Shown here in pieces: positions 1 through 64,000 of a DNA stretch of 64,000 nt; position 1 is the stretch's first letter; the number at the start of each line of letters is the position of its first letter. Position numbers and translations under genes: made by a program. The stretch covers positions 434,001-498,000 of the forward strand of contig JAYWIR010000040.1 in assembly GCA_036172245.1 (NCBI GenBank). The letters run 5' to 3'. This stretch comes from Raillietiella orientalis. Its lineage: Eukaryota. Below the pieces are notes generated by a model. That model was not told the origin of the DNA. It ran no database searches and was given only the letters and a program-made list of their open reading frames with translations.

Positions 1-788
1 AGCTCGGGAAGACCGCAGCCAGGGTCGGAGCGGGGGGGGGGGGGAAGGCAAGACCGCTGCTGGCTGAAACGCTTGCGGGTTCCCGGGGGTGCGTCGAAGA
101 GCAGCACCGCGCGGGGAGCTTGGTTTCCTCGGAGCGCAAGAGAGCACCACTCGCTACGCGCGCCTCCGTGTGCCGTTGCCGACCTCTGCGTGCGCCGCGT
201 TTGTCGAAAATCTCCCCGAAGATCTCTCCGTCGCTCCGGGAATCCGAGGACTCGGTCGAGAATCCGTCGGCGCCCTGCCAGCGCTTTCCCCCCCCCCCCC
301 CCCCCCTTCCCGTGGTTCGGGTTGTGCCTTGAATTTCATTCGGCACGACGAGTGGCGGTTGCGTTTGAGAATCGATCTTTCCCATCGTCCCCATGTCCGA
401 AAACGATCGCGTTTTCCTTTTTTTTTTTTGGGTGGGTTCCGTTGTCGAGGCAACCCGGTTCTCGGCCGCATTGTGTATTTGCGTACAAAGGAAAATAGCA
501 GCGCCCTTGCACCGTGTTGGCAATACTGCGGCGCGAGTGATTAATTTGCTTGTTGTAACGCCCTATCCGCTTCTAAAACACGTGTTCGGATTTCCTGCTC
601 CAAGACAGAATCAGACTCTTCTGAAATGAAGTCTGCGTTGCCGCAGAAGACCAGCAGCGTATGGCTGGTAATTGCTCTGCCGTTCCTCTCAGTTGATTAG
701 CCACGCTTTTGTGCATCCACGGTTTCATTTCACCGAAGCGTCCACGACCTTTCCTGGGTTCGATGAAAGGGCCTTTTTTTTTTTTCTC

Positions 789-812
789 CTTCTTCTTCTT
801 CTTCTTCTTCTT
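789..812. repeat. (CTT)8 microsatellite
   Basis: Read directly. One of many simple repeats in the window, e.g. (CTG)7 at 1789-1809 and (GA)n at 3484-3515. Confidence 0.9.
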
Positions 813-3627
813 CCTCTTCCCCTATTTGGATCCTGCAAATACCTAGAAGATAAGAAGAAAGGAAAAGGGTTGTAATTGTGAAGTTTAGTAGATTAGTGAG
901 CACGGTCCCCTGTGATAGAGCTGGTAAGCCTGCTGCTTACCGGGGGAATCAGAGGACGCTGTCAATACCCGTCCATCGAAGGCATTTTCTCTGTTCAGAG
1001 CGTGAACCCAACGTAAAGCCGAGATCTCAGGGTACTTTGAGATCTCGATAAAATACCATCTCAGTTCGAAAACGTATTTGATGCCTACATCAAAGAACTA
1101 ATGCTTCGAGAGTCAGGAAAAAAAAAAAAAAAAAAGAAAGCAAGAGGAAAGGGGAGGGGGAGGAAAAAACAGAAATTCAGATTGAATGCAGCGTCAAGAG
1201 ATTGTAAATTATGCATTTTCGTCAACTTTCGTTATCAAATTAAGCGAGGAGGGTTTGATTTTGAGCCATGTGCGAGGAGTCCCAAAATAAATCATTCAAA
1301 ACACTTGAGTATGGAACGGTTGCAAAAGATGCTTCCAGATCGTTGCATCATGGCAGCAGTGTTGATGGAATGCTGCTGGATCCTCGAAGGTTCCATCGGG
1401 CTGAGGAGGGAAAGTAGTGGATGTGAAGCTGTTCCCAAGAATCGAACCCTGGAGAGGGAGAAGAAGAAGATACAGTGGAAAGAAGGAATAAAAGGAAAAA
1501 AAAAAAACTTGAAAGCACAGAGAGACTCGCCATAGATAAGAGGTCGCTTCTTTTGATGGAATGAAGAATGCCAACCAAGCAAAATTAAGGGGGCAACGAG
1601 TTCTTGGAAAGATGCGCGGGAGAACACAAGGAGTTCAGTACTTTGAAGTTCAACCCAACGGCACACAGTGTGGGGACCAATGAAGGAATTCAGTATTCGC
1701 CATTCTCAAGATGAGTGTCTGAAGCAACCATCGAGAAAGGCATCCCGTGTTTCTGAGGAATTCTTCGCGTGTGTGCTTGCCGTCGGAGCTGCTGCTGCTG
1801 CTGCTGCTGTCTGCAAGAGAGGTGGCTGATTTCTGGTTTCGTGAAAGTTTTTTTTTTTTTTTCCTTCCTTCCACTTTTCGTTTTTTTTTCTCGAAGAATA
1901 TTTTAAACACGCGGAGGGACACCATTCGGTAGCCTCGTTGGGCTTGATGTCATTTCGCTTTAATTAAATTCAAGTGTTCGTTTGCCCTTTTCTCTCCGTC
2001 ATCGAAAAGCTCTGATGCAATTCAATTTTTCATGTCAATAAGAGAGGTATTTAGAAAACGATAATGAGAGGTCCTTGCGGAGCGGATTAGTAATTTGGAG
2101 AAGTATTCCAGAAAAATAGCTGGCAAACTGGTAATCGGAGAAAATGGGTTCAAGTGAAAGATGTTTCAGGAAACTCTTTCGAAAAAAAGACGCGCACACA
2201 CACACACACGAAAAAAAAAAAAGGAAAAAGCAGGAATGGCCAGCGCGTATCGTGTCATTACGCATCGCTGGGGTCACCGAAGACTCTTCCTTTGTACGTC
2301 GACGAGCAAGCAGCTATTCAACACGGAAGGAAACCCAAAGATAATAAACGCATGAAAAGCGCTTAAGTAGCGTTTGCTTCGTTTAGGGAGATTCCTCATA
2401 ACGGCAGCGTAGGATGAAGAAAGTTTCACGACTTTCCCAAATACCAAGAATTTCGTCACCTGAAGAGCAGACGACCACGAGCAACTATGTGTTCCCCATG
2501 GCGAAGTACTTTCGTCATTAGCACTGGTTGGTTGGTCTGCAGCTGGCATGCTCGGAAGAGACAGTTCAGAATCTTTTCAAGAGCACTGTGTAGACATTTT
2601 CGAGAGAAACAAGGAAGAAAAAAAAAAAAAAAAAAAAACCGGCCAGGAGCCTTTGTGGCGAGCTGAGCTGCGTGAAGGATGGAATGGTTACTTCCAGTCG
2701 GCAGCGAGGCAAACACACACACACACACGGATCGCCATCTGCTTTGGACGGAACGTGGGGCCAAAAATCAGCCTGCAAAAATCAGGTGTTGGATTTTGTG
2801 GTGGCTAAGTGGGGCTTGACGAATCGACGTGCCAAGATTCAAACCTGGAGGCTGGTGTTGCTACGTTGTGGTCTTCCATCTGTGTTTCCAAAGGGACTTT
2901 CCCTATGGAAGCAGACAGGAAAGCGAAGGGGTGGGGGAGGTGGAAAAACAGCTAATTTAGAGCACCCTTTGGTAGAACTTCCCATGCGACTCGAAGCCTG
3001 GAGGATCGTAATCATCCCAGCACTCGCAGATGGCGTGCTTCTTCAAAAAGGTCGTAGGAAAATGCTGCTTGCAGCGAAACCAGAAATGTAGGAAAGACAG
3101 ATGCCGAGATATCAATTCCTCGAAAGGCGGCACCGTTGATCGCTGTTTTCTGACCATCGTGCATGGATGACAAACAAGCAACCTTCCATACACACACACA
3201 CACACACACGGAGAGAGAAGAAGAAATGCAGCGTTAAACCGTTTCTTCCATGGTCAGTCTGGAATTATTATTTTCCCTTTGAGAAGAGAGTTGTCCCGTG
3301 CGAATCACCATCACTCCCGTGAGCCACAAACACGGTAATTTTTTTTTTTTTTTCTTTCCGAAAGTGCATCGTGGAGCAGCGAGAGATGTACACACTTTTT
3401 CATCATCAGAGACCAGCAGATATAATAATGATTTCCTGTCAAATGAGAGATTTCGTTTCTGTACGCATTCCTCCTCCCCTCCAAGAGAGAGAGAGAGAGT
3501 GAGAGAGAGAGAGAGGGAAAGGAAAAAAAATAAAATAATAAAAAAAAAAAAAATCCATTCTCAATATAGCTTGTGAAAAGTCCTGAGCCTGTGTGTGATT
3601 AACTTTTCCGCTTTGGATATGTTTTAG

Positions 3628-3698
3628 ATGCTGTGTACATTGAGAGTCAGCGAGCTGACCAACCTTACTTTATTTGCACGATCCAAGAGTTCCGGAAG
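3628..3698 (+). CDS. RERE: Atrophin/RERE exon, start of BAH domain ([24 protein letters not shown])
   Basis: ttttag| acceptor at 3626-3627 and |gtaagc donor at 3699. Matches the RERE BAH motif DxVYIES..PYFICxIQxF. Confidence 0.9.
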
Positions 3699-6600
3699 GT
3701 AAGCGACTGATTCATAGATGGCGGGCCTTGCCGCAGCCTCCACGGCAAGTGCGCGTTGCAAAATAAAATATGAGTTTTTCGTTTCCCCTTGTTCTTTAAG
3801 CATTGCAAAATGGCCGTCCATTCGATTTGCTGGGGCCGCCCGTGCGTCTTGCGTTCCTGAGAACATGTGCACGTATGTGTGAGGGTTTTTTTTTTTTTTT
3901 TTCCCTTCGTGTTCGTGTCTGATGGGTGCACATACGATGGCGCTGGACGTGCCGATTCGTCTGTACAGATTATGTGTCTGCTGCTGAAGAGTGCCATGTC
4001 GAGTTTTGTCAATCGGATGGGTTTGTTTATGTTACGTAAGTACCATTACGCAAGTATTTCAAAGGGTCCTCGGTTTTTTCCTTTCGTTTTAAAGGGGGGG
4101 GGAGGAGGAGGAAGAGGGAGAAGAAAAGAAAAAAAAAAAAAAAAAAAAAAAAAAAACAGGTGAATGGAATGCCCTATCGTGATTTCTCCGTAGGGCGAGC
4201 GCGTTGATTTGATTTTTCGTAATGGGGCTTTGCCCTCCCCCCCCCCTCCTCTTTTATTCCTGGCTCCTATGATTGTGGGGCATTTAGCTTGCTGTTGTTT
4301 CGGGCACATAGTGGGTGTAGGCGGGCCCGTTCCGAATCGGCGAGCCCCTCCCGGAGCTTCGGGGTTTTTCCGTTTCCCGTTTTCCAAGCGTTCCCCCCTC
4401 CCCCCGTCCACACGGAGGCCGCCGCAGCGGCGTGTACCATTCCTTGTACGATCGTGATCTTCCAGAGCCGGGGGAATCCCCGGGATTCGATCGGCAGACG
4501 GGGCAGCTTTGACGGATCGGGCTGAGCATCCGGCTTGGTACGTTCGGCCCGCCATGTTTTAGTACACACTGGTAGCCGCATCTCCGACGGGTTCCATGTA
4601 CTCGTAGCAGCGGCCGTTGTACGGTTTCTCAACCTAGGCTGCTGCTGCACCCCTAATTACCCCACCCCCTCTCCCCCCCTTTTTTTTTGTTTTTTGTTTT
4701 TATTCGTTAAGTAACTCGTTGGTCAGATATAAGGTAGTCGATCCACACGCCTCTTATCAGCTGGAACGTATCTTTCCTTTTACATTTGATGGTATCGGCG
4801 AGGTGCAAGCATTTCTCCACTCTTAATTTCCAACTGCGAGTGGTAATTTATTATGAGGAGAGCGAACCACAGTATTTACACAAACCAAGGGGCGTTGCTG
4901 TGCCGTCGCGGTGCGTCCCTCTCCCCCCCCCCCCTTTCCCTCCCCATCGTCTGCTGCACGTCGCTTCTAACACTCGCGCTATTGCTTTAATTTTAAAGGA
5001 TGACGTCACCGCATCCGGGGCCTGTTGGAGCATCCAGGCTCACCGAATCGAGTGAGGAGGAAGAGTGTGTGTGTGTGGGGGGGGGGTCTCGGGGTCCCCG
5101 TCCCTCCCCGCCGGTCGCTTGGCCCCCGTGCCGGGGGGACCCGCGGCCCCCTCGGCGGCGCGCCCCACAGCAGAATTAGAAACGTCGATTACGTGCCGTG
5201 CACTTTCCGTGAAATATTTGGCACGGGCTCGGGTCGTCTCTTCACGACTCGGATGGTTCTGGCGCGCACGAACATCAGCGGGTCTCATCTGGGTTCTGCT
5301 CTGGCGCTGATATATCAAATGGATTATTGCCGGGACTGATCCAGATGATGCTCGTTGCTCCGCCACGGACTGATTTACGGAAGCCCCAGGCGTCTCGGGG
5401 AAACATTCCAATTATTGGAGAGTCAACAGACGAAAATTTACACAGATGCCGTGTGACCTGTTGGGTGGTGGCACCGGTGATCCGCCCGTGCACAAATCTT
5501 GCCCTGGAAATCTTTTCTTTTTTTTTGCTTTTGGGGAGGTGAAGCCAATTTCCTATCGTGGATGATGGCCCCGACGGGGGGAGGGGAGGAATCTGTAAAC
5601 ACATTAACTGGGGCGGTTAATGTGAAGTTGGCGAGGATTATTACTGGGGGGGGGATCATCTCGCCAACTTTTCTGGGAGCATTAACTCAATTAAATTCGT
5701 ATAAAATCGCGCTGCAAGAAGATGCTGCGTTTCCCATCCCTTCTTCCTCCTCCCCCGTTCCTCGGCTCGCTTTGCGATCCCGGGGAAGTCACCCGTTCCG
5801 CCTTGTGGAAGAATTCCTCCCGGTGTTTGCTCCGCGATCAATGTGAAATGCCTCCTGGTAATCGTGCTTCAGGTTCGCGAACCAGCGATTGATGCTGCTA
5901 TCAATTCTTTCGCAATTAGGAATACTGACAGCGTAACTCCCATCAACACACGGAGCAAAAGTTATTCCTGGTAATTGCAAATTTACTGCATCACGTGGAT
6001 TTCGGTGTTTCCCTGTCGGATGTGCTTTGCACCAATCCCCCCCCCCCCTTTTTTTTTTTTCCTTTTCCTTTTCTCTCCCTCCCTCCCTCTCTCCCTCCCT
6101 CCCTCCCTCTCTCTTCTCCTCTTCTTCTTAAAAACAAAAGCAAAACAAAACAAGAGGTCCTTGCGCGCAGCATTCCTGCCAACGTTTCAATCACTTCTTG
6201 CACATCATGAGAGGCATAAACGAGTCAGAAAGCTTTGCTAATGCGATCGCATCCTGTTTGTGCGTCGGTCTCCGGGGCGGATGTCGGGAGACGCAGCATC
6301 CAGGATTAGCGTGCAGGCTCACGGGAGAGGCGAAAAGGTCTCTCCGGATTTCGAACCGGAAAGTGTTCCCTTCTCTGCTTGTGTGGAAAGTGATCATCTC
6401 GGCGCAATAAAAGTCCACCGTCCACTTACTGTGTGTGCTCGTTGTGTGTGGCTGGGAAGTAATTGGTGTACCGTTTCAAGAGTGTACCGTTCCTCCGGAT
6501 CTCCTCGCTCGGTAATCGCTTATGGTACGCCACACGCTGGGGTTCTTCCTTTGCTCTTCGTCCAATCGGAACTTCCATTCCGGGTCCACATTTTCAGTTA

Positions 6601-9600
6601 ATTACAAGCAGTGTCTTCTAATTGCTTTTCGATTGTCGTTTGCAGGCGGCAATTACATCATTTTGTATTAAAAAAAGGAAAAAAGTGCGTAGCGGTGGAA
6701 TGGTGGATAATGGCGTGTGCCTCCTCGGTTTCCCGAGGACTCGTGGTGCCGTCTTCCGCTCGATAGGTTCGAAAACCGGGAATGGCGCGAGGGAATCCCT
6801 TTGTTCGAGCTCATCCGAACACGCAGTGCAAGCCACGTCTCCCCCCCCCCCCCTATCCTGTGTGTGTGTGTGTTTGCCACGCGTGTTGCGCGTAGCCACC
6901 GACGGAACTCCCCGGTCCCGGAGACCGCAGCTTGGAATCGTTCTGATCCTTGAGCTTTTTCCTACCTTTGATGCGAACGCTAATAGGTAAATTCCTTTGT
7001 AATAGAGAGGGAAGAAGAATAGGGGCTTTTTTTCCTTCCCCCCCCCCCCCCCCTTTCCTTCGTGCGTCAGGAATTTCGAAGAGCGGGGAACGTTTTCGTT
7101 TGCACAGTGCCTCGCTGGGAAATGCTCAAAGGACTTCAGACAAGATAATGCTTTGATTCCATTTAACTGGAATTTTCCGTTCCTGTATTCTCGAGTGCGT
7201 GTAATTAAGCACCAATTGCTTTCAAGCGGTTCTGTTTTAAGGTGTTAAATCAAAGGATGCAAAAGAGAAAGGTGTGTTTTTTCTTCCCCCCTTTCTTTGA
7301 AGCTCTACCGAACACCATAGGAAAAACACACACACACACACAAACAAACAAAGCATTTAAAATTTTTTGATATGGAACGTGAGACAGCAAAAGAACAAAA
7401 CGGCAAGATCAGATGACCCTGAAATGTATGCCTCCACAGACACAACGTGCTCCTCATTCATCGTAGATATGCATACGTGCACGTATGTATCTTGTCTCGA
7501 ACACGCACTGGCGGGAAGATCGCGTCACATACATACGTGTGCGCGCGTGCGGTGTTTGCTGTTCGTTGTGTCGCGTTTGCGGTGTTTGCTGCTCTTCGGA
7601 AACGCGCCTCCGGCCTGCATCGTGCATTTAAACGGATAAGCATCTCGGGAGCCTTCGGGGTTTAATTGCATCCCTTGAGCACCTTCGCCTGTTACCGTTT
7701 TCGAAGGCTCCGGGGATGATGATGATCTTCGCTCTTTTCACCTCCGAAGACTGCATTCGCGTGCTCCTGGGCTGAAAAGGCGTCTGCGAAAGCACACTGT
7801 TTTTCATCCTTGCCAGCGGATTAGGAAGCTGCGGTGACAACAGGAACAGCGTTCTTCGAGCTGCCGACGTCACTTTTGTCGTCGTCCTCGTATCTTCCCA
7901 GACTTCAGCGTTGATTCGCCCGGGATGATCCCTCATCTCCTCTGATGGTGTTCCCATGGTTTCCTCCCCACGATTTGCATTGCAGGCATGTTCGGTGTCG
8001 AAACCTGTTTCCTGCTTTTCCTCTGACTCTTCGTTTACCCGGCAAGGTAGTGTTTTACACTGCAGCCTTCTCCTGTCTGTCGCGTTGGCTGCTCCCAGTA
8101 CACACATCCTTCCCTGTACCGAGTCCTCCTGCAAACGCGACGGTTCAGGTCTGGCGAGTCAGCGAATCGGTGTAACTTCACTCTCGACGTTTCTTACATC
8201 TTCCCAGGTGGGGCTTCGGCCCAGCCTTGTTTTGTTACCAGCACACGTTAAGAACCCTCTCCAGCATGAGCTTCAGATATCTTCGAGCACGTTCCTGTTT
8301 CTTCTCTGGGTGTTTTTTTTTTTTTTTTTGGCGTTTAGCTTCCTCAGGTGGATGATGATTTCACAGATTTTTCGATCCTACCGGAAGTTCCCCTCCACCA
8401 GACAGGTTCCTCTGGCCATCGTTGGTAAAGCAGTTCCTGTTTGCTTCCCAAGTCGAATCGTGTCACCAGAAGCACCGGGGCCTCCATTGGCTTCTTGTCC
8501 GGTTTTTATGCAAGAGGCAGTCCAATGAAATTTGACTACTTCAGTTGACATCTTCAGTGGAGAAACGTTGCAGAGGGTGCTCGTGGCTTTCATCATGCGT
8601 AAGAATTCGTGACTAGTCGAACTGAAGGCGCGCTTGTAACGCAGATCACGTTGAGTACTCTGTGAGTGGTTTCAGAAGACTGACCAGAGAAATCCGGGTT
8701 ACATGTTGATACGGTGATACGGTTATGTGCCTTCCACTCCTTCCCAAGTGTGACGACTCTGAAACGAACGGCTGGCCGAGACTTTAGGAAGTCCCCGTTT
8801 AAGGCCCAAGAAAATCCAAGGGAAGAAAGTGTCATGCCTGGCGTTTCAGATTCTCTTCAATACCCCTGAGGAAGATGCTTTAGTGTGCGTTTCGCGAATT
8901 CCAAGGCTCGTTATGGAATCCACGGCTTTGGCTTAATACATTCCTTTTGCTGAGGTTTCACTTACGGTGTTCTCTTCTGTCAGAAACATCAAAAGCTCGT
9001 CTTTGGTTTTTCGAAGCCTGGAGACCTAGGGGCACCAAATAGAGATGTCAGTGCCACTGATGTCATTTCCGGTTGCTGAAAACTTGGCCACCGCGAAGGT
9101 GGAACCACAAATCATGCGCACACTCGTCAGTGCTGGAGCGAGGTTCCTTACGTACCAAGAAGGAGCAGCGTGGCCTCAAGAACTCGGGAAGCATGTTCTT
9201 GGTCGCCAGTCGAGGTGCAGGAAGGGCGGATCCTGAACTCCGTGTGCGCTCGTTAACACTTCATCGAAAAGGAGGCAGGAGGTGCTGCTGGGTGTGTGCT
9301 CCATGCATATGTCCGAGAGGATGAATCTTGCCTGGGAAGGCGCGATGCTGTCGCGCATTCCCAGGCAAAAAAAAAAAAATGCTGTCGAGCGCACGTGCCC
9401 GTCAAGCGCCAACAGTTCTGGAGGTGGAAGAATGGAGGTGATGGGGCAGGTAGTGGCGAGTGGGGGAGAGCAAGACATGCCGCTGGAGCCACCGCAGAGG
9501 CACGTGGGCAATCGTTTGCTGTGCGCGCGCCGCGTGAGATGGAGGCGGCAGGCGGGATGTATTCCGCTCGGCTATTGGTAGTCAGAGCAGGGTCGTTCAC

Positions 9601-12600
9601 CCTTGATTCGTGAGCCAGGAAGCAGATAACTCCGTTTCCAAGGCTGCGGGTGGGATTTCGGGAAAGAAGAGCCGCTTCTGCTTCGGACGTTTCGCTTTGG
9701 TGTCGAGGGCGTCATCTTTGGCGCTCTGAGCGTTTAGCAGCACACGGACACACGGACCTATGTCTCCTGTACTGGTGTAAGCTGGAGGACGAGGCAGGGA
9801 GGCCGTCAAGTGCTGCGATGCGCGCTTCTTGCTTTGTTTGGAGATTCTCGGAGCAGCAGAACTTTTCTTGCCGCGACGATCTTGTGCTGTTGTTGGCGAC
9901 CAAAGGGGGGACGACTAAAGGAGTGTGGCGGGAAGCGAAAGTGGCGCCTTGCGACAGCGACCGACGCTAGTTCTGAGGAGCACGCACCGCTACCAAGTGA
10001 AGTCACGGCACGGTAGAACCGCTCTTTGCGGACCGGTGCAGCCACGCGTAGTTCTCAGAGCAGACGGAAGTTTTCTTCATGCGTTGCAGTGGCAACGGAC
10101 GCGCATGTGCGTACTGCTCTTCGTGTGCTGTTTCGCCAGTTGAGGTAGCTGGCTGGAAGAGAAGAAGGAGCTTCTCTCGACATGACTTGGTCTCAGATGG
10201 GACGAGGAGCCCCGGGTGCAGCGAAGATGCAGAAAGGAGCTTTGTCGTGCGGCCTGCGTCCTCGGGACGTGTTGTGACGTCAAGGTGGTGAAGAAGGAAA
10301 TGGCACGTCGGAGGTTTTGCTGCGCCTTCGAACGCCGCTTCCGTGCATTTCATGATGGGTCACCTGTTGGTTGATTGTGCGGATTGCTGTTTCCGAGAAT
10401 CCGAGCCACCAAGACCCTGCACACACCAACCGGAAAGACAAACACGCAAAAGAACTGCCTGGCAAAGTGAATTTCTATCCAGAAGGCAGAACGAAGATGT
10501 ATCCATTAGCTCATGTTTTTTTGTTGCGGACTGCAAGAGGCGCAAATCCGATAGGCAGGATTTCCATAGGCGTTTGAAAGCGATGGAGAACTTCTCTATC
10601 GTGGTAGGTATTCTATGGTAGTATTCTTCTCTATAGTAGGTGACCATCATAGAATGGGTGAAGTCTCGAATAATAAAAAGGATGATGAGAGCGATGGAAT
10701 AGGTGCCAATGAGCTGGGCGAGCGGAGGGCATCTTTTGCTTCATGTGTACTGAGATTTCCCTCTCCTGAGAAAAATTGCATACGAGTGTTCTTCCACCTC
10801 TGGAACGCCTCCGTTTTGAGACTCGATGTATCCGAAATTCCCTTCCCTCGCCGCGAATGTTGTGTGTGACCCCTTTCGGTACGGTGATGGGCTATTGCTG
10901 AGCTGGCTCATTTACCATGGTGGTTAGTTTTCTTCGCGATACCGTCCTCGGTATATGTCGTAGGTTGCGGTCCCGACGGGGAGGGGAGACAAATTTCCGG
11001 AAAACTGCATAAAATTTGGAATTTCTTCCTATTCGTGGCCGAGCCTGGAGGGATCGGAAATATCTGCCCATGCGGCTCATGGACGGGTCGCGGGTTAGGT
11101 GGCTGTGATCACGGTGGCTTGATGGTCCCGTCTTCAGGGTGTAACCTATTCCGTGATCTCGGGTAACCCCTCAGCTCCACCTTTAGACTTGAGGGGAGAA
11201 GGAGTTGCGATGGTGCGAAAGGAATTTTTGTTTTTACCGCAGCCTTTCTTCGGCGTTCGTTCGAGGCGGCAAATGGAACCTCATCTGGAGGCAACTGTTC
11301 GTTTCATCTACCCGATGGCTCTCGTGCTTTCTCTCTCTCTCTTCCCTCCCCTTTCCCTCTCATCCGAGGGTCCGAGGATCTCCGATTTAGTCTCATTGGC
11401 TCTCATGGGGATCCAGATCAAGAGCTGTGTGCCCAAAGGGTACATCGGAGTTTGATTCGTCTCCACTCTCCGGGTTGATGGAAAGGAGCTGTGATGGTGA
11501 CAGCTTCCTTTTGTCATTCCTCGCAATCTTCGCAGCGCTTTCAGACCCCCTTGACACACGGGAAGCACCTGAGGTTGTGTCGTGCCATTTTGATCTGGGA
11601 ACTGCTGAAGAGAGAGCTTGAATGGAATAGCTGCGCAGTGAAGTGCACAATTTTGGAGGAGTTCCGGTTTGTCCTTTCGAGAGAGGGAAGATCATTGGAG
11701 CCGAAAGCACGGACTTTTGTGCTGCTGTTAAGGCCGAAGAAAAAAAGAAAGAGGAAAAAAAGAAGGTAGCAACCTGCTTTTACGCCCTGGTGACCCTTGT
11801 GCTGCTGATGTTTCCTTGCATCTCACTGCCTCAACTTCAGTGACTACTTTATATCCGCGTTGTTATGGAAACCGACAGGCTTGTGGATTGGTTGCTGAAA
11901 CGAGAAAGGTTTTATTCTCGATAACCTGAACTGTGGCCTTCGATGTCTTTCGATGTTTTCCGATTACGGAAACGTGAGACAAGTTGAGGATTGTGTCCTG
12001 CGGAACTTCCTCTTTGGAAGGAACCAGAAGGGTTCTTTGGATTTCTTGGCGGCGGCGGTCGTGGCATTAAGATGTAGAGATGGGCTGGAACGAGCAATGT
12101 GAATCGGCGTGGGATGGGGAAACTCTGGAATCTGGCAGATGGTTTCCATTTGGCTAGAGTCCCAACATTCTTCCCCAGGGATGCGGAAGACTTACTTCAG
12201 CAGCTGCTTTCATTTCTTGCTGCCTCTCGTACTGGAGTTAGTCGCATACGCACAAGGTTCTGGCGTCCGGTCACGGTCTTCTGAGCGAGCTATGTCTATC
12301 GTTTCCTTCTGGTGGTGACTCGCATGTTCTGACCGGTGCCGATGATAGTTGGCAGTGTGCATATTGCCAGGGATATGTGGCACACGCAATCAGACCCATA
12401 TATGGGTGCCCCGAGGTCAGTTCTTCCTGTATTTAGCATTCTCATAGGCAGTAAGGAAAGATGTCCGATGTCTCGGGCATAGGATTTGGATTTTCGCGAT
12501 GTTGCGATGCCTTCCCATGCATCAGATAATTTTTTGCAGGCTTCCGCTGTCATATTTTTATGTTGAACGCGGCTCGTGCGGAAGGAACCTTGATATTAGC

Positions 12601-15600
12601 CAAGGTGTATGTTTTGGGACATTCGGTCCTTTCCAAAAAGGGCCGAATGCTCCGGAAGATTCGCGAAATGCTGCCAATGCACACATACGCGTAGCAATAG
12701 ATTAAAAACGAGACGTTTCGTCTTTTTGTTTTTTTTTTCCTCCTCACCTTACGTGATCTTGATTTTTCCCTTCGCAGTGCTCTTCATACCAGCCTTACCT
12801 TCGTCAAGAAGATGTTTGGCGAAGAAGTCACCCATCTTGGGCACCCAGCTTTTGGTGTCTTTCATTTTGCCATTCTCCGTGAAAGTAGCAGTTCGTCTCT
12901 CAATAACTGTGGTATTGGTGGCACTTCAAGTGGGATGGAAACCGTACGCGCCAAGTAATTGTGGTTCGGTGTTGTTTCGTATCAAATGACGGCACCAAGG
13001 TGGGCACCGGTCAATGGGGAATTTCGCACCGGAGTGTTTTTTTTTTTTTCTTAAGAAAAAGGTCAAAACATGAGCGAGTATTTCCATTTCCCTGTATCAG
13101 CACGTGTATGCTATCAAAGACGACCTTGCGGATGTGTCTTGACGAAAGTACCAATTTTGTTTCCTTTAACCAGGAAGCAAGGATTTTCTGTTTTTCCTGC
13201 CCTTGGGATACCGACACAAGCTCGGTGTCTCTTGTGCGTCGTCTGTTGTGCTGTAACATCCGAGACTAGCTATGCCTCCCAACACGGAAGTACGAGGTCA
13301 AGCTTTGGTTGGCTGGATGGTCAGTGGGGAAAACCCCAACCCATCACAGTCATCCTTTGCCATCACTTTCATGGTTTGTTTGGTTAGTTGCTGGAAGTGC
13401 TGTCTTCATCGGGAATCACCCGTGGGTGGGTTGGTAGTGCGAAGGATTGTTGCCCACCCTCTCACAGCTTCCTGGCTTCCGTTTCACGAATGACGCCGAC
13501 CAGCGGGAGTGAGCAGCTCACGTCTTAACAAATCCCTCGTGCGCGCGCAGGCGCACGTCTGCACGCGTTCACGGGGTCACGGGGCGCAGAGAAGTGACAG
13601 TCCGCCAGGGTTGCCCTGTTGAACCGACCTCCCGCGTGTCGTGTGGAATCCGCGCCGCAAAAAGCCTTTGGCCACGTGTATGGGTGCACATCGTGGGGGG
13701 CCTCAAGGTAGTACTCGTAACAGTGGCCGTGTAGACGGAATGTTCGGATCTCCCCAGGCTGCTGAAGCAGCTGCAGCCTTTTTTCTTTCCAGAACGTTCT
13801 TGTTATCCTCTGTCGCCCTTCGTATGTCCAGCGAAAGCTTCTCCCGAAACGATGGCAACTCCTTTCTCAAGCAGAACTTCGCGACGCATTCCGCAACGAT
13901 TTCTTTCTGCAGCCGCCGCCCTTCACTTACCGGGCGTTCGGGCCGCGGACCAACCGTTTCCGGGGATTCGAATCAGTGTGCAATCGAGTGCATGGTTGCA
14001 CGTGGGGTGTCCACTGCGAGCACTAGAGACAGGCTGCGTCCTGCAAGAGGTGCATCGAACAGATGTTATCTCTCGGCCCCGCCCGAGAAGCACATTAAGG
14101 GGTGACCCTATGTGACCTAGGAGGAAGAGTCCCAAGGAAATCCGTATTTCGAGCTCACGCCGATTTGGTGTGTCGTGAAGAGCGGAAGCCACTGGGAGAG
14201 ACCTTCCGTGGTCCACTGCAGATGAGTTCTGCGGATTTCGATAGCTTTCCTCTGCCCGTTTTCTGGGATTGTTTTCTTCCAATCAGCTCCTGAGGCGAAC
14301 GACACTTCTTGGTAGGACGAGTCAGTCCGGATGTGGCGGATGGGAGAAGGTGTTACTTCTGAACAGAAGGTGCTCCTTCGTGCGGTGTATCGGTCTGGTG
14401 ATGCTCGCGGGCTAGAGGATGGGGTGTGCAGCGGGAAAATGCCGTTCCGGTTGGTTGGAGCATGGGATTTGCAGAGGCCGGAATTTTCGTATACAAAAAG
14501 AGGGTCTTGTGAGGGAGTGGTCCCGTTGAATCCTTGATCGGAAGGATAAGACGCAGCAAGATTTATGCTTTGGCTACCCTTTGTGGGGGTGCGCCTACAA
14601 GGGTGAACGCGTGGTTCTGGGGACTACGAGCAGGAAACGGAGGAGGGAGCGTCTGCGTGTGATCTCCCGAGTGAGAAGTGCGTGGACACCGGGAAGCCCA
14701 CGGAACGATGGTGGCTGTCAGCTGGACTCGGACACCGCTCCGCATCGCAGGGTTCGAGCCTGCGAACTGACCGACGGTCACGGGTCTAGCATCTGCTTCT
14801 GGTCGTCACATTTCGCAGACGCAGCTTCCGTGTTTGTATGCGATTCGTCATCGTGGAAACGCGATTGGAGCTGCGTTTACTGCTTCTATTCCACTCATCA
14901 ATTCCAATCCAGCAGACGTTAAACTGTTAACGCTCCCTGATCCCTTCGTAGAATGAATTTTTTTTCTGTGTTTGCGCTGGAAAAAAAAGGATAAAGGGGG
15001 GAGGGGGCGCGGATGAGAGAATGACAATGACTGTCCATGTGTACAGTACACATAGAAAGTTCCCGACTGTGGTTTTCCACACTAGAATTGTTTTATCTTT
15101 ACCAAAGGGTTTCAGTTGCTTTGTGAATTTCTTGCAATCGGGAAGGGGCAAGAGAAGAAATGAAAATCCGAAGAGAGCGCCCATTTTTTCTGTGCCTTAA
15201 TCAAGGACACGTGCAGGTAATCTCTGCACCCAATCTCCTATCGTTCAGCTTCGATTCGCAGCCATGAAGACACTTAGAATGGCGATGTACTTGGAGATAA
15301 TGTTCAAAACATGGAGGGATTTTCGTGCGTTTGTTTCGGATGGGAATTATTTGTGCCCGAACAAGCCCGGGAAACTTAGTGGTTGTCAATTCCATGTACA
15401 TGCAAGCGCACCCGAACACTCCATGTACGTCAGGTTGTTTCCCCAAGCAGTCAGTCACTGAAAGACGTTCGTTTTGATGATGCGAATCGTTGGTCTCAAC
15501 TTTGGGGCTGTTGCCGGTGTTTAAAAGGCATAGTGCCGCACCCCTACGATCACTCAGTTTTCGGCTCCGAAAAGTTTCCCCTCCATCTCGTGTTTGTGAG

Positions 15601-17100
15601 ACGAGATCCTACGACTCACCCTCCGCGGCTCCGGTCCGTTCCTCCCCCTTAAGGAAGATCCCAGGCACCTCGCCGTAAGGTGATCCCATTCATTCGCGGT
15701 GGTGACTTGGATCGGATTGAATGGCTCGCCTTTCTGAGACTGCACGGCGGTCTCCAAGTTCCCCTTTCAGTTCCTGCAGTTAGCAAAGTGTTGCTGCTTT
15801 TGTATCTTGAGTGGTATCCGATGCCTTTTTCGTTTTTCGCTACTGTTCAAACCCTCAGCAAAGCTGCAATACCGATATTGAAACTGTACGCGAGTCTTTT
15901 CCCTTATGGCATGCCACGTTTGTCACGCTCCGTAAACTGCAACGCGGTTGCTAGCAGCAGCGCTTAGCTACCATACGGGCATCGCCTTGCCGCCTCAAAT
16001 ACGTCTCGAATTTTCTGCGGGAAACCTTGCAATTTATTTTTTTCCTCTGTATCGAAACTTTCGTGTTTGCTCAAGTGGGATGCCACGACTATTCCGAACT
16101 GTCACACGCGTTTCGGTGTCGATCTTTTCGAAAGCTCCCCCCTCCCCCCGTCTTCTCATTCAATCACAGTTCTTGCATCAGTTATGATTGCCATGACAAC
16201 CTGGCGCATACCAAAAATCCCACCGATCTGATCTGCATCGTGTAGGATCCAAGAGAAAGTACTAGCCGTTCTTCGCAGCGCTTGAGAGGCTGAGCAGCTG
16301 CCCTCAAACCTGTCGAGTACTGAATTTCCACAGAATCCAAAGGAAACGGAGAATCTTCCCGTGGTGGCCACCGTCTCATCCTAGAGGCTCCTTGGTCAGT
16401 GAATCTCCTTTCGAACTGCAGAGGTCTTAAAGGACGGCGGTTCTCTTGTTTGTGGCATCCCATTCCGTTGTAAATAGTTGCTTCTTGATTTTTTTTTTTT
16501 TTTTTTTAACGCAGATTTCATCGTACGATAAGAAAATTCTTGTCCTCAACTTTCCCATCCTTAAACCTCGAGGGCCTCGTTCAGAAGTTTCCTTGTTTTT
16601 TGTTTCTTCATCCTGCCTTTCAGATTCAGAGTAGCCTCATGACGATTTCACTATGAGAAATTCGGTTGGGCCGTCGGCCATTTGGCCGTTCTGTTCTGGC
16701 GTGATTCGTGTCCCAAAAATCAGCACATCAAAGATACAAGTAATGCGATTCTAGTACCAATTGACCATGTAGCTCCCAGCATTCCCTTTAAACCACTGTG
16801 GGTCCCAGATCTCGCAAGTTATGTGCGAATAAACTCTTGATGCAGCTGGTATCTATGTCTTCGTGTTTATATAATTTTGTTTGCATGCGTGCACATGTTG
16901 TTCCGTGCAAGAAATTGGAAGCATTTGTGCAATGCAGTGTCTTATGTTACAAGAGCTTGTCAAGGCTCGATGTACAGATGTTACCGTAGGCTTACCCACT
17001 CACTGTCTGCTTGCTGTACGTGCCACTGCGTTCGTGGCCACGACTCGTCGGTTCTTGTAGAAATTTTTTAGCGCGATTTTGCTGATTGTCATTAAAAAAA

Positions 17101-17131
<31 letters not shown>

Positions 17132-20100
17132 TCCTTTTTGTCTTTCTTGCTTCGAGTTTCCGAGAACATCCATCATTTGGGCTTTTTCATTTCAGAGCAA
17201 GAGCAACACCTTGATGGTAAACATAAAATGGTTCTACCGACCTTGTGAAATCCCTGAAACCGTGTATCAGCTGCTGGTACAAGATCGGAATACCGAGCAT
17301 AGTAAGTGTATTATGCCTACTTTTGCGAACTTTTGCCTAATGAAGAAATGGTCCGAAATTCGCTAAACGCTGCGGCTCTACAAGTGATTTTTCATGCTCT
17401 TTCGGAATGCGTTTCTGCATCTTCCATCTGGAGGTTTATTCCACACGTTTTCCTCTGGGAATGCCGAGTGCTGGTTACCTGGGTCTTTATGATCTTTTTT
17501 TTTTTTTTTTTTTTGCAAATCGTACGGATCAGCTGATACCAAATGTTGCATGCACTGTGCCTGTAACTAGTTAATTGACTAATGCAATAACTTCTAATCA
17601 TTGCAAAGGTCATCATCACCTCTTTCCAAGAATCGAAGATCCCCTTTCTTTGGCCGTCGCTCTTTTTTGGAATCTTGTTGACCTTTCCACGCTGTGAGTG
17701 CAGAGGCATCCAACACAGTCAGATGTGTCCACTTTCTGAAGTAGTTCGCTATTTGCATTGCCGTTTTTTTTTTTTCTTTTTTTTTTTTTGACCGGGCCGT
17801 TCTCCACACGAGTATTGGTTATACTTCCAAGGTTGGGACATTTGGCGGAACGGCATAATTCCGTGTCATGCAAATGGACCGAGTACAGTTCCTCACTGGT
17901 AATCAAAAGAAGAGAAGAAGAAGAAGGAAGCAAACGCTCAGTCACAATGACGAGCCAGGAAGCGGAACACGAAAGCAGAAGTGTTCTCTGAGCTTATGTG
18001 AGAGGTCGTCGCTCACTTTTTTTTTTTTTTTTCTTTCTTCTCTTCCAACTGCAGCACCATGCATCTTGATTCCGTTGGGTTCGGAGCTGTGCTTGTGATT
18101 CGTGGCCCGTTTTCTTGTTTGAGGGCACTACGAACCGTGCACCGTGGATTGCAGCATCGTCACTGGGTGTTTTAATGGTCCTCGTTTCATGTAGGCCTGG
18201 CTCCAATAAATAACGTCAACTTGGAGATTTTTCGCGTGAATTCTGAAAGCTCGGCGCGCGTAATCGGTGCTTCCTCCTCCCGAGACCGTAACGTGTTTTG
18301 TGCGGGTGGTTCGTGTTTCAAGTCTGATGGCGCAGAAGATGCAGTGCTCAACACTTCATGGGAGGCGTCGCTGCAATTAACTGCATCTAATTTCAGCAGT
18401 AAGCAGTAATTAGATTCGCGCTCCGCTCCGTTATTAGTGACATTAAGGACTTCATTTTTGGGGGGGATTTTTTTTTTTTTTAAATTTTGAAACATAGTTT
18501 CGGGGAGCGTTGTCTTCCATTACTAGGATCAGTGCCCACTGTGTGCCTAGTTTCAGTGCTCCCAAACTGGAGTCACTGTAAAGCAGAAACGCGTGCAATT
18601 TCTGAGCGGCCTCGCATTCTGTTTACAAGTGATAATTTATGTGATTTGTAAGGTGCTGAACACGGCCGCCAAACTCACTCCGCGTTTCTTGGGTTTCAGG
18701 GAACCTTTTAAGATCCAGGGAACCCTCTTATTGCCGCCCTCTTCTTATTGCTGGAGTAAATTTATTCACCGCATTTTCCTCCGAGCGTATTTTTTCCGTC
18801 TGTGCATCTGTATTTTTTTGTTTAGGTAATTTCGTGACCCGAGACACCCAGCCGTTATAGTATGGTGTCCTTCTCTGGAGCGAGGATTTGAAAGCAATTC
18901 GATCCTTCCGATTTAGACACGTTCGGTCGAAGTGACTTGTCGTACGAAATTATTTGTAAGTTTTTTCATGTGACAGTATTTGGAATTTGCCGTGTCGTCC
19001 TCCATGGATAGTGAACTTCCTGCTTTCTTCCACCGTAGCGACTTTAGAGCGGAGAAGTGTTTCGGAAGCTCAAGGCAGTATCAAGGAAAACCACAAAGCA
19101 GACAGAGCAGAGCGGCTGTCATTCCGGAGGTTCCTTGAGTTTTTTTTTTTTTGTAAAAGAACTTTTCACGTTTCCTTCTTGTCTACGGTTTTTTCCTATG
19201 ATCTGATATGTTTCTGTTCAAAATCGCTGTTTCCGTTAGTATCGTTTGTGTTGGGGGGCAGTAGGCGTAGTTGGGTTTCTAAACGAAAAAGAATGATTCT
19301 CGGCACCTGAGTCGAGGACTGCTGATACTTAATAAGGTCCAGAAACACAGCCGCAAGATTTCACTTTCAGTCTGAAGGTGTCTGTCCTCGAGATCTGTGC
19401 ATGTCTGTAGCTCTCCAGAGTTGTTGTTTTTCAAAAAATTCAGGTTGGTCAGCATGGTCAACCATTGTATCCCCCAAAGGTTTAACAAGGTCTCCCATTC
19501 CTCGTACGATGGTGTCCATATAATTTTTCCCAATTCCGGCAGCACTGGTTGCGAAAAAAAAATACAAGAAAATAAAATAAAAATAAAACGAAAAGTCATG
19601 CGTTTACCAGAAATGTGCTTTAGGTTCATTCATCCCTTCCTCTTTCACCGTCCGTTGCTCACCACACTGCACATCCCCACACTGATCCCCGTCAGCATTT
19701 GTATGCTCTTTGGAAGAATTTTTCCTTGCTTCATTTCCAAACCAGGCAGGTTTTCAGTTTCTTTAATCATTACCATTCCACTACTCCCTGGATTCAACGG
19801 CATCCTCGAATAAATTACTGTAGTGGATTTCTTGGCTCAGTTCTCTTTGTCCCGGCGCTTTTCGGCAGGCTGTAATCTCGGGAGCACGATTCCCGATTTC
19901 GATTTCAGTGGTTTTTATCAGCAGTCAACTCCAAGCATCAGTGTTTCATCTTATCTGGCGCTTAATCTTGCTTACCGGAAAGGCTCTTCGTTAAATCACG
20001 CCAATTCCTTACACATTTCTTGTGTACCCGTTATCGCTTGCATCAACCTCGTGCCTCATATGCAGAATTTGAATCGTGCTTTTCTGCATTACTGCCTTTG

Positions 20101-23100
20101 GTATGAGACTCCAGATCCATGTGGACGTCGGGCATTCACTGTACTGCAGTCTCGTTTCGTGGCACGCCTCAGGCGTTCACGCATCTGCATGGTTGCTTCG
20201 ATTCGGGGCATCATCAATAAGGTGAATGAAACCTCGATTCCACAGGGCGGGGTTCCTCCAAGTCGGTGGTTGGAAGCTGCTGCATCAGCAGCTCTCTTTC
20301 CTCCAAAGTACTCGTAATTCTCGTCAGGGGAGTCCGCCCGTCGTTATGGCCTAAGCAAAGACTTCCAGCATGCAGCGCGTTGAAAAAGAAGTCGTGCATT
20401 GAAATGTGGTTGCGGGGGTGTCGTCGCGGTGTTGTTCGACCGCTGTCTTCATCCCTGTCCGAGCTCGGTGTTTCCATTGTGCATGCATCATGAATTCTTG
20501 TGCCATGTCTTTCCCCCCAGAGGAGTTGCAGTTTTGTGTCTGCTTAACACTCTGAATCGAGAGCACGGATTGCCAAATGCGAGCGGAATGCTCACGTTCG
20601 GGAATTAAGGTGTCCTTTTCCTTATGGAAAGTCAAATTCGAGGTTCTTTTGCGCGAGAAGTTTGTATGCTTTGGGAGAAATTCACGTTTGCGATTGTTTT
20701 TTCGGCAGGCAGTCCGTTTTTTTTTTTTTTTTTTTTTTTTTGCACGTTAGTTTTGTCTTTTTTTGGCTGCTAAGATCGTGATTCATTTTTTGTTTATTTC
20801 ACCTATAAGTGAAATCTCATTTGAATTGAAAAAGAGGAGGGGAAAAAATCCTGGAAATATTCCATGTCTACCTAAAGTTTGTTTGACGGTCAGTTTCCGT
20901 GCTTTAAGTATTAATGAGATTAATTACACAGGTAGGCAATCATTCAGTTGGCGGCAATTATGCTCTGTATATTTTTTTTTCCCCTCCTCTTTGTGTCTCA
21001 GCTCTACCTTTTGCCCTCCGAACTCATTCTGAGAAATGATCTGCGAGCTTTTTATGCGATGCTTGTTTCCAAGCGACCTCGTGGTGGTGCAAACAAAGAT
21101 GTGCGAGTCGCCGCTGCATCTCTTGCACGACCCCTTGCTTCAGGTATCGGAACCACCTCGCGCATAATGGCAAAGAAGTTGCAGGATGCATTGGATTATG
21201 CAAGTCTTCTGTTCCGGGATGTCGTAACGCACTGTTCTGTCCTCTAATGGGTGCCGGGGGGCTTCCCGTGTCCCGGGTCTGCTGCCCATCTCGTGGGTGT
21301 TTTCCTCAACCCTTCGCTGTTTTCACTTTTTACGGTGTGCTGGCTCCTGTTTCGCCGTCATTGATCCTGGAACTGCAATCCTCCAGATTGCTTGCGTTAT
21401 TTATCTGGAACTTTTCGTGCTGCCTTCTTGATTGTTTTTGTAGCAAAAATCTTTCTTATGCTTATCACCATTGTCTCGTGGCAGTTCAAATGCTCAGGAG
21501 ATTTATTGCCATTGTGTACATATGCTCTCCTGATTTGCATTCTCAAGAACGCTTTCGGTAAGCAGAGTTTTTCCAGAGACCTTTGGGCTCTCCTTTGACC
21601 ATTTGTTTCCTAATAATTTATATCCGTGTTTGCTGGCCTTTGGTGTCCCTTCGAAAATCCAAAGGCTCTGGCTTCCGACGCATTATTTTTTTGATTTCTC
21701 TTAGATTTGCGTTTCGGAGGAATGGCTTGCTTCGAATTTCACCTCCCGGTTTTCAAGTCAGCCTTCCGTGGTTGCCATCCTCTCACACACGAATCTATCA
21801 GCAGATTCGCAAGGTTGCCGTTCTCGCGTTCTCTGTCACCCTCTAATTGTTCTCACCCCATTAATCAGATACTTTCGAGATGATGTGGAATTCAAATCAA
21901 GCGTTTCATGTGATGCGGAGCGTTTGCCCGATTCACTTCTGATGTATCTGTGTTTCTGGGTGTATTCCTCGCACAGTGTTTCCGTAATGCAGGACCAAGG
22001 GATTCCGCCTCCTGGTTTAGCCTTTTAAGCCATCGGAATCCAGCTTTCAGAATGTAACGCTTTTATGTTCGCCATCGGTTGCATGAATTTCCGATCAGAG
22101 TATCCCATCATTACGTCTTGTTCTGCTCCAGTAGGCTTGTTCCTGGAATGGAGCTGCGTACTCCCATGAGTGTGTTCTCTCCATTAGGCGATTCTCAATA
22201 GAAGTATTTCCGGTTCCTCTTTTATCTTTTTTCTAGCGTGAAGAATTCCTGTTGATGTTTCGTTGCTTTCGTAGTACTTCTGGTGGTCTTCTCTCTTGGA
22301 TTCCAAGCTTAGTCTTTTCTCAGCGGCACTTCCGTCTCAGCCATATCAGGAAGCGTAAATGTGTTCACCTCTTTTTTTTTTTTTTTTCCGAATTTTCTCT
22401 TTCAAACTTACTGCTGTGTTTATTCGGAATAATCTCTCTGCTCGGAAGATGACTCTATCCCTTTGTATGTGGCTCTTCCTCCTCCATTCTGTATTCCCTT
22501 CTACAGTGGTGGAATCACGCGGAGTGGGACACTCATTGGATCCTCAAACTTCCTCCTCAGTTTCCTCAGCTGCATTTCGACGGAATTTAGGTTGCCATTC
22601 AAGTTATTCGCCCACCAGGGTGACCGTGGCAAGTAACACGTAGTATCCTGGTAACAACAAGTAGCACGAAGGTTTCCATCAGCTACTTGAGGATGTTGTC
22701 GTGCATGCGGTACTCTCTATATTTATTGCATTTACTGTACTTTGGTTCTTTCTGAGCTGTTTGATCTATTTCATGCCAGATTGTTTCGAACTCATGTTGA
22801 AGTGCACGTACTCTACATCTTGTTCCGAATTGCTGCTTTTGTATGTCTTCGCTTGCTTGAATTCCGTGTCAGTCTCCCGAATCCACTAGGCATTCATTAC
22901 TGCCACGCCTAACATCAAGCTTGCCAGCATTTTCTTGCAATTTCGTTTCACAGCTTCTCAGTAACTGCTGCTCGGAGGCGACCACTTCGGGAGCATCCGT
23001 TGTTCTATCATTCAGAGAAGCATTGATTCATCTAAAATCGAAGTGATTTCCAAAATTAAAAACTCCATAGCAAGTCAGAAGCTAAAGTTCGGTGCCAACG

Positions 23101-25340
23101 GCTTGTCGTGTATGAGGAGCACACACGGCGCACACGAGCATCAGGAAGTCCTGTTTGGAAAAAGAAAAAGAAGAAGAAGAAAAAAAAAAAAAAACAGTGA
23201 AAATCAAAGTGCAGAGTTTTAAAAAATACTGAGTTCAAGACGACGTACCGTGTTATGCTTTGGTGTTCATAGGGGAAACGGATGCTTTGGTGTTCATAGG
23301 CAAACGGGCGGTGTGAAAAATACTCTTTGTATGCCTTTTTTTTCCGATTTTACATTTTCAGCATTTCTCCTTGCAGCTTCAGCTGCTCTCCCTTAGGCAC
23401 TTACGGCTCCGCTCGCGGAGCAGGCAGTTTCTTCGGTGTTGCTATTCCGGATGGTCTTCATCGGGTTTCGCGCGTTGCTGTGGAAGTCTCATTTTCAGTT
23501 AATTTCGTGACCGAGAACGTGAAGCGCTGATAGAAAGATGTAAGAGCATCGGTGAAGGGTCAGAAAAATCTCACCTGCGATGGGATCACATCGCACCACT
23601 CTGGGCTGAGATCTTCTTTTCCGGTACGCGGCAGTTTGGTCTGCTTATCATCTGAGTGGCAAACGCTTGACAGGACTAAGAGAATAAGACAACATACGGT
23701 TCTCCGTGCTTTCAGACGTCGAAATGCGATTTCGAGTTTTTTTTTTTTTTTGTGTGTGTGTGTGTGTGTGTGTTTGTTCAGGTAGTACTTGAAGTTTCCC
23801 TAAGTGCGATCTTGGGAGAATCAAAGTGCAATAGAAGAAATAAACCGCTTATTTCCGGGGTCTGATCCAGAGAGGAGAACGTTGGACCAGCGGCGTGTTG
23901 CTGGTGCACGTTGTAGTTTCAGAATTCTCAGCGATTTTGCGCTCACCAGGGGATTGAAGTTTTTATGCTGTTTGCTCTCCTATTCTTCCCGTCTTGAAAG
24001 CAGTTTTGTTATCGGGGGGAAGGGGAGGGGGATTAAAGTTTGATCTTCGCCAGCATCTCCGCTGCCATTCGTAAGATTCTTCTCTCGGTTTCGGTCAATT
24101 TAAGCACAACGTCATAAAACAGATAAAACCGATGTTTGGTTTTCGGTTCCCGTTCAGCCGAAATACGTAGTCTTAAAATTCAATTTGTATGGTGAGCGGG
24201 TGAAATCGGGAGTCTGCATTTCCGGCTGTCCATAACTGATTCTGGATACGCATTTCACGGGGAGGGGAATGGAACCGGGGGGAGAGGGGGGGGGGTAATT
24301 TTAGCCGGGGGGCGCGAGTCCGTTGAGCAACATGTATTGGTTATACATTGGCTAGCAGTAGGTGTTATTTGCTGTTCCTCATTGAAAGCTATTCCACATT
24401 CAGGTGATTGCACTTCCAGAATTTGAGGGACGTGTTTCCCATTAATTTTGTATCTAGGAGACCGCATACGTGTTTCTGTGCAATCGAGAACCATCTTCGT
24501 ATGTTTTCTCGAACCTGCGTTGCTGATTGTGGCCCATTGCGAGTGGGCGGGGCAGCTTTCACTTTCAGTCCACCTTTCCTTGATCCACCCGGAAACCGTT
24601 CCAGTATGCGGCGTTCTGTGCGCTAGGCTCTTAGAGAGAGCCTGAGATCCGGTGTTCCTCCTGGAAGAATGTCTCATTGCTTTCCTGTTTGCTTCTCCGT
24701 GTTGCTGTTGTGTTCACTGCAAGGGGAACGCACCGTGATTTTATCGTACTATTTGTACGACTGGTAGGGGAGCGTTTGAAGTACAGACTGCCTTCCTCGG
24801 CTGCGAGAGAGCGTCTTTCTTGATGTGTGTCGTAACTCACAACTCTGAAGAAGATTTGCGCTTCGTGGCAGCATCGCTCTTTGGACCCGTATAGGGGCCG
24901 CAACCCGCATGTTTCATAGCTCCGGTCCATCAATCAAAACATCTTCGTGGTCTCACTTTGCGGGGATTAGAGCGCCTCCTAAAGACCGAAGAAAAGATCC
25001 AAGAATTAGCACGTTCCAGGTACCCAAGCGACTTTGCATCTGATCCTCAAACTTCCTTTTTATTATGTTATGCTAATTTAGGATCTGGGACGGTGCATTC
25101 GTATCTAAATCACGCGAAAAGGTGCCAGAGACCATGTTTCCATTAACTTCCCTATTTTCGGAATGTTTCCCCGTCTGCTGTTTATTTTTCACGTTTTGAC
25201 CAGTTCCTCATACCGTTTCTGGAGAGCCGTCCATTCATTATAATGCAAACAAATTCCGCTGCTCCTCACCGACCAGACGGCATTGTCAGGCAAGATAACG
25301 AAGCCATAAATCTGTTTGTACATCTCAGTAGCAATTTTTT

Positions 25341-25371
<31 letters not shown>

Positions 25372-28300
25372 TCGTTGACTGAGTGCCGTTGTGAGCATTG
25401 ATTTATTTTTAAAAGTTTTTGCGAGCTCCGGACAGAGATGCACTTATTTAATTGGTGCGAAGCGCTTTGAGGAAAACTTCCCGTGTCTGTTCTCTGCTTT
25501 TCTTCCCGCATCGTTAAAAATCAGACGCGTTGAAGATTAAAATGTGCTCGAACTGCTCTCCCTCATCGATCTGCTCGGAGGACGTACAGTTAGATTCCTC
25601 ACCAGCGGGTGAAACCATTCCTCTTTGCTGCTTGTGTGACGCGCAGCCCAGAGACGGCACGAACAAAACGAGGCTGTTGGCGCTGCCGAGCTTTCACGCC
25701 CCGAATTTCCAGCTTCCCACCGGGAGGGGTCGCCAGGAAACGGAGCGGTTCTCTCGCGGGCACCCGTGCCTCCGTTTGGCGAAATCCTCTGGGAGTATCT
25801 GCGAAACTCCCCGCAAGCACGGACCCGTGTTTTCGCTCAATTGCTGGTTTCATGGCACTCGAGCTGCAGTGTGGACGAATGCCACGACTCGGCAGCATCC
25901 AACCCGAATTTCCAAACAGGAAAAATCGCTTCATTACACTTTTATTGCTTGCGCCGATCAAAGTTTTATGAACTTCGAGGGAACGAGATAGCATACTTTG
26001 AATGCAGATTAAAAATGTGGTTTGCCCGGATAATCTGCGCGGTATTGATTTACTGAGATTGAATCAGCTCGACTCCGATTCGAAACTGTTTGGCCAGTGC
26101 TAAGGTTCCAGTTTCGCACCAGATACCTTGAAGAAGGAGTTAGTAAGCAGATTGTGCTCATTTGGAGAACGATTCTTCGCGTTCATGCAAGGGGTTTCTT
26201 GGCGCACCGAAAATGTCGATTTCATGGGAGCACCGGGAATACAACGCGTAGAAAAACGGAAGCTGAAGGAAGCAAAATCTATCTCCTCCTGTTTGAGGAG
26301 GCACTCGACCATCTACGCTTGTCTCTTCTTTGCATCTCTCTTGCGTTCGCCGCTGCACACCCGAATTGCTCGCTGCTCTCTCGCTCAAGATGATCAAAAG
26401 CGAAAGTTTGGTACAATCCATCCAAAGTACATAAACGAGACTGCATCCCCTGTGTGGTTGCAAAGATTCACCCAATTTTTTACCAGCAGGGATTCCTGAC
26501 TGACGGAACGGAAACTTTCCCGATCCTGTTGCCAGAACACGTAAGGAAGTCTAGCCCGTCTGATGTGTGAAAGCGTGCAGATTTCGCACGTTGAGGCAGC
26601 AACCGCTAACCGGGGTCTGATTTCTGTTATTCGAGTCGCTTGAATTGCAATGCAGGTTGATCATTCGGCACTGGGGGACGGGGACGGGGGGGGTCTGCTA
26701 TCATCGCCTGAAGGGAAACCGTAACACTCAGCGAGATCAGGTTCTGTTCCGCTCTTCGGTGGTTCATCAAGTAACCTATGAGGGTGGTCATTTCCGAGAT
26801 CCGATTTTCCAGCTTGGTCTGCAGAATGTGGAACCATCGGGTTTCGGGATTCCCCTTTTGAGAATTTGCTTTGAGATGGTACATCCCACTCACTACGTGC
26901 ACAATTCTTTTCTACTTGAGCCATCTTATGGCTCTATATTTTTCGTTCCGAATGATTTCTCTCTTTTTCACGAGGAAGGAAATCCTCAGGATGCTACTTA
27001 ACCGGGGAGACGACCTGTAGGTGTTTCAGAGCCTCATTATTCCTGGTGTTTTTTTTTTTTTGTTGTTGTTTGTTTGCAAGTAAGATCCTGTTGTTGGCCG
27101 TTAAGTAGATTACAGTAAGGGCTACGCAAAATTTTGGTGTATTTGCACGCTGTTGCACCAGTAGATCGAAAAAAAAAAAAAAAAAAAAACCCTTAGTTAA
27201 TAAATATTTAATTGCCCTCAGTGGTTCCTTTTGCTCATGTGTTTTCCTCAATAAGCAGCGGGAATTCATTACTTTTGCAGATTCGGTAAATGCGGGCGAG
27301 TGCAACACTCACGATCTGTGTACATTCCCGTCATATTGCTGAAACAACACGAGCTCGTTTTCTGAATTTATCATCACGCATATTCATTAATCTTAATGTT
27401 CCTTTTGATGTTGATGCTCACCAAGTTGCGCCGCGTTTCTGTGGACCAATTTCGTTTCGTAGTGATCGACGGGGAACGTGTAATTGTGAGTGGCAGTCAA
27501 CTCCTGATGTTGTTTCCAAAGTGTCTTCGAGTCAGGGCTGGATGCTCGCTTTCACTGCGGCGTGTTGCCTGCAAAGAAAGTGCATCTTATCGCGAAACTT
27601 CTGACGGCCCTCCGCCGAAGGAAGGGTTGGAATAAACCGACTTCTTCGACGTCCGAGGAAGGACTTCAGTAGAGGTGTCGCGGTCATTAGTGACCTGAAT
27701 GTATTTATCTCCAGTTCCCGGATGCTTCCTCCGTGGTTATTTTGTGGTCGTTATCATGCATCTTTTGTGTTTTATCTTTTGCTATGCTTGAGTCGGTGGT
27801 AACTCTCAAGGAATTCGGGATCTCAGAATACCATCTTCTGCAGCGGACAGTGTCCTCTGCCAAGTCGACAAATGTTTTGGCGCTTCCGACCTTTTTTTTT
27901 TTTTTTTGTTTTTGGTCGTTCCTGATTTCTTTTATTCTCTGGTGTTGTTTTCAAACATTCAATTCGCACTTGAACTGGTTCTTCAGAATGCAAACATTTC
28001 TCGGAGAGATCACGACCACGCAGTCCTCCCTTGAACCGTGTGAAGCTCGTAGACGGGAAGTCTCCCTTCAAGTCGTCCAGGGAAGCAACAGTTTTCGCTC
28101 GGGAGTCGCGACCCTTTGCTTCCTTGGGAGACGTGTGAGATCCGGCCCTGTCAGGAGCTCAGAAAGTAAAGTTAGACGGGAGCGTGGCAAAGGGAGACAT
28201 GAAAGCCAATGAGCTTGGCGACGGTTCCTGGGTTCACCCATGGTTCACGGTATCCCATGAATCAACTGGTGGAAGACAGATAAGACTGTCCGTCGAATTT

Positions 28301-31300
28301 TGCCAAGGGATAGGAACTGAAGACTGGGAGTCGAAACAAACTTTTCTCTCGAAACACGTTATGGACGAGTGGGGAGGGGCTACGAGAGGTCGGGCAGCTA
28401 TAGGATTGCGATTTCGTGCACCTGACGTGAGTGCATTTTTGCTTTCTTTTGTTTTTTGAGAAGGCAGTGCGTGGCTTTTCCCTCTTTTCGCAAAAGCCAC
28501 GCACTGCTGGTGTGGTCTCCCTTGCACTGCAGCAAACGCCGCCGCGCGCTGCTTGTCTTTCAACTCTCTCGTGCACCAGTAGCCCCCTCGTGCAGGAGGG
28601 GATGGTTTCCCACGTTTGGCGCTCGGGAACATGCCCGCCCTCGATGTATCGCCCGATCGATGAAACGCAAGGAACGGCGTCGGCCGACGCCACCGCGTGT
28701 TCTTCGTGGCGCTGGACGTGCATGAGCTCGCTTCCGTCCTGATTCGCCAGCAGAGAGGAGCTTCTCTGGTCACTGGCGTTTTCCTAGGGGATCCCTTCGG
28801 ATATGCTCGGTGCGCTCTCTCGTTCCACCTCCGCATCCACACTCCTTTCGGCGCCAGGAGCACAAGAACTCCTCCGGAAAAATGAATTGTTCCCCTCTGT
28901 GTCAGCAGCGGGTCGCACGGCATCCGCGCCACGCATGCGCGCGCTTGACGCTCCCAGACAGTGTCGGACAGTGTCGTTTCTCGCTCCCTGCTTTGCTGCG
29001 AGCTGCGGCGAAACAAAGAGAACGCTGCCGTAGAAACGCTCCATGATACAAGATGGTTGCCGCCGCAGATCGATTTTGTGACTCGGAGGGGGAACGGACA
29101 TCATAGAAGGAGATGGACCCGTAGCATCGGGAGCAGACGATTCGGAAAAAAGAGAGATTCACGAGGATACTGAAGAACGGCGGCTTCACTGTCAGCAGTA
29201 GCAATCGGTTGCGGTCTCTCTGCTGTGGACCAATCGAAACATCAGCAATCACATCATCCCGAGAGAATATCGTTGTGTTCTGTTTGCATGAGGGATGACA
29301 TGCCCAATGGCGTCTTCCAGGGAGGTCGGGAGGGGGGGGGGGGAAGTTTCCTCTTCGTTTTCTCTTCGTTTCCCGTGAACATCCAGGACAATGCGTGTTT
29401 TTGTTGCGGAACTTCTGGAAATTCTTCGGCTGGGATGAATCAAGAAGCGCCTTCCTGTGAAGAAAGAGAAAAAAAAGGGAAGTTGAGCGAGCGGCTGCTG
29501 TCTCAGCGGCTGATCTCCCGGGTGTTCTGTTTTCGCGATTTCACCACCATCCTCACTCGTTTAAAAAACGAGCACAGAACAAGCGGATGCAACCGGCCAC
29601 ACAGTTGTTGAATCAGGATCCGTTGTTTCTCATCTATTTGCCACCGACTCCAGGTGCGCCGATCTGTTCCACAGCGCTTCTAGGTCCCGCGAAGATTTCC
29701 TGCCAGCTTTTCAGAGGACACCTTCTTCAGACATACACGTCTCGCTTCCTTTCTTTCTCCTTCCTTCCTTCCTCCGCCTTTCCTTCCTGGATTGCACAAG
29801 GAACGTGTTTTCCACATGTCGTTAAAGGTCTTCCGTCTCTCCTTGCAAGAAACGTCCCTTCCCATTAGTGTCTTCGGAAGGGAGTGCATCTCCGTCCGAT
29901 GGTTCAGGCCTCGCGGTCTCACCTGCTTCCAGTAAATTCCCTTCCGAAATTGCCATGTTCATCATCTTGGGGAACCACAAGTCCCAACCTGGAGAGAACT
30001 CTCCCCAGCGCTGTCCGAAAAAGGTCGAAAGCACCCGAAGCGCCTTCGCAGAAGTTGCCTTCCTCTTCCGAGGTTGTCTTGAGGAAACCGTCGGCGGAAT
30101 CTGTGATCGGAATTCCAACCGGGGGAGTGCGCGCGTTGTCTCGAGGGAACTACCGGAAACGCGGTCTAGCCGCAGAGGCGGCAGGACAAGCAGACGATCA
30201 GAGACGAAAGTTTCACCGTCCAGTAAGCGATAGCGCAGAGCTCTGCCGCTTGTTGGACGCCTTGCAAAATGTCAGCTCCCTGCCGGTGCCAGGAGGATTC
30301 TGAGGCCTTCATAAGTCCACCCCACCAGCCCTCATGCGTCATGTCACCGACCAGCAAAAATGATGGGAAAGTTAGGGCCGGGGCAACTGCACCTGCGCTA
30401 AGCTCCGGCCCTGAAATCCTCCTGGAGTCCTCCTCCTCCTCTTCACCTTGAAAATTCCTCCTGCTACCTGCCGCATGGGTCATTTCGTAGGTTCGCTTGG
30501 GTCCCGTTTGAGCTTGCCGCCGTCTGCAGCTTTCTGCATGACTGGCAAGGCCCCCGGAGGCGCTCCTGTGATATGATGTTGTCTTGCAAACACCTCTTGT
30601 TCCTCCTACTGCCACCGTTCCTGTCACGGCCTCGCATCAGCCTGCTCGCCTGGTGCTCCGCTTGCCGCTGCTGCTGAGTCCGGCACTTCGCTGCATGGTT
30701 TTTTTTTCCTGGTCGTCGCTACCCTGAGCGAGGTGCTGGACGGGAGGACGGCAGTTCTTCCTCGAGGTGGAAGAGCATCGTGCTCAGCAGCAGAGTGACA
30801 GCATGGCGGAGCCGAAGGTGAGCTGTTGATGGTGGCAGAATTCCGAGGGCGACGAGGGCAGCACCTAGAGATGCCGTCCTCGTCGCCCTCTCTTGTCTCC
30901 TCATCACCTGTTCGTCATTCCGCCGGAGAGCGATCTGCTCTTCGGGAATCGTCGTTCCCGTTTTTCCCTCCCTTATACCCTCCGCTCTTCCCATCTTCAC
31001 AGGGCGGGTGATTAGAAGCGCTGATGCGGCAGTCGCGTTTTCGCTGATGACTCGCGCGATGCGATAAGGAAAATAAAGCTCCGTGCCGTCCCTGTTGCTC
31101 TGTTTGCCAGGGGGGAGCAAGCGATACAGGGCTCTCCTTCCCCGGAGTGGAAGGATAGGGATCAAGGCGGCGAGGGGCGAGCGTTCCCTCGGAGCACATC
31201 GTAAGGGTGCTCTGAGTCCGGAAGCACTGCCTTTGCCTACGCATCCTTCCCGATTCTTCTTCTTGCGAGAGGAAGCGAGAATGGCTTCCATCCGCCGGAG

Positions 31301-34300
31301 GGCTGGAAGGTACCTTTCCCTCACTCATCTTCTCTCTTTTCGTGATCTCGTTTCTCTCCATGAGTGCATTCTTTGGGTCTCCAGGTTCCGGGGACATCCC
31401 TCTTCTCCTGGACCCCTCCGTGAGAGCACGAGAGCTGTTCATCTCCGATGCTGCCGACACGTACCCCGTGTCCTTTCTGAGGTGAGCCTTCATTCAGGAA
31501 GGAGGCGGAAGGGCAAGTTTCCCTCCTTTCTTCTAGGGGAACGTGCCGAGTCCACCATTACCAGGACGTCTACTCCATCAGGGAATTCGTCCCCAGGAAA
31601 GACACCTTCTTCTACATCCTAGGCTACAACCCGGAGACAGGCAGGCTGGCTTCCACCCAGGGAGAGATACGCGTCGGCCCTTCGCACCAGGTTGGCGCTC
31701 TCCCCCACTTTCGCCTCGCTCCCGGAAGTCATCGATTCGTTCCCTTTGTGCTCGATTAGGCTCGCCTCCCGGAGTTCCAGGCGAACGTGCTTCCCGTTGC
31801 CATGCTGGAAAAGTGCGAGGATCGGGAAGAAGTGCGCTGGCGACCCGGGTTCACTCTGGACAGCGACCTCCTCATGTACTTGCGGGCGGCGCGCAGCGTC
31901 GCGGCCTTCGCGGGGATGTGCGACAACGGTTCTCCGGACGAGGGATGCCTTGTGGCGTCGCGGGACGACACCACCATAAACGCCTTGGACACGGTAAGCA
32001 TTTTCCGAGCGCGGCCCTTCGCCTCGGGCGGTTGGGCAGGCCGTGCGTGCGAGCGTGCGTGCTTGGGATGACTTCGCGGGATGAGCGACCAGGGAGACTG
32101 GGTTCCTCTGCTCAGTCCGCAAGACAGCAGGTTGGGCAGTCTCTCTGGCCTTCTCGTTTTGCACTTCATTCTTTTCGTCTTTCTCTGCCCTTTCTTCCGT
32201 TCCTCCCTTTGCTCTTCTTGGCGGCCATGTTGCTACTCGCGGCTGCTTCGTCCCTCTCCGCATCACAAGGACCTTGTCGGATTACTGAGACTGGAAAACG
32301 GAAGGAAAGCGAAACCTCGGGAACGGGAGACTCCCTAGGTTCCGCGTTCGGTTTGAGCGCTCCGCCTCCTGCTTGGTCAGGGGTTAGTGGGACGGAGGAG
32401 CCCCCTCTTCGCGAAGGAACCTGGCACCTGCCGGAGGATGGCTTTGCGATCACATATTTCTCGCGAAACACAGTCTGAATCACCCACCGATCACGCGAGC
32501 GTGTGTTCACGTTCCCAGGCAACGCAGCATTCGGTGTGCGCTCCGGGATCTGCGCTTCCTCTCGCGAAGTGCGCGCCGTCTAGGGGAGTGTGTGCAGTTT
32601 CCCACGTTGGCTCCTGGCGTCGGCTTCCCGTGGTGACCCAACCGCCAGGTATGTATCGTGCGGCGGGCACGAAAGCACCGAAGAAGCCGTGGGGGTCAGG
32701 CGAACCTGGTCGTCGAGGTCGTCTTTTTCTTCTCCGGTGGGATCACCCCGCAAGCACACTCGATCCGCGCTCCTTGGCAACCGAGAAGATTCTGAGAATG
32801 CGTTGGCGCGTGATGCAGTAGCCACCGCGGATCTGCAACACACGTGCTTTTAAATGGTCCATCCAAAGGGCTTTCTCGCCGTTTTTTTTTTTTCTTCTTT
32901 TTTTGCTGTTCTGGTTGCGTTTTCCGGACGCTCAGTCACTTGTGAACGTCTGCACGGTGTGGAGCCGAGGATCATCGTCCGCGAATGCCGGGTTGGAATC
33001 CTTCGCAGATGGAATTTCAAGAATGATAAGGATCAGTAATTTATTTGGTCGGCCATCAAGTGCATGTCGAGCAGTGAGGTAAGCGAACCAGACGAAGTCG
33101 AGGAAGCTGTATCTGTCTTCGTTTGTTAAGCTCGCGGGCGAGCGCGCGTCTTGTTTGTGCTCGCGCGCGCGCGCGCGCGCGCGCACGTGTGTGGACACCG
33201 AAGGCTGATGTGGAGCACGATGCAAGGGACGGCCGCACCTCGTCTGCCCCCGTCTGAATACTTGCAACGCGTGTGCGTTCCTGCGATGTTTCCGCATCGC
33301 TGGAGTAACCATCGCGTCTTCTGCGAACACACCTTCCCCCGCCTCCATGTTTACAAACACAGCGAGCAGCAGCAACCCAAGTCACTGGATGCCGAGTTAT
33401 CTTGCATCTCCGCAAGTGCATCGGCCCCTTGCTATTCGGCGTGACAGCAGTCTTCGGTAACAAGGGCATTGGCGGCAACCACATTTCTGTTGATTGACAA
33501 GCTGTGGCCGCTGTGGATGTTTTCTTCTTCCTTCTGAGAATTCAATAAATGTGAAATCCTGCTTGGGAGTCCTAGGTAGATTTTTCATGAAGCTCCTCTA
33601 CTTCTTTCTTGATGCATCCCCCCCCCCCCCCAAAAAAAAAAAAGAAAAAAGAAAAAAAACGTAACGGAAACATATGGAAAAGTATGAGAGCATCTTGCAG
33701 ATTTCAAGTGAGCGAGAGTGCGAGGCTCGAGATCGTGCCCCTCGAGTTCATCCAGTCATCGTGTCCGAGTTTTGCCTTCGCTTCATCGGAAAACCGCGTG
33801 CACACACACAGTTCCATGCACCCCACCTTTCTAGCAAAATCCGGCGCTGAGTGTTTGCGCTTCGTTCTTGTAGTCGAAGTCACCAGTTATCATGTTGTCA
33901 GTGCCCCTCGTATCTAATGCCAGTGCTGATCGACACCATACATGCACAGTGTTCAAGGTATTTCTTTGCAGCTCCATTCAAACTCCTACGATCCTGGGAA
34001 AGCGTTGCAAGCCCTGCTGAAATGTCCTTTGCCCAAAGGCATCGACAAAAAGTGGACTGAAGAAGAAACGGTAAGATTTCTTTCTTTTTTTTTTTTTTTT
34101 TTTTAAAACAAAAAAAACAAACAAAAGCAAAAACAAAAAACAAACAACGAATTTGTGGCGACTTCTTGTAGACCAGTATCTCTTCCGGACGTTTATGCAT
34201 TCGTTCATTTCTTTTCTTCCTTCCCCCCCCCCCCCTCGTTAATCGATTGCAACACTTCTGGTTCGTCATTGTGACGCCAGAGTCGTGGACAGGACCTCTT

Positions 34301-37300
34301 GGCACATATTCAAAATCTTCCCCTTCCGTCGCGTGTTTCATTCGCAACGGTCAGTACTACTGCCGCCTGTCACAGTGAGCACCGCAGTGGTCATTCCTCC
34401 GCACACAGTCTGCCTTTGGAGACGCGTGTTCCAGAACTCTTTGCAGACCTGCGGAAGACAAAGTGTGCGCCCACGGAGCGCCGATTCGGAGCACGAATTC
34501 GACCGTCGAGTGCGAAAGGAGGAGCGACCGAGGGAACGCAGTATCTCGACGTGTGCAGATGGGGATCGTGAAGAAGATCGTAGCGTTCCCTCTGCGTTCC
34601 CCATTTCGTTCTCTTGATGTTCCGTTTTGCGTTCGCGCTGCGAGCATTCTCAAAGGGAACATTAACCGTGCGAAGTTGCGGTACGCATCCAGGAAGAACG
34701 CGATTTCGTCGTGTACGAACTGCGTGCTTCATCGTCTGTTGGTTCTTGAATTTGTTTGTGACCTTCTCTGGGAGTGACCAGTTTTCTTCGTGCGTGTTAT
34801 CGGTTCGCGAGCGTGCTCCTGTCTTTGGTTTTCTGAGGGATGAAAGAGAGGCAGAGGGAGGAGGAAAATGTTTTTTTGGGAAGAAAGTTTCGGAAGGGTG
34901 GCTCCCTTTTGCTGCAAAATCTTTGTGCCCCAGAATCTCAAATTTGCTGCCTCTCGGCCGACGCATGTGTTTCGGCAGCAGTGGAGCGGCATTTTCGGGA
35001 ACCCGTCGATTCCCGAAAATGCCGCTCCATCAATCGATTGTTTGTGCTTGGTGTTTGTGGCGACTCCGGGACACAGGTGAAACCGATCGTAAGGAACTTC
35101 GGCATCTTTGCTAGCCCGTTGCGGCGCGTCGGAAAGAGCGCTGGGGATTGTCTTCAGCACTGCAGCAGAGCAGCGTGCTTTGGCTACAGAGTCGGTGGCT
35201 GGAGAAGCACATGTTGTGTTTTTCGTGGTACGAATTCGAGCTACTTATGGTGTAGGGAAATGAGCAGACGAAAAATTCGCTTTACACCGATTGTGAGAGC
35301 GCTCTCAGGTGACAACAGCGCCTACTTTTCGGGACTGGGAGGTATTACTCGAGACTGCGAGGAGGAAGACCTGGGGTTTCCGAAGCGTAGGCAACCATCC
35401 AGGAAGCATGAAAGGAGTTCAAGAGAAAAATGGACTTGGAAATCTTTGACTTCCATGCCGGAGGACTCATAAGGGATGATGAGGACTCATTTTCTTCTTA
35501 TGTAGAAGTATAGAAGGGATCTGCGTCTTTCATACGAGGAGCCACCGTAGTAGTAGATACTCCGGCCTCCGAGGTTCAAGCGGCCATTGTGGAGGAGGGG
35601 GCTGCACGTGAGGGTAAACCCTCACATGCAGTCTCCATGGAACATGGTGTGCCTCGCTCCTCCCACATCACTTTTCCGGAACTTCTTCCAGCTCTGCACT
35701 TCCTGGAGCAATCTCCTCGTACTTCGCGTTGGCGTTTTGCATCGTGAGTCACTGCTGTTATCATCAGACATGTATCGAAGATTTCTGGGGCAAGATTACG
35801 CTTACAATGTTCTGGCTTGTCTTTCAAAGAAGTGGATAAAGGCAGAAACCTCTGGATATGGAGCCTGGAACGTCGGGTGCGCAAAACCTCAGTAGGCTAT
35901 GGACACTTCTGAGGTTCCAAGTCTAGCTGTTTTTTTTCAAGTGTTCGCGTGTCTCTTTGGCCGCATACAGGGAGCTTTTGTCCTCTGTAGGTGCGCCTCA
36001 CGGTAGCTTTGTGTGGCCCCTATTTTCTCAACTAAGTCAAGGGAACATCTATTGTCTGCTGCTCGAAACAAGGATTCTTTCTTTCTGACATCATTGCCGA
36101 GAAACAAGTTGACTTCCATTCCTGAAACACGGAGGGGACGGGAATATGGCTCCTCGAAAGCAAACTGGCATCGTCCTTGACTGTCGAACTCGAAATTGTA
36201 AGCCTTGTCCAGAGTCTTCTAGTTTTTCCCTTTGTGGTGAAGAGGAAGCGATTCAGAGAATCATCTTTCGGCAGTGTCAAGAAAGCTTAACACAGGTTTT
36301 GGCTGCTCTTCGCAGACAGCATCTTTCAAGACACTGAAGTCAAAGAGTTCAGAAATTTCCCCTTCCCTCCCCTCACTTGTGTGGTTCCGATGACGAGAAA
36401 AGTCCGTTCCGCTGAGTGGGCGGGTGGGTGGGTGGGAATGAACATGAAGGGGCGGGAACGCCGTTATCTCTTGCTTCCTTCACCCTGTGAGGTCAGCGCT
36501 GATTGTGGGTGCGGTATGGGGACTGATCGAGAGACCTTTGTGGGGAAGTCCAAAGGGTTCGAACATCGCGAGGTTCTGCCGGCGTTTTCCTTCTCTCTGG
36601 TTCCCACTCGCTCGCCAGGCACTTCTGCTGCAATGGGCATGTTTCTTCTTGCAGAAGCGGTTCGTGAAGGGTCTCCGGCAGTACGGCAAGAACTTCTTCG
36701 CCATCCGGAAGAATCTGCTTTCCTCCAAGGAGACGGTACGTAGCTCCTTCGCTCTCTCGTTCCTCCTTGCGTCTGACTTCCCGTCCTTGTGCCCGCAGAC
36801 TGACTTGGTAGAATTCTATTACTTGTGGAAGAAGACTCCTGGAGCAGCCAGCTTCCGGCCTCATCGCCGCCACAGGAGGCAGAACGTGCTGAGGAGGATC
36901 CGCGCTGTTCGCGCGACAAGGAGCCACAAGGAGAACCCAGGTAAGAAGGTGCCCGCGCTCCTCTCCTTCCTCCCGGCTCTCGCAATTGCCAAGGAAGGAG
37001 GGGTTCGGATCCGTGTGCTCGCTCCTCCACATCCGGGTCTTTTTTCCTTTTTCTTTTCCAGGAGACCTGAGCTCTGCCAGCGAGGAGGACGACACGGACG
37101 ACTCGGACTCCCGCGATATGAGCGGCTACCACTGTCGACACTGCTGCACCACCAGTAAGTTTCGGCGCCGCGACCCGAAAAGCACGCTAGTGGCCCTTTC
37201 TTTCCGCCCAGGCTCGAAGGACTGGCACCATGCGGGCAAGAACAAGGTGCTGCTGTGCACCGACTGCCGCCTGCATTTCAAGAAGTACGGCGAGCTGCCC

Positions 37301-40300
37301 GCGAAAATGCCGCCGTTTGTCTTCTGCCCGGTAGAAGCGACGGCGCCTGAGGAGGACAGCGGGATGCGGACGCGGACGAGGAGCAGGGAGCTGGTGGGGC
37401 CGCCCCCCACCCGCCGCGCCGGAACCCGCTCTCATCCCGGTCGTTCCCAGCAGCTGTCTCAAAAGAGGGCCTCAAGCAGCTCCGACACCCCAGATACGGA
37501 CGTCCCAGTGCTCAACGGCCACAGCAAGTCGCCTAGCACAGTCAGCAGCGCTTCCTCTTCGTCGGATGACAAGGCCAAGAGGAAGGACGGGGAGGAGGAC
37601 GAGGACGAGGACGGGGAGGACGAAGATGACGTGGCAGAGGAGGAGGAGGAAGAAGAAGAAGAGGACGAGGATGAGGATGACGACGACGACGAGGAGGAGG
37701 AGGAAGGCAGGAATGAGGAAGCAGGAGAGAGGAAGGTGGCGCCCCCGGAAGCGAAAGACGACCTTCTGCTCGCCAAGAAGAGGAAACTGGGCCACGACGG
37801 AGGCGCGGAAGAAGATGACGAGGAAAGGCAGGTCTCCGCTGTTGTCCCGGAAGAGGATAGGGAGAGCCCTTCGGACAGCGAAGGTTCCATGGACGAGAGG
37901 ATCGCTGCCTCCGGCCCACTGGCAGCGGCTTCCTGCCTGGTGCAGACTGAGCCTCAGGATCCAGTGAAGCCAGAACCCCCGCCGTCCCCCCCCGTCTCCT
38001 CTACTTTTGCTCCCGAGGAGTCTGCTCCTCTGCCTCCTTGCGTCAGTATCCCGGTCGACCCCTCCGTCTCTGCTAGCTGCATCCCTCTGCTAGGCAGCTT
38101 CGGCCCTCCTGAAATGCTTCCCACCTCAGTGAAAGACGTACCTCCCCCTCCCCCTCCAGTGCCCTGCACGGATAGTAGCGGCGGCGGCAACGGTGGAGGC
38201 GATGAGGAGGATGCTGAGAGGGAGGAGCTCTCGAACAGCAGCAATGGACCGAGTGCAACTCCTCAGACGAAGGTGATGATGGCAGAGTGTCATGGACCCA
38301 AGTCTGAAGAAGCTACGCTGCTTCCCACCGCGCACTCTCTTCCCCCTTACCCTCCTTACCCGTTCGGATTTGTGCCCTTCGCCCCGCCAGTGCCTCTTGC
38401 CCCCCCACCCCCGTGCCATCTTCCAGCCCCTGTCACCCCAGGATTATCCCTGGATCTGGATACGGAAGTCAGAGCACCCGGACCCTCTCTCTACGTCTCG
38501 TCAAAGTCCCTGCCTCCCCTGCAGCCCCCCCTGCGGTGTTCGCCCGATCTTTACAAGGTTCCTTCCATGCAGACGAGCGTCACTGTCGCCTCCTTCGCTT
38601 CCTCGAGTGGTCACCATGGTAGCGAGGAGGGCGGTTTTCCGCATGTGGAGGAGCGTGACGAGGAGGCTCCCAGTCCGTGCAGTCACGCACCTTGCGGACC
38701 TAGCCCCGAGCCCCGGGTCGAGGACGTCGAGTGTCATCGCAGCCAAAGCGCCATGTGAGTCTTTCATCCCGTTCTTTCCAGCAGCAGGCTAGTTTCCCTC
38801 CCCTTCGTTCCATGATCTTCCAGATTTCTGCGCCATTGGAATCGTGGAGACTGCAACTCCTGCGCCCGCACTGACATGACTTTCAAGCCGGTTCCCGACT
38901 CCAAGCTTGCCAGAAAACGGGACGAGAAATCCAGGAAGCAGGCAGACAGGGAACGCGAGGAACGTGAGAAGGCAGCTGCTGCAGCCGCGAAGGTGAGCCG
39001 AGCGCGCGCCTGCCGCACAGGAAATCTGCAACGCCCTGCATCTTTCAGAAGAAGGAGATCGAAAAGAGGGAGGTTGTCGTTAAGCCAGAGAGCGTCCCGA
39101 TCCTCGAGCGAGCACTCCCCCCACGGTCCTGCCCAGGGTTCTCCGAGGTTCCCGTTCTCCGCCAGATCAGGTAAGCAGGAGCCGGTGGGCTGGTCGGCGC
39201 CTTTTTCACTCGAGACCTCTGGTGGTCATCCGTGCGGCTCCGTGCTGCTGGAGGCAGTCCTGGCAGAGAGGGGGAAGAGGGAGTGAAATCCAGGAATTAG
39301 GCGTCGTTGACTGTCTGTTTCTTCCTTCTCAAGTTTCTTGGCATCCTCCGGCACACCCCTTCCCTCCATTCCTTTCCGGACATGCCGAGCTATCCTCCTC
39401 TGTCCTCCCTGACGAGAAGATAACTGCTCCCTACTTCGGTCGGTGGCTCTCGTTCCACTCTGGAAAGGGTTCCTTCCTCCCCTCTCCCCCCTGCCAGAAC
39501 AAAGCAAAGCAGAGCGCCTCGTCAGCATGCCCGTCGACATGGCGGCCAGACGCATACACCTTCGCACGCTCTTCACCGCGGTTCAAAGCAAACCAGAGAA
39601 AGTAATTCGGAAAGAGGAGGAATAGGGAGTGTCCTCGAGGAGGAAAAAGACGAATGAGGGTCGCCAGAATAGACTCTGATTTTTTTTCTCCAACTCCTGT
39701 TACCCTAGGTTACCTTTCGCATATCCCGTTTTTGTGGACTTGCAGGTACCACTCCTGATTCCTCCTTTCCTCTGCACAGGAAGGGAGGGAGGAGATGGAA
39801 TTCACTCACTGTTTCCGGTCCCCCCCCCCCCTCGTGTATCGTGCAGTCGATGGACTTTGCCGCCCGCACCAAATTGGTCCCAGTCTTCCCTATTCTTCGG
39901 GCTATTATTTTTTGCGAAACGTTGGGCCGGCAGCGACCCACTCCAGGAACGCTGGACGCTAAGGGAATCTTGGACGCTTGAAATCTTTTCTCTTTGGCTT
40001 CCAACCGTCCAGCGCACCCATGCTCTTTTCCAGTGCTCCCAGTTTCGCAGGGATCTCTGCATCTGTTCAGCGTTCGAGCCCAAGCCGGGCCGTCCTGTTC
40101 TCGAGCCTCGATTCCCGAGCATTCCTCCCGATTCCATCCGGTGCCAGTTTCCAGCGCGTGTTGTCCTTTCGGCATCCACCCCCCTCGTCCAATCAAAGTC
40201 GACGCTTCCTGGCGATAGGTATTCCTCATTCGAGCCTCTCTCTGGCGCACGCAGGAACCACACACCTATCACCAGCCTGAAGGCCCCGAAGGGTCATGCT

Positions 40301-43300
40301 GATCAGCGTCGACGTTACCACGCGTGATACTTAGGGTCCTGTGCATGTGCTGAAACGATGAAGTAACTCGCGACTTTAGTGGCAGGGGGAGCCATGCGAT
40401 TAGTGGTCGAGTCTTCCAGGTAGCCGCGTTAGCACGTTTCACCAGCGGTGCTATGTGGAATTCTGAAGGCGTTTGGATGGCCCATCATCTCATGGCTCTG
40501 TACAGGCAGCGAGTGCCATCGAATATACGGGAAAAAGATCAGGAAGTGAACCGCTCCTTGTTTCCTTGTTTTCCCCACTCTAAAGAGGTTCAGTGCTTTT
40601 TCGGGAGCGTGAATTTCCATGTAGCAGAAGCCTGCGACGTGTATGCGAGTAGTCGCTTTCTGTCGGCGTGTCGTGATCCTCGCTGACCGTCAGTACGATT
40701 GTCTCCATCCCAAACAGTTTGACTGCAGCTCTGAGTTCATACGACGATTTCGTCCATGAGGGCGTTTTCTCAGTGGCAGCATCTTGAAAGTCGCGGTTCA
40801 TTTCATGCGGTGGCGTCGTTTCTGGGATAGCAAAATGGACAACATGGATTTAACCCCCACTCTCTCTGCATGGAGGAAGATCGGCTCGTTTCCTCGTTTC
40901 TTGCTGGTTTCGAAAATCCGATACTCTCAGATCGCATGTTTATTCCTGTTCTTCCTGTTCTTTCCAGATTAAAATTATTAAGTCGTATGCTCGCCCGCCC
41001 ATCTCCAAGTGAACTTTCTTCCCCAAATGCTTCTTCTGCATTCTGTCCCGTCTTGCTGGGAAGTCGGCTTGTGTGCATGCGCAGTTCGCGTCTATAAAAT
41101 GGAAAACCTGTGCTGGGTCAGTGCTGATCTCTGACCCCGGGACGGTTTCAAAACTCCACGTCTCTAATGCAGAAGACAATGGACCTAATGAAGACTACCA
41201 GAGCGAAAGTTTTTTTTTTTTTTATCTGTTGCTTAGACAAAGTGTCGTAGGTTTCGAGGAAGAGTGTTTGTTTTCGGGAGGCTTTTTTCCTGGTTTATGT
41301 TTCTGCTGAACGCTCAGACTTTGAGGATGTTATATAAAAAAAAAAAAGAACTTAAGATTGGAAAGTAAATACACGAGCAGTCTAATGTGAATCTAGCCAC
41401 AAATAGGACACGCATCATCACAGATTCCTTCATCTCCTTAAATTACTCGCAAAGCTCTAGAAAACTTAGTAATTTGTGTGAATCGACTTCATTCAAACGT
41501 GATTTGTGAAAAGTTATGTACACGGATATGTTTTTGCAATAGAAAATTAGCCGCAATTCATCGTAAGCTTTCCATTCCGGTACATCCCTGTTGTTTTCTG
41601 GTTTCTCTGTGGATGTTGGCTCATTTCATGGGTCATAAAAAAAAAAAAAAAAAACTCTCCATCATGAAATCTTGAGCTTTACCCTAACAGAAATACAATA
41701 AAGTGTGTATTACAGCTTCCAGTTTCACGTATTCGGAAGCGTTCTGCCATGGAGGTAAAGTCTGCAGTGACCTGGATTTTCACTCTATTAACCCAAGGTC
41801 GCGATTCATTTCTAAGAAAGTTCCCCGATGGTGGATTTTATTTGTGGAGATCGATGTACGGTTCCTCTGGCTCAGACGAAAAACAAATTCGATGAAGCAC
41901 GCAGTCTTAAGACTGTGTGATTGACGTCTTTCTATCTTTCTGCAGGTGCCCAGGCGTTCGGTTGGGCAACATGACTCTCTTGTGATCAGGTTTCTTTTCT
42001 CTCCTTTTTTCCCGCTCACTCCTCGGTGTAGATCAAGTTAAGATGAAGTTTTTTTCCTCGGTGTAAATTTGTAACAAAAGTTCTTCAGTCCGCGATTTCT
42101 TAAATTTCAATCGAGGATGTCGGCATCCGACTGATTGGAAACTCACACGAGAGAGAACTTCGTTTGAGATAACTTCGAGACTGCCGGGTGAAGTCTCGTA
42201 GAAGCAAAACTGCGGTCAAGGAAAACGGTCAGCCGTTCACCCAGCGAAGGGGGGATTTCCAGGGTGGCCAAGGTTTGTTGGCACTGATCGGTTCATGACG
42301 TGATTAACGCAGCTCGATGTAAAAACAGTCAAACTCTTGGAGGTTTCCTTCATTTTTTTTTTTTTGGTTTTTTTTGTTTTAGCGAATACATGCGTCCTCA
42401 TGGTGGACTATCGCCAAATGTTGTCCGTTCCGGCATGATGTTTCCCAGAGCTGGATTTGATCACAATTTGCATTTTCCGCTGGGATTCTACGGAGATTCC
42501 CGCACATGGCTCGAGCTGGAGCACATGGAAAGGGAAAAACGAGAAAGGGAATTTAGAGATCTGAACGATCGCATCAAAGCCGAACTGGAGATGAAAACCG
42601 GCATCAGTCAAGGTGCTGCTGGCCCGCGCCTGCTGGATCCACACTGGCTTGAGCTTCACCGGCGATTCGGGATTCCTCTGGGCATTGGTTTGCCATCCGC
42701 GCTGCCCACCATCCAGCCATCACCATTTCCCTTCTTTCCAAGTGGCAACGTGTCGCAGCATCTCCAAGGTCAGCTGGAACGGGAGAGATTAGGTAAGTCC
42801 GAACGAGAGTATCTCAGCCGGTAATTGTTTCTTTTCCAAAGGAATTAGTCCTGCTGGCCCCTTGCCATCAGACTCTAGTCTTGAGAGGCTACATGCAGAG
42901 AGGATGGCTTTTGCCCCCGATCCGATGCTCCGTTTGCAAATGAATACTTTTTCCCCCGAGATTCATTCACATTCCCATGCTCATGCACATGCGCACACGC
43001 ATTTACATTTGCATACTGCATCTGAAGTAAACCCAGGGTTCCAGATACCAGGTGGCTTCCAATTTCTTTATGCTATACTTTGTGGACAATGTCGTGGAGA
43101 ATTCCACTGCAACTGTATTAGCACGGTTGTGTTTTTTATTTGTATCGAGTCGTGTGTACCGTCATGTGTACCGTCAGCATACGTCCGCGTCTTGAGCAAA
43201 GATTCTTCCAAACGAGCATTCGTAAAGTCGCCGGAGGACGTGGCACAAGGAAACTCTTCACCGTTCGGGAAAACTCGAATTCGATAGGTGATAGGTACTA

Positions 43301-45027
43301 TCGGTACTACACTGAAACGTTGCAGACGATTCGAAAATGATTGGCGGAGTCGGCAATGATGTTCTTGGTTGCAGGTTAAGCAGTTATGAGCTGTTTGCTT
43401 GTATCCTTATTTTCGTGGGTTGTGATTGTAATGCACTTCACAAAGCTTCTGAAATTCATTGAGACAACTCATCAATAAGCATTTGGAGTTCCACATTGGG
43501 TACATGTAGGCGCATCCAATACGTTGTGCATTGAGATCATACTTGCATCAGTTCTCACTCTACTTTCTGGTCATGGTTATGAACATGGCAAGACAAACAT
43601 CCTTGAGCCAGGAAAATGAAGAGATAATGCATTTTGTGTTCGGTCTTAATTAGTTTGCGGGCACATCAAAAGAAACACATTTCAACCGTAGAAGTGCAGA
43701 TCAGAGGTCAGTCAGTTCTCTGCCTAAAGCATTTTTCAAGACAGCCTAATGTGGGCCAATTTCTGAGCTACCACCACGAAATCTGACAATTAGAATATTC
43801 AGGTTGAAGAAAAGAGATACCCAGTTTGTTCGATAAGAGTTGTATTCATGGATCTAGGATGTAGCCTTATAAAGTATAAAGTGGATATACCTGCAACAAG
43901 TGTTTGTTGCAGGTCCATCTACTTTATACTAGTTCTACTTTATAATAGAATTGTGCAGTTGGAAAAAAAAAAAAATTATTTTAAAACCATTATCATCAGT
44001 CATAATGAACATCTAACGTACACATGTGAAGTAAAAGCTTAATTGCTTTCTAAGTATTTGTAACCACCAATGTGGGGGTTAAAGCTTTCTTACCCAAGTT
44101 CTGAAATGTGAAATTTCCAGCTCAGCCAGTTTTATTCATGCATATTTAGACTAGCTGACTGTTTTCGTTTATTTACCCTGTAGATAAATTAGGAATTATT
44201 CTAGGAATGTATTCAGAAATTACTCAGGTAGCAATCATTTTTGACCATAGTATACACCATGCTTAATTAGGGGTAGTCCTGCTAATTCATTACTTTTTAT
44301 TTAATGCAGCATCAAAAAACAAAGCCTTGTTAACGTCCTTTTGTTGTGCGAATGGGAGCACATCTAGACACAAACCGAAATTATAAACTGCATCCTTCTC
44401 TGTAAAGAACCTGACAACATAAATTTTATTCCAAGTTCTCTGGTTTTGGGAAATTCTGAAATAAGCATGCTGACATGCTTATTTCAGAATGTTTGTAAAA
44501 TACAAAATACATTAATTTTCGGCATTTGATTCACCAAAGCCAGTAATTTAGATATCTTATGTCTTGGAATCCGGATGTTTAAATACCAATTATACTAATT
44601 CCAATCTATTCTTGATAGGTTACCGGCCAAGTCTAATTCCTTCCCGGGAACATGCTCCTCTTTCTTCTGTACATCCATCAGTAGCAGGGTTGCTAGGACG
44701 TTCATTTGATGAACAATTTGCCCATCAGGTAAAACTTCATACAATCAAAAAATTGCCTTGAGGATGTTTATTTTTGCAGCTGACAGCACAAGCACAAGCT
44801 GAACAATTACAACGACACATTCTAATGGAAAGGGATCGATTTCCTCCTTCCCTTCTAGGTGCCCAATTGCAACCTCAGTTTCTTACCTCACCAGAAGAGT
44901 TTGTTAGGTACAGACAATTACTAAACACTAGCTATATATTTGATGGTTTTATTCATGCCATTTTAGACAGCAACAAGAAATGAAAGTGCGTGCATTAGAA
45001 GAAGCTGCTCGTAATTCACGGTCATAA
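3628..45027 (+). CDS. RERE: Atrophin/RERE (arginine-glutamic acid dipeptide repeats protein, Grunge-like) nuclear co-repressor; spliced gene, 5' end probably incomplete. join(3628..3698,17196..17301,31385..31481,31537..31690,31760..31993,33972..34070,36655..36735,36799..36940,37062..37154,37212..37393,37451..38754,38824..38992,39049..39170,42383..42792,42842..43051,44619..44728,44780..44907,44967..45027)
   Basis: All 18 exons have AG acceptors, all 17 introns are GT-AG, and splice phases are mutually consistent through to TAA at 45025-45027. The spliced translation carries the RERE/Atrophin domain series recognised from family knowledge: BAH ([18 protein letters not shown] / [10 protein letters not shown] / RELFISD / [11 protein letters not shown]), ELM2 ([35 protein letters not shown]), SANT ([34 protein letters not shown]), GATA finger (CRHC-x18-CTDC), and Atrophin-1 motifs ([52 protein letters not shown]). 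Confidence 0.95.
10355..10820 (+). mobile_element. Possible decayed BEL/Pao integrase fragment
   Basis: Ordered pieces in different frames: [37 protein letters not shown]. They loosely follow the BEL integrase motif order MGxL / KxY..TRA / ALRRF / FxGAxxEL / LWE..V. Confidence 0.22.
15340..15590 (-). mobile_element. Decayed Ty1/copia pol fragment (post-integrase SH3-like region)
   Basis: GKLFGAE...[17 protein letters not shown] resembles the copia motif FWAEA...GxKPDxxxLRVFGCxAY. Frames are broken. Confidence 0.3.
17196..17301 (+). CDS. RERE: Atrophin/RERE exon, BAH domain ([35 protein letters not shown])
   Basis: tttcag| acceptor and |gtaagt donor. Phase 0 in and phase 1 out fit both neighbours. 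Resembles the RERE KWYYRxSEVPxSVYQxLVQDR segment. Confidence 0.92.
22870..23010 (-). mobile_element. Possible decayed piggyBac transposase C-terminal fragment
   Basis: Minus-strand [29 protein letters not shown] resembles the piggyBac KWYKKxxxxLLxxAxVNAWI segment; contains stops. Confidence 0.25.
23255..23307. repeat. Tandem duplication of a 26-27 nt unit
   Basis: atgctttggtgttcataggggaaacgg followed directly by atgctttggtgttcataggcaaacgg. Confidence 0.85.
25345..25370. repeat. (TG)13 microsatellite
   Basis: Read directly. Confidence 0.9.
31385..31481 (+). CDS. RERE: Atrophin/RERE exon, BAH domain ([24 protein letters not shown])
   Basis: ctccag| and |gtgagc sites; conserved RELFISD motif. 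Confidence 0.93.
31537..31690 (+). CDS. RERE: Atrophin/RERE exon, BAH end and ELM2 start ([38 protein letters not shown])
   Basis: ttctag| and |gttggc sites; highly conserved [18 protein letters not shown]. Confidence 0.95.
31760..31993 (+). CDS. RERE: Atrophin/RERE exon, ELM2 domain ([35 protein letters not shown])
   Basis: attag| and |gtaagc sites; 78 codons, phase 0/0; part of ORF 31787..32071. Confidence 0.95.
33162..33193. repeat. (CG)11 microsatellite extended by alternating purine/pyrimidine; potential Z-DNA
   Basis: cgcgcg..cgc (33162-33184) followed by acgtgtgtg. Confidence 0.85.
33972..34070 (+). CDS. RERE: Atrophin/RERE exon, ELM2-SANT linker ([33 protein letters not shown])
   Basis: ttgcag| and |gtaaga sites; 33 codons; not present in the ORF track. 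Confidence 0.93.
36655..36735 (+). CDS. RERE: Atrophin/RERE exon, SANT domain ([27 protein letters not shown])
   Basis: ttgcag| and |gtacgt sites; SANT consensus. Confidence 0.95.
36799..36940 (+). CDS. RERE: Atrophin/RERE exon, SANT helix 3 and basic stretch ([23 protein letters not shown]..)
   Basis: ccgcag| and |gtaaga sites. Confidence 0.95.
37062..37154 (+). CDS. RERE: Atrophin/RERE exon, DLSSASE acidic motif and first half of the GATA zinc finger (GYHCRHC)
   Basis: ttccag| and |gtaagt sites. Confidence 0.93.
37212..37393 (+). CDS. RERE: Atrophin/RERE exon, second half of the GATA zinc finger ([32 protein letters not shown])
   Basis: cccag| acceptor. The 3' boundary uses a weaker gtgggg donor and the following 57 nt intron is in frame, so it could be read through. 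Confidence 0.88.
37451..38754 (+). CDS. RERE: Atrophin/RERE large central exon (Ser-rich, D/E-rich, Pro-rich; ends [19 protein letters not shown])
   Basis: Part of the 590 aa ORF 36986..38758. Ends AT|gtgagt in phase 2 into the conserved HRSQSAIF motif. Tandem CAGCAG acceptor at 37448-37453. Confidence 0.9.
38824..38992 (+). CDS. RERE: Atrophin/RERE exon, Atrophin-1 conserved block and RE repeat ([40 protein letters not shown])
   Basis: ttccag| and |gtgagc sites; strongly conserved atrophin motif. Confidence 0.95.
39049..39170 (+). CDS. RERE: Atrophin/RERE exon ([17 protein letters not shown])
   Basis: tttcag| and |gtaagc sites. The phase 2 end joins C-GAA-TAC to give P.LRQISEYMRPH, the counterpart of the RERE PALRTLSEYARPH motif. 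Confidence 0.85.
42383..42792 (+). CDS. RERE: Atrophin/RERE exon ([32 protein letters not shown])
   Basis: ttttag| and |gtaagt sites; within ORF 42300..42824. Confidence 0.92.
42842..43051 (+). CDS. RERE: Atrophin/RERE exon ([33 protein letters not shown])
   Basis: ccaaag| and |gtggct sites; His-rich atrophin C-terminal motif. Confidence 0.9.
44453..44490. repeat. Perfect 17 bp inverted repeat with 4 nt loop, in an Atrophin intron
   Basis: attctgaaataagcatg-ctga-catgcttatttcagaat. Confidence 0.9.
44619..44728 (+). CDS. RERE: Atrophin/RERE exon ([24 protein letters not shown])
   Basis: gatag| and |gtaaaa sites; phases fit. Confidence 0.85.
44780..44907 (+). CDS. RERE: Atrophin/RERE exon ([26 protein letters not shown])
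   Basis: ttgcag| and |gtacag sites; Atro-box-like EQLQR..MERDR..EE motif. Confidence 0.88.
44948..44953 (-). terminator. Candidate AATAAA polyadenylation signal of DJ-1, inside the last Atrophin intron; a second lies at 44767-44772 in the preceding intron
   Basis: TTTATT on the + strand about 125 nt past the DJ-1 stop; first canonical hexamer downstream of that stop. Confidence 0.5.
44967..45027 (+). CDS. RERE: Atrophin/RERE terminal coding exon ([20 protein letters not shown])
   Basis: ttttag| acceptor and TAA stop at 45025-45027. [10 protein letters not shown] resembles the C-terminus of arthropod atrophins. Confidence 0.88.
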
Positions 45028-45077
45028 CTGTGCATCTGCATTCAAGAATGCAACAGTAAAAGACTACAGAAGTCAGT

Positions 45078-45199
45078 TCAATTAGAACACAAAAGAGCTG
45101 CTTTTACAGAGCTAGCCTTCTCTGTACCAAGAAGTGAATCCACAATTTTAAGAGCAAATTCAAAACTGGTGCCTGGTCCTCTGCTTGTGATCAGTTTAC
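45078..45199 (-). CDS. PARK7: DJ-1 terminal coding exon ([25 protein letters not shown])
   Basis: cctag| acceptor; TGA at 45080-45078. Confidence 0.95.
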
Positions 45200-46618
45200 C
45201 TAGGAGTACAACTGCATCAGTACATGTGCTCATAAAGTAGCTTGCATACCATCAGTCACAACTCTATCCTGTTTGTACCTGAAGTGATCACTGAGTTCAG
45301 ATTCTTTCGAAGGATACGATGTGCCGAATTTATTTTTACCAATGCCATGTGCTTTCAATGCACAAGGTGCTATAAAGAAAAGAAAAGAAAAAAAAAATTG
45401 AAAACATGATTAATGAAGTGTTTTTTTTTTCCCAACATTCTATGAAATTCACTGCCTTGGTGTTGTCTTTCAGAAAGTATATTCAAGAAAGACTGAATCT
45501 ACACCTCAGACAACCTGATAATCCATGATAATCTAAGGAAAAATCATTCAACATATGCAGAAACTTAGTGCCCTGTGCTATTTTCCAAAAACTTTCTAGT
45601 TTTTGGTACTCATGAAAGGAATTACCAGTTAAACCATCTTGATTTTAAATTAAAGGCAAACTAAACTTAATAGACGACTTTTAAGGAAAAGAACTGAATT
45701 TCTCAAATAAATACTATAATAGTCGTATTCGTTGCTCTTCATAGAAATGCACCAATGACTTCATGTGATAGCATAAATTCGGAAAACCGTATACACGAAT
45801 AAAGTTTTTAACTTAAACTTCAAATCCATGGTTTATTTGCTAAATATTTGTTTACTTCTGATAAAAGAGTAATTGCTGCATGTTAAGAATTACAAGTCTG
45901 CATAAAAATGAACTTCTATGAAGTTGTCATTAGGATTGAAAGATCTCAAATACACGAACAAAGCTGAGAAGGACTTACCAGCACAAATAGCTGCAATCCA
46001 TCTGTCATTTGCTTCTTGATCAAGGAGAATTTTCTTTACATCTTCAGACTACAACATTAAGAATTAGTTTTCTTTAGTTACATTCAATGATATCAAAATA
46101 ATCAGTACAGTCACTATTTCTACATGTACTATCTATATGTATCAACTGTAATTTACTTTAACATTTCCATAAGTGCAAAGATCATAATAATGGGAATTCT
46201 AATATCACATATGCTATGTTAGGTACCAAAACTTACAGCTGATAAGTTTTCACTTCCTTCGAGTCCACCTGGGAGGACAACCACATCATAAGGTGCATCT
46301 TTAATTGCTTCTTGCAAGCTCTTATCAGGTACAATCTTCACCTTTCGTGAGCATACAACTGGTGAAGCTCCTAAACCTGCTACAGTGACTTCTATCTATG
46401 GCATTACAAAAACAGATTAACAGTACTCTGCAATGTATTATTGTTAGTTATATACAACATAGAAGCTTCAAGTTTTAGACATTATCTTATCAGTAACTTT
46501 TAGTTCATGAGAGTTCATAAATGCTAAAAACCTCAGCTCTTCTGAGAACATCTGTAGATATGACAAGTTCCATTTCTTCAGCTCCTTTGGCCAGTATAAC
46601 CAATGCCTTCTTGGTCAT
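45078..46618 (-). CDS. PARK7: DJ-1 / PARK7 (DJ-1/PfpI family, glyoxalase/redox sensor), complete, 185 aa. complement(join(45078..45199,45250..45369,45979..46048,46237..46395,46532..46618))
   Basis: Spliced translation: [185 protein letters not shown]. Glu17 (human Glu18), Cys104 (human Cys106), YDVVVLPGG and [13 protein letters not shown] are conserved. All introns are GT-AG and phase-consistent. Confidence 0.97.
45250..45369 (-). CDS. PARK7: DJ-1 coding exon 4 ([20 protein letters not shown])
   Basis: ttatag| and |gtatgc on the minus strand. Confidence 0.94.
45706..45803 (+). terminator. Candidate AATAAA polyadenylation signals of Atrophin (45706-45711 and 45798-45803; ATTAAA at 45649-45654), inside DJ-1 intron 3
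   Basis: First canonical hexamers downstream of the Atrophin stop. A variant AGTAAA at 45055-45060 is an alternative. Confidence 0.45.
45979..46048 (-). CDS. PARK7: DJ-1 coding exon 3 ([18 protein letters not shown]), carries the nucleophile-elbow Cys
   Basis: ttgtag| and |gtaagt on the minus strand. Confidence 0.95.
46237..46395 (-). CDS. PARK7: DJ-1 coding exon 2 ([21 protein letters not shown])
   Basis: catag| and |gtaagt on the minus strand; 53 codons. Confidence 0.95.
46532..46618 (-). CDS. PARK7: DJ-1 coding exon 1 ([23 protein letters not shown])
   Basis: ATG at 46618-46616; GT donor at 46531-46530. An in-frame TGA upstream limits any N-terminal extension. Confidence 0.95.
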
Positions 46619-46707
46619 GTTTGTACCTCCACTGATACAACGCACCAATTTTCTCCAGTCACTTTTCAGAAAACTCTCAGAACTTTCAGTCAACTTTCAG
46701 AAAACAA

Positions 46708-47100
46708 CTGCATTACAATCACACATTCTGTATCATACAAAAACTTGGGTTATTTAAGTATCAAAGTAAGGGAACAAAGGATCATTATTTTAAATATTAG
46801 AAAGTGTCGTGTTGCAGATTACAATATAAGCAAAAGCATTTGCAAAGCACTTAGTTCACAAAATTTAAGGGCACGAAAGTAAACCCTTAAATGCGGAAAA
46901 CGTTTGTAAGTACATTTGACAGAATTAATTGTGGGTGTTCTAATTGGGCTAATCAATTAATGTTGAATCAGTTAATATATATTAGCTTAATTAATGTACC
47001 TATAATTCGACAATCACAGTTTACACTGTTTTGGCTTGTCCTCATCACACAAATGTGCCTTCCACGCAATACATTCCCCGAATTCTGAGCGTACACTCAC
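46708..47100 (-). other. Putative 5'-UTR intron of DJ-1 (non-coding first exon would lie above 47100)
   Basis: Minus-strand GTGAGT donor at 47100-47095 and AATGCAG acceptor ending at 46708, about 90 nt before the ATG. Inferred from splice motifs only. Confidence 0.4.
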
Positions 47101-50100
47101 TCATTTATGAATGTAAAAAGAGAAGAAGCAAAATGTGAAGTTCATCCGCTTGTTAAAAAGATTTACGGTGATTTTGCATGAATTTGTATTGTATAAGCAT
47201 CACATCAAGGCAAGGGACACGGACCGGTAATTATGTGAAGTTACTCCTAAACGATGGTTGTTAGTTCGAGGGATGTTTTGGATGAACTTGAAACAAGAAA
47301 ATAATTATATCCCGCAACCAAACACACGAACAGTAGTTGAACACAAATGAAATCTATAAGAGTCGGGCAAACCAAATTTCATTTCGAAAATACTTTTTAA
47401 TGTTTGAAATCGATACCCTTGTAACACTACCTCCAAAGTTTAAATGAAGCATTTTTTGCACAAATTGTTCGAATGCAGAGAAAATTTGCAAACATTTCAG
47501 AACAAACGAGTGCAATTCGAGATGTTGGAAAAGTTGCATATGAATTTTACAACGACTGCAAGGGCGAAAAGGCAAAAAGCCACGTAACACGGAACTCAGC
47601 TGCAGCCAGCATCACCACCAGTCTTTAATTTCCGCCTTAATTACGGCTCATTTTAGTGTACGTACCGCCGGGGCGCGTACAAAGTTCACAACAGGTTTAC
47701 TTTCCTTTGCCGAATCACATCGATTGACGACACTCGGAATTTAAACTGATTTTAATCGGGCTTGTGTGTCCAATTGCAGGAGACGGAGTTGTTCTTTCCA
47801 TGCTGGAATTCGGTGCAACATCATTCAGATGATGCACACTGTCTCCACTCTCTCACTGCTTGCAGCTTCCGATGTTCAGCATCACTGCTGTACCATGGGA
47901 TCGACATTGCATTTACTAGAGTACACTGTATAATGGTCGTACCAGGAAGTGAGGGTCGCCGTTCTATCACATGTCGGACTCATCGCTTCCATAACAAGAA
48001 GTTGCTATTCTCATGCAAACTCTGGGAATTGTGTGTTTAATTGCTGCATTTTCACGATTTCAGTTTCTATTTCCCAAGAGGGAAGTACAAGTTATCGTCC
48101 AACATTTTTTAAAGGACGGGGAGAGATGCACTGTTTTTCCCTCATACCTTTTTAACATAATGACATGGCACTTCTCGAAAATAATCTCTTCCAAAAATGC
48201 ATCTTTCAGATGATCTATGTGCTTTTCCAGAATTTATTTTTGCATTTCTCTACTGCTTCCACTTGTTTTATTAATATCTTTACGCGCATTTCATAAGTTT
48301 TTCGAAACATTCAAAGGCGCTTTCTATTGTTTTTGCAGAATACCTTTATTTGTACAATCTTATTGAGCTTCGACTAACTACTATTTTTGGTAAAGGGGTC
48401 TATGAGGAGGAGCTGGAGATTGGATTTTCTGATCAGGACCTCGGAAAAACACGAAGATCTCTGAGCAAGCACTCGTGCTACGAGAATCTCTGCCTGCGAA
48501 CATCCTGAGGTTCTGCAAGCAGAACGGGCTGAGCTAGTGGGAAGAAGAGGAGGAAATGTCAAATGCTGCGACTGAACCTTGTTCCTTTGGAGATTTGAGA
48601 GGGCATTGAGGGAGAGAGTGCATTCACGTAGGCGGATTTCAAAGGACACGGTGAAGGGGTGGCTGACGGGAATCGACCCGATCGTCGAAAAAAAAGGGAG
48701 GGCGAGTGAAGAAGAGGCTGAGCAGACGTGGAAAGAAGGTTCGTGGAAGAAACATGAAACCTTGTCGAGGCGTCGCTAGGAACCTGGTGGTGGTGAGGAA
48801 GCATGTGCACAGCAGTATCTCAGTTTGTTTTCTGGAACGGTCAGGGTCCAATCTCAGGAAGAGCAACAGAAAAACATAGGAACAGAAAAAGAAAACTTCA
48901 AAGAAGGAAGAAAAGCAGCAGAAGTATGCAACAAAGCATCCTTTGCTGTTTGAGGAGCTGCATAGTCCACGGGAAGGAAGAAGGGGCTCGAAGGAGACAG
49001 GCAAAAGGATGAGCCTTACAGAAAAACCAGGGATGAAAGGAGGAATGCTTAGAAAAAGAGCGCATGAGGAAAAGATGAGAAGAGAAGACTAAAAAGAGAA
49101 AATCCGTCTTCAAGGGTGGCAGGTGGATGGGTAGGGTGGGTAGAACCTGGGAGGAGCAAAAGAAGTCAAGAATAGAGGGTCAAAAATGCATTTTCTTTGA
49201 AAGTTGCCTTCCTCTTCATTGTAAAAGTTCTCCTTTTTTTTCGGTTATAAGTGGTGTTTCCATCACAGGATCTGCTGCTCAAAGCGCGACGTGTCTTTGG
49301 GCCCAAAAGAAGTGTGGGAGGTTTCCAGGACCTATTGGCCAACACTTTTAGAACTATCAGGAAAGTCTTCTATGATCCCCTGATACAACCACAGGCCACG
49401 TTTCTTTTTCTCCAGCAACGCGGCAGCCCGAGAAACCTCGGAGAAAAACGATCGCGCAACCCAAAACCAGGAGGCTTGAAAAGGACCCAATGCCGGGCTC
49501 CTTGCTATTCCTAGGGTGCCGAAAGATGCTCCTCTGGTGGACAGGGAGCACACCCAGGATCTGCAGTCTTCTCGAGAAAGGGTCGGCCGGCCTTCGAACC
49601 TGAAGTAAGATCCTGGTGCCGACTTTATGAAATCTACAAGCACATTCTGGTGGATCCGGTGGGCGCTGCAGCCCCATGCAGCAGCACCTGCTGGATGCTT
49701 TCCCCACGAGTGCACTCGCAGGACTTCTTGGTAGCGGCCTCTCATGGCGAGGAGGGAAGCTCTCCCTATAGAGGACCACTGCGTCTCATCCCCGCCCTGC
49801 ACATCTGAATCTGCAGGTGCTGCTGCTCTTTCGGTGCTGCTGCATGGGAGCGGCGGGTGGATGAACAGGGGTACCACTGCGTGCAGCAGGACGAGGCAAG
49901 GGGATTAGGGAGGAAACGCCGCTTCGCACGGTGTCCCGGATGGAGCGCGGTCACGAGATCTGCATCGCGCACCTTCTCCCGCAGGGACCAGTGGGGGAGT
50001 TATCAAAGGACCAAAGTTTGGCCCTCGATTTGGCAAGTCCTCGTCTCATGGTGCGCAAGAGGGCCTCCACGGAAGAGGGGGCTCAGGAAATTGTCCTGCG

Positions 50101-53100
50101 GACCCGCTCGGCGTGCACCCTGCATACTGCTTCACTCTTGCATCCTGGCAAAAGCCATTTGCACAAGTTGCGATAGGTGCGAAGTGGACGGAGGTCAGTG
50201 TGAGATCATCCGAGAAATGCACCCAGGTCCCAGGCGGTGTTCGTCGGAAATCATCTCATCCAAGATTGATGGACCACTTACCTAAAATGGATGAATAAAA
50301 TTACTGCAGCGACGGACGGGCCCAGCATGCGTGGCTCGAGGCGAAAAGAGCCAACCTCCCCGGGAGCAGAACAAAAGAGGGAGTAGAGGAAGGATGGTGG
50401 ACAAATGAATGGAAAATGGGATGGATGGACCGTCCTCAGAGTGACGAACACGGTTTCCGCAGGCGTGGGTAGGACGGAGACGTAGTGGTGGTTGTAGAGT
50501 AAAGAAAGCATTCATCTGTTTACGCTGCCCTCAGTGGTGCTGAGGCACCTTTGCATGCAGGTGAGGTCGATTGGGAACTGTTCCCTCCAAATGATGGCCA
50601 CCCTCTTCCATTTCTGAGCTCACTGCTGCATGCACGTGGCAGAGGATCCCCCGCTAAGAAACGATTGCTAAGCCCGGGGAAGTGGATATGCCTCTTCGGG
50701 AAAGTTCCTTGGGAAAGCAGCATCGGAGGGATTGAAGTGTCCCTAAGATACGCCTCCATCCCTACTGCAGCACGGAACATCCCGGAGACCGCACCTGCGG
50801 AAGAGTCCTCCGCGGTGGGTACGTCGCTCGCCTCGAAGGAGCCCGAGGTACATCGGCAATATGGCGGGGTGTGCGGGCATCTTGTTGAATGCGCTAGGAG
50901 AGGCTTGAAACTGCTTCTCAGCCACGATGGTTCGAGAAACTCCCCCTTCAAGGGAATGCCAGTTTCAGGGCTGCATGCAGATCCTGCCATTCGCGTTCAA
51001 CGCCGAGCTGCTTTCCTCCCCACAAACTGTGTCTTTCCCACGCCCACTCACGACAGACCAACACCGATCTTCAGACACACAGATTTGGTATGCCATGTAC
51101 GACGACAAATGTGGGATCGGATCGTGGAAAGCGGGGCGAAGAAACGCCTCTTGGCAACCACTTGAGCCTCTGCTGTTCCGGTGGTCCACCGCCCCGCTCA
51201 GGTAGCTTGTGTGGAAATTCGAGCGATAGAATGGAGTCTTCGATCACGGACCCACTGTCCGCTATCCATAGAAATGTCAAGTCCATCCACTGATGCGACT
51301 CTGGTTCGTCAGATGCTCCGGCAGAACCTGCATCCTCTTCTGGAAACTCTCTTCTTCGGAGGGAAGCACCTGGAAAGGAGGGCCTCTGGCGACGGCATCA
51401 ATGCAAAGACCACCCTAATGTCTCGGCGGCTGGTCATAAAACTCAGGATGTCCTGCCGAAGGTCCTCTGGCAGCTGTTCATGCTGCCCTATGGCCCAACA
51501 TGCGTCCCTAGTGCACATTCCGGATATGTTGGCACACGATCCATCGCTTGCGGTTTTCTGCAAGGGCGAGGAAGAGCCTCTGTGCGCGCCGGGGCTTTCT
51601 TCGTCTCCCAGGTTCCCAGTGGTCTCACTAGAACAGGTGCGCCCTCTGCCGGAGCGACAGCCTTCTGTGATTGACCTCCTCTCCTAGCAATTTGCACTGA
51701 ATTTTCTCGTTGCGTGCGTCCCTTTTGCTGATGCGTCCGTTGCAGTGGCTGAGTGAAAAGAGATTCGTGTCCAGCAAAGATTGGTTCTTGAAGGTGTTTT
51801 CTCAAGGGATGTGAACTGTAGATGGGAAGAATCCCTTGCCGCCACTTTTGGTGCCCAGAGAAGAGCACAGACGAAGCAGCCAATCTGATCCTTGTAGTTT
51901 CCGCCTCCAAGAAACCTGACGAAAGTTTTCTTCAGCAGGGATCTTCATGTTCTTTCTGGTACATCTGGAGCCAAATGCGCTCTGGATGCAGCCTTCTTTT
52001 CTTTTCTTTTTCCAATCAAAGACAAAAAGACTCGCCCTCCATCCGCGAAGAGGTCAGTCTGCCTAATCAATCAGTTAAAGGGGAATTTCACCTTTTGCTG
52101 TCTTTCTGCTTTTTGCTTCCCGGTCGACCCAGGACCGCAGTTGCGGACAGCGCCGATGCTGATTGCTGTTCCTGTTTACGAAAATTGCTGCTGAAATTCC
52201 AGACAATGGGCCCATTTCACTCATCACAAAGGGGCGAAACAGCCGCTTCCTCAAAGCGAGCAGAAACGAGGAAGCAGCATGGAGTGTCAATTGCCACAAA
52301 GTGCCAGGAAAAGGGGACATTAAAGAGGAGGGACAAAGGGAACCCGGGAGAAAGCGAATAGGGTTGAAAAGAGCACTTCCGCCGCGCTTTCAGTCTCAGT
52401 GCTCTTTGCACCGCAAGTTTAATGGTGTGTTGCGAACAGAACGGACAAGTGTTGCCTGGAAGACACCATTTTCTGCATGGGCACGAAGATGGCCGCACAC
52501 GCTTCATCCAGGGAAAGCTCGTGGCCCGTTCCCAAATCGCTCCTTGAAGAATCTTGGACACGAGAACACGAAACCGCAACGGAAATGGAAAAACCCAAGG
52601 CTGTTTGATAGTTTATAGTTTATAGCAACTCTGTCTCGAGTGGCTGTCTGGTGGTTTAGCTGGAGGTGGTTTCTCAAGGGAAATGGCCTGTATGTAGGTG
52701 GGAAGAATTACCTTGCTGCCACTTTTGGCGCACGCATTATAAAACCCTGAAATTGTACCCAGAGATTGCGTTCCAGACCGCCAAGTTCATCCTCTCATGT
52801 TTCATGGTTCTCAGATGCCCCAGACGCTCCGCAAAGCAACAGTCGAGAAGCAGCAGCAACAGGAAAGTGATTCTTCGTTTGCTTCTTCTTGGTAGCGCTC
52901 CGCCCGAAGGATGCGCGACATCTGTCCGCAGAACCACTGATGAACGCCTCGAACCTCGTAAAAGACATCCTTCTGAGTTCCTTTTAGCTTCGAGAATATT
53001 CTTTGCTCTCAGACCGAGGAAGGATCCATTCGCGTGATGGAGAATCCCATGACGTGGCAAACGTGGGCGCGACAGCACGCTATGGAGAAATCCCGCACGC

Positions 53101-53279
53101 AGGTTCTTTCGAAAGTTCCTTTAAAACTCCGGAACGGATGCCGACCGTGGATTCGAGGGATCGGCCACGGCGACTTGCCCTGCCGCTCGACTGGTTTTCC
53201 ATTGCGAGAGTGAGAGGTGTGTGCTTCCTGACAGTTGGAATTCCAGCTTCCGTACCCGAAGCGAGGTTCTTCCTCCTTC

Positions 53280-54180
53280 CCCCTCTTGTCGGTCCACGAG
53301 CGCACGGCGAAATCTGATTCTCCACGTTCTCCAGCATCCAGTCCATCCAACCACGACGATGTATTTGGCGATCCCATCTCCGCCACGGCTGATCCGAATC
53401 CAAAACACTTGGAAGACGCATCCAGAGACTCTCTCGGGCAGTCCATCCAACCTCGCAGCTTTCCCTACAGACTTTTTCCACTCTTGCGCCTGGAGAGGGA
53501 TCCTCGAAGTCAATCCCCTTCCTTATTCCCTCCGGAGGAGTCCGCTCCGAAGGGGATCCGTTATCCGTTATCTGGAGGGCACCCTCAAGGGATACGCTCC
53601 TGTTTGCTCCTCCAAACCCAGAAGGGAGAGGCACGCTTCTCTGCACTCTGGAGAGGTGCCACACTTCATGATACCAGCGGAGGGTTTCCCCCTTCGGGGG
53701 GGCCTGCCCCTTTGCACAACCAAAAGGGAACTACCCACTCCTTGGTTCTGTTTCATGGAAGGACCCTGGCGGGTCACCTCCCAATCCCTGTCACTCATCG
53801 GGGGTATCCGGTTTTACCCAATACCGGTGCCGCATCGGTATGAATGTAGGCCGAACAGCGTCATCTTGCAGGTGGAACTCGAACCCACGACGTGCCCTTC
53901 TCCCGGAGTCGATTTCTTCGGGGTATTCGAACTCTCAACGCCTGGTGGTTCCACGCGTGGAGACCGCAGCCACGTGGCCTCCGACGCGGGGAAAACGAAC
54001 TGCCTACCCTACAGCTACCTTTTGCCACAGCCCTACTGCCACAGCCACACTGCATTCTGCGGACTGGACGGGGGACTCTGGGCATTGCCGAAGCAATCCT
54101 GCTCCTCTCTTTCCCCCTCTCCCATAAGGGACGATGGAATTGCAACAGATTTTCGCCGAATTTCATTCGAGTGCGTTTGA
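53280..54180 (+). mobile_element. Possible decayed non-LTR (LINE) reverse transcriptase fragment
   Basis: ORF 53221..54180 has ordered weak echoes of LINE RT motifs: RST, RRGSVI (PQGSVL), GKTNCL (NxxKT), GIATDFRRISF (GIxLDxxLxF). No intact YADD. Confidence 0.22.
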
Positions 54181-55989
54181 TGGACGTTGCCGAAGCAACC
54201 CCTACCTGCTCCCCCATCCGTCCCGATTTCCGCGTTGCAGTGGCGGCGATTCCTGTTGAGTTTCGCTGCCACTCTCGGCTTCGCGTGATTTTTTTTTTTT
54301 TTTGTCTCGTTCGAAATTCGTCCATTTGGCCCGTACGCTCGCCTAACATCTGGCTCAGACCCAAGAATTGCGAAACGCTGCCTTAGAATGGAAAAGAAAA
54401 AGAAAAAAAAAGCAGAATTTTGACTCAGGTGATGCAATTCATTTGCAATAATTCCTGATGAAGCTTCCTAAACGAAGATGCTTTGCCTCCTCTCTTGAAT
54501 CAAGATGCGGGGAGCACTTTCTCACAAGTGCAGTTGTGCATGAAAGTGCATTGAACACACCTGCTTGTGTGCGTATCGATGTTTTTTTTTTTTTTTTTCC
54601 CTCTGCTCGAACTGAGGTCATCCGGATGCTTTAGAAGGACAAAACCCTGATCATTCTCCGAAAGACACCCCGCGGCCATCGCCCGCTGACCAGCGAATCC
54701 AGCATTGCTTTGCCGGGCAGCTGGGGAACGGAGTTTTCGAAGCACAGTGCTGCACTCTGCCACCGCGCGGCAGTACTTGGCTCCAGTAGGCACGGAATGC
54801 AGCGGCCGAGGTTTACCGAAGCCGTCAGGGAAGAGTTTCTTTTTCTTAAACAGGGCGCGAATCCGCCTGCGTATCCACCCGTCCATCCGCTGCTGGTGGT
54901 CAGCCGCCGATTCGGATGAACCTTCCTGCTCGACGGATGCAGAGCCCAGGCGAACCTGCTTCCCTTCCTCTCTACTCACGACCGGGCTCCAGCGAGCTCG
55001 TCTTCGGCGAAAAGAGATGCGGGGCTGCCCTTGGGAACCAGCTCCATCTCGGAGGAAGCACCGCGCGCGCTGGCATCTCTCCTTTCTCGGATCCGCCTCT
55101 CTCTGGGGAGCACCGCAAGTTCAAACGTGAGGCAATCGTCCTTCATCTGCTCGAGCTGAGCTGCACAGAGCCGGGGAGCTCTCCATGTTTGCATGGTGCC
55201 TCGGTTCCGACTGTCGCAACTCCCAGCGTTTAGAAATGATATGCGGGAGTTCCCAAGTGTTCCGAATCCTCCACGTACGAGCAAGAAATCCATCCACGTT
55301 CCTTACAGGAAGATCGTCCGACGTCCGCTTTCTCCTCCTTTCGAAAAATAGCTTTAAAGCTCGGGCATCCGTCCAGACCTCCTCCTCTTGACCCCGCCTG
55401 CCCTTTGCGCCATGTCTTATGCAAACGTTGCAGAATGGTGATGTAAAATTTTCGGTGCTTCACACGGGCTGGCGGTTCCCACAGGGCACAGAGACCTTGC
55501 TCTGCTGCCTGTGCTTAACAGCTCACGAAGGGAGGAGTCACTCCCTTCGTAAGCTGTTCGGAGCATTCTTTCTATGAGACTGAGAATGCAGGCCCTTGTG
55601 ACAACACCTCGGAGCGGATGCCTGATCTCCGAAAATGCATCGGAAAAAAAAGAAAAAGAAGATAGATTTTCCTTGAGAAGGGCCAAAAAAAGCACAAGAA
55701 TGCCAGAGTGATGCATTCGTGAAGAAATTGGTAGCGTGGATGATGCAGCCGCAGACCTCGAAGCTGCTTAAAGAGAATGGTTCGTTCTTCGGGATGCGAG
55801 CGAGCTGCTCTCGTAAGGAAGGAAGCGTTAGGTGGAGGGGTGTGCCTGAAAAAAAAAAAGAAAAAGAGGGATAAAAATATTAGAGGGATATATAAAAATT
55901 TAAAGGAGATTTCTGAACAAAGGACAGAGTTTAGTAGTAGGAAGATGCAGCGGATGCAACCACCATTGGATGCACGTTCCCCTTTCTGA

Positions 55990-56160
55990 ATAGGGCACGA
56001 ATAGGTTCCCACGCATGACGTTTGAGGAACGGAGCTGATCCGTGGAGCCTTGCCATGCAGATTTCGTGAGCAGATTCCCCAAAGGGTGCTTCGAATGCTA
56101 CCGGGGTCACAGGAAGCCATCAACTTGCGCCACCAATCTGGGATTGTAAGGACTTCAGTT
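55990..56160 (-). mobile_element. Decayed hAT transposase C-terminal dimerisation-domain fragment
   Basis: Minus-strand translation IPDWWRK...NLHGKAPRISSVPQTS followed, with a frameshift, by GNLF. Resembles the hAT consensus WW..PxL...AxxxLSxPATSxxxERxFS. Recognised by eye only. Confidence 0.35.
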
Positions 56161-58561
56161 ACGTTCCTCTTCTGGAGCAGCTGGTTCTTCGACAGTCCTA
56201 TCCCTCTGCCACTTGGTCTACCTGATCCATAAAGGAAGGACGGCTCTAGAAGGCTACCGTGGATGTTCACTGAAAGATTCACACTAAGGCAAAGGAAAGC
56301 CGTTTTAGCCCTCTGGAACGGAGGGACTCCAGCCTGATTGGAGAAGCAAAACCAGAAAGACATGTAGGAAGAAGGGGAGGAGACGGGAGGAGTTTTATCT
56401 TCTCGAGAAAACAAACCGGGACGCAGTGCTCTACCGTGCTGGTTGGTTGGCTGCATCCGAGCGAGGTGGTCATCGAACGGACGGTCTCCGTTGCTGCCAC
56501 GTGGGAGAGTGGTTTGGGGCTCTCGCAATCATTCACAGAACAGTGGCGCAACACGAAGGAAGGATTGAGTCACAAGAGCAGTCCCAACGATGCTGGCCTA
56601 GTGGTGAAAACTTCCGACTGTAGGAGGCCGTTGGCCATCTATTGATCACTTCTTACCTTGAGGACAGGAACCGTCAAGATCCGCTAGGGAGGCCCTCACC
56701 GTTTCCTTCGCAAAAATCCCCACAAGAAGAAAATGAATCGTGCGTGGATGAGTGGACACTCCGACTCGACAGCTCTTCCTGCTTAATAGAAATAGGCGTT
56801 TTCCCTCAATTTCATCCTGTTCAAGCGCAGACTCCGCACCCCTTCTTCCTTCCTCCTTCTCCCTTTTCTTCTCAGCTTCGGTTGCTGCGTGACCTCCTCT
56901 TCCTTTCACTCCATCCAGAAGCCTCTCTGCCTCTCTTCGGAGGTCTAGGTGAGGCACCCCACCCGAGCAAGCCACGAGCTGGAAACCCATGCGAGAAATT
57001 CACGCTGATCCGCAGCGATGCTGGTCCGATCGGGCCTCTCTCATCTCTCCTTTTCTCTCGCAGGCGTTGCCTCTATCGGAGCACTCTGTTGCTTCTCGTC
57101 TGAGAAAGATCATCCTACCGCGAGCGACCGAGGCGAAGGTGAGAAAGTGAGGCTCCAGCCTACGCCGCTGACCGAGCGTTTCCTGCTGGCAGCCCTGCAT
57201 CGTCGGATTCGTTCTCCCACTCGGATCTCCTCGCTCTCTCGCTCAGTCTGCTGCAGAGCGCCTGAGCCCCAACTTCAGCACGGCGGCGGCTTGCCGTCCA
57301 GGAACGGGGGCAACACCGGCGGGACCGCCCAACTCCGAATCCTGGGAAAGGAGGCAGCCGCTCGAGATACGGATGTGCGGCTGTCAGGCTGCGCAGGACG
57401 CCCTTCTCACAGAAATCCACTACATCCCTGCATCTCTCAGAGAAGAGGTTCGATGCCCGTTTTCCTGTTTTCGTCCGGGAAGGTTCTTGAATAGGGCAGG
57501 TTGATCGAGAGAACTTCGCTCCGAAGCAGGAGAGTGCGAGGTGAGGACGCGGTGCAGAGGTGCCTGCCTACAGGAAGCTCGGACGCATGTGGAAGCCCAG
57601 CAGGTGCTGAAGAAGGGAGCTCCGACGGGGCACTTCTGCTCTTGCCTAGATAACACCGAATCTAATCTGAGGCTGCATGTGCTCCAGCATTCAGTGGGGG
57701 AGCACTTGGTCTTTGGCTCCTTGGAAAGATTGGGGGGAGAGGAGGGGTGAGAATGCCCTCTCTAGCTCGTTGCTTGTGGCTCGCTGCAGAGGGCGTATGT
57801 GCCGCTGCCGGAAGCCCCTTGAAGAAATGGCATGCCGAAAGAGAATGAGGCAGCCCGCAAAACGAGTAAAGCGCCTTTTCCAGCCTCCGGGATCTTTCCG
57901 GATTCTAATCGGCCTCGTAAGCCTTGACTCCTCAGGAAAGGGGAACGTACAGGGTCCCTTCCCACAGGCGACCACTCTGTTGGGGAAGCAGCGGATTGCG
58001 AAGGTGGCCAGCAAACGGGGAAAGAACCTGACTTCAGAGGGGAGGTTCGGAGAGGCGTGGAGGAAGATGTGGGAGAGACCGAAAGAGGAAAAGCGGGCTG
58101 ACCTCCTGCAACGGAGGGCTTCCAGGATCCGGACATCGTCCCGGGAACGAACGACGTGGATCCGACCCTGTTTTCTTGCTCTGAGGAGCAAGGAAAGCGG
58201 GATGAAAATTGAAAGGAGGAAGCAAGCCGACAGCTGCCGTTGACGCATTCCATGCAAGCAAAAAGCGTTTCGCAACGCAGGCTACCCACAGGATCGAGTG
58301 GGGAGAGGACGGGGAAGGGGGTTGCCTCAGAAACGGCGCGCTTCCAGCAGATGGTTTATGTGGGAAATATCAATGAAAAGGAGCTCGTTTCCAGAAAATG
58401 CTTCCAGGAAGAGCACCCTTAGCTTTTTCGAAATGCTCATCTTGGGGTGTACTTTCCTGCTGCAACACATGAAAATCGGGCGGAGCAACCTACCGCCGCC
58501 CGGGTAAGCGGACCTGGGTTGCCTGGAAACTGAGCAAGGCACTTATGCACTCCAGCTCTGC

Positions 58562-58671
58562 GCGGCGGACACAGCAACGGAGATCTCGGCAACGCACTCT
58601 GGAATGCAAAAGAAGTGCAGCTTTTGCATTCCAAAGGGCATCGTCGAGATCTCCGTTGCTGTGTCCACCGC
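58562..58671. repeat. Long inverted repeat/hairpin (46 bp core arms, 41/46 identical, 8 nt loop)
   Basis: 58567-58612 ggacacagcaacggagatctcggcaacgcactctggaatgcaaaag versus the reverse complement of 58621-58666, ggacacagcaacggagatctcgacgatgccctttggaatgcaaaag. Confidence 0.9.
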
Positions 58672-61142
58672 TTTCGTTTCCTTCCTCCCGCTGCTTCTCA
58701 CCTCCTCAGAGGAAATCTGGGAAGCACGAAGCAGCTCACTGCTTGGTCGGCTTGTTCCAGAAAGGTCGTAGGACTCCTTCGCTCAGAGAGGCCTCCTGTC
58801 CGTTGCCTCCTAGACCCTCCCGGTTTTTAGCAGACGAGAGGAAAGAATCCATAGAAGGAGCACGGGAAGATGTCTCCGTGGTGCTCGGGAGAACGGGCGG
58901 AGGCTGCTGGCATCATATCCAGGTGCCGCGACACCTTCGTTGTCCCCTGGAGCGAGGTTCCTATCTGAAAATATCGACGTGAGCCACTCACCAGGAAGGA
59001 TTTCAGGGGAAGGAATAGGATGCGAGCTGAGGAGGGAGAAGGTTCAGACGTCCTTCGATTCTCCCCGTCCTGCAGGGGAATCTTTCAAGGGAGAGCGAAT
59101 GTGGGAAGGTTGGAACCACCGCGCCGTCCGAAGGACACGAGGAAGATAGGGCGGGAGGGAGGTCGGGAATTCCTGGCCCTGAGATGCGTCCTCGGGAGGG
59201 GCGCTTCACCTGGGTCTCCAAAGAGAGGAAGAGAGGCTTCTGATTGGAGAGAAGGGCAGAGGTGGTCGCAAAGCAACCGAAGCTGAGAAGAAAAGGGAGG
59301 AAGAGGAATGAAGGAAGAAGGGAAGCGAAGAGTCTGCTGGAGGGAGTGCCGGCACCACCATTATTGGGGAAAGTGCCTTGGCGTGAAACGCTGCTGCTAG
59401 GAAGCTCCCGGTCCAGCCTCCAGCATCGCTCCAGTTCGCAGTCTCGTCCCCTTCCGATCTCCGCTGATAACCCGGACTCTTCTTTTCTTCGCTGCTGGCG
59501 GTCGCCAAACCCGGAAGATGGGAGAAGGAGGCTGCGCTAACTGTGGAGCGGCGGACAAAAGGCGCAGTTTCTGTTCCTCTTGGAGGGTGGAGGGTGACCG
59601 TAGTCATAGTTGCCTCTCTCTGCTAGAATGCGGAAGAAGAGAAGGACACTCTCCGGCTCTCCGAGAGCACGAGATCTCCGGGAAACAGAGTCCGCCCGTT
59701 CCTCCTCCGCCGTCCAGGGAACGCCGAAGGTAAGCAGCTCGCACCATCAGGACAACCCCGGCATGCGCGACCTCCCACGCTTCCAGGAATCTTCCCTGCG
59801 TCCCTCTGCTCCTTCCTTCCTGCCCCTCTTTCTGTGCCGCACCTCAACACTCGCCCTGAGGGGAAAAGGAAGCTCTCCGAAGGCGGACCCCACGGAGTTC
59901 TCCTGAGGCTGCTCACCACTGTCTCTCCTCGGAGACAGACTCCTCCTATATACTCTTTCCTCCCTATGCAGCTCCTCTTCCTTCCCGGTGCCTTATGCCC
60001 CTGCTATGAGTGTGCCCGTGCCACCTTCCGTGGAAGAAGGAGGGAGTGAACAGCACCGCTGCTGGGATAAAGGGCGCAGGGGTCGTCTTCGTCGTACCCT
60101 GGGGCAGGATGGCCGCGGCAGCAGATAAAGTGAGCAAAGGCCAGGTTTCAGAGAGATGGTACCAATAAGTCCTCGTCGCCGTGCACATCCCTGTGGGCAT
60201 GTAGTGGAAACAAAAAAATTTCCTCATAAAAAGGAAATGACATGGAGGCGGGCAAGGGAAAATGCGATCCCTAGAGGCAGCGGGTAGGGACAGGGACGAA
60301 GCTTCTCTCTCCACGCTTTACCCCACCCACTCACCCTCGAGTAAGAGAAGGGGTGATCCTTGCTCTTTCCTCCTCTCGACGGGAAGGGCGAGCAGGTAAC
60401 GCAAGTACTTACAAAAGGATCTTTCCCTTCTCGGATCTTCCCTCAGCTTCCAAGAGGTTCCATCTCCTCTCTCGTCCTCAATACCCTCCTTTATCCGCGC
60501 CGCCCTGCTCCCTTGGTGCGCCTCCTCTTGGACAAGATGCCCTGACTTGTCTCCCATCTTCCCGGAAGCTGGAAGACAACTGGGCTTTTCTCTTGCCGAA
60601 GAGGCAGGGCATATTTTACCTACAGAGACGCGGAAAGATGGGGATAGGGGGAACAAGACCGGCTCCTCCCTGAGATCCATCCCAATCGCCACCCAATCGT
60701 CCACTCACGGTCCTCAGGAGCACCGAAAGGGCACCTATGTCGCAGCGGAGCTCTCCCTCTGTCCCTCCTCCCGCCCCGGAGGTCGGATGCTCCCGGAGCG
60801 TCTCTGCAGGAGAATGAGTGCAAAAAGGACTTGGAGCAAGGAAAAGAAGAGGGCAGTCATTCCTCCATCCCTTTCTTCTCTGCCTCTCTGGCTCGGTCGG
60901 AGCCCCGCCGCGAGCACCAGCTGCCTCGAGCGCGTGCCCGCACCTTTCTCCTGCGCACGCGCGGAGGCGCGTGCGCAGGAGCCGCCTCTGCAAAGGAGCG
61001 GGATGGATGGATGGATGCATGGATGGGGGAGGAGGGGGGGGGAAGAGAGGGCAGGGCTCGGGAGGCGGAAGGCGAGCCTGCGGTTGCGGGAGGCGCGCAG
61101 ATGGGTGGCGCGCGTGCCGACGAGCGGAGAGGCGGTACCGTG

Positions 61143-61376
61143 ATGGCGCTCGGCGTCGTCCTGCTGTCCATCTGCGCCACGCTGCTATTGTGCTTCGGCG
61201 CGTGCGCGTTTCTGACGTGGAGGCAAAGGAGGAAGAGGAAGGGAGGAGGGGGGCGGTCGTCCGGATCCTCCGGGGAGGAAGGAACGGCACTGGCCCCGGC
61301 CTCCTCCCGGCCCGACGTTTTCGTGAAGCAGCCGGCCATCTGCCCGGACAGTGCCATCACCTTCGTCCTGCCCACG
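61143..61376 (+). CDS. First or early coding exon of a single-pass membrane protein with N-terminal TM helix, basic juxtamembrane patch and linker; possibly synaptotagmin-15-like
   Basis: MALGVVLLSICATLLLCFGACAFLTW (TM) then RQRRKRK then ...KQPAICPDSAITFVLPT, ending at a strong |gtaagc donor (61377). Codon usage is GC3-rich. An in-frame ATG also lies upstream at 61101. The family guess rests on topology and an FVLP/FVVP-like linker motif; no C2 domain is visible in the window. Confidence 0.6.
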
Positions 61377-63900
61377 GTAAGCCGCGCGCGCCCCTGGGGT
61401 CCGTCTCCCGCCCCTTCTCTCTGTTTAGGCATGCCTTTGTCGGCAGGTCAATCGCGACCCGTCTCCCCTTCCCCCCCTACTCTCCGATACCGGGAGGGCC
61501 CGCCGGGCAGACTCGGCACGGCTTTCCCCGTCTCTCGATCATTGTTCGCGAGGGTAGAGTCCGTGGAAATCCCCGTAGGGAGTGGAGTAGGGTAGCATTC
61601 CTTCCCCGGAGGAGGGGAAACTGCGGACAGCCATGCAGAGTGGCTCTTTCGTGAGCCGACCTGGCAGGAGAGGGCTGCTCCGACTCGCCTCCTCCCCACG
61701 TAAGTGATTTGGGGTGCCGGGTCCCTCTTATGTGAGAGCACCGTGCCAGGCAGTGTCCTCGAGGGGACTTCTGGAAAACACCGATATCCCTCGAATGACG
61801 GCAGGAAGGGACAAAAAAGGGGGAGGGACTCCAGTTGGGTGGCGGTGCCACGTCCCCTCCGTGAGAGGGCGGCGCCGAAAGTTTCCGGGCGCGTAGTCCG
61901 CGGGTCAGCGGGAGGTCGAGTGCCGCGTTGCTTACGGGATGCCAGTGGAGTTCCCATCGAGCGCGTCAGTCGCGGTGATGCGACCTCGGAGGGCAACAGG
62001 GGAAGGCGGGGAGCGTTTCCGCGTAGAGCAGCCCTCGAGTGACGACGGTCCTTTCGCTTGTCCAGCTCGTGCCCGTCGAAAACTCCGCACCGGTTCGGGC
62101 CGTGAGCGCCTGAGTTCTGCAGAGGAAGGTGGCCCTCTTGCGCCACTCCGGGACCGCCGTGCCAAGCAGGCTGACGGGGTGCCCAGCCAGTGCCCAACGG
62201 GGCGCATCGAGGAGGGCGTGCTTTCCGGGGACGACATGAGGAGGGGAGTGGGGGCGGAAGAGCCCGAAGGCGGGTGCCAGACATGAGGAGGTCGGGCAAG
62301 CCGGAAAAGGCGACACATGTCCTTGGCCGCGCGGCTTTTCTTCGGGGCTTTTCTCTTCGTGCCCCTGTGCATCCGTTCCTTCGCCCCATGCTCCCTTCCT
62401 GTGACCCCAGCAGCATCCGCCACAAAACTGGGAGCAGAGAGCTCGCCTGCTGCGTCCGCCAGTTCCTTTGGAATGGGTCTCCACCACGCGTTTCCTGGGC
62501 TACACCCAGTAGCTGGCGAGTGGAGTAGGTCCGGAACGTGCCTGGCTGCAATCGCACGGCACGCCTCGGACTCAGTTAAGTTCAACGGGAGTCTCCACGG
62601 GAAAGGGGGAGGAGGAGGAGGTCGTCCCTGTTTCCCCTTAGTTGACCTCCTGGTTTTCCGCCCTTCCTGCTCGGCATACCCGTGAGTCCGCTGCGCTCTC
62701 CCGGAGAGCAGTAGGCGGGACGAACGCTTGCGCAGGCGACTAGCTGCGTCCTCCACTCAGAGCCGCGCCCTCAAGGCAGGACCGGTTCGGAGGTGCGGTG
62801 GGAGACGGAGGGACACAAGGATTTTCAGAAGCAGAGTGATAGCAGAGTAGGATTGGTGGCCGAGGGTCAAAAGGGCTCGTTCGGTACCTCCGCCGCCAAG
62901 GGCGCCGGTGCGGGGGAAGAGACAGTCTAGGGGATCCGGAAGGTTCCCAGTTGCGTGGGAGAGATGGTGGGAACGTCGGCAGACGGGGGAGAAGGAGGGT
63001 GCTCTCGTGACCCGGAAGGCTAAGGTGGTGGGAATGTCTCTGACGCAAGGGTGCGGCGATCACACCGTTTCCCAGGAAACCTCCCTCCTCCCCCCTCGTC
63101 CTCCCATTTCCTTGTTCTCGCCGAACCCCACTATCTTGGGGGGCCTGGAGGCCGCACCCACCAGAGCCTGTCGTGGTCGGCTACGCCTGAGTGTTCCTCG
63201 CGCCTTCGCCTCTTGCCGGAGGGAAGGAAAGGGGAGGCGGTTGGGGGAGAGAGGACGGTTGGAGATGCGGCTGGCACGTGCGCGCGAGGCACAGAGGGAA
63301 TTCGCCCTCGGGACGTCCAAGGTGCCCGGAGGTGGGTGGCTGCCACTTGCTCCTGCCTTGACTTCGCTCGCCTCTCCGGCTCTGTCCCTACGTGCCGCCC
63401 TTGGGCACTGGCGCGCAGCGTCGAGCCGTTTTGCTAGCGGGTAACAACGAGGAGGGCGGGGCAGTTGGTGCTCAGGGGGGAGACGGAAGGCGTTTTTTTT
63501 TTTTTCGAGGGGCCTCGTCCGATTCTCTTGACGGACTGTCGTTAGCGGGCACGCGTGTTTCCCTCCTCCCCCCCCCCAGCTAAGGTAGGCTGCCACGGGC
63601 TCTGACCTCAGCCGTCGCCTCGGAGCTCGGGAAGAAAGGGCTGAAGCTACCAACGGTCCCCATCACTTCCTCTCCCCCTCCGGTCCCTCTCCGAGGGTTT
63701 GGATCTGGCGCTACGCTTTCCCCCTCCCATGCTGCCAGGTTGCGCGCATCCGCTGCCCGGGAAACGAAACTGGCGGCGACCACCTACTCGCTCTGACCTT
63801 CGCCTCCTCCTTCCTCACTCCTTCCTCCCCGGACGTTCCCCCGAAAGGGGAGAGGACAGCTGCCCGGAGCGTCCTGTTTCTCCCCTCACCCTTGTTCCAG

Positions 63901-64000
63901 GTGAGCGTCGGCGACTCCGTCAACACCGAGGACGAGGCCAACTCGGAGGCCGACACTAGCAGCGTGTCGAGCGCTACGAAAGGCAGCAGCGTACGCATCG
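63901..64000 (+). CDS. Next exon of the same membrane-protein gene (VSVGDSVNTEDEANSEADTSSVSSATKGSSVRI..), truncated by the window edge
   Basis: Polypyrimidine tract plus ttccag| acceptor at 63899-63900. Phase 0 matches the donor at 61377 and the frame is open to the edge. Confidence 0.55.
   Translation, partial: MSVGDSVNTEDEANSEADTSSVSSATKGSSVRI

Follow-up and report, generated by a model that had tools for sequence, protein, structure and literature searches.

The window, i.e., the 64-kb stretch of genomic DNA that was analysed, carries an Atrophin gene on the plus strand and a DJ-1 (PARK7) gene on the minus strand, of which the 3' ends face each other (window coordinates, based on gene models; Table 1). 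The Atrophin TAA and the DJ-1 TGA are separated by a short spacer, and all coordinates given by the initial annotation for these stop codons and the 50-nt gap between them were found to be correct.

Table 1. Features of the convergent Atrophin/DJ-1 locus in the window.
Feature	Position	Strand	Evidence
Atrophin/RERE antepenultimate coding exon, 110 nt	44619-44728	+	AG acceptor, GT donor; tblastn to RERE C-termini
Atrophin intron, 51 nt	44729-44779	+	GT..AG, frame continuity; splice predicted
Atrophin penultimate coding exon, 128 nt	44780-44907	+	Open frame, AG/GT borders; resembles RERE C-termini of Folsomia, Daphnia, and decapods
Atrophin last intron, 59 nt	44908-44966	+	GT..AG; minus-strand AATAAA at 44953-44948
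Atrophin last coding exon, 61 nt including TAA (45025-45027)	44967-45027	+	C-terminal motif of RERE proteins
Spacer between stop codons, 50 nt	45028-45077		Plus-strand AGTAAA at 45055-45060
DJ-1 3'UTR, observed minimum, at least 132 nt	44946-45077	-	Record 2, joined to spliced DJ-1 exons
DJ-1 last coding exon, with TGA (45080-45078)	45078-45199	-	Pfam positions 138-164, RNA splice joint
DJ-1 intron, 50 nt	45200-45249	-	RNA joint skips 50 nt, CT..AC on plus strand with cut +3; sole GT..AG candidate
DJ-1 coding exon 4	45250-45369	-	Pfam, RNA contig, gene model
DJ-1 intron 3, 609 nt	45370-45978	-	GT..AG; contig pieces 45247-45366 and 45979-46048 adjacent
DJ-1 coding exon 3, conserved cysteine motif	45979-46048	-	Pfam, RNA contig, gene model
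DJ-1 intron, 188 nt	46049-46236	-	GT..AG; spliced out in RNA contig
DJ-1 coding exon 2	46237-46395	-	Pfam match, RNA joints
DJ-1 intron, 136 nt	46396-46531	-	GT..AG; spliced out in RNA contig
DJ-1 first coding exon and at least 58 nt of 5'UTR	46532-46676	-	ATG at 46618-46616; Pfam, RNA contig, gene model

Identity and structure of the two genes

An open reading frame at 42793-43287 matches the Pfam Atrophin-1 profile (PF03154) with 37.5 bits, against a cut-off of 29.9, and a GATA profile match stays under its cut-off in the Pfam search of the window (23.6 and 26.8 bits, respectively). The N-terminal parts of 10 RERE proteins align by tblastn, with 43-78% identity, to exons between 3597 and 37507, and BAH, ELM2, Myb/SANT, and GATA domains appear in the Pfam lists of these matching RERE proteins themselves. 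Such a BAH/ELM2/SANT/GATA N-terminal module is characteristic of RERE rather than of vertebrate ATN1. At the other end of the gene, the last exon matches the very C-terminal ends of the RERE proteins of Allacma, Folsomia, and Daphnia (65-76% over 20-23 amino acids; tblastn) and encodes a C-terminal motif that these share with Centruroides RERE, and that is found in the printed C-termini of half of the 10 RERE proteins (P0002, P0006, P0097, P0106, and P0009). This conservation of the RERE C-terminus indicates that TAA 45025-45027 is the true Atrophin stop. In the RNA data described below, a first contig (record 1) spans 44616-44705 and is joined to the upstream Atrophin exon ending at 42792. 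A Protein Atlas search with the Atrophin exon was uninformative (top score 0.82).

DJ-1 is a compact gene of 1.6 kb, of which five minus-strand exon pieces match the DJ-1_PfpI profile (PF01965) in order, covering positions 1-27, 28-79, 81-105, 103-146, and 138-164 of 165. The profile was run per exon piece, and exon 2 is the only piece that by itself exceeds the cut-off (43.6 versus 26.6 bits; E = 3.7e-11). The spliced gene encodes 185 amino acids, and its translation contains an 'AAIC' elbow, with the nucleophile cysteine, and a 12-letter string of the C-terminal helix region, both of which we take to be DJ-1-defining motifs. As had been proposed, the 609-nt intron is the longest of DJ-1, the others measuring 50, 188, and 136 nt, and all four are absent from the RNA contig. 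A run of A residues around 45375-45400 is the pyrimidine tract of DJ-1 intron 3 itself, read on the other strand.

RNA evidence for a DJ-1 3'UTR that enters Atrophin

A single public RNA sequencing run was found to match the locus (X1, a bulk metatranscriptome; 0.06 of the sampled words). Its DJ-1 contig (record 2, 804 nt) differs from the window at 33 of 745 aligned nucleotides (approximately 95.6% identity) and hence represents a closely related organism or a divergent allele; 11 of the 16 changed codons are synonymous, which identifies the contig as an orthologue under purifying selection. All four introns have been removed at GT..AG sites, so that DJ-1 of this relative or allele is expressed and correctly spliced. 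The 5' end of the contig, past 46676, has no match anywhere in the window at up to 3 mismatches.

At its other end, the contig runs unbroken and unspliced from 45196 to 44946, through DJ-1 exon 5, the spacer, the whole last Atrophin exon, and 21 nt of the last Atrophin intron, and stops 2 nt beyond the AATAAA that the minus strand carries at 44948-44953. Position 44946 is the end of a contig and not a mapped cleavage site. Since the contig crosses the entire last Atrophin exon, the DJ-1 3'UTR measures at least 132 nt and overlaps Atrophin coding sequence in antisense over 61 nt. The DJ-1 half of the arrangement put forward in the initial annotation, a 3'UTR antisense to an Atrophin coding exon, is thereby supported by a spliced contig that extends to 44946. 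The route of the contig into the Atrophin intron is unspliced, unlike what an Atrophin mRNA would yield.

Overlap of the transcripts is thus supported by a single contig of a close relative from a single run, with the strand known from the direction of the splice sites only. Contig depth is approximately 4, and the contigs carry neither strand nor poly(A) tail. Fusion of a DJ-1 mRNA with Atrophin transcripts by a de Bruijn assembler is conceivable, but needs an overlap of about the k-mer length, which was assumed to be approximately 31 nt. The terminal 251-nt piece of the contig holds 8 differences from the window, none of which falls within 44946-45027; the chance that all 8 avoid this interval is approximately 0.04, i.e., (169/251)^8. 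In the spacer, 4 substitutions (T>A, A>C, T>C, and G>T) and 1 insertion were observed.

Polyadenylation signals and the probable end of DJ-1

The minus-strand AATAAA hexamers reported previously at 44948-44953 and 44767-44772 are indeed located in the last two Atrophin introns, and the former fits as the DJ-1 signal in use, as the contig reaches 44946. Downstream of AATAAA 44953-44948, the minus strand continues with CA and then GTGTTT...TTGTCTGT, which is a classic signal layout, with a GU-rich downstream element at approximately 44921-44905, inside the last Atrophin intron. None of 12 hexamer variants is present on the minus strand from 45077 to 44954, so DJ-1 has no visible signal in the spacer.

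Chance occurrence was evaluated by simulating the AT-rich sequence of the locus 5000 times with a first-order Markov model. In these simulations, a first signal as near as, or nearer than, the +124 nt observed on the minus strand has P = 0.26, and one as far as, or farther than, the +621 nt observed on the plus strand has P = 0.215. Hexamer placement by itself is no better than chance, and these values bear out the caution expressed earlier that AT-rich introns generate such hexamers at random.

Taken with the contig, this layout suggests that DJ-1 most likely ends at AAUAAA 44953-44948, with cleavage some 10-25 nt further on, near 44925-44938. The 3'UTR would then be roughly 140-155 nt and, as its signal lies inside the 59-nt last Atrophin intron, would be the exact reverse complement of the spacer, the last Atrophin exon, and part of that intron. 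The organism of the window presumably does the same as the close relative of which the DJ-1 RNA reaches at least 44946. Any Atrophin mRNA retains 44967-45027, so that the mature mRNAs would be complementary over at least 61 nt, a value that would rise to 111 nt if the Atrophin 3'UTR spans the spacer.

Atrophin and DJ-1 in this invertebrate genome are an ordinary convergent (tail-to-tail) cis-natural antisense pair of two coding genes. We consider it probable that their 3' ends overlap, with DJ-1 ending at the AATAAA in the last Atrophin intron, and that this overlap is tolerated. By default, the overlap is most likely read as a side effect of the close 3'-3' packing of the two genes rather than as a device dedicated to regulation.

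The 3' end of Atrophin

The initial annotation went further and had each mRNA cover coding sequence of its partner. For this to hold, Atrophin would have to skip the weak AGTAAA and be cleaved after 45649, 45706, or 45798, which would give a 3'UTR of 620-800 nt antisense to DJ-1 exons 5 and 4; we regard this as a possible course, held tentatively. The ATTAAA at 45649 and the AATAAA at 45706 and 45798 do lie on the plus strand inside the 609-nt DJ-1 intron, as described, and no canonical AATAAA or ATTAAA precedes 45649 on that strand. T/GT-rich stretches follow 45706 and 45798 (T+G of 0.54 and 0.56), and in other animals the 3'UTRs of Atrophin genes are long and regulated. Against it, a first signal as far away as +621 nt arises in 21.5% of the simulations, the distal hexamers in DJ-1 intron 3 occur at chance density, and AGTAAA 45055, CATAAA 45231, and TATAAA 45371 are available as alternatives. 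The AGTAAA in the spacer could in particular be a live alternative candidate for the Atrophin 3' end. Moreover, one hint of a long 3'UTR is lost, as no miR-8/200 seed match occurs downstream of the Atrophin stop; with the motif that we assumed for this seed, 44000-47500 contains none except one 6-mer at 44053. RNA over 45370-45978, or unspliced across 45200-45249, is lacking from X1, a run too thin for this to count as absence, and the same thin run, which is no evidence on the 3' end, has no contigs over Atrophin exons 44780-45027 as spliced mRNA.

Regulatory and structural interpretations of the overlap

Double-stranded RNA, endo-siRNAs, editing, polymerase collision, and anticorrelation under stress are possibilities for any such pair. 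That the Atrophin/DJ-1 overlap is a working regulatory device, in which double-stranded RNA leads to endo-siRNAs or A-to-I editing, or polymerases interfere, and the outputs of both genes are coupled, e.g., under oxidative stress, appears unlikely. In its favour, the mature mRNAs would be perfectly complementary over 61 nt or more, contigs of both genes are present in the bulk sample of X1, and, in the sections of PMC4079977 drawn on here, the cis-NAT siRNA loci of Drosophila belong predominantly to the class of convergent 3' overlaps. However, the same sections describe that overlapping Drosophila pairs without siRNAs equal or outnumber the producers at every expression level, such that overlap does not guarantee siRNA production. 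The spacer substitutions look like strain differences and not like editing. Furthermore, human PARK7 is without an annotated antisense transcript in the part of PMC6614138 considered, and nothing there suggests a conserved DJ-1 antisense mechanism. Across the whole 64-kb window, Rfam gave 0 matches at the gathering score.

A more speculative proposal, which we judge quite improbable, is that the micro-introns at the end of Atrophin have a second role as antisense terminators for DJ-1. Read in reverse, the pyrimidine tract of an intron of 50-60 nt becomes an A-rich block, here AATAAA, and, approximately 20-45 nt on, the A/C-rich 5' half and branch region of the intron become a GU-rich block; poly(A) sites are arranged in this way. 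Such a layout occurs on the minus strand in both last Atrophin introns (44953-44905 and 44772-44730); in the 51-nt intron, the minus-strand AATAAA at 44767-44772 is the T-rich tract read in reverse, and is followed downstream by a U/GU-rich stretch. If true, the two introns would be the primary and back-up terminators of DJ-1, and dual coding could lock both genes together, which may be part of the reason that human PARK7 and RERE have stayed neighbours. Were this to hold broadly, convergent genes would systematically obtain termination signals from short introns located close to the 3' end of the facing gene.

Finally, it is very improbable that both mRNAs end in the 50-nt spacer and that the extension to 44946 is an assembly artefact, rare read-through, or pre-mRNA: the contigs show neither strand nor ends, their depth is low (approximately 4), and AGTAAA is available to Atrophin, but DJ-1 lacks all 12 hexamer variants on the minus strand at 45077-44954, an assembler could not join transcripts that both end inside the spacer without overlapping, and the contig takes an unspliced path into the Atrophin intron, as a DJ-1 3'UTR would.

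Consequences of the overlap

As the DJ-1 3'UTR extends over Atrophin coding sequence, both genes will be misrepresented by gene callers that do not allow overlap, as well as by expression counts taken over 44946-45080 without strand information. Moreover, the DJ-1 3'UTR is not free to evolve, as 61 nt of it are fixed by the conserved Atrophin C-terminus, and this stretch has 0 changes relative to the contig of the relative. The pair is otherwise one more example of a very common arrangement, and its interest would rise if a coupling between a chromatin co-repressor and a redox-stress protein were true, or if the adjacency were ancient.

Comparison with related loci and known systems

Relatives of the locus were searched for among metagenome contigs, in which a degenerate pattern for the Atrophin C-terminus had 0 matches and a pattern for the last DJ-1 exon detected 11 loci. 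By tblastn, 7 of these contain a contiguous, prokaryotic-looking DJ-1 homologue (37-46% identity), L005 contains an intron-less homologue (62%), and L001, L004, and L009 contain the last DJ-1 exon only (65-70% identity). No similarity to Atrophin was detected in the 11 loci at E <= 1e-3, and the eukaryote-like loci (L001, L004, L005, and L009) gave only noise for Atrophin at E <= 50. Repeats were observed downstream in L004.

Human PARK7 and RERE are, in our assumption, also convergent and presumably a few hundred kb apart. Genes intervene between them, unlike in the window, where the stops are 50 nt apart, and this separation makes 3' overlap impossible there. A search of the literature on PARK7-RERE synteny or microsynteny yielded no relevant paper. 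The two genes are near neighbours in human 1p36.23, as in the window, in the order TNFRSF9-PARK7-ERRFI1-SLC45A1-RERE according to the portion of bioRxiv 10.1101/2023.12.04.569945 used here.

Tail-to-tail pairs of coding genes are a recognized and frequent class in the portions of PMC10491648 and PMC4079977 used here. The Drosophila 3'-cis-NAT loci (PMC4079977; class defined in PMC10491648), as presented in these portions, resemble Atrophin/DJ-1 in that coding genes on opposite strands have overlapping 3' ends, with one 3'UTR complementary to the terminal exon and 3'UTR of the other, and in that double-stranded RNA and polymerase collision are possible; in contrast, the Atrophin/DJ-1 overlap enters the coding sequence and an intron of the partner, and is not only 3'UTR against 3'UTR. 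Convergent Arabidopsis pairs that share poly(A) signals, which are mentioned in PMC10491648, are alike in that the terminal signals of facing genes are located in the same short stretch, whereas, as far as that mention goes, they differ in that the DJ-1 signal is the reverse complement of an intronic pyrimidine tract of its partner and is not common to both genes.

The convergent Atrophin/RERE and DJ-1/PARK7 genes

The window is eukaryotic, and 10 RERE proteins, chosen as queries among 120 listed of 475 matches, placed exons from 3597 to 45021 on the + strand (tblastn). Atrophin-1 was detected at 37.5 bits (cut-off 29.9) in the ORF 42793-43287, and a GATA match in the ORF 36893-38758 fell slightly under its cut-off (Pfam). 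The product of the last Atrophin exon aligns with the very C-terminal ends of RERE from Collembola, Daphnia, and scorpion (tblastn); the TAA of this exon is therefore the genuine stop. Identity to RERE in the conserved GATA-flanking part reached 47-54% at best among the matches listed, so the organism's own protein is absent from the protein collection searched; judged by its sequence, the Atrophin protein looks protostome/arthropod-like. The gene spans at least 41 kb (3597-45027), with gaps between exon matches of ~13.5 kb (3698 to 17193) and ~14 kb (17303 to ~31400), and DJ-1 spans 1.6 kb; given these gaps, compactness of the genome is non-uniform, being tight at the 3'-3' junction only.

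Five minus-strand exon pieces cover positions 1-164 of Pfam DJ-1_PfpI in order, and the model coding sequence of 558 nt encodes 185 residues plus a TGA stop, interrupted by introns of 136, 188, 609, and 50 nt (5' to 3'). The stop-to-stop spacer measures 50 nt (45028-45077), fully bearing out the observation in the initial annotation of two facing genes separated by this distance.

Features of the Atrophin/DJ-1 junction (window coordinates)
Feature	Position	Strand	Remarks
Atrophin antepenultimate exon	44619-44728	+	GT..AG borders
Atrophin penultimate exon	44780-44907	+	GT..AG borders
Atrophin last exon	44967-45027	+	61 nt, TAA 45025-45027
Atrophin last two introns	between 44619-44728, 44780-44907, 44967-45027	+	51 and 59 nt, GT..AG
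DJ-1 coding exons	46532-46618, 46237-46395, 45979-46048, 45250-45369, 45078-45199	-	gene model
AGTAAA	45055	+	candidate Atrophin signal, UTR ~50-60 nt
CATAAA	45231	+	weak-variant candidate Atrophin signal
TATAAA	45371	+	weak-variant candidate Atrophin signal
ATTAAA	45649	+	candidate Atrophin signal within DJ-1 intron 3
AATAAA	45706 and 45798	+	candidate Atrophin signals, DJ-1 intron 3; T/GT-rich sequence downstream

A sharp-edged AT-rich block (43600-48400), set between flanks of 45-65% G+C, contains DJ-1 in full as well as Atrophin's final three exons; within 43.6-48.4 kb all 400-nt bins have 31-39% G+C, except 47600-47999 (47%). Because of this block, the last Atrophin exons differ strongly in composition from the upstream ones (~58% G+C, ~36-39 kb). 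The intron 5' of exon 44619 contains two tight hairpins (43873-43930 and 44453-44490), both of which lie past DJ-1 in the minus-strand direction, one with arms of 27 nt that are 89% complementary and the other with arms of 17 nt that are 100% complementary, each with a loop of 4 nt; neither has an Rfam match.

Transcripts at the locus

The public RNA found consisted of one metatranscriptome run (X1), available as contigs and containing 0.06 of the sampled words, which derives from a relative, other than the window's own organism. Over 43000-48000 it provided two contigs at depth 3-4. The first, a 240-nt Atrophin mRNA (record 1), covers 44616-44705; its upstream part maps to 42760-42789 with 2 mismatches, giving the junction 42792|44619. 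This joint probably represents an alternative isoform lacking the histidine-rich stretch; the corresponding exon (~42862-42999), aligned by RERE proteins, is skipped.

The second contig (record 2, 804 nt) is DJ-1 mRNA, consisting of 46676-46532, 46395-46237, 46048-45979, 45366-45247, and 45196-44946, with all four introns spliced out at CT..AC (minus strand GT..AG), which sets its strand. Among 745 aligned positions, 33 disagree with the window; since 11 of the 16 changed codons are synonymous, the contig comes from an orthologue, carried either by a close relative or on a divergent haplotype. Its final 55 nt (5' end) matched nowhere in the window at up to 3 mismatches, the match stopping at 46676; they correspond either to an upstream non-coding exon (diverged or elsewhere) or to a divergent 5'UTR.

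The last piece runs unbroken through the TGA and the spacer, takes in the full 61-nt final Atrophin exon, and reaches 21 nt into Atrophin's last intron; such unspliced entry is expected of a DJ-1 UTR but not of an Atrophin mRNA. A contig spanning both genes is no proof of a single molecule; joining by an assembler needs a shared stretch of about k-mer length, so the transcripts overlap in either case. The contig terminates at 44946, 2 nt past the AATAAA at 44953-44948, which is followed on the minus strand by ACCATCA and next GTGTTTAGTAATTGTCTGT, by sequence the usual signal / CA / GU-rich layout. On the basis of this layout and the contig end, 44953-44948 is taken as the DJ-1 poly(A) signal, and cleavage, for which the contig carries no tail, would occur near 44925-44938.

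This 251-nt piece contains 7 substitutions and 1 insertion, five of these eight changes within the spacer and none in 44946-45027 (chance ~0.04 if evenly spread, own arithmetic), which fits constraint from the Atrophin coding sequence and splice site.

Poly(A) signals and the Atrophin 3' end

The initial annotation had proposed that each 3'UTR is antisense to coding exons of the partner, and this interpretation is half supported: the DJ-1 3'UTR is antisense to an Atrophin coding exon, as record 2 spans the spacer and the full last exon. All hexamers on which the proposal was built were recovered in place by a sequence scan. Their pattern is no more than chance: when the local sequence was simulated 5000 times with a first-order Markov model, a first AATAAA/ATTAAA occurred within 124 nt in 26% of runs and as far as 621 nt away in 21.5%. 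The minus-strand AATAAAs are the reverse complement of TTTATT within the pyrimidine tracts of both Atrophin micro-introns. It is improbable that these terminal introns serve as antisense terminators for DJ-1 and thereby lock the pair together, the boldest reading of the locus.

For Atrophin, use of a distal signal in DJ-1 intron 3 is conceivable but rather doubtful. If AGTAAA were used, the overlap would be limited to the DJ-1 UTR versus the Atrophin exon and UTR. The + strand CATAAA (45231-45236) lies inside DJ-1's own micro-intron (45200-45249), mirroring the Atrophin micro-introns, but this hexamer variant is weak. An A-rich run (45375-45400, + strand) directly 3' of TATAAA is the DJ-1 intron 3 pyrimidine tract on the opposite strand; it would cause oligo-dT to prime internally, so that 3'-tag data could show a false Atrophin 3' end.

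Comparison with known antisense pairs

A literature search for a published statement on RERE-PARK7 synteny gave nothing relevant, and scans of metagenome contigs yielded no related locus carrying both Atrophin and DJ-1. Human PARK7 and RERE are presumably convergent at 1p36.23. They are described there as near neighbours, with ERRFI1 and SLC45A1 nearby (bioRxiv 10.1101/2023.12.04.569945), and human PARK7 appears in PMC6614138 without an annotated antisense transcript. Drosophila cis-NAT siRNA loci are reported to be dominated by convergent 3' overlaps (371 in cell lines), and overlapping pairs without siRNAs to equal or outnumber producers at every expression level (PMC4079977); overlap per se therefore predicts little. 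Atrophin and DJ-1 form a tail-to-tail cis-natural antisense pair in which both members are coding genes, a class described as defined and frequent (PMC10491648). With no sign of special function, the pair adds a further case to a familiar arrangement.
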